The notes beneath the pieces are model-generated. The model was not told the DNA's origin. It saw only the letters and a list, made by a program, of their open reading frames with translations, and made no database searches. From contig CM022676.1 of the NCBI GenBank assembly GCA_012295275.1, forward strand, positions 17,484,001 through 17,548,000: DNA of 64,000 nt, given 5' to 3'. Positions 1-64,000 of the stretch are shown in pieces. Within the stretch, counting starts at the first letter, position 1; every line of letters begins with the position of its first letter. The stretch comes from Chrysomallon squamiferum. Taxonomy: Eukaryota; Animalia; Mollusca. The translations under genes were made by a program, and so were the position numbers.

Positions 1-570
1 TCGTAACAGAAAATAATGAGTTTTTGTTGTTTTTTTTATCGCTAAGAACAGCAAAAATTTCAGGTTGAAATGAGACGAAAAATGACAAACAAAACTTTCA
101 TTTTCTGTGGCCATGTTCCCGCAGCCATTTTTTTTGTACAACGATATCGTTAATATGTTCACAGGATGTTCGTGAACTCGAAGTGTCTTGATGAATGTTG
201 TTAACAAACAGTTCTTAACATCGTCGTTTATTAAAAGTAAGTCGTAACCAAGCGTGATACGCACCGCGCATTCTGCGTACTACACAAAAATCACGAGCTA
301 ATTATCACTAACATCATCCGCTATTGATTATAGTTTCTGTTTTGTTTTAGAACCATCTTCTTGGTTTCTCAGCCATGTTTAATTTGATTAGTTCACCAGG
401 CGGGTCGAAATTTATGAACTGATTTCGTATTGATATTGGTAAAATAGACGTGGTCTTTAGATATCAAAATTCAGCACTGCACGAAAAGAACATATGGCCA
501 TTTATTATTCAAACGACATCGTATAAACGTTTTGTTTAACTGAGTTATAATGAATTATAATGTATAACCG

Positions 571-602
<32 letters not shown>

Positions 603-740
603 CATATTAACACACACACAGAAACACACACACACACACACACACACATATAATAACCGTTCTAGGTTAAGCAACGCATGTTGTGTCTAAAATATGAATT
701 CAAAACATGGAGAGGTAAAACAATAATCCTAAACTTCATC

Positions 741-863
<123 letters not shown>

Positions 864-965
864 AAAGAAAGAAATATAGACAATCACACAACCTACATTA
901 TTTGTGTTTAACGAAAAGGTAAAACTTGCTATTAGGAAGACAATGTACACATTATGTGTGTGTCT

Positions 966-1072
<107 letters not shown>

Positions 1073-1228
1073 CAATAACATTGTTATATTGGTTTAAGTT
1101 AAGTTGCAGATGAGAAGAATCATTTCTTCTAAAATTGTATTTATGTGAGAAAAATTCTTAAAACATTTGAGAAAAATATAGTTCCTTTAAAAAAAAAACA
1201 CTAAAATTAAAACAACCTATTTTATAAA

Positions 1229-1520
1229 TAAAGATAAACTGTGAGCTAAATATAGTATTTATGTAAAAAACTAAGTAGACTGTGTACAAAGATAAACTGT
1301 CAGCTGAATGTAATGTTTATGTAAAACTAAGTAGACTGTGGACAAAGATAAACTGTCAGATAAATCTGGTATTTATGTAAAAAAAAAATAAGTAGACTGC
1401 GTACAAAGATAAACTGTCAGCTAAATCTAGTATGTATGTAAAAATTAAGAAGACTGTGTACAAAGATAAACTGTCAGCTAAATTTAGTATTTATGTAAAC
1501 ATTTAGAAGATTGTGTAGAA
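1229..1520 (+). repeat. ~59-bp tandem repeat, ~5 copies
   Basis: Unit aaagataaactgtcagctaaatctagtatttatgtaaaa...aagtagactgtgtac recurs. Confidence 0.9.
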
Positions 1521-1727
1521 ATTTACTTGGCATGACTGTTTCTTGGTTTGTTCAGGTCTTAAAAATTTAGAAAAATTTGTTTTAACTGTGGTAAAATGGT
1601 TATTGAAATCCAGCGTAAGTTTGTCGGTTTTTTCGTGGTGTGTGCGCTTTTGTGTGATTTTGTGTGTGTGTTTCTTTACATATAATTATTATCACGGATA
1701 TTAAATAAACGTTGTAAACACCCTAAC

Positions 1728-1776
<49 letters not shown>

Positions 1777-2394
1777 TGTATTATTATTAGTAGTAGTAGT
1801 AGTAATAGTAGTAGTAGTTGTAGTTATGAGTTTCTTTATAATGTTCACTTTGTTATTTAAAAATTAAGACCATTTATTAAAATTTTGCTTTAAAGTATGT
1901 TATCATTATTTTATTTTATTGTTCACGTAGGAAACACGTTTTAATTTATAAACAGAGTAAATCGTCGCTTAATACATGGATGATTACACTACATCATTTC
2001 CAATGGAAATGGGGAAAACCCTGTACAAAAATAACTGTCCAATCAAAATATTTGATTTGATCGGTGACATTCGGGCTTTTCAAATACCTATAAATAACAT
2101 TAACATAATAGTATGTTGTTCTACTAACCATCAACGATTTACTAAACAACTAATACTGAAGCGTATTAATTCAGTGCAATCCTTTCCTCAGCAATTCCAC
2201 AATTAATCATACTAAATCAAATACCACCTGTATACATTCCAGCTTGCGTCTATTTCTAGATGGCGCTGCAATAAGTACCTCCGCCCACTTGGCTGAATTC
2301 TTGTAACAACTCGCCACTTGTAGACAACATCTGATAAATAAACAGCTCAAGTTTAAATGTTAGTCACTGAAGCTTCATAACAGAATTGTTGCAA

Positions 2395-2600
2395 ACAAAA
2401 CATTTTTGTTACAATAAATGCACAAGTGATTAACGCCTACTAAAACACGAGAAAACCCCGATATGTTTTATCGGTTTCGGTAAAGGATTTCCCAAACATG
2501 CACAAGATGGAGAAAAATGTCAGCGCTGAGAACAGAATTGTGGATGTAAGTACTTCAGTACTGACAGAGGTACGAAGAATGTTTATAGCACATCAAGTGT
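2395..2600 (+). pseudogene. Transposase exon 1: degenerate THAP-like Zn finger
   Basis: One frame reads TKHFCYNKCTSD*R...GFPKHAQDGEKCQR*EQNCGCKYFSTDRGTKNVY, matching the CxxxxC..SDxR..FPK..EKCxRW..CGR..TK.Y THAP-like pattern. Confidence 0.75.
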
Positions 2601-3540
2601 GGAGCTCAGGTAGATCAACATTTTTCTTTATAATAAAAGTAAGGGGTGTGTCGGGGATTACGTTTTGACATGTCTGGTGTCTGGACAGTACCAACAGTGT
2701 CTGCTCAGTTTTGAACAAACATACATGAATCATTCCATAGAGTTTAGTTATATATATTTTAGTAAAACAATAATAATAGCAATAATAATAACAACAACGT
2801 TTATATGTTTACCTGTTTGTTGTTGTTTATTGTTGGTTAATTATTATTATTATTATTATTATTAATTGATTTTTTTTTTTTTAATCGTGAAGAGATTAAA
2901 TAAACTGATAAGCAAAAGTAAACTAAGAAACAAACAGATCACTTCACTTTCAGGTTCTATATTACTGCTTTGCAAAGTAAAACATGTTTTCTAAATATTT
3001 CCTGTACTAAATCATAAATATTTTATTTCATTTCATAATCTAATTATGGCTACAGTATTATAAAAGTAATTATAATTATGCTATTATTTTTTTTTTTAAT
3101 TATTATTATAATTGTTTTTTTTAAATAATTTACATGTTTAGTAATAGGAAATATACATCAGTTACCATTTATACCTAAACATTTTGTTGAAATATTAAAA
3201 TCAAACTGCAGTTTTAAAATGTCTGATACTAAGAGAACTGAGACAATGTTTTTTTTTTTTTTAGTTTCAAAAGGTCTGCTTGAAAGGTGGGTAGAAACTT
3301 GTATAAATTGTTTCCTCACAGCAAAGTCCAGTCTACGTTTGAGGAACTACTTAAAGCTCTGTTGACCTGTATCAAACCAAACCACAATGTCCTGAGACTT
3401 TGAAATAACCACATATGTAATGAGATAAACTCTAAAACACACTTCACAATTCAGGTTTACTTCTATCACATAACTCAGTACTCTGATGCACATACAGAAG
3501 GAAAGTCTGTCTGTTATCTGATAGAATTATACGTCAGTGA

Positions 3541-3595
3541 ATCACGTGCTGGTCACGTGTATGTGCTTGTCACGTGTCCTTCAGCTGACGTCAGC
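3541..3595. promoter_or_regulatory. Cluster of three CACGTG E-boxes plus palindromic CRE
   Basis: CACGTG at 3543, 3554 and 3571; TGACGTCA at 3586-3593 inside GCTGACGTCAGC. Confidence 0.5.
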
Positions 3596-4479
3596 CTGTC
3601 CTGTCAACAAGTTCACTAACATTCTGTGCTGTCCATTATGTTGTTTACAGATTCCACGTTATTATTTTTACATCAGAGAGGCTTTGTTTTCAGATTCCAC
3701 GTTATTATTTTTACATCAGAGACGCTTTGTCAGGCTTCCCTTTTGTGGCCTGCATCAACTTGATACTGAAGTATTTTGTCAGTTCTAGCAGTGATCATCA
3801 TAATCATGTACCTGTTTGTCAAAGATGAAGGAGTCATTTGCATTTAGCAGCATTTCCCAAACATGTTGTCTCATTCTTTAGGTGTCACCTGATGTTTTCT
3901 TCTAAGAGTCTTGTGTGTAAGAGTTGTCTTCAGTTGGAAAAATTGAGATGAATGATTTAATTAGAGCCTTTTCTTCATCTGATCTGTTATGTTTTGTTTT
4001 TATTTTGAAATATTTTTACATTAATTACAAACTATGTTATGAAAATAAAAATTGAGTGAAGCTGTGTTCATCATAATTAGTAAGTACTGTATAATAGTTA
4101 TTAATAAGATATATGATAGATTTATTTTGATACTGTCTGAGTTTTATTGACATGAATTTCTGTTGTGGACTCAGTCTTTTAAAGACTGATCAAGGTTCTT
4201 TAATGTTTAAGTCATTCTTCTAATTATTGGCTTTTTAATGTTTAAATATTTGTTTTTCATTCTTTCAATATTTTGTTAAAATATTTAAAATCATTTATGA
4301 TAATTTGAAATTTTATTTTTTCAATTTCTTGCTGTTATTATTTTAAAAGTTTAAAAGTACACTTTCTTTTTATTATTTTATTCTTACTATTCTGTAAAGA
4401 GAAAGTACTACTATTATATCATGATTAATATTAGAATTATGCAAGTGCCTGTTCTCATTATTATTATTATTATTAATAA

Positions 4480-4517
<38 letters not shown>

Positions 4518-6723
4518 TTAAAATACTAATAATGTAGTATTATTATAATTTGTAAAATGAATTTGTAGAAAGACTTAAAAGAATAGATGACATTCAGTCT
4601 GTTTTCACAGGAAGTCACTAAATACAATTGTTTATGAATTGTTCATGTTCTGAAATATAGATAACCATTGCTTTCTGTAACAAATGTTTGTTTAAAACTT
4701 AATATTGACTTAAATTTCTTTTTAAAGTGTTATTCTTGAGCTCAAAGAAAAGACATATGAAAAAAAAAATGAATAGTAATCACTAAGGACAGATGTCCAA
4801 AATTATTAAACTTTGTGTTTCTTAGTTGATTTAATGATGAGAGGTCATTTTTTTAATATTTTCATTTAAAGTTATTATTAACAGTTCTTGAATGCTAAAG
4901 TCTTGCTTAGATTTTTTATTTACAAAAGAGTAAATGTAAGCAGTGTTATCAGTACTTTTTTATTAGTTCAGTCTGAATATAAAATACCAGGATTTTAAAA
5001 TCAGTTAAAGTGTATTCACTGAATTTTCTACAAACAAGAATGACAAAGTTTATTAGTAAATGTGGCTTTGTAACATTAACATAAATACTGTTTTAAATTT
5101 AGTGCCACAAAAGGAAGGTCAGTTTGATGCAGTGTTTACAAATAAAATGTATGTGTTAAATTACATCAAAGTGTAAGATAACTTGTAACATAAGATATAA
5201 ACACAGTACTCTCCTAACAAAGCTTTAACAAAAAACTTTTCTATTTTTCTCATGTTGTATATAAAAACTAAAATCAGTTTGGAAATGGATGATATGTTGT
5301 TTGTTTCTTGCTGAAAGCATTGATGCAACATCAGTTCAGGTTTTGTTAACTTGCTAGTATTTATTCATTTTCTCTCTGCCAAAATCTTGGTTTTGCACAC
5401 TGTCTGGTGATAGTCATTATGTTATAGAATGACAGCTAGTCTCTGTTTTTCTGTATTAAATGACTTATCTTTTTGTTTGCACAATGGATCTGATGAAATC
5501 TCTTCTATTAATTTCACTTTAAAATGCATTGTCATCTTTTAGATCACTCTGACCATTATGAATGCAATAAACAACACAAAATGTGCTCACATGTATTTAT
5601 GCAGATTCTACTTTTCACACTAAATGTAAATGAGTGAATTTACTTAAGAATCACAGCACAACAAAAATAGTCTCGTTCATCCAGCTGAAGATATTATTAC
5701 AAGACATGGATCATTGTTTATTAATCCTTCAAAGAAGTGTGATCATTTCTTCTCACACTGTAGTCTAATTACACGCAAATTACTGCCATTGTTTAACAAG
5801 TGAAACTATTTCTAACACTGTGTGAAGAAAAATTCCTGGCAGGCTCAGTAAATTGTTACAGACACTGCAGACTAAATGGGTGATTCTCAACTGGAATTGC
5901 ACAAGCAGTGACATTTTTATTTTTATTGTGACACACTCTGTAAAGAAAAATTCCTCAGAGACTGAGTAAATTGTTAGATCTATCGATGATTCTCAATTGG
6001 GGTTCCACAAGAGATCTCTAGGTGTTCTGCAATAAACAGTGATAGATACACTAACCTATTTCTGATACATTTGTGTATTATTAAATGTGTGACTGGGTGA
6101 TTGAATCTTCTGGACATTTTTACCTTGATTTAGCTCAAATAAAAATACAATAATGTAATAGTTATCTGGTTTCATTCTTTTTTGTGTGTGTGTTTTACAC
6201 ATGTCATATTGGTTCTTTATATTTATTATTTTTGTGTTGTTCACAGATGTGTTATTTTTTTATTATTATTTTGTTTAATATTAACTTTTTAGTTTTTTAT
6301 ATATCTATCACTTGTAAGGTGAAATGTGTTCCAGTTAGATTAATTTAACATTAATTAATGAACTGTAACTATTATGTCATCGCAATACTGATTATTCTAA
6401 TATTATAATTATAACAGTAAAAAATGTAAATGCAAATAAATAATACAGAGCTAAATACTATATTAGTATGAGCTATATTCATAACTGCGATATTCATATT
6501 TACTATTTTCATATCCATGTTGAAATTCACTATAATTTTTGTTAAGATATATATATATATATATAAAAAAAATAATAATAATACAACAAAAAAAATAACA
6601 AGAACATGAAATAACTACAAAAAATATAAAACAAATATATTTTTTGGTAATTGGAAACATTAGAGCTTCGTTGGACCAGTTATTGGACAATATAATTGTC
6701 GTTTTAAATTTCTTTAATTTGTA

Positions 6724-6759
<36 letters not shown>

Positions 6760-7035
6760 AGATAAGAGAAATATGAAGAAATAGTATTTGATTAACATTC
6801 AGTATTAGTTCAAAACAAAAGTGTTACAGCCTTAAATACAAAATTACAACTATTTGCAGAACATGTATTTATAAATGATTGAATTAGTTATTATTCCCAG
6901 AATAAATTTAGTTTGAATTACATGCCTCTGAACTGGTTATAGTAAGTATAGATACATTGATATATACAGACATACATGTTGTAGGGAAAATATTTATTTG
7001 AAAATAACATCCAACTACATTTTTTAACATTTCAG

Positions 7036-7159
7036 CATTTTGTTGATAAGACTGGACAGTTATTTCCTGACCGATGACAAGCAGATCATTTTACTTCGAA
7101 CCCATAATCAGCCTGGAAGCCACCTTCAAAAAGAAGAAGTTAAATATGGCTACTCAAGG
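7036..7159 (+). pseudogene. Transposase exon 2 (THAP HF motif and basic linker)
   Basis: tttcag acceptor and gtaggt donor; reads HFVDKTGQLFPDR*...WKPPSKRR, supplying the HF that completes THAP. Confidence 0.65.
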
Positions 7160-7679
7160 GTAGGTTTAATTAGTTTAGCTTTGATTTGAAACACATGTGC
7201 CAACCTTTAATTTTCTTACATCTGTTCCAGTTTTCTTCATGCATAAGTAATCAAATCAAAACTTTCTTTATGAACCACAATCTACAAAAATATTCCACTA
7301 AACCATTACCAGGGGACTAATCATTTTTCAATCTAATTATAGTAATATTTTAAAAATACAATACATTTTTTTCTTTTATTACAAATGTGTATCTTTGTAA
7401 ACAAAGCTTTAACACTGCTTCTAGTATTTAATTAACAGTTAAATTATTGCTAATTATATTTATTGAGAGTATGAAATAAATAGAGAATTGCACAGTACAA
7501 GCCTATATGTTGATGTTATTTATTTAAATTAATGCTAACTGCTGCATTTTTGCATAGTTTAAATATTAATTTGTTTTAATTCAAGAATTTTGTTGCCATG
7601 TTTTTAATGTGACATGATTAACATGGAAAACAAGAGATATGCAGTTTTTATATTTATTGCACTGTTGTTGTTTTTTCAG

Positions 7680-7782
7680 ACAAGAAGCTGTTCTGTGTGT
7701 GGAGAATGAAAACTTTGAAGATAATGTTACCAAAGAAGTAGAGGACAGTTTGATATGTGATCCAGTCAAACTGATTCAAACT
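7680..7782 (+). pseudogene. Probable transposase exon 3 (acidic linker)
   Basis: ttttttcag acceptor, gtaaga donor, open acidic frame QEAVLCVENENFEDNVTKEVEDSL. Confidence 0.5.
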
Positions 7783-7997
7783 GTAAGAATAAACATAAAA
7801 AAATGGATCTGTACACAGAGAACAATGCTAACACATTTTTTTCCAGACTGCAAGTATACCATAATATTGTGAGATAAAAAAAATGGTGATCCACCTGGTA
7901 TTTCACACACAAACACACACACAGAACAAAATAACTCTCACTTAAAACGTACATTTATTAGCATAGTACTATTAAGTAATAAAATTCAGCACTGAAT

Positions 7998-8717
7998 TCA
8001 CAGTAGTTTCACATGTTGAAAACAAAAGTCATATAATCTGTTTAACATGTTCTGCATAAAAAGAGTATTAGAAATAATCCTCTAATAAACAAATCCTTTC
8101 TTGTGCACACCACAAATTCACTCAAATCAGCTCCAGACACCAGTAGTTGGCCCTGGACTTGAGAATAGCACATGTGGTCCTCTCTCACATGCAGTAAGTC
8201 AGTATTTTCAAGTTAAAAACTGGGGACAGCACATGCTTTTTCAGAGATCTCTGGCTGAATATGCAGACTTGATTGGTCCAGTTCTTTCCTTTCTCACACA
8301 CCTGTCTATCAGGTGTGGCACTTAGAACTTAAAAAGCTGAATTCACAATCAGGTCACATCATGAACTTGGTTAGCTGTCTTTTTTTGTAATGTTCTACAC
8401 CCTCTATTCAGCATTCTTCCCAGAGATAAATATTTTAATTAAACATAATAAAAATTTGTTTGTGAACTTTTACCATTTTAAAATAGTTCCCAAATTCAGA
8501 GCAGTCAATCGTTCTTTCCACTCTATAGCCAAAACAGAACTTCTGGCCTGATCTCTAATGTTTTTTCAGTCAGCAAACAATCAGCAAACAATCTAGTTAT
8601 TTTAGTGATTTGTCCTGCATATTGATCATTAAGAGTCACTATCAAAGGCTGTCTAAACTCCAGATTTCCACACACAGTTCCAACATGTTTTCCTGCAAAG
8701 TTTCTAAAATATTTTCC
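7998..8717 (-). pseudogene. YqaJ-like (lambda-exonuclease fold) nuclease, terminal exon, degenerate
   Basis: Minus-strand acceptor tttattatttcag; motifs ERLTALNLG, LSATPD, AYSARD, YSQVQGQLLVSGA..EFVVCT, FMQNMLNRLYDF; AATAAA downstream near 7955. Confidence 0.85.
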
Positions 8718-8933
8718 CTGAAATAATAAACAAAAAAGCATTAATAATTAATTAAATATAGTAAAACTGACACATATATACTGTCAGCAGATCTGTTAGA
8801 GCAATTTGAGGGAAGTAATTTTGAAGGATTTTTCTCCCTCTGTTTGCAAGGTAAAACTAACCAGTATATATATATGAAATGATAACATGCATTTAAAGCT
8901 TTAATTCACAAAAGGCATTTTTTTTTGTTTCAG

Positions 8934-11890
8934 GGGTTGAACCAGTGCATTTCTTGTTCTTAGTTGTGGAGAATACAATTCTGAAGACTGATATTAATAT
9001 GAAGAGGAAGCTAATGGAAAGTCAAAAAGAGTGTGAATTATTGTCCAAACAGAAAACACTTACTTTTTCAGTTGAAGTTGTTTCTCAAGATAAAAAATTT
9101 AAAAAAATTAAATCAACTTTTAAAATATTATACTGTGTTTGATAGAAAATCATTTATGGCACATTTAAATTCTTGTACCCAAATGTAATATTTTTACATA
9201 TATTGGGAAAGGGAATATTTCCCTAATAAACAGCTTCTCTTTAGGTAACCTGTTATTTCTTTCTCTGTGTAAGCTGTTATTTCTTACTCTGTGTAAGCTG
9301 TTATTTCTTACTCTGTGTAAGCTGTTATTTCTTACTCTGTGTAAGCTGTTATTTCTTACTCTGTGTAAGCTGTTATTTCTTACTCTGTGTAAGCTGTTAT
9401 TTCTTACTCTGTGTAAGCTGTTATTTCTTACTCTGTGTAACCTGTTATTTCTTACTCTGTGTAACCTGTTATTTCTTACTCTGTGTAAGCTGTTATTTCT
9501 TACTCTGTGTAAGCTGTTATTTCTTTCTCTGTGTAAGCTGTTATTTCTTACTCTGTGTAAGCTGTTATTTCTTACTCTGTGTAAGCTGTTATTTCTTACT
9601 CTGTGTAAGCTGTTATTTCTTACTCTGTGTAACCTGTTATTTCTTACTCTGTGTAAGCTGTTATTTCTAACTCTGTGTAAGCTGTTATTTCTTACTCTGT
9701 GTAAGCTGTTATTTCTTACTCTGTGTAAGCTGTTATTTCTTACTCTGTGTAAGCTGTTATTTCTTACTCTGTGTAAGCTGTTATTTCTTACTGTGTTATT
9801 TCTTACTCTGTGTAAGCTGTTATTTCTTACTCTGTGTAAGCTGTTATTTCTTTCTCTGTGTAAGCTGTTATTTCTTTCTCTGTTATGTTATTTCTTTCTC
9901 TGTGTAAGCTGTTATTTCTTACTCTGTGTAAGCTGTTATTTCTTACTCTGTGTAGTGTTATTTCTTACTCTGTGTAAGCTGTTATTTCTTACTCTGTGTA
10001 AGCTGTTATTTCTTACTCTGTGTAAGCTGTTATTTCTTACTCTGTGTAAGCTGTTATTTCTTTCTCTGTGTAAGCTGTTTATTTCTTACTTTATTTCTTA
10101 CTCTGTGTAAGCTGTTATTTCTTACTCTGTGTAAGCTGTTATTTCTTACTCTGTGTAAGCTGTTATTTCTTACTCTGTGTAAGCTGTTATTTCTTACTCT
10201 GTGTAAGCTGTTATTTCTTTCTCTGTGTAAGCTGTTATTTCTTTCTCTGTGTAAGCTGTTATTTCTTTCTCTGTGTAAGCTGTTATTTCTTTCTGTGTGT
10301 AAGCTGTTATTTCTTACTCTGTGTAAGCTGTTATTTCTTACTCTGTGTAAGCTGTTATTTCTTTCTCTGTGTAAGCTGTTATTTCTTTCTCTGTGTAAGC
10401 TGTTATTTCTTTCTCTGTGTAAGCTGTTATTTCTTACTCTGTGTAAGCTGTTATTTCTTACTCTGTGTAAGCTGTTATTTCTTACTCTGTGTAAGCTGTT
10501 ATTTCTTACTCTGTGTAAGCTGTTATTTCTTACTCTGTGTAACCTGTTATTTCTTACTCTGTGTAAGCTGTTATTTCTTACTCTGTGTAAGCTGTTATTT
10601 CTTACTCTGTGTAAGCTGTTATTTCTTACTCTGTGTAAGCTGTTATTTCTTACTCTTGTAAGCTGTTATTTCTTACTCTGTGTAAGCTGTTATTTCTTAC
10701 TCTGTGTAAGCTGTTATTTCTTACTCTGTGTAAGCTGTTATTTCTTACTCTGTGTAAGCTGTTATTTCTTACTCTGTGTAAGCTGTTATTTTCTGTGTGT
10801 GGCTGTTATTTCTTTCTCTGTGTAAGCTGTTATTTCTTACTCTGTGTAAGCTGTTATTTCTTACTCTGTGTAAGCTGTTATTTCTTACTCTGTGTAAGCT
10901 GTTATTTCTTACTCTGTGTAAGCTGTTATTTCTTACTCTGTGTAAGCTGTTATTTCTTACTCTGTGTAAGCTGTTATTTCTTACTCTGTGTAAGCTGTTA
11001 TTTCTAACTCTGTGTAAGCTGTTATTTCTTACTCTGTGTAAGCTGTTATTTCTTTCTCTGTGTAAGCTGTTATTTCTTACTCTGTGTAAGCTGTTATTTC
11101 TTACTCTGTGTAAGCTGTTATTTCTTACTCTGTGTAAGCTGTTATTTCTTACTCTGTGTAAGCTGTTATTTCTTACTCTGTGTAAGCTGAGGAATAATTT
11201 AGATCTGCCACACTCAGGACACAGATTTGGTCTTACTCAGCAAGTGACAGATATAATTTTCAATTCATGGCTCAACTGAATGTTTCTAAGGTTTGAAGAA
11301 GTCAGTATTTGGCCACAGAGATATATTTTATATGGAAACCTGCCTGATGACTACATGGAGGAGTTTCCTAATACTTTTGCTATAGTTTGCTGCACTGAAA
11401 TGAAATTTCAAAAATTCTCTTCACTGAAAGTCCAGTTCTAAATATCCAGTGACTACAAATCTGCTAACAGTCTGAAGTCACTAGCAGTTGTAGATTCCAC
11501 AGGCTGCATTATATTTAGTTCTGTGTCGTTTGGTGGTTCAATGTCTGACAAAGATATATTAATAAAAAGTGGTTCTCAGTCTACCCTTAAACAACTTGTT
11601 GAAAATCTGTTATCTTAATAAAGGGGATGGTATCATGGGTGATAAAAGTTTCGACATTAAAAAGTAAATTGAAGAAACAGGACTTAGATTAAATAGTCCA
11701 CCATTTCCAACATCAGGATCACAAATGAGTGAGCACGATGTACTTTTAACAAAGAAAATAGCAAAACATTGTGTACATGTTGAAAAACCTATCAGATACA
11801 TACAAGTTTTTAATATATTAAGTGGCAAATTTTCAGTGTGTATGATGTCTGCTATTGATCAAATATGGTATGTGTGTTCATTTAAAAAGA
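8934..11890 (+). pseudogene. Transposase last exon: HTH_Tnp_4 + DDE_Tnp_4 (Harbinger/ISL2EU-type), interrupted by a minisatellite
   Basis: gtttcag acceptor; FKYYT, LFLTLCKLRNN..RFG..IFNSWLN, IWP, FPNTFAIVCCTE (first catalytic D lost), SDYKS.NSLK, GGSMSDK, GDGIMGDKSFDI, LNSPPF, TKKIAKHCVHVEK, IDQIWYVC. Confidence 0.92.
9247..11189 (+). repeat. 24-bp minisatellite (ctgttatttcttactctgtgtaag)n, ~80 copies
   Basis: Directly visible, with few variants (ttct/tact, aacc/aagc, short deletions). Confidence 0.98.
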
Positions 11891-11951
11891 AAAATAATTC
11901 TAACACCATGTATTTAAAAAAAGTAAATTTACTACAACATGAAAGCCTTAC

Positions 11952-12091
11952 ATGTGTTGAAAGTCCACTGCCTGTAGGAACATTTCCAACATGTGTGTAT
12001 GGTATTTTCACAGATGTTTGTCAGATAGCTCATGGAAGATGCATGTAGACTTTTGAGGTGATCAGCATCTTCACTTTTAACTCTGACCTTC
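11952..12091 (-). pseudogene. Internal exon of the SWIM-YqaJ gene
   Basis: ttttacag acceptor and gtaagg donor; encodes HVGNVPTGSGLSTH, resembling the GxVPxGSxLSYQ motif upstream of YqaJ in these ORFs. Confidence 0.65.
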
Positions 12092-12519
12092 CTGTAAAAA
12101 AAACAATATGCTTATGACGATCATGTGACAAAATGAAATTAATAAAAGACAAGAATATTATTTTTAGTAAATGATAAAGTATAATAACAATATCACGTAG
12201 CATATTATGATAAATTATATCTGAATTGATATTTTACTACTGTGTACTTGCTCTACATACTGTAAACTTTATTGTAATAATGAATTGTTTAAACTGAACT
12301 TCTGTTGTTTTACTACATTTGTATACAATATCATCAGTTTGTCATGTTATTTTGATGTTTGTTCCATTTGGTTTATGTATTTATTTGTATCTGTTTTTGT
12401 ATTTCTTTCTTGCTGGTTTACAGAACTCATCACAAGACAACAAAGTAGATTTGTTTATTTACACACAAACACTGTCATTAACACTACAAAATGTCTGTTG
12501 TGAAAAGCACACAAACAAA

Positions 12520-12990
12520 TGTACTATGCCTGCAGTCTGTCAGTGTATTCTGCATTGGTCTTTTCTTTCAGTCTGGCTTTGGGTTGACAAATGTTATATG
12601 GGCACATCTGTACTGTGCCTGCAGTCTGTCAGTGTATTCTGCATTGGTCTTTTCTTTCAGTCTGGCTTTGGGTTGACAAATGTTATATGGGCACATCTGT
12701 AGCTGGGATCTTCAGACCTCTTGGCATATTGCACTGCTCTGGAAGTAACACTGAAGAAAGTTGTCTGGAAACTTCCATAAAACCCATCATCAGCCATTTA
12801 GAGCCAAGATAAACCCAACTACACGGGAACATGATCCACCAGATCTGCAATAAGATATTTATTTTAGTCTACATGTGTTTGGGTGTTGTGAAGTGTATTA
12901 ATTGTAAGAACTGCAGTACTGACAGGTACATGTCAGACCTGCACAGTGTAGACTACCAGCCCAACCCAGCATAGTCTCAGTGTAACAAGA
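12520..12990 (-). pseudogene. SWIM zinc-finger exons of the SWIM-YqaJ gene
   Basis: CTC near 12925, then acceptor ttattgcag at 12845 and SGGSCSRVVGFIL...LLPEQCNMPRG, resembling CxC..CSHV..SLPQQWxxPRG; includes an 89-bp tandem duplication at 12520-12698. Confidence 0.65.
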
Positions 12991-13029
12991 GTGAATAAAC
13001 AAATTACACACAATACACCATTAGTTAGC

Positions 13030-13225
13030 TTCATACACTGATTATTTGTTTATTTCATATATTCATATATATATATATATGAAATATACTTATCTCATAC
13101 ACTGATTATTTGTTTATTTCATATATTCATATATATATATATATATATATGAAATATACTTATCTCATACACTGATTATTTGTTTATTTCATATATTCAT
13201 ATATATATCAGATATACTTATCTCA
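13030..13225 (+). repeat. ~63-70 bp tandem repeat with (AT)n core, 3 copies (5 in mirror 54740-55070)
   Basis: ctcatacactgattatttgtttatttcatatattcatata...gaaatatacttat repeated. Confidence 0.85.
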
Positions 13226-13238
13226 TTGTGCACGGAAA

Positions 13239-13319
13239 CCAGTTCCCTTGCTCACCTGTAAGCCCAGGTAAACCATTATGAGCTGGATCTCCATGCTTAC
13301 CTTTTTCACCTGGAAAACT
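13239..13319 (-). pseudogene. Collagen-like Gly-X-Y fragment (mirror at ~54643-54723, +)
   Basis: Reads SFP GEK GKH GDP AHN GLP GLT GEQ GNW. Confidence 0.55.
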
Positions 13320-14364
13320 ACGAATTAATTTAAATATTTAATATGCAGTTAATGTCATTTCATTTCATTTCTTTCACTCTATTTTATTTCATTTATTGTA
13401 TTTATTGTATTTCATTTCATTAGAAAATAGCAAAGTATAATTTTAAAAATCCAGGACCTGCTGAAAGTGAGAGTAGCTGGATGCAAGTGAAGATTTTATA
13501 ACAAAGCTGGGATTCTTCCTCCAGTTTGTTCAGACTGTAGTCAGCTGATGTTTGAACAGACATCTTCAGAGTCAGGTAGACTTATAGTGTCTCACACCAG
13601 ATAACTCTGTGAAATAACTAAAACATATGATATACTGAAATTTATAAAAGATTTATACTTAACTTATCAAAGTTAATTATTTGTGAATAAAAAAAAAATG
13701 AACCAAAAGATGTTAAATGTTTATCATTGATAATAATAATAATAAAATTAAAATAGTTATAATGATGTAACAATAAGTATAAAAGAGTAAATAATACTAA
13801 GAACTAAACTAAAAAATAACAGTCATAATAAAACAAGAGTGGAATAATAGGTTTCCACAATTTTATCTATTTATTTTTCATTACTTTTACCATGCTTTGA
13901 ACATTTTAGAATAATTAATTAATGAATAAATATATTTACTTTCTTAAAAATATTATAAAACTTTTAACCAGAGCAACATGCTTTGAACTCTGGATTTTTT
14001 TCAGACAAACCTCAGTTGTTTCTTTTCTGATAAAAACAACAAAGCCAAAAGAGAAAAATAAAAGTATATCTGTACAGTCTTTGAAGCTTAATTTTAAAAG
14101 TATATTTACAACAATTAATAAATAAACCATATATATATATATATAATGTAGGAGTGACATTTTCATAAATTAAAAATAATTATCAATTTAAAAAAAAAAA
14201 GATATCTACCTCTGAATGATTGTCCAGTTTAAATAGAGGTGACATCATATCACCAGAAACAAACACAAATAAAAATGAAGGAAGATTTCCACTTTCAGAA
14301 ACAAGCAGTCAGTTTCTGAAATACTGAAGATAGAAATAACTGAGTTTTTTAAACATATAACAAC

Positions 14365-14462
<98 letters not shown>

Positions 14463-14699
14463 AGTAAGAAACCTAATATAGCTAATATAATTAATTATTA
14501 AACCTGAAAAAAAATAAAACATGGAAAGAAACCTCAGTTGGACAACTGTAAAACACACAGATATATTTAAAAACTTATTACTGTTGAACTGAAATATGAA
14601 AAATCAAAAAATAAAATTGTATGATCTCAGCATTATGAAGTTCAACAGGTAACAGCCAATGTCACAAAATATTAAAAGTTATCACAAGATGCAATTAGT

Positions 14700-15520
14700 G
14701 ATATGTTCCGTTTAAGCGACTGGGAAATTAAAAAAAAAAAAAAAAAAACTATGGGTTAGTCGCCAAAAACATATTATTTTGTTGACCGATATTTTCTACA
14801 GGTTATAATATAAGATCCACTGTTAATAATTTTATCGCAAATATTTATTTCACATAAAAGAATTGCTCGTAGTTCCATAAGTTGAACGTATCGGCTTACC
14901 TTAATTTGCCAACTTATATTTATAAACACTAATGCTACAAAAAAGCCAGCGAGCACTTCCAGCCCGATATGTTAAAGTTATCGGTTTGTTAACGGAACAA
15001 GTAATCGTAGGAGATAAATCTGTAACGAAGTATTTGCTATTGTTTTTCTTCTTCCATTCGAACAATTAATTGGCTAAGGTGAAACCAGGGAACAAATCTA
15101 GCGAACTTTTAACCCGTTAGGTTAAAGAATTATCGGTTGGTTAACTGAACAAGTAGTCATGGGAGATAACTCTATAACCTCGTATTTGCTATTGTTTTTC
15201 CTTTTCAGTTCCAGTAGGGTTACTTACCCGCAAGTCTCTCCACATCTTAACGGTAATAACTGTTATATTTTAGCAATGATCAAAATTCCTTGTAGTTAAA
15301 TATGTTCGTTTTACACAACCACTAACTAAAGGCTGACCGCTGTGTATTAATTACTTGCTGATAAAATTTGTTTTGTATAATGCAGTCATGCTTCCGGGTT
15401 CAGTTCGGGAGACATGTTTTCTCCAGTAATTCATGAAACATGGTTAACGTTAAAACCTAAAAACATTTTGCATAAATTTTGGAGGTGTTCAGCTATTATT
15501 CGTCATATATTGGCTATATT
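14700..15520 (-). promoter_or_regulatory. CpG-retaining promoter-like region with first-exon donor (mirror ~52470-53280, +)
   Basis: Local CpG retention, ETS-like CTTCCGG at 15391, strong GG|GTAAGT donor at 15223-15228 (-), internal diverged duplication 14970-15205. Confidence 0.45.
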
Positions 15521-15717
15521 TCGAATTTGAATTTTAAAATTAATTAATTTTTAAACAAATCCAGATTGATAATTATATATAATGAACAAAACTTGTCACA
15601 TGTATTTTTTTTTTATAAATAGAGAAATAAACAAGAACAATTTAGATGATGTTTTGGACGGCATTTGATATAGTGTTGTTTTAACAGGAATAAATAAATC
15701 AGTTTTACTACTGTTAG

Positions 15718-15789
<72 letters not shown>

Positions 15790-16049
15790 TTTGTCATTCT
15801 TAAATTAATTAATTGTATATAGTATAAAATAAATTATTTACTTTGCTCTGGTTCGACATAAAAAAAAATGTCATCTATACTTGGGTAAATTATGTTTGCT
15901 TATCTTTTAGATGTGAAACTAACAATTGTTCTTTGTTTCATTATATATTTTCTTTCCTTAATATGTGTAAAAAATAAATAGGTAAGGAAAATATATTAAG
16001 CTTATATAAATATTGGTGCATTAACAAATTATAACTGATACAATTCTAA

Positions 16050-17010
16050 GCAAGTTGATGAATAAATAGTGGCAATGTTTCTAGTGTTCAACATGAAGTA
16101 AGCTGATAAACTAATATAGATAATGTTTCTAGAGTTCACACTAAGTATGTTGATAAACTTGTAGTCACAATGTTTCTAATAGTCAACATTAGGTAAGTTT
16201 ATAAACAAATAGTGACAGTGATTCTACAGTTCACACTAATTATGCTGCTAAACTGACAGTGATAGTGATTCCAGAGTTCACACTAATTATGCTGATAAAC
16301 TTGTAGTCACAATGTTTCTAATTAAGTAAGTTTATAAACTAATAGTTATAGTGATTCTACAGTTCACACTAAGCATGCTGATAAACTGACAGTGATAGTG
16401 ATTCTACAGTTCACACTAAGTATGCTGATAAACTGACAGTGATAGTGATTCTACAGTTCACACTAAGTATGCTGATAAACTGACAGTGATAGTGATTCTA
16501 CAGTTCACACTTAGTATGCTGATAAACTGACAGTGATAGTGATTCTACAGTTCACACTATGCTGATAAACTGACAGTGATAGTGATTCTACAGTTCACAC
16601 TAAGTATGCTGATAAACTGACAGTGATAGTGATTCTACAGTTCACACTTAGTATGCTGATAAACTGATACTGATAGTGATTCTACAATTCACACTAAGTA
16701 TGCTGCTAAACTGACAGTGATGGTGATTCTACAGTTCACACTAAGTATGCTGCTAAACTGACAGTGATAGTGATTCTACAGTTCACACTATATATACTGA
16801 TAAACTGACAGTGATAGTGATTCTACAGTTCACACTAAGTATGCTGATAAACTTGTAGTGACACTGTTTCTAGTAGTCACCACTAAGTAAACTGATAAAC
16901 TAATAGTGACAGTGATTCTACAGTTCACACTAAGTATGCTGATAAACTTGTAGTGACAATGTTTCTAGTAGTTCACACTAAGCCAGCTGCTAGTAGTGAA
17001 ACACTGACAG
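16050..17010 (+). repeat. 47-bp minisatellite, ~20 copies (mirror 51170-51950 has fewer)
   Basis: Unit gattctacagttcacactaagtatgctgataaactgacagtgatagt. Confidence 0.95.
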
Positions 17011-17830
17011 TAAGTTATTTCATCAGAAGATTGAAAGAAAGAAATAACATCACATCTTTTAAGCTTAGAATCAGATTTATTTACTAATCTAAAATGTTGT
17101 ATACAAGTCTGTGAAACTTAATATCAGAATATGATGAACTTTGTGTTATACTGAAAATGATTTTAACAAACTTTACAAAGTATGTTAATTCTTATTTATT
17201 TTATATGTCTATTTTTCTTTCTTTCCTCTCATTTTTATTCAAATATTATTAAATGAATTTACTTTTAAGGTGCTTTTACTTTACAGAAATATGCAGTGAC
17301 CAAGAATATTAATGAAAACCTGTCAATTTTGTGTGTCTTTGTGTGAGTGTGTGTGTTTTTATTAGTATGTGTCAAGTGTGACTTACTTTTGTCTTAAAAT
17401 GTTAATGAAGCTGTGTAAATCTTAACATAGGGAATTATAATTTGATTGAGACATCTTTGTTGATGTCTCTGAACTGTTATAAACTTGAGCTGAGAAGTAA
17501 AAGACTTTGCTGTTTGTTGTAAAATATTTTAACACTGTTAACAGAACACTACTTTATCACACTCTAGTGTTGATTGTTTTCTGATAAGAAGAAAGAAAGG
17601 CTAGTGCAGTTTATGGAATGTGACACAAACACTCAGATGACAGGTGTTAATCAAGGAGATGTATGTGGACTAAAAAATATAAAATGCAGTATATAGCCGA
17701 GGCAAAACATTTTAAATTGTTTTCATTTTATATGTAGTTTTCTGTTAAAGAAATGTCATCAGTGGAATCATTATTAACATACTCTTTTGTGATTTTTATT
17801 TTTTACAATTTTTAGTTTTTATTCACTCAG

Positions 17831-18095
17831 ATGCAGACAGTTGTATTGCAGCAGAAGGCTGCATCGATGACATCGGCAGTTAATGTGATACAGTGTCCGG
17901 ATCAGACAACAACTGCATTGCAAGCAGCCAGTGTCATTCAGTCTCAGCCACGTGTACAGCAACCAGCAGCATCAGTGACATTGTTATTGTAACTGACACA
18001 CCTGATATGTGATTTCTGAAACAAATTAGGATAAAACAGACAAAGTTTGTTTGTGCTGGATAATGTAAACAGCAAACCAGTAGAATTTATAGAAG
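17831..18095 (+). pseudogene. Exon-like segment, possibly a Cys-rich extracellular repeat remnant
   Basis: ctcag acceptor and AG|gtgagt donor; DADSCIAAEGCIDDIGS*CDTVSGSDNNCIASSQCHSVSATCT contains stops. Confidence 0.3.
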
Positions 18096-18388
18096 GTGAG
18101 TTAAAAGATTAATTATAGTTATAACATTTTATTATATTTTTAATTTATATGACTCAAGTTTAATAATAAAACTTTCTTGTATTTGTAAGACTTCTAGTGA
18201 TAAAACTTATCTCTAATGTATGACTTTAGTCTAGTTATAAAAGTTATTACATTTATGATTAGAAGACTTCAGTTCCGTTACAAAATTTCATTACAAAGTT
18301 TAGCCTCCAGGGACCATATTTAGTTGAAATCTGACAGTTTGTTTAGCCTCATTAAACAAACTGATATCTCTAAATAAGTACTGAGAGG

Positions 18389-18428
<40 letters not shown>

Positions 18429-20004
18429 TGATCAAGATTTAGCATTTATTCTAATTGACTGAACATTTTAATTCTTTAATTTTATAATGTCATAGTACTT
18501 TCATTTATTTCAATATTCTGTGATCAAATCAAAAGTGGCATATTTTGTTTTATGATTTACTAAGTGAGGTGTCTGTGTGTTATACAATCAAGGTGTTCAA
18601 GTCTGTATTTAGAAAATACAAATAGCAGAATATAATATTTTGTTAAAGATGACTGGTGTGGTTCATACCATTCTGCTACTACTGGATTTTAACAGTGTAT
18701 CATCCAAACTTCTTTCTTATTTACTAGATCACAGCTCTGATTTCAAATTACTTCACAAAATCTTGTATATAAATTCAAAATTATTGTACTGTTTATAGCT
18801 TAGAAATAATATGAAAAAGATATTTAAACTAAATGACAGTCTTAAAATTAATTTCTTATTTTATACGTGCTAGATGTTTACTTTAAAAATGTAAAAAGTA
18901 AAATTTGTCATGAGCAGTCCGAGATGGCAATTACATCTACATGTTAAAAAGAGAACAAATCATTTGATAAAATATTTAAATTTTCTACAAAAATCTTAAA
19001 TGTTCAATTATTATATTCCAAATTCCTATAACGTTTCAGCAAAAACATAATGTAACAGTTTTGTTTCAATATACTAATAAGCTGAAATGAAACAAAATAA
19101 TAAAACAACAAAAACACTTGTACAAGATTAATATTAAATATGTTTTATGTAGCTACCAGAATATTTAAAAAAAACAAATGAACAAGTAAATAAAGTGAAA
19201 ATGTATAGATTAGTTTAATTACTGAAACATTAGTCTTAATCATTATAGTAAAGTTATTAAGGACTAGTTAGTAAGACAAATAAAAACAAACAGTATGCAC
19301 ATTTAGTACACAAACTAAACATTTGAGATACCTGGCATTAAAAATTAAATTATGCAAATAATTATCTTAACAGAGAAATAATAATAAAATAATGGATAAT
19401 TTCTCTCCTCGAAAAAAAAAAAAAAAACCATTGTCATATTATAACAAGAAGTTAGCTCCCCTTACACCAGCTTCATAAATAAGCACATATAAGTAAAATG
19501 CAAATAAAATTAATTAAAATATTTTACTGCAGTAAATAAATTTAAAATGTAATCATCGTGAATAATGTTTAATGTTGATAATTATTGTTCCGAGATATCG
19601 ATTGTGTAGGTCATGGTTATGCGTTAATTTCCCCATATTAGAGAGTGCACCACATTCGAGCAGTACGTCAACCAGTGCTTTACTAAACATCTGTGGATTC
19701 ATTACTACAGTAGACTATTTCGAAACATTATGTTAAGAAATTTTAAGAACAAAGTGAAAAAAAAACAATATTAATAAAATGATGATTTACCGAGTTGAAA
19801 CTATTTTGCTATCTTACCTATGTTGTAGTAGTAGTAGTAGTAGTAGTAGTAATAATAATAATAAATGCCAGTTTAGATAAACGATTTCAGAGTCATCACA
19901 TACATACATACATACATACATACGTACATACACACATATACATGTACATTCAAACATGCACATATCTACAGACACACACGTTTAATTTCTTTGTTTTTCT
20001 TCAT

Positions 20005-20597
20005 TTGTAGTGGTATCAATAATATGTAATAGCAGTAGTAATAATAGTAACAATAATCTGTAATAGTAGTGGTAGTACTGGTATCAGTAGAATGTAATAC
20101 TTGTTGTAGTGGTATTAATAATATGTAATAGTAGTAGTAGTTGTGGTATCAATTATATGTAATAGTAGTAATAATGGTATCAATAATATGTAATAGTAGT
20201 AATAATATGTATAGTAGTAATAATATGTATAGTAGTAGTAGTAATATAATATAGTAGTAGTAGTAGTAGTAGTAGTAGTATCAGTAATATGTAATAGTAG
20301 TAGTAGTATTAATAAAATGTAATAGTAGTAGTATTAGTATTAATAACATGTAATAGCAGTAGTAGTATTAATAATATGTAATTGTAGTAGTGGTATCAAT
20401 AATATATAATAGTAATAGCAGTGGCATCAATAATATGTAATAGTAGCAGTAATAATGGTATCAATAACATATAATAGTAGTAGTAGTAGTATTAATAATA
20501 TGTAGTAGTAGTAGTAGTAGTGGTATCAATAAAATGTAATAGTATAGTAGTGGTATTAATAATATCTAATAGTAGTAGTAGTATTAATAATATGTAT

Positions 20598-20629
<32 letters not shown>

Positions 20630-20695
20630 ATAATATGTAGTAGTATTAATAATATGTAATAGTAGTAGTAGTATTAATAATATGTAGTAGTGGCA
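20005..20695 (+). repeat. Compound (AGT)n/aataatatgt degenerate tandem repeat (mirror 47590-48165)
   Basis: Repeated tagtagtagtattaataatatgtaa variants. Confidence 0.9.
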
Positions 20696-20865
20696 GTGGA
20701 ATGGTCTCACAGTAGCACCAAATAGAGATCACTGTATTAATTGTAATAATGGTTTTCATAGTAATTATTTTTATATACATTTACCAGTACATACTCACAC
20801 GTTGATACGTTGATATATACATACATTCACACAGACATTCACATACGTACGAATATACATACCCC

Positions 20866-20898
<33 letters not shown>

Positions 20899-21381
20899 TT
20901 AGACTGACGCACACATGCACTTAGACTCACACAACTGTGTATTAGATCTCACTGTGTGGATAAACTACAGACATGTTTACTATCACTTTCTTCTCAAACA
21001 TAAGTTGTTTAACAAACGAACTTCTCAAATACGCGACACAACGTGCTAGTGAATCTGATCTGATTTCACAGTGAAAATACTCACTGCCAGACTGCGTTAC
21101 ATAATTACATTAGTTACAACAACATGTCTGTGTAACAAGTATATTTGTAACATGTATTGTGGGGTGGGATTTGCGGTTTGTCAAACACCCCCACACACAT
21201 CCACATTTGAGACGTCATGATTGGACTTTGTTCTCCTGTGTCAGTGTGTTGCTGAGTATTCTGTGTGCAGCATAATTAAAAGTATCCAGATGTCCTTTCA
21301 TAAGTATAAAGTAAAAGAGCAGTATAACATATTGATGTCCATTATATACTGTTTATTCCATTCTAACAACATATAATACTA

Positions 21382-21445
<64 letters not shown>

Positions 21446-22105
21446 TAAAAACGCGTTTCTTTCAGTTCATTTGGAATGAAAAACCCGATAAGATAGAACA
21501 AATATTAGTTCGCGATTTTATTGATTTAAGAGCAATGAATGTTATGTTGTAATGCACTAAAATATCGTTGGTTACAAGTGTGTTTAAACCAAGACATTAT
21601 CTCTCTTTTAAGTGATCATTTACAATATAGGGCTTCGCTCATTTTTGTTTTTGAGTCAGTCTATAGCAAAACAAAATCGTTGCTATGCACGAAACCCTAT
21701 TGAAATAAATGTGTTATGTATACATGTTATATCTACGTGTTATCTTCTTCCACTCAAGGTAACTACACACACTCGTCTTAGATATTTTCAGTACGAGATC
21801 TTGTTATTTATCTTAACAACAAATAAGTAATTGGTATTATATGGTATAAAAGGTTCAGAGAAATTTTAATTTTGTATTATGTCTAGTAAAGATTTAAGGC
21901 ACATCTTTTGATTATGTAAACAACTTCAGACATTCTGTAAATATATCATAACAATTTAGCGACAGAAAATGGAATCATATGCATTTTTAAATTAGTTTTC
22001 TGTTTATGCACTTTTGTATGTTTCTTACAGTAACACATATTTGAATTCATTTCACAAACATTTACTACTAGGACTGTCTAGGACATTTATTATTATTATT
22101 ATTAC

Positions 22106-22187
<82 letters not shown>

Positions 22188-24165
22188 GATATTGTAGAAA
22201 CTTATCTATTTAGCACATTAATTTACTTTAGTTGTTTTTTTATATTCAAATGGATTAGCATACAGAAAGAGGGTAACCATTTGTCCCTGCCTCCGACTTA
22301 AACAAGGATAACGCAAAATCTAGTTACCAACATAGTTGTCTAATAATGGCCGCGAACTCGACCGTCCCACGCGTTCTCTGTGTCTTTGTCTTTTCTTTGA
22401 TCCCCCCCCGGGCTCTTTTGTCTCTTACTTAAATAAACTTAATGCGTATCAATGGCGGAGTCGAGAAAAATTCCTTTTGTCTCTCGCTAATGATAGTTAA
22501 TTTTTAAAAGATTTCATTAATTGGATTACTGTTAACTAACAATACATATTAGATTAATATATACTGTTAGGAATTTTTGTAGAAATGAATGGGCAACATA
22601 TTCACTTACTTTAACGGTACATACAGTTTAGTTATGATATCTTAGACTGTATTAAAGTAAGCTATTTAATTAAATAATCATTATCTTTCCGATATTATCA
22701 AAAACTGTATCTTACTGGTACAACAATATCAAATATTATAATAAGTAAACAAAAGAAATAGCTACTAGCGGATTCTAGAAGTAGGTATAAATTAAATTGC
22801 AATCCGTGGTTTAATAAATTAGTTGGGACCAATTTTCTAACTTAAACACCACAGAAGACAGTACATCTAAATATCGCTGAGAAATCTTTCCACAGCTTGA
22901 TCGCGTATCCTATTAGGGTATAGTTAAGGTCTCTACTGCGTGAGGTAAGAAAACAGTTTGCCGTCTTAGTTGTATTATTGTATACTGTATTTTATGTGGT
23001 GACTTAAAATATAATAAAAAGAAAGAAAGAAAGAAAACAAATACAAATAAATAATCAAATAAAAAGGAATAAGTGAAACCAATAAATAATTTAAAAAAAA
23101 TAAAAATAAACACAAACTAAAAATAAAAATTATTTCTCCAAGTGATGAGTAGAAGTGTTAATATTTGAACAATGATTATTATTTTCGTTTCTGTTTTTAT
23201 GTTTATATTCAGGCCCTACACATATATATTTTATTATATTATATTATATTATATCACACTCACACACACACAACATAAATAATAAACGTGGTTTTGCGTT
23301 TAGGTCGCTTTGACTCAAAACATGTACAAATAAAAGAGGGTCCCATATTTTCTGATTCACCATTACATTGCATTTTTCACGATGCTAGGTATAACGTTTC
23401 CTGTCGCCAGTACTATTAACATGCTATTTTTTATCTGACCTACATAACAGATACTTGTTAGCGATTAGTTTTTCATCAATATAGTGTGAGAAATAAATGT
23501 ATTACATACAAAATAAGTAATGACAAATATATATATATATTTAACAGGTTCGAAACACAAGTTACATTATACGGGACACATTGTATGCAACAAAATATGT
23601 GCATGTATTTACCACTAAAGGTGGCCTGACCTGTACGACATCTGATTTCAATCACGTGTTTATGAGCAGACGACATTGTAAACAGCGATACACAGAAGAT
23701 ATTTCAGTGACCTGTCAAACAGGACGTTGTCAGTTCCAGGAAAACACTCACCAAGCAAGGACGCACTTTCTTAGGCAGACAGCCATTTTGAAATTTGAAG
23801 GTATTTTGTATTTTATTGTAATTTAACATATGCGGTACAATTATTACTTTGCTTAAATCAGATCAGACATTTTGAATTTGAAATCTATTTTGTCAAGGCT
23901 ATACAGTTTTTGTGTGAATTGTCTTTAACGATTTTATTTGTTTTAGATTTCTTATACCTAACACACTGGTTTATGATAAATATCGAAGAATAGTTAATAA
24001 TAACAACACCAACAACAACAACAACAACAATAAATAAAAAAAATACTAATAGGAAATAAAAGTACTAAGAACAAATAAAAATAACAATGGTATCGTGATT
24101 ATAATAATAATTATTATTGTATTAGTAGTAGTACTAGCAGTAGTTGTAATAGTATCACCTAAATA

Positions 24166-24510
24166 CAGGTACCGGACCAATTATAGGTACTCCTTGGGGC
24201 CTGAGGCATTCCGAATTTCTGGATCTTCCGGTTTTCTCGTGCCAAGGCATCTAAGTTCGTAAATATTTAGGCATAAACATTTTATTTAAAAAAAAAAAAA
24301 AAAAAAAAGAAAATTGACGACACACAACTGTGGCGACTCGACACGTAAACAATGCGGCGAGTGAATGAACAGCACGCGGCTTGAAAGAGTAGTTACGGTC
24401 TGATGAGGACAAAACCCGCGCGCGCAAAATATGAAAATTACGTCGGGGAAAAGTTCCGGTTTTCTGGTCTTTCGGGATTTCAGAACGCCGGATAATTTGT
24501 CCGGTATCTG
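24166..24510. mobile_element. MITE, Tc1/mariner-like (TA target site)
   Basis: TA|CAGGTACCGGACCAATTAT ... ATAATTTGTCCGGTATCTG|TA terminal inverted repeats; no ORF. Confidence 0.8.
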
Positions 24511-24774
24511 TAGAGTTCAGTGTATCGTTTATAGTTTATACTCTATCTGATTATTTCATGTTACTTTGTGTCATTTTATTTATATATTTATTAATTAATA
24601 AAATTCTTTATTGATTTATTGATCCCTCATCTCTGTGATCAATAGTAGAGTTAAACAGAAATTACTCGTTTCTAAGAAATTATCGATCAGAACATTTTTC
24701 AGGTAAGTAACTATTTGGATACTACAATGTGTTTTATATTGTGTTAATTTAATTTAATTTAATTTAATTTAATA

Positions 24775-24821
<47 letters not shown>

Positions 24822-25439
24822 TATCTATTTGCGTGTGTTCATCTCAGTCTTTCTTTCTTTCTTCATTAGTTTCTTCCTGCTTATCTAACGTTCCTATTGG
24901 AATATCACCCGTTCCAGCCAGTGTATAATATGTTATTGTATTTTTTAATATTTTTGTTTTTTATCGCTGTTATTGATAATCATATAATAAACAGTATTAC
25001 AACGTGAGGCTTTTTAAAGGTATGGAACGTGCCAAAAGAAGATGTGATAATATTATCTTATATCATAGTATTGTTTTCTATTTACGAGTTTGTTAGTTTG
25101 TTCTGTTTATTGGAAATAATTGGGTTGTCTATATCTTCTTCCATGAAATGATGACAAATGTAAATATTTTCATATTTTCAAGGGTTTATTTCTACACTAA
25201 TGGGCAGAGAGTTTTTTAACAATGAATTTATCAGATCGTTGTAAATAACACCCGAGTTTATCTTTGTGTTTCTCATATAGAAGTTACACGCTATTTTTAT
25301 CTGGCCTACATTACAAACAAACGTCACGTGTTAGCTTAACTTGATATACTGGTCATGTAAGCATCGTCAGGGAAATAAAATAGGTACACGTATATTTAGT
25401 GCACTGTAAAATTTATTTCTTCCACCTCTGCACGCCACT

Positions 25440-25550
25440 GCACTTGATGACGTGTAAATTATCTGACGTCACTCGCGTGTTTATCAGTGGAGGATTTTGA
25501 GAACCAAAAGAACACAAAGCAGAAATAAAACAAGTCGGCCATATTGAAAG
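25440..25550 (+). promoter_or_regulatory. CRE + YY1-like module of the BTB upstream region (orphan copy)
   Basis: TGACGTCA 25464-25471 and GGCCATATTG; homologous to 32100-32205 and 42525-42615. Confidence 0.45.
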
Positions 25551-26376
25551 TCTTTGATATTTTTATTTTGCTTTTACTTTTCCACTGTTCTTAATTTATT
25601 ACTAAATATATCAGACTTTGTTCTCTAACAAATAGATTATTTAAGTGTGAGGTTTTCTAAATTGAAATGAAACAAGGTTACGTACATACTGACTTTAGTA
25701 TGCTCTTATTATTATTGTTAGTAGTAGTAGCAGTCATAGTAGTAATATCTTTAATACTAGTACTACTACTGTTACTACCCTATTAAAGCCATTATTTTTT
25801 TTATTGATATAGTTTGCTATTTATTGCTTACTTTATTTCATTTTGTTTTATTTTATTTTAATTTTAATTCATTTATTCTTAGATCGGTGATAGCGGTGAT
25901 CTACAGCAGTTTAGTCGACAGAGAGAAAATCGTCGCTTAAATAAATTGTCCATCAGCAAGTTTAAATTAGAAGGTATTTTAAATTGTTTTCTATTTCAAA
26001 AATATCGCATCCTGTTATTTTTTTTTTAATTTTAATTTTTTTTTTTTTTAATAATATTTCTTGTTCTTTAGTGTTTCATTTTAGATCTGTCACTGACGGA
26101 TAATTTTGCTGACTTTTCGAGAAGCAAATTGTTATAAATGACCACAAGTACATTGCGATATGAAAATCATTTCTCCCACAGTGAAATATTTCTTACCTGA
26201 CTGACCACACACCTCTGTTTATAATAATAATAATAATGATAATTGTAATAATAATTCTTTATGTCTTCGTCATCATTGTTATAAATCATTACCATAACCG
26301 CAAGGTATTTCTTTTTTATCCTTTATCAGTCCGATATTTTTCTTTCTTTCCTTATCTTTTATTAATATAATAAAAT

Positions 26377-28030
26377 ATGCTTTGTAATACCGCGATTTAA
26401 AACACTTGTCTAGAGATCTCCTGTGAGGTATATCCAGTTTAGTATCTAGTCACGGTTTTGAGATATCAATCATTATGTTTTGTTATTTTTACGTATTCAT
26501 GAGAGAGGGGGTCAAAGAACAAACTTCTTATCTGCGAACAGACCTTTACGTCCAGCAGTAATCATAATAATACAACAACAAAAATAATAATAATAAAATA
26601 AATAAATAATAGTAATAATAATAACGGCTTCAGGCACACTAGAGAAATAATCTGTAAGTTAAAAAAAAATAGAGAAAAGAAAAAACGTGAATCACAAATT
26701 GCAAACAGAAAATAACATAGCATAAACTCGAACTGCGCAACTGCGCAACTGATCTAACTGAGTAAATGTTTTTATTGTCAATCCATAAATTAGATTTATT
26801 TTCGAATCAAACACGTAATTATTATATATCAAGTATTGTTAGAAATACAGCTACTTTGTAATTTGTTTGTGTACCACATTTTGAAAACAAAATATTAAAT
26901 ATTATGTCATTAACACTAGTACATTGAAAATTATACATAATTATTTTCTAAGTATTTTAATATAACACGTTGGCAAAAATAAATCTTGATAAATCTTGAA
27001 TACTGAACTGATGAGTATCATCTTTTTTAAACTGTACGAATGAAAAACAATACATATAATAATAATAATAATAATAATAATATAATAATAATAATAATAA
27101 TTATAATAATAATAATAATACAATAATAATATTTTCTTGTGAATACTATGTACCTATATTACATCAAGATTTAAAACACGAGTCTAAGATCTCTAGTGAG
27201 GTATCATGTATTGCTCAAACTAACTCGAGCGTGCACAACAAAGAAAAGGCGAAATATGATTTGTAACACCGCAGTTTAAAACACGTGTCTAGAGATCTCC
27301 CGTGAGGTATCCAGTTTAGTACTTAGTCATGTTTTTGAGATTATCTATTACTTGTGTTTTGTTCTTTGTACGTATTAATGAGAGAGGAGATCAAAGATCA
27401 TCCATAATATCTGAGAACAGAACATTTTATACAATTCGCCATACAGTAAAAATAATAATAGATATATTAATATTATTATTAATAATAATATTAATAATAA
27501 TAATAATAATAATATAACAAGTTCAAAAAGCCACAACCAAGTAGAATACAAATTGAAAATATGAAATGATATAGCATAAATTCAAACTGCGTGTATAATC
27601 AAATTTTGTAAATGTTATTACTGTCGATCAATAAATTATTTCCCAATATAACACCTAATTACTATATATCAACTATTGTTAGCAATACAGCTACTTTGTA
27701 ATCTGTTTGTCTATCACGTTTGGAGAAGAAAAGAATGAGTTCCCCTAATACCTTGAAAATTATATGTAATTTAAAACGTTGCCAATTAAGTTATTTTTGT
27801 GGTTGTTGTAATGGTTGAAACAAAGGCGCTACGTTTATAATAACTATTTAATTTTAACTGTTTTCTATATGAACAGTGTAAAATAATACACTTCACCCTG
27901 CCAAAAATAAATCTTGTTTAAACTTGAACACTTAACTGGCGAGTATTGTGTCTTTTAAATTGTACGAATGAAAAACGATACCCAAATAATATTAATAATC
28001 GAAATACTTTTCGGTGAATATTACATAACT
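26377..28030 (+). repeat. Diverged ~880-bp tandem duplication
   Basis: Shared anchors ttaaaacac..gtctagagatctcc.gtgaggtat (26400/27280), aatacagctactttgtaat and tgtacgaatgaaaaac. Confidence 0.8.
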
Positions 28031-29637
28031 ATTTTATAATCGTAACCACTCAACAAGTAAGGCACCAAATAATCCACCAAATAATTTTAAGATAAAGAGG
28101 AAGATACAGAACACACACACACACACAGACACACACACACACACAGAGACACAGACACATACACACACACATATAAACACACATATACAAACATACATAC
28201 ATACACCCAAAATTATCTTTTTCAGAAACAGCAGACAATTTTTCAAGTACGTCACTTCATAGATAATGACATCACTTTGAAGGTAAACAGGCTACCGCGC
28301 GCTCAAGGTGAAATGATCTCAGTTTTTTAATTCTTAATAAAACAATGACGTCAGGCTTCTTGTAATCACTATGCGCAGCTAAATTAACAAGATTGTTATT
28401 AGTGTGTTATCACCTAAGTGAATGAACTCACTCAGAATTATGCTTAAATACATGCGATGCACATTTTGTTTTGTTTTATTGAATTCATCGTAATGGCAGA
28501 GCAGCCTAAAATAAATCGGCAACGTATCAAACTTTCTAAAGCTAAGCTATTGTCACAGACATCACATTAAACATCTACTCCTATAATTCGTTGTTCTCTT
28601 TCTAATGTAACAGGGTTATTAACAAAATACTGTATAGAGACTGTGCTCATGTAATTATGTCACTTCTGATGAAAATCTCAATTACTTTAATTTGTATACA
28701 AGTTTAGAAGAACTGTGTTTATTGTCAACTCTAATCTCAACAGTAAAACAAAGAATTTGACTCAAATAACGGCAGTCCGCTGACTGACCGTAGAATTATT
28801 TTCATGAGATCATTTGACAAAATGGAGCCACAAAGTAACGATACGTTCAACTTTCAAGTGATCTATTTCAAATAATAAATAAGTAAATAAATAAATAAAT
28901 AAGTAAAGAAGGCGACTTACACATTGCCGTGGGTTAATAGTAAATATACTTATATAATAATATTAACAAAGCTAAGCTATTTCGTTTATTTTGCTTTAGT
29001 TTTTTAATCAAAGTTAAGTATTAATTTATTCTAAGGTAATGCAAACAAAGTCAAGATGACCTATGTTTATTCATTGCTGTGTAGCTGTTTTTCTCGCTGT
29101 TATTAGAATTAACTCAAGTGTCAGTGTAACTACTCGTGTGTGCTTCATAATACATTAAGCGAACAGAGTTATCTCTCTTTGTACTCGCACACAACTGAGA
29201 CTAGGATCAAACTGTTAAAGGATAACGTCATAACTATTGCAGGACAAACAGGTAAAAAAGAACATTTTGTTTATCTAGAGAGATATTATTTGTGTAATCA
29301 AACTGACTGAATGTTATTATTATTATTTATTTTATTTTTTTTATTTTTTTTTTTTTTGGAAGGAAGATGAACTAATAACAGAGAAAGTCAAACACGAAAT
29401 TAAACAATAAAAAAATAAATCATAGTGTTTTTATTTTACGCTATATTATAAACGAAGTCAAAAAGAGACACCTAGAATGTTTTCATTAATAATGTGCACT
29501 TAGATGAAATAATAACCATATGAATAATTAATAAATGAATGTGTGAATAAAGAACAGCCAAAATGAATATGAAGAAATTAATACATATTTAAGTAAATTT
29601 TGAATAAATAAACTAAATATATTCTCTCTCATACACT

Positions 29638-29671
<34 letters not shown>

Positions 29672-29818
29672 CTATGTATATTTCTCTCTATCTATATATC
29701 TATCTCTATCTGACTGTTCACTAATGAGAAATGCCTGTCTGACCTGTCATGAACATGGAAAACAATAAAATAAAGCACTGAACAGTCAAGTGCCTCTCTG
29801 TGGTTCAGTGAAACAGAA

Positions 29819-29819
<1 letters not shown>

Positions 29820-29906
<87 letters not shown>
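29820..29906 (+). repeat. (AG)n microsatellite
   Basis: Pure GA run. Confidence 0.97.
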
Positions 29907-29910
<4 letters not shown>

Positions 29911-30215
29911 GTAGTCGTTGTAGCAAATAATGGACCCTCCCTACATATCAGTACTTAATAAGATAATTAGTTTCAAAATATACTGGAGTGAAAAATAATA
30001 ATAATAATTATAATTATAATAATAAATTAATTCATTAATTCATGACAAAATGAAAACAAATAAATAAACAAGTAAATAAGTAAAAGTGTGTAAATAAATA
30101 AATAAATAATTGTCTCTGTGATAAAAGTACATGAATTATTATTTATTAGTGAATGGTGTAGACAAGTTTGATTTCCAGTTCAATATGGCTACAAAACTTA
30201 TGAATTGAAAATCAT

Positions 30216-30415
30216 NNNNNNNNNNNNNNNNNNNNNNNNNNNNNNNNNNNNNNNNNNNNNNNNNNNNNNNNNNNNNNNNNNNNNNNNNNNNNNNNNNNNN
30301 NNNNNNNNNNNNNNNNNNNNNNNNNNNNNNNNNNNNNNNNNNNNNNNNNNNNNNNNNNNNNNNNNNNNNNNNNNNNNNNNNNNNNNNNNNNNNNNNNNNN
30401 NNNNNNNNNNNNNNN
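30216..30415. other. Assembly gap (200 N; true size and relative contig orientation unknown)
   Basis: Exactly 200 N, typical of a scaffolding placeholder. Confidence 0.99.
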
Positions 30416-30643
30416 CGTTCGGTTACGTATTATATTTGTTTCTTCGAGAAGTTCTCCTGTGAACATTTGATGAAAAACTTCGCTTCGAATGATCAGAATT
30501 AACTGATGCGCATCGACAGCAGTTTTATGTTCCCCAAAAAAAAATCTGACGTCCGTGTGAGTTTTTGTAAGAAAAACGTGTTCAAGGCATTCTTTCAGAT
30601 TCTTCCCTGTCTGCCAACCTGAGACTGAAGTTGAGGTGGCCAT
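30416..30643 (-). CDS. BTB/POZ-domain protein paralog, first coding exon, truncated by gap
   Basis: MATSTSVSGWQTGKNLKECLEHVFLTKTHTDVRF..VDAHQLILIIRSEVFHQMFTGEL, clearly paralogous to 40662-40918. Confidence 0.8.
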
Positions 30644-30663
30644 GTTCTCACTAGAAACAGAAG

Positions 30664-30700
<37 letters not shown>

Positions 30701-30816
30701 TTCCTAGAGAATTAAAATAAAATTAAATTAAAATAATGAAAATAAACAAAAAGTAAAGTAGGAAAACAAAAATCAAATAAAATTATAAAATCAATAACTC
30801 ACTAATAATAATAATC

Positions 30817-30848
<32 letters not shown>

Positions 30849-30869
30849 GTCATACTAAATATAATTTAC

Positions 30870-32355
30870 AAATATATCCGTGTACATATGACCTGTAGAC
30901 GGACATATTCCAAAACCGAAACAAATATTATTTTTTATATAAAAAAAATAATCAAACCAAGATAATTTCTAAAAACCGTCTACTTGCTGTTTAACGCATC
31001 TACAACTGAACACTGAGATCAGAGGTCTAAACATAAATCAACAACTAACTAACTAAATAAATAAATAAAAAAATAAAAGATAAGGAAAGAAAGAAAAACA
31101 TGGAATAGATAAAGAATAAAAAAGAAATACCTTGTGCTGATGGTAATGCATACTATGATGATCACGAAGACAGAAAGAATCATTTTTGTTATCATTATTA
31201 TTATAAACAGAGGTGTGTGGTCAGTCAGGTAAGAAATATTCACTCTGGGAGAATCGATTTTCTCAATGTACTTGTGGTCATTTATACCAACTTACTTCTC
31301 GAAAAGTGAGCAAAATTATCCGTCAGTGAGAGATCTAAAAAGAAACATGTAAGAAAAGGGAAAGAAAATAAGAAAAATAAAGGAACAAGATGCGATGTTT
31401 TTAAAGTGTAAACAATATAAAATACTTTGTAATTTCAATATGGCTACCTACCTCAAAACTTTCTGATAAGCGACTACTTTCTGTATAACCTCTAGAATAG
31501 AGTGCAGGTATAACCGATGTAAAAATAAAATAGCTAACATATATATAAAAATTGTGAATAATTAATAACTTATTAAATAAGAGCTGTATTAGGGTACTAA
31601 TACTAAAATACATATAAAAACATACTAAAGATCAGATTAAAACGTGTATGTCCTTTTGGTATTTAGGACGATGTAACGAATTCACTGTTAATACATTGTG
31701 CACATAAGTGCAGAAAATAAAATAAAAAAGCACTTGTCTACATTGTGAGAAGATAAATAATTTCAATAACGACGCTACATACAAACACAACCAGAACAAA
31801 AACCGAATTAGTTTCAATAAAGCAAATAAAAAGGAAATCGAAAATAATACAGTATATGAGATAATATTATTATTAGATTTTTCATCCGTAACATCCATAC
31901 ACGAGAACTGTAAATAATATTTCGCTGACAACGCATTTTCAAGTCAGGCTTTACCTAACGTTTTTCATGTGAATATAAAAGAACACCTCACACTATAACG
32001 ACCTATTTGTTAGAGAACTAACTCTGATATATCTAATAATAATCAAACTAGAACACTCGAATCGTTAAAACATAATAAATTATAAAATATCATCCGCTTT
32101 CAATATGGCCGACTTGTTTCACTTCTGCTTTCTTTACTTTTAGCTATCAGAATCCGCCACTGATAAACACGTTGACTGACGTCAAACATCTCTACGTCAT
32201 CAAGTGTCACTTCTCGGGTTTCAATGTCAGATTAAAATAAACAAATCGTTTTACGAGACATATACACTCATCTTACACATATTTTTCCTTAAAGTACATT
32301 ATATTGATTTAATGTAGTTCTATTAGTTTGCATTGTTTTTATTTGTTATAAAATG

Positions 32356-32402
<47 letters not shown>

Positions 32403-33450
32403 CACAGTAATAATAATAATAATAGTAATAATAATAATAATTCAAAAGAAAAAGGAAAAATAAGTGTAACTATTAGTTTAGAACTACATCGGTGCCAACT
32501 ACAATCGGTAATTTGTTAGAAGCGAGTACGTTCTGTTTAACTATTCTACTATTGATCAATAAGATCAGATATAAATAAATATCTTGATAAAATAAAATAA
32601 AATAAAATAAAATAAAATGAATACATAAATAAATAAATGGAACTAAATAAAGTAATAAGATGGATAAAAATATGGCATTAGCTATTCATAGTTCATATGA
32701 CTTATATTAGAATTATGACGATTATAATAATACTGATGATGACGACGACAACAACAACAATAATGGATTTAGTTTAACTACTACCAATAATACTCTCACA
32801 ACAACGGCTGATATTTCTATGCTGCATCTACAACTACTGCTGCTGCCACTTCTACCACTGAAACTTCTACTATTAAACCTACTGCTACCATTATTAGTAG
32901 CACAAATATCATTATTATTACTACTGCCACAAATGTATTTATTTATATATTAGATACACACACATACGCACATATATATATATATATAAATATATATATA
33001 CAGTAATAATAATAACAACACAAACAAGAACATACTAATCGTATCGTGTGCATGTCTTATCTCTCTGACGATACTCACGTGACCAGTATATCAAGATACA
33101 TGCTAACACGTGACTGTTTGTTTCTTATGTAGGTCAGATAAAAACAGTGTATCACACGAGAACAAAGCTATAGCTGGGTGTTATCTACAATGATCTGACA
33201 AATTTATTTTTAATACAGTGTCTGCGCATAAGTGTAGAAATAAACAGAAAACGTGTGAAATTATTTAAACTGTGAAAAAATATAAAATTTATATAACAAT
33301 GATAAAGACAAACACATCAACAACCAAATTACTTCCAATAGACAAATAAACAAACAAACTCTTAAACAGAAAATAATACAGTTGTACGAGTTAATATTAT
33401 TATTACGTTTTTATTGGCAAGTTCAATAGACATGATTATAAATAAATCAA
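30870..33450 (-). repeat. Upstream region of the BTB paralog; diverged direct repeat of ~41540-43320
   Basis: Shared blocks: gaacactgagatcagaggtctaaa, ttacttctcgaaaagt.agcaaaattatccgtcagtga, CRE/YY1 module, gaccagtatatcaag...aacacgtgac. Confidence 0.85.
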
Positions 33451-34353
33451 CTTTATCTCAGAACACATTTTTCAAGTCAGGGTCTACATTATATTTAATT
33501 CATGTCTATTTAGAAAACCTCACAACATAATGATCAGTGTCCTACCCACTTCTAGTTAAGTGATCCTATTTCTTTGTTGTATCGAAACAAACGAACATAT
33601 AAGCATATTGTAAATAATTGCAGTGTCATGGTCAGGGTGTCACGTGTACATCAGTAGCAGCGAACATCTTTTTATCTTTACCTTTGTAGATGAAAACAAA
33701 TACACTAACATTTTAAACACTGGTTGGAACATGAGATAGAAAAAGACGAATGTTACATTAGAAGAAAGGGATGAATGAAAAAACGACAAAAATAAAAAAA
33801 TAAAAAATGAAAGAGGGAGGGAAGGAAGGAAGAAATAAATGTTTCATTTAAGACACACTCAGCACATTTTATTTGCTGATTTGTGTGCTGCTAAGGACGG
33901 CTGAGATAAAACGAGATGAACTCTGTGTGTGTACATCTCACATAGATATATACATACATACATACTACATACATATATGTATGTATGTATGTATATATTC
34001 GTATTCGTATTCACCAAATTATTTCGAAATTTAAAAGGATATTGTTAGTTCAGATTTTAAAACATATAACATTCATAGACATTTCTATCAGCACCTAAAA
34101 CAATTAAGTTAATGTTCGATGTACGAGATACTGATTTTGTTCTCACGAGGTAAAACTCAATGATCTAAAACTGAAAACACTAACAAAAAAACCCCCCCAA
34201 AAAACCCAATCAAAAACCAAATAATAATAATTCTGCTAATAATAAAAACACCAGCAATACCAATAGCAATGATAATTATAATTATAAATAAATAAATAAA
34301 ATTAATACATAATAACTAAAACTGGAAAGTATTCCATCACTATGAGTTTCCAA

Positions 34354-34469
<116 letters not shown>

Positions 34470-35957
34470 GAACGAAATGGAATGCTTACCAGGTTGGATT
34501 ATTTTCTAAGAAGGAGATAACAATCAGGCTGTGTTGCTGTGGAAACCAGGTTTCAGTTGTATGAGACAAACACACAAATACGTGATCTAATATACCCGCT
34601 TGAAGAGAACTTTGACCATCTCGTGATGGAGATAACAGTCAGGTGAGATATGCCAGCTTGAAAACATGTCCTTATTTGGTAAACTGATAATTACATACGT
34701 CAATCAAAACGATTACTAATCAACAATACACTTTTATCTTTTCTCTTTAACGTGAAATAAAAGAGACAGGTCCGGTTTTGCATAAATAACGGGTGGGTGT
34801 TCTATTTATACATTTACTTTTCACAACAGTTACCTGTAGCTATTACTACCACTACTACAATTACTTCTAATACTGCTAATATATAGTACAACTGCTACGG
34901 CTTTACTACCACTACTAACATCAATACCATTATTAGTATTATAACTAATTTAACTACTGTTAGTACTCTGGATCATACTACTTCTGCTTCTACCACTACA
35001 CCTACTGCTACTATTACTGCTATTGCTACATGTACTAGCATTCCTACCACAAACATTACTGCTACTACTGTTACTAATGCTATTGTTGTTAATACTAATC
35101 ATATTGCTATAGCTTTACTACTACAACTATTACTACTGCTATTATAAGTACTATTACTATTACTGCTATTATACGTATAACAGCAGTTATTATTCTTTCT
35201 GCTACTACTACTGTTTTCTAATTTCAAATCACTTTATGATATTTTATTTTTTAACACCGAAAATATCTTTGTTAAATCTACTTTGATTTAATTATGTATG
35301 TTCAACTCGTTTATAACTAGCTTATTAGTAAAACACGTGTTAGTGATAAGATGACCTACTAATCTTTTTTGTGAAGAGTAAAGTTTACTTTGCTGTCTTA
35401 AATGTTTTACCTTGAGATAAACTAAATATAATGCCAGCTTTCCACACACACAAACACACACATACACATTCACAAACAGAAACACAAAAACAAACTAACT
35501 CTTAGAAAACATTAATAAATCAATCAATTAATTAATCAATTAATTAGAACACACATGATTGTGTTAGAATAGTGGGGGCATATTTAATCTCAAATAATTT
35601 TATTTATTTATGTATGTATTTATTTAATTAATTATTTACTTATTTATCATCATCATCATCAACATATATATATATATTCTGAATGTCCTTATTTTTGAGA
35701 AATTAAGAATTGACCATAAATGGAAATCACACACAGACGTACAGACATACGCACAAAGAAACACAATCTTAAACGCATACACACACATAAATATAGAGAC
35801 TTACAAACACATACATACATGCACACGGAGAAATACACACACATATACTGAAGCATACACATACTCAGACACACATACATACACACACCCATACATAAGC
35901 ACAGGGTCTTCTCTTACGTTTATTATTATTGTTGTTATTATTATCATTCTTATTATA

Positions 35958-36002
<45 letters not shown>

Positions 36003-36686
36003 GTTATTATCATTATTATTGTTAATATTGAAATAAATAATCTTTAATCATTGCTGGTATTGAAGATAATACTGGATACAGAGAAGGAAACAATCTTTGT
36101 TTAATCGATTAATATACTTTAAAATATTTCAAACATAATTAATTTAGTAGTACTAGTAGTAGCAGTCGTAGTCGTAGTAGTAGTAGTAGTTGTTGTTGTA
36201 GTTGTAGTAGTAGTAATAGTAGTAGTAGTAGTTGTAGTAGTAGTAGTAATAGTAGTAGTAGTAGTAGTAGTGGTAATAATAATATAATAATAATTTCTTT
36301 ATGGTCAAACTTTTCATTCTTTAATAATGTAAATGTAGTTATATTTTACAGTAGTAATTTTCTACGAGTGGTTTGAAATTTTTGTTATCTCTGCTGAACT
36401 TGTTCTTCAAACACGAGTTGGTGATAACATGACCTACACATCTGCTTTATCAGGTCTAAAGTTTGCTTAGTTGTCTAAATTTATTCAATATAGATAAAGA
36501 TTACTCTACTACAAAGTCAACTTGAGAGAGAGAAAATAAACAAATGAACAAATAGAGAAATAAGTAAATAAAAAACTAACAAATAAATAAATAAATAAGA
36601 AAAAACTTAATAAATGTGTAAAAAGAAAACCATCTATTATTATAGTAGTATATTTTAAACAACACACTCACGCACACACACACATC

Positions 36687-36762
<76 letters not shown>

Positions 36763-39382
36763 TGGAAAGATCGGAAGAGAATCACACATTATCACACGAG
36801 GTGAACCATTGTGTTGTATGGAGACGGGTGTGGATGTTCATAAATATCTTTATCAACAGACTCGTATAGTCCATGAACATCTGAATATCAGTTCGTATAT
36901 CATCTCTTCATTTACCTAAAATATGATTCACCTGGAGAAACATTTCAACAAGACACGAGGAGCAGAAATTCAAACTTGGAGCACAAGACGTACTCCCCAG
37001 TATCGCTCTCACATCTTAAACAGCGCGCAGCTTGATACCAGAGTTTTCTTCCAACAGTTTTCTTCTAATATCTCCTTTGTTGAAGAACACAACAGTCGCT
37101 GTTAGTTTTATTAAATAGTTAGTTAGTATTACTGGCTACTGCTGTCATTACTACTAAGTTGTGTATTGTGCATCCGACAAGGCGACAGGAGTATGTATAT
37201 GTGTGCAAAAATAAGCAGGCGCACACTCGCAACCACGCACACAGTACAGAGACATATATCACAGCTACAGAAGGCTTTGTTACAAAGAAACACAGCCATA
37301 TTAATTCTGTGTGACATTGCATGTTACTGAAATATCCGAACTACGCTTAATGAAATTTCGAATACTGACAGAATAAACATGTATAGTTTAGTTCTGCAGA
37401 AATAGAATGACAAATTATATAAATGCATTACAAATTAAACAAATAATTTAATAAATGTTTTATATTTTACAGAAATCAGACGATTAACTTGTCTAAATTA
37501 CGTAATCGGACTGACGTCACTGGACAAGGAGCAATGACAATAACAACAAGACAAGTAACAGTGACTACTGCCTCTAGCACTTCTGCTCTTACTACTATTT
37601 CTATTTCTAGTTATTACTCTAATATTAGTTTCATTTAGTTTATAACAAGAGAATAACAATAACAACAAATATTACTTCTACTTCTGCTAGTAACACAAAA
37701 CAATACAAAAATTAAAACAGTTATTACTACAAATACCACCAGCACCACTGTTACTACTAATATTATTTCCAATATGAATCTCTAAAACAAATAGTTTTCA
37801 GGGAGCGTCTGCCAGATTACAGATCAAATCAAATTTATTTTGATTTCTTTTTTTAGAAATAATAGCATGACAAATAGATATAAAAGAATACAGTGCATAC
37901 CGCCAGAAATATATATATATTCAATATAAAAATTGAGTAATGAGTCAACTGTACATGTGTATGTGTGTATGCGTGCGTGCGTGTGTGTGTGTGTGTGTAC
38001 ATACATACAAACAATTTACAGCTCACAAGATAAGACTCTTTGACCTTAAAAGATAATCACCATTATTTAGTCACTGAATTCCCAAAACACTGCACAAAAT
38101 GATGAATCAGTTTTGGAAAATTAACTTTCTAGAAAACAAAACAAAAAAATAAAATAAAATAAAATAAAATAAAAAATCAGAATGTAAATAAATAAACAAA
38201 TAAATAATTGTTTTATGGTCACTATATGCAGAAGATCACAGATAGGCATACACAATTAAATTTTATAATACAGTTAGACAGAACCTGAATCATAATTTTA
38301 ACTTTGAAAAAGGAATCCATTTATTCAGTGGAATTAATAGGAGATTTAAAAAGTAACTGACACAAATACACGCTTTTAACAGCTTAGAAATTTCTAGGTG
38401 AGAATCCCAGCCAGTCATTTAACCAAATAGTTTAAACTGAAGACATATATTCATGTATGTGATGTCAGAAGATAAAATTCAGTTTTGAAATCAGTTTGGT
38501 TCAAAAACTGATAGAGCGTGTGAAAAAACAACAACAACAAAAGTTAAAAAGTAAAATGTTCTTGCACATAAGCGGTATTGGAAAAAAAGCTATTTGTCAC
38601 TGTGAACAAGCAGTTTTGAACTTAAAGAGATTTCTGAATTGTCCTGTTCATCATCTGAATCTGACATATTTGTTTTCAGTTTACTGTCCTCGCTGTTTCA
38701 GCTATCACTGGAACAGTCATCAGATATTTCACACTGTCCACACACTGAACTCTGAGCTATCACTGGAACAGTCATAAGATATTCCAGACACTGAACTCTG
38801 TCTCACGTTCTCAACTTGTTTGTATGTTTCTGATTTCGGCTAATCACAATGATCTAGTGTTTTATTTGTTTCAATTTCTGCAGTTACTGAACTTTGTTTC
38901 ATTTTGTTTACCTGTATTTACAAGTCCGATGTTTTATCTAGATATCTGTTTGCTGTTTCATTTCTTTCAAACTCTGCAGAGTTCTGTTTCGTCAGAGCTG
39001 TATTCTCACCTGATAGGTTGTGATGAAATTCTTTATTTAAACTGAATCAATTTCAGAATATTTATTATTCTTATTTTTAACAGGTATATAGATATTTGTA
39101 ATACGCACGCTCTTGTCAACGTCCGCTTCTGTGTTCAGGGTTTAGACGACAATGTCAGATTCAAGTGTTTCTTCTTCACTTTGTTTTCATTTATTTCAGC
39201 TTTGTCCCTATCTTCCTCAGCACTTTGTGTTTGAAATCTATGTATATTTACGTGTATGTTACATCTTTTTTCAGATTTTCTGCTCGTTATTTCACTTGTT
39301 TTCGCCTGCTCGTTACTTTCATACACCTGACTTTTCTTCATTTTCCTTTCCTGTTTATTGCACACTTCAATCTCATCTTCTT

Positions 39383-40618
39383 TTACGTTTGTTTCTTCAT
39401 CGATGTTTCAAACCTCGATCGTGTTTTTTGCACTAAAAATAACAAAGCAGGTATTTGTCCGTCTGTCACACATGTACGAAGTTGTCTGTCACTGTGTTTA
39501 GATTTGTGTGACTGAGAAAATCTACAAACAAAAGAGTCTACAACAATTCTTGATTTACCTTCACCTCCACACCATGTGCGTCCTCCCTTAACAGTAACAA
39601 ACAAGCTGTACTCAGTGTCTTCAGTAATCTTCACTGGACGTCTGAACTCGACGTCATACACATCGGACACGAGTTCATATCTCTGTGTCAGCGTAGACCC
39701 ATCCATGATTACGTCTGTTCTTGTGTCAGTGACGAAGGCGCTGACGTCGTAGTTTCGTGGTACATAGTAACCGTACAACTGAAATCCGCGAAGTAAAGCA
39801 TTTTTCTTGACAGAGAAAGTAATGGAGTCATCATATTCACCAGAACATGACAAGTAATCAAATAATCCGAGTAATTCACCATACGCACCTAACCTGTTTA
39901 TTGTAATCTGTGTTTTCATTGCAGTTCTCTTGTTAGAGTTAAAAGGTGAAACATCTTCATCACTGCTCACCAAGTTTTTAAAAATCTTGATTTGTTCTGC
40001 GTCAGTGAGTATGTGAGTGGGTGTCACGTGTTTTACAAAATACGTCTGATCGAGTAATGGATAACGCACGTGCTTCACGACCTCTCCCAGTGCTTCGCGC
40101 ATGTTCTTTCCATTCGTCGCTCTTACTTGCTTCCTGCAGGCGCTGTCAGCCCACTTCACAGCGGCTTCAAAAACATTTTTCTCGTCTGCTCTCAGTTCGT
40201 CTGATAGTACGATCTCAACCAGACATTCGTGACAAAGATCGGTGACTTCACCTGACTTCAGAACTTCGTCGCCATTTTTCAAAATGAAGTCCAGAGTTTT
40301 TTTCCTTAGATCAGGTTCATCAAACAGGTGAGCTTGTTCCAACACGACGCACGCATTCTGTGACGACAACGACGACTCAAAATAGTTTAAGCATTTGGCT
40401 TCAAGAGTTGTGATGATGTACTTCCTCGATAGATACAGCAGACCGGTGACGTTGTCGCCTGTTAGGACGACGTCATCCGTATAAAGATATCTGCGTAAAA
40501 GAAGTAGATTAAGACATTAAAGTATCAGATAATTATGTGATATTAATTATTTAATAAACAATTAGATTACTAACAAAAACTGTATTGTTATCAACGTTTC
40601 TGTCTGTCTGTATGTGTT

Positions 40619-40652
<34 letters not shown>

Positions 40653-40918
40653 TTAACATACTTTAAAAACTCTGAGAAGATTTCTGCCTGCATATCCGGT
40701 ACTTTGATACTTGTTTGTTCGCGAAGTTCTCCGGTCAGCATCTGATGAAAAACTTCGCTTCGAATAATGAGAATAAAACGATGGGCATCGACAGCAATTT
40801 TATGTTCACCAACCAAAAATCTGACGTCCGTGTCAGTTCTTGTACGAAAAACGTGTTCAAGGCATTGCACCAGATTCTTCCCTGTCTGCCAACTTGAGAT
40901 TATAGTTGCGGTGGCCAT
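39383..40918 (-). CDS. BTB-BACK-PHR protein (BTBD2/3/6-like, putative Cullin-3 adaptor); join(40918-40662, 40490-39383), 454 aa
   Basis: GT-AG phase-2 intron 40661-40491 gives FLK|YLYTDDV..NVTGLLYLSRKY; BACK (NAC..LEQAHLFDE, VFEAAVKWA..C, VRYPLL); PHR (DSITFSV..GFQLYG..GQIPALLF); frame intact. Confidence 0.93.
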
Positions 40919-40934
40919 ATTTTCACTACAAACA

Positions 40935-40995
<61 letters not shown>

Positions 40996-41190
40996 GTAAT
41001 AATAACAATAATAAAAATAACAGTAATAATAATAATAATAATAACAGTAATAATAATAAGAAGAAGAAAGATAATAAAAATTATAATAATAAAAAAATAG
41101 TAATCGTAATAACAATAAAATGACAAGAACAATAATAATAATAATTATAAAAAACCTAATAAAATAATAACATTAACATTAACAAAAAAA

Positions 41191-41279
<89 letters not shown>

Positions 41280-41481
41280 CATAAAATAATAATAATAATA
41301 ATAACAATAATAATAAAAAATAAAATAATAATAATAATAATAATATCAATAACAATAATAATAATAATGAAAATAATACCAATAATAATAATAACACTAA
41401 AAATATAATAATAGAAATAACAATAACAACAATAAGAACAACAACAACAATAATAATAATAATATTAATAATAATAATAAT

Positions 41482-41520
<39 letters not shown>

Positions 41521-43509
41521 GGCATACTAAAAATAATTTTAAAATATTTCCCAGTGCATATGACGTGTGCAAGGACATATTCCAAAATCGAAACAAAAAA
41601 ATAATCAAACCAAGATAATTTCTAAAAATCGATTACTTTCTGTTTAACGCCTCTTCTAGTGAACACTGAGATCAGAGGTCTAAAAATATCTAACTAACTA
41701 ACTAACTAACTGACTAAATAAATAAATAATAAATATATTAATAAAAGAAGGAAAGAAAGAAAAAACATCGGCTAGATAAAGGATAAAAAAGAATTACCGT
41801 GTGGTTATGGTAATGATTACTATGATGATGACGAAGACACAAAGAATTATTATTATTATCATTTTTATTGTAAACAAAGGTCTGTGCTCAGTCAGATAAG
41901 AAATATTTCACTGTTGGAGAAACGATTTTCATATCGCAATGTACTGGTGGTCATTTATAACAACTTACTTCTCGAAAAGTTAGCAAAATTATCCGTCAGT
42001 GACAGATCTATACAGAAACACTAAAGAACAAAAAATAAATAAAGAAAAAAATAAAAAAAAAAAAAAAATAGAATACAATTTAAAATACCTTCTGATTTGA
42101 ACTTCCTGATGGACAATTTATTTAAGCGACTATTTTCGGTCTGTCGACTCAACTCTAGATCACCGCTATCACCGATCTAAGAATAAATGAAACAAATTAA
42201 AATAAAATAAAACAAAATGAAATAAAGTAAGCAATAAATAACAAAATATATCGAATAAGAAATAATGGCTCTACTAGGGTAGTAATAGTAGAACTAGTAA
42301 ATAAATATATTACTACTACCACTACTACTAATAATAAATTAATAATAATAGCATACTAAAATAAAAATATTAGAGGATACACTTAACCTAGTTTCATTTC
42401 AATTTAAAAACCTCACACTGAAATAATCTATTTCTGTTAGAGAACAAACTCTGATATATTTAGTAATAAATTAAGACCACTGGAATAGTTAAAACATAAT
42501 AAAATAAAAAATATCAAAGACTTTGAATATGGCCAACTTGTTTTATTTCTGCTTTGTGTACTTTTGGTCCTCAAAATCCACCACTGATAAACACGCGAGT
42601 GACGTCATCAAGTGCAGTGGCGTGCAGAGGTGGGAGCCGAAGGGGCTCTGGCCCCGAGCTTCACCAGACCTCCACACGACACTGATCAAGTGTCACGTTG
42701 TTAGGTTTCAATATCAGTTTAATATAAAGAAATCGTGCTACGAGATATATATATACTCATATTACATAAATCTTCTTTCAAATTGATTACAACAATTGAA
42801 TAGATTAAGTACTACTAGATTGCATTGTTTATACGTAAGTTATTAAATCTGTATAATAATAATAATAATAATAAAAACAATAGCAGCAACAACAATAATA
42901 AGAAGAAGAAATAAATTTTACAGTGCACTAAATATGTGTACATATTTTACTTCTCTGACGATGCTTGCATGACCAGTATATCAAGTTAAGGTAACACGTG
43001 ACGTTTGTTTGTAATGTATGTAGCTAAGATAAAAATAGCGTGTCACTGCTGTATGAGAAACACAAAGGTAAACTCGGGTGTTATTTACAACGATCTGATA
43101 AATTCATTGTTAAAAAACTCTCTGCCCATAAGTGTAGAAATAAACCCTTGAAAATATGAAATCAATTACACTTGTCATTAGTTCAAGGAAGAAGATATAG
43201 ACAACCCAATTATTTCCAATAAAGAGAACAAACTAACAAACTTGTAAATAGAAAATAATACTATTATATGAGATAATATTTTCATATCTTCTATTGGCAC
43301 GTTCCATATCTTTAAAAAGCCTCACGCAGTAATACTGTTTATTATATGTATATCAATAGCAGCGATAAAAGAAAAATACAATAACATATTATACGCTGGT
43401 TGGAACGGCTGATATTCCAATATGAACGTTAGATAAGAAGAAAGGAATTAATGAAGAAAGAAAGAAAGACTGAGATGAACACACGCAGGGCAATAAAAAA
43501 TCAAATAAA

Positions 43510-43581
<72 letters not shown>

Positions 43582-43769
43582 TAAATTAAATTAACACAAT
43601 AAAAAATACTTTGTAGTTTCAAAGTAGTTACTTTAAATTTTTCCTGATCGATAATTGATCTTCTATTGATCACAGATATCAGGAATCTATAAATAAATAA
43701 ATAAAATGACATTAAGTAAAATGAAGTAATCAGATATAGTATAAACTATAAACGATACATTGAACTCTA

Positions 43770-44116
43770 CAGATACCGGACCAATTATCCGGCGTCCTGA
43801 AATCCCGAAAGACCAGAAAACAGAACTTTTTCCCGACGTAATTTTCATACTTTGAGCGCGCGGGTTTTGTCCTCACCAGACCGTAACTACTCTTTCAAGC
43901 CGCGTGTTGTTCATTCACTCGCCGCATTGTTTACGTGTCGAGTAGCCACAGTTGTGTATTGTCAATTTTCTTTATTTCTATATTTTTTTTAAATTTTAAA
44001 ATGCTTATTCCTAGTATATTTACGAATTTAGATGCCTTGGCACGAGAAAACCGGAAAATCCAGAAACTCGGAATGCCGCAGGCCCCAAGGAGTCCCTATA
44101 ATTGGTCCGGTACCTG
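43770..44116. mobile_element. MITE, mirror copy of 24166-24510
   Basis: TA|CAGATACCGGACCAATTAT ... ATAATTGGTCCGGTACCTG|TA. Confidence 0.8.
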
Positions 44117-44481
44117 TATTTAGGTGATACTATTACAACTACTGCTAGTACTACTACTAATACAATAATAATTATTATTATAATCACGATACCATTGTTA
44201 TTTTTATTTGTTCTTAGTACTTTTATTTCCTATTAGTATTTTTTGTATTTATTGTTGTTGTTGTTGTTGTTGGTGTTGTTATTATTAACTATTCTTCGAT
44301 ATTTATCATAAACCAGTGTGTTAGGTATAAGAAATCTAAAACAAATAAAATCGTTAAAGACAATTCACACAAAAACTGTATAGCCTTGACAAAATAGATT
44401 TCAAATTCAAAATGTCTGATCTGATTTAAGCAAAGTAATAATTGTACCGCATATGTTAAATTACAATAAAATACAAAATAC

Positions 44482-44660
44482 CTTCAAATTTCAAAATGGC
44501 TGTCTGCCTAAGAAAGTACGTCCTTGCTTGGTGAATGTTTTCCTGGAACTGACAACGTCCTGTTTGACAAGTCACTGAAATATCTTCAGTGTATCGCTGT
44601 GTACAAAGTCGTCTGCTCATAAACACGTGATTGAAATCAGATGTCGTACAGGTCAGGCCA
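44482..44660 (-). promoter_or_regulatory. Candidate distal promoter / non-coding first exon facing the BTB gene
   Basis: E-box CACGTG, YY1-like CAGCCATTTTG followed by GAAG|gtattt donor on the minus strand. Confidence 0.3.
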
Positions 44661-46103
44661 CCTTTAGTGGTAAACACATGCACATATTTTGTTGCATACA
44701 ATGTGTCCCGTATAATGTAACTTGTGTTTCGAACCTGTTAAATATATATATATTTGTCATTACTTATTTTGTATGTAATACATTTATTTCTCACACTATA
44801 TTGATGAAAAACTAATCGCTAACAAGTATCTGTTATGTAGGTCAGATAAAAAATAGCATGTTAATAGTACTGGCGACAGGAAACGTTATACCTAGCATCG
44901 TGAAAAATGCAATGTAATAGTGAATCAGAAAATATGGGACCCTCTTTTATTTGTACATGTTTTGAGTCAAAGCGACCTAAACGCAAAACCACGTTTATTA
45001 TTTATTTTGTGTGTGTGTGAGTGTGATATAATATAATATAATATAATATAATACAATATAATATATATGTGTAGGGCCTGAATATAAACATAAAAACAGA
45101 AACGAAAATAATAATCATTGTTCAAATATTAACACTTCTACTCATCACTTGGAGAAATAATTTTTATTTTTAGTTTGTGTTTATTTTTATTTTTTTTAAA
45201 TTATTTATTGGTTTCACTTATTCCTTTTTATTTGATTATTTATTTGTATTTGTTTTCTTTCTTTCTTTCTTTTTATTATATTTTAAGTCACCACATAAAA
45301 TACAGTATACAATAATACAACTAAGACGGCAAACTGTTTTCTTACCTCACGCAGTAGAGACCTTAACTATACCCTAATAGGATACGCGATTAAGCTGTGG
45401 AAAGATTTCTCAGCGATATTTAGATGTACTGTCTTCTGTGGTGTTTAAGTTAGAAAATTGGTCCCAACTAATTTATTAAACCACGGATTGCAATTTAATT
45501 TATACCTACTTCTAGAATCCGCTAGTAGCTATTTCTTTTGTTTACTTATTATAATATTTGATATTGTTGTACCAGTAAGATACAGTTTTTGATAATATCG
45601 GAAAGATAATGATTATTTAATTAAATAGCTTACTTTAATACAGTCTAAGATATCATAACTAAACTGTATGTACCGTTAAAGTAAGTGAATATGTTGCCCA
45701 TTCATTTCTACAAAAATTCCTAACAGTATATATTAATCTAATATGTATTGTTAGTTAACAGTAATCCAATTAATGAAATCTTTTAACAACTAACTATCAT
45801 TAGCGAGAGACAAAAGGAACTTTTCTCGGCTCCGCCATTGATACGCATTAAGTTTATTTAAGTAAGAGACAAAAGAGCCCGGGGGGTGAATCAAAGAAAA
45901 GACAAAGACACAGAGAACGCGTGGGACGGTCGAGTTCGCGGTCATTATTAGACAACTATGTTGGTAACTAGATTTTGCGTTATCCTTGTTTAAGTCGGAG
46001 GCAGGGACAAATGGTTACCCTCTTTCTGTATGCTAATCCATTTGAATATAAAAAAACAACTAAAGTAAATTAATGTGCTAAATAGATAAGTTTCTACAAT
46101 ATC

Positions 46104-46160
<57 letters not shown>

Positions 46161-46842
46161 TAATAATAATAATAATAATAATAGTAATAATAATAATAAT
46201 AAATGTCCTAGACAGTCCTAGTAGTAAATGTTTGTGAAATGAATTCAAATATGTGTTACTGTAAGAAACATACAAAAGTGCATAAACAGAAAACTAATTT
46301 AAAACTGCATATGATTCCATTTTCTGTCGCTAAATTGTTATGATATATTTACAGAATGTCTGAAGTTGTTTACATAATCAAAAGATGTGCCTTAAATCTT
46401 TACTAGACATAATACAAAATTAAAATTTCTCTGAACCTTTTATACCATATAATACCAATTACTTATTTGTTGTTAAGATAAATAACAAGATCTCGTACTG
46501 AAAATATCTAAGACGAGTGTGTGTAGTTACCTTGAGTGGAAGAAGATAACACGTAGATATAACACGTATACATAACACATTTATTTCAATAGGGTTTCGT
46601 GCATAGCAACGATTTTGTTTTGCTATAGACTGACTCAAAAACAAAAATGAGCGAAGCCCTATATTGTAAATGATCACTTAAAAGAGAGATAATGTCTTGG
46701 TTTAAACACACTTGTAACCAACGATATTTTAGTGCATTACAACATAACATTCATTGCTCTTAAATCAATAAAATCGCGAACTAATATTTGTTCTATCTTA
46801 TCGGGTTTTTCATTCCAAATGAACTGAAAGAAACGCGTTTTA

Positions 46843-46894
<52 letters not shown>

Positions 46895-49748
46895 TAGTAT
46901 TATATGTTGTTAGAATGGAATAAACAGTATATAATGGACATCAATATGTTATACTGCTCTTTTACTTTATACTTATGAAAGGACATCTGGATAATTTTAA
47001 TTATGCTGCACACAGAATACTCAGCAACACACTGACACAGGAGAACAAAGTCCAATCATGACGTCTCAAATGTGGATGTGTGTGTATGTGTGTGGGGGTG
47101 TTTGACAAACCGCAAATCCCACCCCACAATACATGTTACAATGATACTTGTTACACAGACATGTTGTTGTAACTAATGTAATTATGTAACGCAGTCTGGC
47201 AGTGAGTATTTTCACTGTGAAATCAGATCAGATTCACTAGCACGTTGTGTCGCGTATTTGAGAAGTTCGTTTGTTAAACAACTTATGTTTGAGAAGAAAG
47301 TGATAGTAAACATGTCTGTAGTTTATCCACACAGTGAGATCTAATACACAGTTGTGTGAGTCTAAGTGCATGTGTGCGTCAGTCTAAATATATATATATA
47401 TATATGTGTGTGTGTGGGGGGGGTATGTATATTCGTACGTATGTGAATGTCTGTGTGAATGTATGTATATATCAACGTATCAACGTGTGAGTATGTACTG
47501 GTAAATGTATATAAAAATAATTACTATGAAAACCATTATTACAATTAATACAGTGATCTCTATTTGGTGCTACTGTGAGACCATTCCACTGCCACTACTA
47601 CATATTATTAATACTACTACTACTATTAGATATTATTAATACCACTACTATACTATTACATTTTATTGATACCACTACTACTACTACTACTACATATTAT
47701 TAATACTACTACTACTACTATTATATGTTATTGATACCATTATTACTGCTACTATTACATATTATTGATGCCACTGCTATTACTATTATATATTATTGAT
47801 ACCACTACTACAATTACATATTATTAATACTACTACTACTACTGCTATTACATGTTATTAATACTAATACTACTACTATTACATTTTATTAATACTACTA
47901 CTACTACTATTACATAATATTGATACCACTACCACTACTACTACTACTATTACATATTATTGATACCATTATTACTACTATTACATATTATTGATACCAT
48001 TATTACTACTATTACATATAATTGATACCACAACTACTACTACTATTACATATTATTAATACCACTACAACAAGTATTACATTCTACTGATACCAGTACT
48101 ACCACTACTATTACAGATTATTGTTACTACTACTACTACTGCTATTACATATTATTGATACCACTACAAATGAAGAAAAACAAAGAAATTAAACGTGTGT
48201 GTCTGTAGATATGTGCATGTTTGAATGTACATGTATATGTGTGTATGTACGTATGTATGTATGTATGTATGTATGTGATGACTCTGAAATCGTTTATCTA
48301 AACTGGCATTTATTATTATTATTAGTACTACTACTACTACTACTACTACTACTACAACATAGGTAAGATAGCAAAATAGTTTCAACTCGGTAAATCATCA
48401 TTTTATTAATATTGTTTTTTTTTCACTTTGTTCTTAAAATTTCTTAACATAATGTTTCGAAATAGTCTACTGTAGTAATGAATCCACAGATGTTTAGTAA
48501 AGTACTGGCTGACGTACTGCTCGAATGTGGTGCACTCTCTAATATGGGGAAATTAACGCATAACCATGACCTACACAATCGATATCTCGGAACAATAATT
48601 ATCAACATTAAACATTATTCACGATGATTACATTTTAAATTTATTTACTGCAGTAAAATATTTTAATTAATTTTATTTGCATTTTACTTATATGTGCTTA
48701 TTTATGAAGCTGGTGTAAGGGGAGCTAACTTCTTGTTATAATATGACAATGGTTGTTTTTTTTTTCGAGGAGAGAAATTATCCATTATTTTATTATTATT
48801 TCTCTGTTAAGATAATTATTTGCATAATTTAATTTTTAATGCCAGGTATCTCAAATGTTTAGTTTGTGTACTAAATGTGCATACTGTTTGTTTTTATTTG
48901 TCTTACTAACTAGTCCTTAATAACTTTACTATAATGATTAAGACTAATGTTTCAGTAATTAAACTAATCTATACATTTTCACTTTATTTACTTGTTCATT
49001 TGTTTTTTTTAAATATTCTGGTAGCTACATAAAACATATTTAATATTAATCTTGTACAAGTGTTTTTGTTGTTTTATTATTTTGTTTCATTTCAGCTTAT
49101 TAGTATATTGAAACAAAACTGTTACATTATGTTTTTGCTGAAACGTTATAGGAATTTGGAATATAATAATTGAACATTTAAGATTTTTGTAGAAAATTAA
49201 AATTTTTTATCAAATGATTTGTTCTCTTTTTAACATGTAGATGTAATTGCCATCTCGGACTGCTCATGACAAATTTTACTTTTTACATTTTTAAAGTAAA
49301 CATCTAGCACGTATAAAATAAGAAATTAATTTTAAGACTGTCATTTAGTTTAAATATCTTTTTCATATTATTTCTAAGCCTTAAACAGTACAATAATTTT
49401 GAATTTATATACAAGATTTTGTGAAGTAATTTGAAATCAGAGCTGTGATCTAGTAAATAAGAAAGAAGTTTGGATCATACACTGTTAAAATCCAGTAGTA
49501 GCAGAATGGTATGAACCACACCAGTCATCTTTAACAAAATATTATATTCTGCTATTTGTATTTTCTAAATACAGACTTGAACACCTTGATTGTATAACAC
49601 ACAGACACCTCACTTAGTAAATCATAAAACAAAATATGCCACTTTTGATTTGATCACAGAATATTGAAATAAATGAAAGTACTATGACATTATAAAATTA
49701 AAGAATTAAAATGTTCAGTCAATTAGAATAAATGCTAAATCTTGATCA

Positions 49749-49794
<46 letters not shown>

Positions 49795-52219
49795 CCTCTC
49801 AGTACTTATTTAGAGATATCAGTTTGTTTAATGAGGCTAAACAAACTGTCAGATTTCAACTAAATATGGTCCCTGGAGGCTAAACTTTGTAATGAAATTT
49901 TGTAACGGAACTGAAGTCTTCTAATCATAAATGTAATAACTTTTATAACTAGACTAAAGTCATACATTAGAGATAAGTTTTATCACTAGAAGTCTTACAA
50001 ATACAAGAAAGTTTTATTATTAAACTTGAGTCATATAAATTAAAAATATAATAAAATGTTATAACTAAAATTAATCTTTTAACTCACCTTCTATAAACTC
50101 TACTGGTTTGCTGTTTACATTATCCAGCACAAACAAACTGTGTCTGTTTTATCCTAATTTGTTTCAGAAATCACATATCAGGTGTGTCAGTTACAATAAC
50201 AATGTCACTGATGCTGCTGGTTGCTGTACACGTGGCTGAGAATGAATGACACTGGCTGCTTGCAATGCAGTTGTTGTCTGATCCAGACACTGTGTGACAT
50301 TAACTGCCGATGTCACCGATGCTGCCTGCTGCTGCTATACAACTGTCTGTATCTGAGTGAATAAAAAAGAAAAATTGTAAAAAATAAAAATCACAAAAGA
50401 GTATGTTCATAATGATTCCACTGAAGACATTTCTTTAACCGAAAACTACACATAAAATGAAAATAATTTCAAATGTTTTACCTCAGCTATATACTGTATT
50501 TTACATTTGTTAGTCCACTTACATCTCCTTGATTAACACCTGTCATCTGAGTGTCTGTGTCACATTCCATAAACTGCACTAGCCTTTCTTTCTTCTTATC
50601 AGAAAACAATCAACACTAGAGTGTGATAAAGTAGTCTTCTGTTAATAGTGTTAAAATATTTTACAACAAACAGCAAAGTATTTTACTTCTCAGCTCAAGT
50701 TTATAACAGTTCAGAGACATCAACAAAGATGTCTAAATCAAATTATAATTCTCTAAGTTAAGATTTACACAGCTTCATTAACATGTTAAGTCAAAAGTAA
50801 GTCACACTTGACACATACTAATAAAAACACACACACTCACACAAAGACACACAAAATTGACAGGTTTTCCTTCATATTCTTGGTCACTGCATATTTCTGC
50901 AAATTGAAAGCACCTTAAAAGTAAATTCATTTAATAATATTTGAATAAAAATGAGAGGAAAGAAAGAAAAATAGACATATAAAATAAATAAGAATTAACA
51001 TACTTTGTAAAGTTTGTTAAAATCATTTTCAGTATAACACAAAGTTCATCATATTCTGATATTAAGTTTCACAGACTTGTATACAACATTTTAGATTAGT
51101 AAATAAATCTGATTCTAAGCTTAAAAGATGTGATGTTATTTCTTTCTTTCAATCTTCTGATGAAATAACTTACTGTCAGTGTTTCACTACTAGCAGCTGG
51201 CTTAGTGTGAACTACTAGAAACATTGTCACTACAAGTTTATCAGCATACTTAGTGTGAACTGTAGAATCACTGTCACTATTAGTTTATCAGTTTACTTAG
51301 TGGTGACTACTAGAAACAGTGTCACTACAAGTTTATCAGCATACTTAGTGTGAACTGTAGAATCACTATCACTGTCAGTTTATCAGTATACATAGTGTGA
51401 ACTGTAGAATCACTATCACTGTCAGTTTATCAGCATACTTAGTGTGAACTGTAGAATCACTATCACTGTCAGTTTATCTGTAGAATCACACTATCACTGT
51501 CAGTTTATCAGCATACTAAGTGTGAACTGTAGAATCACTATCACTGTCAGTTTATCAGCATAGTGTGATCTGTAGAATCACTATCACTGCATGAACTGTA
51601 GAATCACTATCACTGTCAGTTTCTCAGCATGCTTAGTGTGAACTGTAGAATCACTATAACTATTAGTTTATAAACTTACTTAATTAGAAACATTGTGACT
51701 ACAAGTTTATCAGCATACTTAGTGTGAACTCTGGAATCACTATCACTGTCAGTTTAGCAGCATAATTAGTGTGAACTGTATAATCACTGTCACTATTTGT
51801 TTATAAACTTACCTAATGTTGACTATTAGAAACATTGTGACTACAAGTTTATCAACATACTTAGTGTGAACTCTAGAAATATTATCTATATTATTTCATC
51901 AGCTTACTTCATGTTGAACACTAGAAACATTGCCACTATTTATTCATCAACTTGCTTAGAGCTTGTATCAGTTATAATTTGTTAATGCACAAATATTTAT
52001 ATCAGCTTAATATATTTTCCTTACCTATTTATTTTTTACACATATTAAGGAAAGAAAATATATAATGAAACAAAGAACAATTGTTAGTTTCACATCTAAA
52101 AGATAAGCAAACATAATTTATCCAAGTATAGATGACATTTTTTTTTTTGTCGAACCAGAGCAAAGTAAATAATTTATTTCATACTATATACAATTAATTA
52201 ATTTAAGAATGACAAAATA

Positions 52220-52261
<42 letters not shown>

Positions 52262-53793
52262 CTAACAGTAGTAAAACTGATTTATTTATTCCTGTTAAAA
52301 CAACACTATATCAAATGCCGTCCAAAACATCATCTAAATTGTTCTTGTTTATTTCTCAATTTATAACAAACAAAAAATACATGTGACAAGTTTTGTTCAT
52401 TATATATGATTATCAATCTGGATTACGTTTAAAAATTAATTAATTTTAAAATTCAAATTCGAAATATAGCCAATATATGACGAATAATAGCTGAACACCT
52501 CAAAAATTTATGCAAAATGTTTTTAGGTTTTAATGTTAACCATGTTTCATGAATTACTGGAGAAAACTTGTCTCCCGAACTGAACCCGGAAACATAACTG
52601 CATTACACAAAACAAACTTTATCAGCAAGTAATTAATACACAGCGGTCAGCCTTTAGTTAGTTTTTGTGTAAAACGAACATATTTAACTACAAGGAATTT
52701 TGATCATTGCTAAAATATAACAGTTATTACCGTTAAGATGTGGAGAGACTTACGGGTAAGTAACCCTACTGGAACTCAAAAGGAAAAACAATAGCAAATA
52801 CGAGGTTATAGAGTTATCTCCCATGACTACTTGTTCAGTTAACCAACCGATAATTCTTTAACCTAACGGGTTAAAAGTTCGCTAGATTTGTTCCCTGGTT
52901 TCACCTTAGCCAATTAATTGTTCGAATAGAAGAAGAAAAACAATAGCAAATACTTCGTTACAGATTTATCTCCTACGATTACTTGTTCCGTTAACAAACC
53001 GATAACTTTAACATATCGGGCTGGAAGTGCTCGCTGGCTTCATTGTAGCATTAGTGTTTATAAACATAAGTTGGCAAATTAAGGTAAGCCGATACATTCA
53101 ACTTATGGAACTACGAGCAGTTATTTTATGTGAAATAAATATTTGCGATAAAATTATTAACAGTGGCTCTTATGTTATAACCTGTAGAAAATATCGGTCA
53201 ACAAAATAATATGTTTTTGGCGACTAATCCATAGTTTTTGTTTGTTTTTTTGTTTTTTTAATTTCCCAGTCTCTTAAACGGAACATATCACTAATTGCAT
53301 CTTGTGATAACTTTTAATATTTTGTGACATTGGCTGTTACCTGTTGAACTTCATAATGCTGAGATCATACAATTTTATTTTTTGATTTTTCATATTTCAG
53401 TTCAACAGTAATACGTTTTTAAATATAACTGTGTGTTTTACAGTTGTCCAACTGAGGTTTCTTTCCATGTTTTATTTTTTTTTCAGGTTTAATAATTAAT
53501 TATATTAGCTATATTAGGTTTCTTACTGTTTATATATATATATATCTATATATATATATATATGTATGTATGTATGTTGTTATATGTTTAAAAAACTCAG
53601 TTATTTCTATCTTCAGTATTTCAGAAACTGACTGCTTGTTTCTGAAAGTGGAAATCTTCCTTCATTTTTATTTGTGTTTGTTGCTGGTGATATGATGTCA
53701 CCTCTATTTAAACTGGACAATCATTCAGAGGTAGATATCTTTTTTTTTAAATTGATAATAATTTTTAATTTATGAAAATGACACTCCTACATT

Positions 53794-53836
<43 letters not shown>

Positions 53837-55109
53837 TTTATTTATTAATTGTTGTAAATATACTTTTAAAATTAAGCTTCAAAGACTGTACAGATATACT
53901 TTTATTTTTCTCTTTTGGCTTTGTTGTTTTTATCAGAAAAGAAACAACTGAGGTTTGTCTGAAAAAAATCCAGAGTTCCAAGCATGTTGCTCTGGTTAAA
54001 AGTTTTATAATATTTTTAAGAAAGTAAATATATTTATTCATTAATTAATTATTCTAAAATGTTCAAAGCATGGTAAAAGTAATGAAAAATAAATAGATAA
54101 AATTGTGGAAACCTATTATTCCACTCTTGTTTTATTATGACTGTTATTTTTTAGTTTAGTTCTTAGTATTATTTACTCTTTTATACTTACTGTTACATCA
54201 TTATAACTATTTTAATTTTATTATTATTATTATCAATGATAAACATTTAACATCTTTTGGTTCATGTTTTTTTATTCACAAATAATTAACTTTGATAAGT
54301 TAAGTATAAATCTTTTCTAAATTTCAGTATATCATATATTTTAGTTATTTCACAGAGTTCTCTGGTGTGAGACACTATAAGTCTACCTGACTCTGAAGAT
54401 GTCTGTTCAAACATCAGCTGACTACAGTCTGAACAAACTGGAGGAAGAATCCCAGCTTTGTTATAAAATCTTCACTTGCATCCAGCTACTCTCACTTTCA
54501 GCAGGTCCTGGATTTTTAAAATTATACTTTGCTATTTTCTAATGAAATGAAATACAATAAATACAATAAATGAAATAAAATAGAGTGAAAGAAATGAAAT
54601 GAAATGACATTAACTGCATATTAAATATTTAAATTAATTCGTAGTTTTCCAGGTGAAAAAGGTAAGCATGGAGATCCAGCTCATAATGGTTTACCTGGGC
54701 TTACAGGTGAGCAAGGGAACTGGTTTCCGTGCACAATGAGATAAGTATATCTGATATATATATGAATATACGAAATAAACAAATAATCAGTGTATGAAAT
54801 AAGTATATTTCATATATATATATATATGAATATATGAAATAAACAAGTAATCAGTGTATGAAATAAGTATATTTCATATATATATATATATATAGAATAT
54901 ATGAAATAAACAAATAATCAATATGTGAAATAAGTATATCTCATATATATATATATATATATATATGAATATAAGAAATAAACAAGTAATCAGTGTGTGA
55001 AATAAGTATATCTCATATATATATATATATATATATATGAATATAAGAAATAAACAAGTAATCAGTGTGTGAAGCTAACTAATGGTGTATTGTGTGTAAT
55101 TTGTTTATT

Positions 55110-56397
55110 CACTCTTGTTACACTGAGACTATTCTGGGTTGGGCCAGCAGTCTACACTGTGCATGTCTGAAATGTACCTGTGAGTACGGCAGTTCTTACA
55201 ATTAATACACTTCACGAGACCCAAACACATGTAGACTAAAATAAATATCTTATTGCAGATCTGGTGGGTCATGTTCCCGTGTAGTTGGGTTTATCTTGGC
55301 TCTAAATGGCTGATGATGGGTTTTATGGAAGTTTCCAGACAACTTTCTTCAGTGTTACTTCCAGAGCAGTGCAATGTGCCAAGAGGTCTGAAGATCCCAG
55401 CTACAGATGTGCCCATATAACATTTGTCAACCCAAAGCCAGACTGAAAGAAAAGACCAATGCAGAATACACTGACAGACTGCATGCATAGTACATTTGTT
55501 TGTGTGCTTTTCACAACAGACATTTTGTAGTATTAATGACAGTGTTTGTGTGCTTTTCACAACAGACATTTTGTAGTAGAAGTGTTTGTGACATTTTGTG
55601 TTTTAATGACAGTGTTTGTGTGCTTTTCACAACAGACATTTTGTAGTGTTAATGACAGTGTTTGTGTGTAAATAAAAAAATCTACTTTGTTGTCTTGTGA
55701 TGAGTTCTGTAAACCAGCAAGAAAGAAACACAAAAACAGATACAAATAAATACATAAACCGAATGGAACAAATATCTAAATGACATGGAAAATTGATGAT
55801 ATTGTTCATAAATATAGTAAAATAATAAAAGTTAAATTCAAACAATTCATTATTAGAATACAGCATACACTGTATAACAAGTTCACAGCAGTACAATACC
55901 AATTCAGATATAATATATCATAATATGATATGTGATTCATTATGATTTACCAAAATTATTTTGTTGTCTTTTATTCACTTCAGTTTTCATAATGATGATC
56001 ATAAGTAAACTGTTTTTTTACAGGAAAGTCAAAGTTAAAAGTCTGACAAACATCTGTGAAAATACCATAGACGCACATGTTGGAAATGTTCCTACAGGCA
56101 GTGGACTTTCAACACAAATAAGGCTTTCATGTTATAGTAAATTTACTTTTTTTAATACATGGTGACATAAAATGTGATCAACAGATGACATCATACACAA
56201 ATAAAATTTACCACTTAATATTTATATACTTTTATGAGTTTGATAACTCTTTCAACATGTACACAATGTCTTCTCACTCATTTCTGATCCTCATCTTGCA
56301 AATGGTGGAATATTTAATCTAAATTCTGTTTTCTCAACTTGCTTTTTAATGTCAAAATCTTTGTCACCCAAGATACCATAACCTTTATTAAGATAAC
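55110..56397. pseudogene. Mirror fragment of the ISL2EU-like element (SWIM exons on +, 3' end of DDE exon on -)
   Basis: KCTCEYG, SGGSCSRVVG and HVGNVPTGSGLSTQ; the DDE part stops near the GDK motif and has deletions. Confidence 0.75.
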
Positions 56398-59282
56398 CAT
56401 ATTCTGATTTAATATTGCACGGATTATGTTAAGTTGTCATATAATGTTACTTTACTTCCCAGTTTAAAATGAATACAAAGCAAATTTGAGAGAAATGTTC
56501 TGTCATAGACACAGCTCACGAATGACATGTAAGTAAATATATACAAACCTCAATCAGTCACATTCATTTATGTATAGAGATTTTATTACATTATAAATTG
56601 TTTATAAATGTATCTGTGATACAAATAAAATATTATATAAAAATGGTTAATTTTTCCATATTTTAATTGTTTTGTTTGTACCCTAGCATTTGTATCTGAC
56701 AAAAGTAATAGTATTTACATGCCTCATGTATCAATGGGTAAATATTACTGAAGTCCAAATTTACCATATTCCACTTTATATTTATGTGAATTTTCAAATG
56801 CTAGTATTTTTTTAGGATATTTCTTGTTGATTTCTATAATCCCAGGATTAGAAAAATGGAATCATGCCTATCAGGGAATCTTCTAGATGTTAATGTGTTT
56901 ATATGAGAGACAATAGAAGCCCTGTCACAAAACAATTGAACTTAAGTAGAAACTGTGAATCTGAAGTTAGTTGCTTTTGTTTAAATATTACTTTCCACAG
57001 ATATAATTAGGATTAAAGGATTTCTTAAATGATTTACGGATCAGCTGTTTTATATACAGCACCATCCCTAACAAGTGGGATATTTTATATGGGCAAAAAT
57101 ACTAAAATGTCCTTGATGTTACTATCCCGAGTCAAGTATGTATTAGTGTAAAAATATTACAATAGTATTTATCTGATGCATTACTTTATTTATAAGTTGC
57201 TGTTTTCTCATTTTCAGTTGTGAAATATTTTATAATATTCATAATGAGTTTATTTTTGTTCATTCTCAAAACCTTGTCACACAGTTTTGTGTCACTGGTG
57301 TTACCAGAGGTGAATTCTGTTAGTTGAGAAATAACAGCCACTCCTAGTTGATCTTCCAACATGTAGATGTCAGCAAAGAAGTAGTACATGCACAAGAATG
57401 ATTCTGTTTTCTTTAAATATATCAGTAAAATGAACCGATTGTTTATTGAGTGTCATTAGTGTTGTTGTCATAAACCTGTGTCACTTTGTCCTCTGTGCAG
57501 ATGTCAGTCTTACGGTAGTTTTTATATTTAATATTTCTGTGTCACTGAGTCTGTTATTGAATTTCTTTGATTTCAAACCCATCTTGTTTCCTTCTTCCTC
57601 AGTCATGGTTACTATTTTTTATTCCTTACCCTCCATACCCCCACAACATAGTATCATCGCAATACATTCTATAAATATTAAAAAACAAACTTTAAAACTT
57701 CATAATAAAAATTATTAAATTAATTTTGCAGTATATTAAAATATTAGAATTTATTTATCTATATATGTATTTATTATTAATATATTAATTTATACTTACT
57801 TTTTTCTTACATTTAAAAGTTAAATAGTTGATTTGGATCTCTGGGTGTTCTTCTTTTATAATTAAAGCTGCATTATTTTTGTACTTTTTAAATTTTAAAA
57901 TCAGAGATAATTAATACCCTGACTTGATATTAAAACTGAAGAATAAACTGGAGATCATGAGATATATAATCATTTCAGAACTTAAGTTAGCATCATAAAG
58001 TTACAAAGGGGAAAAAAATAGACAACACAACCTGAACACCTTTCTAATTTGATAAATACTTTAATCCAAGGTTTAAATTAATTTAATTTTGAAGAAACAA
58101 ATCCATTTGGTCATTAAAATATTTCCATGTTATCACTGAATTTGTTTTTCTTCTTAATATTTGAATTATCTTTTTTATTTGTTGGAACTCAGAAGTTAGG
58201 CAAATGAAATTATTTATTATATGGACATCCCTGGAAACCCTTTTGGTCTTTTCAAAGATGTCACAGAAAGGTCTCTGGCCTCATTAATGGAAATGTGAGT
58301 GGATTTCCTAGAAATGTTGTCATGTTGTTTCTAATTCTGCAGCAAAGTTAGTTGTGATAGTTCCCTGTATTACCTCTCTTTTAGGAAATGATATTTCATT
58401 TAATGAGAAACCAAAGTTTTAATGTTTTAATTAAATATATATATATATTTTAAAAATATATCTTTCTATAATTTTGCAACAATATAAATAAAATGGTATA
58501 AAAGTTTATGGCTTAAAATCATGACTAGAAAATTACATTGTAAGATTACAGAATACATTCATTATGCAAATGCAAACTTGACTTCATTGAATGAACTGTT
58601 TTATATTGTTAAACAACAAAAACAGAAAAAACATTTAAATATTTTGTTAACTTCTTATGGTAATTGATGCAGTATTGAAGCAAAATCCAAAAAGATTATT
58701 GTACATTAACATTGTTATTAATATATTTCTTTGTTTTATTATTATTATAACTTTTTCACTTCATTATTTTCTTTTATTTTTGTTTGATGAAATTAATGAA
58801 TTGTAAATTATTTCAAGATTATGAATATCTTGTACATGTAGCAGTTCTGTACCTGACAGGTACAATCTCCTTGGTGACAAGTACACTCAGACAGGTAAAC
58901 TAAGAAGGAAGGGAGGTAATTCATCAGGTCACATTGCAGCAGGTGTTAAGAGTCTGTTATATGAAACATTGATTTTACACTCTTCATGCAGAATTCCAGG
59001 ACATCACATACCCTCTTGTTTACAGGCTCCTTTTTTTCAGCAGTGCACAAGCTCTGTGAAGGAAGATTCAGCATATTGGTCATACAAAGAATATTCTGGT
59101 AACAGTAGTGTAAGATTTAGAAGCACCTAGTTAAAATTCTTAGTAATTAGGTAAAAGAAAATATGTACTAATATACTATCAGATTACTCTTGAAGTTTGT
59201 TTTCATTAATATATATTATATAAAATGCTTAATGTCTTCAGTTATTTTACACCTAATATCAAACCATATTATAGTATATAAT

Positions 59283-59341
<59 letters not shown>

Positions 59342-60243
59342 CTTATTATTTAGTTGTTGTTATACTTATTAATATTTGTTTAAATTAAATGGAATTTTTG
59401 AAATAAATAGTTAAAATGTATTTTTTATTTTCATTGTTATTACTCAAGATTGATTGTACTGATACAGTGGTGGAGAAATTATAAATTTCATGTTTTCTCT
59501 GATCACATGAAAACATATTTACTTTCTCAGCTGTTTTCATTAACACAACATAATTAATTGTTCATTCATTACATGTAGGTTTTTCAGGCCTGAGTGTGAA
59601 AAGATGAACTTAAATCGAGGTGAGATAGTCAGTTTTATTTACTTTTTTTATATTATTTATTTTATATATTTTTGTTGCTTTTACTATTGATATATAAATG
59701 AATAGATATGCAAACATTTAATTTTTATTATTATTTTCAGATATGATTTGTATGGTCTTTCTTCATAATTAATTTTTACATTTATTTAGTATTATTACTT
59801 TATTTTGACTATTTCAAAAAACGTTTTTTGTGTTATTTGATATAGACACTGAAATCAAAAGATGATTGTATACTTTTATGTATTTATTTATTTCCTTATT
59901 TAACTACAGATAGATATAGATATCATTTATGTTTTATTATTATTTTATGTATCACGTGTTTGTTCTTTCTTTATAATTAATTTTTATATTTATTTTAATA
60001 TTATTATTATTTTTATTTTCTCTATTAAAAAAAAAATATATATATATTTTTTTTAAATTTCTTCATTATCAGTAATATAAATATTTATGTTTTTCAAATT
60101 CCAGTGTCAGATCAGCCAAGGAGACAGTCTACTACTGTGAGCTGACAACAAAAACAGAGAAAGAATTTTCTCTGAAACATTCAGTCAGATGTTAGAAGTC
60201 AGCCATTGATTAGAAAGTGAGTGAATTTGTTACATAGAGCTTA

Positions 60244-60578
60244 CATTTAGATTTAGTAACTGAAATACACACATACAGTCATGTTAACATGTATATTTAG
60301 TAACTGAAATACACACATATAGTCATGTTAACATTTAGATTTAGTAACTGAAATACACACAGTCATGTTAACATTTAGATTTAGTAACTGAAATACACAC
60401 ATACAGTCATGTTAACATTTAGATTTAGTAACTGAAATACACACATACAGTCATGTTTTAACTGAAATACACACATAGAGTCATGTTAACATTTAGAAGT
60501 AGTAACTGAAATACACACATACAGTCATGTTAACATTTAGAAGTAGTAACTGAAATACACACATACAGTCATGTTAAC
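60244..60578 (+). repeat. 44-bp minisatellite, ~8 copies
   Basis: Unit catttagatttagtaactgaaatacacacatacagtcatgttaa. Confidence 0.93.
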
Positions 60579-62559
60579 TTAGTGCATTAATGTCAAAAAT
60601 GTGAATGCTACATAGTAAAATTATTTGATCCATACTTCAAACTTGATTTATTCAAACTTCTGTTAAAGTCAGATGTCCCCTGTCAATACTTTAGCTAACA
60701 TTTAAATAATGATTTGCTTTTGTTTCCAGTGAATGAAAGGATTATCAATGATACAGTTTTGTTTTGTTTTTATTACTTTACCGGATAAACTAGACATGCT
60801 GACCAGAAAAATGTCAAATAATTAAGTCACAACCCATTTGAATCATACCTAATCTTTATTTCACATGTAGAATTGTATAATCCACATTAATATTGTTCAT
60901 AGAACTCTGAATATTATTTTATTTTAATTACAAGTTTTACTCTTTTTTAAATTTTCTTCAGGTTCTTTTATCATGAGCTTGGTTTGAGAATGAAAGAAAA
61001 CACGTGAGAAGTGATATCCGCTGATTCTAAATCACTTGTCAAATTTGCCTCCAACTTCTTCAAGTTTGCTGATCACCCTGAACGAAGAAAATGAAACATC
61101 TCAACAACAAATATGAACAACAAAATTCTTGGATAAATTTGAAAGCTTTTAATAACATATTAAAAACATTACTTGTGTGAATCATGGACTGTTCTTATTG
61201 AAGAATCTATAACATTGAATTTAGATTCAAAGTCACTGTGTTGTTGATGAAAGATATAATCATATGTAGACAGTACACAGAATGTTTGAACCAGACACAG
61301 CACCAAGTACAGTCAAGTCTATAAAAAAAAAATATTTAACAAAATCACTAATGCTAGAAATCCGTAACTGTTGCAAATTTTATGGTTCAAGGGAGATAAA
61401 TTTATTTATTTATTTATTCATTCATACATTCATTCATTCATTCATTCATTTGATTTTTTATTTATTTATTTTTTATTTTAAAGAATAATCAACTTAATCA
61501 CGTAATCCAAATATAAAATTACAAAGAATACGAAAATTTCTGTTAAAGATTAAAAAGAACAAAACAAAGTATGCTAATAAAACATAAAGTGGAAGATGAT
61601 ATGTTGTTTGTAAACTATATCATTACGAAATTTTCTTAATGAATAATTTGCAGATCACATTAGCTGTCAAATTGTTTTTTTAACATTTAATGTTTTTTGT
61701 AACCAAATGTCTTCAAATTATTATTTTATTTTGTTAATATGCTTTTATTAACAAAACAGAAATCTTGGTACGTTTGTGCTTTATAGCACTCTCAGCTCTT
61801 CAAAGGCTTATGAAACATTTTATACCATGTTTTTTCAAATTTCTTATTTAGGATTATTGCGTTTTCTGTTGTTTACTGCACATTTTTAGCTAGCATTTTC
61901 ATCAGCTTGGGAAACAATTTCATCAGAGTGAGGAATATTTTTATTTACATAGTTTTTAAATAACAGTAGAAGTTATAGATGTAATTGTGGAGATAGTGAT
62001 ACAAATAATAGTTACACCGACAGACAGATATAAGCATGTTTTAATATTATGACTGAGTTAAGGAAACAAGTCTGCACTGATTTCAGTATTCTACACCTGG
62101 TTTATGTTTAACAAAGATCTTTTTTATGGATTTCCCTGCAAATGAACACATGGATATTAATATTAATTTGCTATTTTGAAAACAAATGTAAATCATTTTG
62201 ATATTTTTATAATATTTAAATAGTTTATTCACATCTATGAGTTTATTTATATATCTCTGTCTGTATGTCTGTCTGTCTGAGTATTGTTATATTAAATACT
62301 AAGTTACATGTTGTGTCTGTTAAAGTCATGGCTCATAAAGCCATAATTCTATGGTTTATTTATTTATATATGCGTACATTGTTTATCCAAAATGTCTTCT
62401 TACTGCCTTGGATATATTTGAGTTGCTTAGTCCTAGCAACGTGATAACATTCATGGGATGGGAACTGAGAACTTGACTGTCTTTAGGATTAAAATGGAAA
62501 CTATTATAAGGAGGCAAATAAATAAAGCATAGAGTTATATCTGTGTGTGTGTGTGTGTT

Positions 62560-62560
62560 T

Positions 62561-62635
<75 letters not shown>
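62560..62635 (+). repeat. (AG)n microsatellite preceded by (GT)n
   Basis: Directly visible. Confidence 0.95.
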
Positions 62636-62638
<3 letters not shown>

Positions 62639-63550
62639 TAAGCAGTGGATATCTAAATAAAAACATGTACATAAATAAAACGGCAGAAATTGGAATAATC
62701 AGCCAAGTCGTGAAGCCGCTTTGTCTCTCAAAGGCGAGGTGCGAGCATTGTCACCAAAATTACAATAAAAGGAAACCTGAGCATGTCGAAAAGCCTGATT
62801 TGTTTTTACAGATAGGTTCTTTGTTCATGACAGGATTGATGATTATAATACCAGCGGTTCTTAACTACATTACTAACGTATTTTGTACCAATACTGCAGC
62901 AATAAAATAATAATAATAATAATATTAATAATAATAATACATTTTTCTTCTATATACTAGGTCTAGATAATTTTAATAACGTAATAATCTTTACATATAA
63001 TAAAAACGCTTGAAACAGAAAATATAAAGCAAATATAACACTAAAACACACACACACACACGCTTTAGTAATTATAGTAAGTAAATAAACTACCAATGTA
63101 TATAAATAAGTACATTTCTCTTTAACCATCCATTATACTCTTTTCACTGAAAAAAAAAGCCGATGAGGAATTCTTTAAGTTAGTTTGTAAATTTTAGAAT
63201 TAAAATATTTAGCTAAAGCGAGTTTTGTGTGTAACAAAGTTTTAAAATGTGTCAGCCTGGGCTGGCTTCTCTCGCTCTTTTCACTGATGTCTGCGGGAAT
63301 CTAATGTATGACGTCAGCAAGGAAAACTCGGGTCTGAGGAAGAACAAGTGACAAGTGCATGCTTTGCACGGCCCAGTGATTACTACTGATGAACAGGGAG
63401 GTCACTGGGAGAGAACCACTGAGCTTTGACCTCGCTTTGAAAACTGCGATACGCGTTTGCCAGCGGGATTTGGTAAAATATTTGTTTCACTTTTGATATC
63501 GTCATCATGCAGAGTAATGTGTGTCATTAACAGCGTATATCTTATATATA

Positions 63551-63587
<37 letters not shown>

Positions 63588-63829
63588 TTACATACACATA
63601 CGTACACATTTTAGGTATTATCACAAAATATTTTTCTAAATTAAAAAATTTATGCTGTCAATCGATCAATTACCTACTATATAATTGTGGTATTACACCA
63701 TCACGATAATCAGTTTTACTTTACTAATTCCTGTCATATTGTTTTAAACAGGTCCTAGACAGTGGCAACAATAGTAACAGAAACACCAGCATAAGCTGCA
63801 GCAGCATAAACAACAGCAGCAGCAGCAGC

Positions 63830-63862
<33 letters not shown>

Positions 63863-64000
63863 AATAATAATAATAATAATCATAATAATAATCATTACAA
63901 TAATAAACAAAACGAAAACACAAACTATTATTGTTATAAAGTTTGCAAAATCTGATCTTCTTTTGTTTGCATTGTTTTGTTTGTGCAACACACATTTTAT

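What the first reader, a model, noticed from the sequence alone, without database searches (positions are those of the whole stretch)
2395..12990. Two-gene transposon with mutually nested, antisense genes
Seen: plus-strand transposase exons (THAP 2395-2600, 7036-7159, 7680-7782, HTH-DDE 8934-11890) interleave with minus-strand nuclease exons (SWIM ~12990-12520, 12091-11952, YqaJ 8717-7998). The YqaJ catalytic exon sits in the last transposase intron, and the whole DDE exon sits in the last YqaJ intron. Canonical splice signals face each other at 8718-8720 and 8931-8933. Known: ISL2EU elements pair a THAP-DDE_Tnp_4 transposase with a YqaJ nuclease. Inference: this zipper layout makes the genes physically inseparable and their pre-mRNAs overlap antisense over ~4 kb, which could give transcriptional interference or dsRNA autoregulation. 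I do not know whether this layout has been described.
Basis: partly seen in the sequence, partly recalled or inferred. Interest (0 to 1): 0.8.

Follow-up and report, generated by a model that had tools for sequence, protein, structure and literature searches.

The report
Transposon with two interlocked antisense genes
This is a broken copy of an animal jumping gene (ISL2EU type) whose two facing genes each carry the other's enzyme-coding exon inside their own last intron; an intact relative and a whole branch of the family share the layout, RNA shows one of the nesting introns being spliced, the layout likely arose from one internal reshuffle, and any regulatory effect is untested.

Summary
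The window has a decayed ISL2EU element ordered THAP exons (+), YqaJ exon (-), HTH-DDE exon (+), linker and SWIM exons (-). One RNA contig joins 11952 to 8717 at a GT-AG intron that spans the whole DDE exon. The layout is not local: 7 of 80 related loci show it, including a complete element with terminal repeats, AT duplication and two open genes (L005); 43 of 80 are ordinary tail-to-tail pairs. The two layouts split on one branch (100/99), and the nesting intron sits at one position. Which layout is ancestral is unresolved. RNA contigs also suggest a 20-nt frameshifting micro-exon lying antisense inside the transposase exon. Corrections: the window copy is dead, its ends and first nuclease exon were not found, almost half of the 4.2-kb overlap is a satellite, and either catalytic exon could be deleted alone. 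A test for purged antisense splice or poly(A) signals was negative. Ten paper searches found no description; Repbase was not available. This scan noted the layout before on other DNA (e1-9813892, e1-9882226). New variant of a known kind.

The parts
2395..2609 (+). Transposase exon 1 (THAP, decayed; start approximate)
   Evidence: Best window hit of a THAP-exon profile, small margin; tblastn E 0.059; GT donor at 2610
7036..7159 (+). Transposase exon 2 (end of THAP)
   Evidence: AG/GT ends; best profile hit, small margin; covered by RNA contigs of X8 and X9
7680..7782 (+). Transposase exon 3; its donor opens the intron that holds the YqaJ exon
   Evidence: AG/GT ends; its 3' end continues in frame into the conserved W-V-E-P motif of exon 4 seen in P0004, P0006, P0009
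7998..8717 (-). Nuclease exon 4 (YqaJ catalytic domain, frameshifted), inside transposase intron 7783-8933
   Evidence: tblastn E 6e-23 with P0124; profile score 202.8 vs 32.6; RNA junction at 8717
8718..8933 (.). 216-nt spacer that is intronic for both genes, with back-to-back splice acceptors (37-138 nt in five relatives)
8934..11926 (+). Transposase exon 4 (HTH and DDE; stops, frameshifts, first catalytic Asp replaced; end approximate), inside nuclease intron 11951-8718
   Evidence: Pfam; tblastn E 3e-79 with P0004; translation
9064..9083 (-). Candidate 20-nt micro-exon of the nuclease gene, antisense inside the transposase exon; inclusion would shift the frame of the YqaJ exon
   Evidence: Joint 8715-9063 in RNA contigs of X8 and X9, X9 continuing from 9081 to 11952; GTAAGT donor; only candidate from a motif scan of this stretch
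9245..11189 (+). Tandem array, 81 copies of a 24-nt unit taken from the HTH coding sequence
11952..12091 (-). Nuclease exon 3 (linker); its donor opens the intron that holds the DDE exon
   Evidence: tblastn E 2.6e-5; profile; RNA loose end identical to 11952-11980
12530..12844 (-). Nuclease exon 2 (second half of SWIM; 89-bp tandem duplication; donor degenerate, low end approximate)

Best explanation
This is a dead copy of an ISL2EU cut-and-paste transposon from a branch whose two facing genes each carry the other's catalytic last exon inside their own last intron, a layout that likely arose from one internal duplication-and-loss event and was then likely kept because neither last intron can be lost without deleting the other gene's enzyme. 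Shown: exon order, splice sites, one spliced nesting intron in RNA, the same layout in intact relatives, one intron position, one branch. Inferred: in active copies a promoter near each end drives transcription inward and each transcript splices out the partner's catalytic exon. Inferred: duplicating the inner DDE+YqaJ block and losing the first DDE and second YqaJ copy converts the tail-to-tail order into the nested order; the same steps run backwards, and I put nested-as-derived at about 0.65. Predicted: because each polymerase must cross about 2.3 kb of the other gene, the genes damp each other and antisense splicing errors such as the 20-nt micro-exon occur; I take these as side effects, not as the reason for the layout.
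For: Window anatomy. RNA contig joining 8717 to 11952 at GT-AG, in frame with spliced homologues. 7 of 80 loci nested, 43 tail-to-tail, 4 with SWIM but no YqaJ downstream, 26 unreadable. L005: repeats starting GG, AT on both sides, 494-aa transposase and 498-aa nuclease open across four canonical exons each; L003 nuclease open for 485 aa. GT follows the linker motif in 9 of 9 nested-branch sequences where the motif was matched (11 examined) and 0 of 6 tail-to-tail loci (7 examined); L005 has the donor too. One change of layout on the tree, 100/99 support. 17 of 29 tail-to-tail loci with both hits carry SWIM and YqaJ in one uninterrupted frame.
Against: Rooting on three bacterial IS5-type transposases put the root inside the nested group, which would make tail-to-tail the derived state; holding the nested rows together was not rejected (p-AU 0.128), so direction is open. 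The transposase junction 7782-8934 was not among the RNA joints shown (tables cut). RNA support is one contig for the direct junction, from one study, unstranded and probably from other copies of the family. No purging of antisense splice or poly(A) signals was found. No intermediate of the proposed duplication was seen among the 80 loci.
Confidence: 0.75

Rival explanations
1. The layout is kept by selection as a built-in control: head-on transcription, antisense RNA pairing, or the frameshifting micro-exon sets the ratio of transposase to nuclease and limits jumping.
For: The layout persists across transposases only about 43-57% identical to P0001. The shared spacer stays short, 37-216 nt. 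In L002 and L008 the transposase stop lies 9-11 nt from the nuclease exon-3 donor, and in 5 of 9 sequences scored the first poly(A)-like signal lies beyond that donor, so mature mRNAs would overlap. RNA contigs show both the direct and the micro-exon forms.
Against: In 3 of those 9 the signal comes before exon 3 and in 1 none was found. A micro-exon candidate was found in only 2 of 7 relatives scanned, two close kin, at another length. No purging of antisense signals. Persistence is also explained by the difficulty of undoing the layout. Tail-to-tail relatives spread without it.
Confidence: 0.25
2. The nested layout is the ancestral ISL2EU state, and the mostly intron-free tail-to-tail elements arose from it by the reverse reshuffle and intron loss.
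For: Outgroup-rooted tree: tail-to-tail rows form one clade (100/99) inside a paraphyletic nested group.
Against: The outgroups are about 23-30% identical, long-branched and compositionally odd, and the root falls on a long nested row; nested monophyly is not rejected; midpoint rooting of 101 rows put the nested branch inside tail-to-tail rows. Two intron-free genes side by side are the simpler start for genes of prokaryotic or viral type (inference).
Confidence: 0.3
3. The pattern is local: two nested insertions or a rearrangement in this decayed copy.
For: The copy is heavily decayed, its ends were not found, and its right part lies in an inverted duplication.
Against: Same order and same intron position in independent loci including the complete element L005; spliced RNA and spliced homologous proteins cross the intron.
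Confidence: 0.02

Closest known systems
ISL2EU group of the PHIS (PIF/Harbinger-ISL2EU-Spy) superfamily (PMC4482050, PMC4122938, PMC9179366)
   Same: THAP-HTH-DDE transposase plus YqaJ-type nuclease; in L005, repeats starting GG, AT duplication and about 4.7 kb length, as PMC4482050 describes.
   Different: The passages read describe two ORFs without exon order; 'nested', 'overlap', 'intron' and 'orientation' occur 0 times in the main text of PMC4482050. Here the genes are interlocked through their last introns; 43 of 80 relatives are not.
Repbase IS4EU/ISL2EU consensus entries (for example IS4EU-1_BF and IS4EU-2_DR, listed in Table S2 of PMC4482050)
   Same: Protein sizes listed there (426-475 aa transposase, 512-515 aa YqaJ protein) are close to L005's, and teleost transposases fall in the nested branch.
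   Different: Their exon coordinates could not be seen. They may already show this layout without comment.
PIF/Harbinger two-gene elements with variable gene order (PMC2213677)
   Same: Same superfamily; the order of the two ORFs varies between lineages (passages).
   Different: The partner is a Myb/SANT protein, and the passages read show whole-gene order changes, not mutual nesting.
Nested and interleaved host gene pairs (recalled, not from a call)
   Same: Exons of one gene inside introns of an opposite-strand gene.
   Different: Here the nesting is reciprocal, involves both catalytic exons and travels as one mobile unit of under 5 kb.

Membership tests
ISL2EU | Transposase with HTH and DDE_Tnp_4 domains | tested here: met
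   Pfam hits; 56% identity to P0001
ISL2EU | N-terminal THAP domain | tested here: met
   Weak in the window: best profile hits at the predicted exons by small margins, no Pfam hit. Clear in relatives: P0015 THAP E 8.8e-9, L005
ISL2EU | Second gene with a YqaJ exonuclease domain | tested here: met
   Window aligns to P0121-P0124; P0121-P0123 hit Pfam YqaJ at E 1e-13 to 1e-18
ISL2EU | Terminal inverted repeats starting GG | tested here: inconclusive
   Not found in the window; present in L005
ISL2EU | AT target-site duplication | tested here: inconclusive
   Window ends unknown; AT flanks both repeats of L005; no empty site examined
ISL2EU | DDE domain groups with Repbase ISL2EU references | not testable with these tools
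   No Repbase or Dfam sequences are held
Potentially active ISL2EU copy (two intact ORFs, PMC4482050) | Both reading frames open | tested here: not met
   Window copy has stops, frameshifts, a replaced catalytic Asp and a 1.9-kb array; met in L005
Mutually nested gene pair | Nuclease intron that spans the DDE exon is spliced | tested here: met
   One X9 RNA contig joins 8717 to 11952
Mutually nested gene pair | Transposase intron that spans the YqaJ exon is spliced | tested here: inconclusive
   GT-AG ends, in-frame motif continuity and an open L005 model, but no RNA joint among the rows shown

The most novel reading that the evidence does not exclude
A widespread animal transposon lineage encodes its own dosage control in gene architecture: the two enzymes are interlocked so that transcription of one throttles the other, and a frameshifting exon hidden antisense in the transposase coding sequence switches the nuclease gene to a form with the SWIM finger but no nuclease domain.
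Probability: 0.15. Interest if true: 0.75.

Novelty: new variant of a known kind. Interest (0 to 1): 0.52.

Why it matters
Reciprocal nesting of two catalytic exons in a 4.7-kb mobile element is an unusual, conserved gene architecture that splits ISL2EU into two structural types. An intact element such as L005 and its tail-to-tail relatives form a natural pair for testing whether head-on transcription or antisense overlap limits transposition, and what the nuclease does. It also explains why ORF-based annotation sees an isolated YqaJ frame upstream of a THAP-less transposase. The window copy itself is dead.

Tried and rejected
No whole genome is held, so no copy collection, consensus or empty-site search was possible. 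Pfam on single frames found no THAP, SWIM or YqaJ; phmmer with one YqaJ frame found 0 proteins. Viral contigs gave no relative. The 3 genome-contig hits are eukaryote-type DDE with SWIM or YqaJ and were not used as outgroup. No terminal repeats in the window. First nuclease exon not found: best score 28.2, at background; 12845-12990 rejected as a SWIM exon for lack of homology. Depletion of antisense donors, acceptors and AATAAA against 200 synonymous shuffles: not significant in 10 nested vs 28 (of 43, after removing near-copies) tail-to-tail DDE exons, nor in 4 vs 21 YqaJ regions; the one p under 0.05 of ten tests was the sense-strand donor control. No intron at the nesting position in the sister tail-to-tail loci, so no pre-existing intron can be named as breakpoint. 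The 101-row tree is the quick search only. RNA was laid only on 6900-9240, so junctions outside it were seen only as loose ends. Paper searches with no description of the layout. PMC1470744 is not held.

Full report
Setting. The window is AT-rich DNA with spliceosomal introns and microsatellites. No assembly is held. The nearest named homologues are mollusc and fish proteins.

Observation. Pfam confirms the plus-strand HTH-DDE exon but not THAP, SWIM or YqaJ in any of 25 single frames, because the copy is broken. With intact relatives the minus-strand exons are clear: P0124 aligns to 8711-8007 (E 6e-23 for the main part), 12093-11952 and 12849-12526, and P0121-P0123, which carry Pfam YqaJ and a weak SWIM, align to the same places. 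A frameshift-tolerant profile scan over both strands put nuclease exons 2, 3 and 4 far above background, the two THAP exons first by small margins, and nuclease exon 1 nowhere. Introns 2610-7035, 7160-7679, 7783-8933 (plus) and 11951-8718 (minus) have GT-AG ends. So the YqaJ exon lies in the last transposase intron and the DDE exon in the last nuclease intron. Corrections: exon 1 ends at 2609; the SWIM-side exon starts at 12844; the acceptors are back to back; 1,945 nt of the DDE exon is a 24-nt array. The copy is dead: stops, frameshifts and a Cys in place of the first catalytic Asp. Its ends were not found, and its right part is repeated, inverted, at 56397-41734.

RNA. Contigs of 4 of the 11 listed runs (two RNA, two probably DNA) were laid on 6900-9240. 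Many diverged contigs show a multi-copy family. One contig of RNA run X9 ends at 8717 and goes on with 29 letters identical to 11952-11980. That is the predicted intron over the DDE exon, and it is in frame with spliced homologues. A second joint, 8715 to 9063, appears in X8 (depth 11) and X9 (6.4), and X9 continues from 9081 to 11952 after two letters. This reads as a 20-nt minus-strand exon at 9083-9064 with a GTAAGT donor; a motif scan of that stretch returned only this candidate. Inclusion would shift the frame and stop about 24 codons into the YqaJ exon. Limits: both RNA runs are from one study, contigs are unstranded, the sides are short, the transcripts differ from the window copy, and the tables were cut (110 loose ends not shown). 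The transposase junction 7782-8934 was not among the rows shown.

Relatives. A transposase alignment matched 437 metagenome stretches; the best 80 were returned. Profiles class 7 as nested, 43 as tail-to-tail, 4 as SWIM without YqaJ downstream and 26 as unreadable. L005 is a complete element: inverted repeats starting GG, AT on both sides, and four canonical exons per gene, open for 494 and 498 aa, in nested order. L003's nuclease is open for 485 aa. GT follows the linker motif in 9 of 9 nested-branch sequences matched (of 11 examined; L005 and L019 unmatched) and 0 of 6 tail-to-tail loci (of 7 examined). In a 36-row tree (window, 7 nested loci, L002, L008 and L009, which have that donor, and 25 of 43 tail-to-tail loci after removing near-copies) the layout changes once, support 100/99. 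In the 101-row quick tree all 20 added proteins, chosen as close hits of P0001 and so biased, fall in the nested branch; they include molluscs, a hemichordate and teleosts whose DNA I could not read.

Mechanism. Shown: anatomy, one spliced nesting intron, one branch, one intron position. Inferred: promoters at both ends fire inward and each transcript splices out the partner's catalytic exon. The two orders differ by a swap of two neighbouring blocks with their orientation kept, which a simple inversion cannot give; duplication of the inner block with reciprocal loss can, in either direction. Bacterial outgroups rooted the tree inside the nested group, but nested monophyly was not rejected (p-AU 0.128), so direction is open. 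I favour nested as derived (about 0.65), since 17 of 29 tail-to-tail nucleases are one frame. Once nested, neither last intron can be lost and no single break separates the genes, which is enough to explain persistence. Either catalytic exon could still be deleted alone. The primary transcripts would overlap by about 4.2 kb here and 2.3 kb without the array. Poly(A)-like signals suggest overlap of mature mRNAs in 5 of 9 sequences. Selection against antisense splice or poly(A) signals was not detected, and micro-exon candidates are not conserved (2 of 7 relatives). Regulation is therefore possible but unsupported.

Literature. PMC4482050: first quarter of the main text, a term search, a supplement search and part of supplement 1 with Table S2. 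PMC4122938, PMC9179366, PMC5718144, PMC2213677: passages only. They define ISL2EU by two ORFs, GG-starting repeats and AT duplications, and the passages give no exon order. Figures are not held, so the structure drawing in PMC4122938 Fig. 4C was not seen. Ten searches found no description of nesting. Repbase entries may show it; I could not check.

Earlier scan notes. e1-9813892 and e1-9882226 report the same layout in mussel and clam windows. I saw them after one search had shown the pattern in relatives. My tests agree on layout and branch; they leave the direction of change less certain than 'arose once' suggests.

Verdict. Real, conserved and unusual architecture in a known transposon group; a new variant of a known kind; regulatory role untested. 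Interest 0.52.

Noticed in passing
window 9245-11189: A 24-nt piece of the transposase HTH coding sequence (8 codons) is amplified 81 times in tandem.
   Followed up: partly
window 11609-26369 and 56397-41734: Inverted duplication of about 15 kb, mostly 92-95% identical, carrying the right part of the element and flanking DNA.
   Followed up: partly
window 13256-13309 (-), duplicated near 54.7 kb: A 54-bp Gly-X-Y collagen-like exon with AG/GT ends; weak Pfam Collagen hit, E 0.0086. No other such exon found in the window.
   Followed up: partly
window about 17831-17985 (+): Exon-like, Gln-rich stretch after a pyrimidine tract and AG; a likeness to CREB-type Q domains is recalled, not tested.
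   Followed up: no
L057, L062, L081, L082: Tail-to-tail elements with SWIM right after the DDE gene and no YqaJ between them; L062 is nearly identical in DDE to L033, which keeps YqaJ. L081 and L082 lie in contigs of a bacterial metagenome assembly.
   Followed up: no
P0124, P0125: Database gene models that fuse this nuclease to host proteins (syntaxin-binding protein 1b in a pipefish, KCTD5-like in a clam); read-through annotation or exon capture.
   Followed up: no
L004:400-620: A palindromic insertion sits in the shared spacer and disrupts the start of the YqaJ exon.
   Followed up: no
window 12520-12701 and 16096-16982: An 89-bp tandem duplication in nuclease exon 2 and a 47-bp minisatellite.
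   Followed up: no
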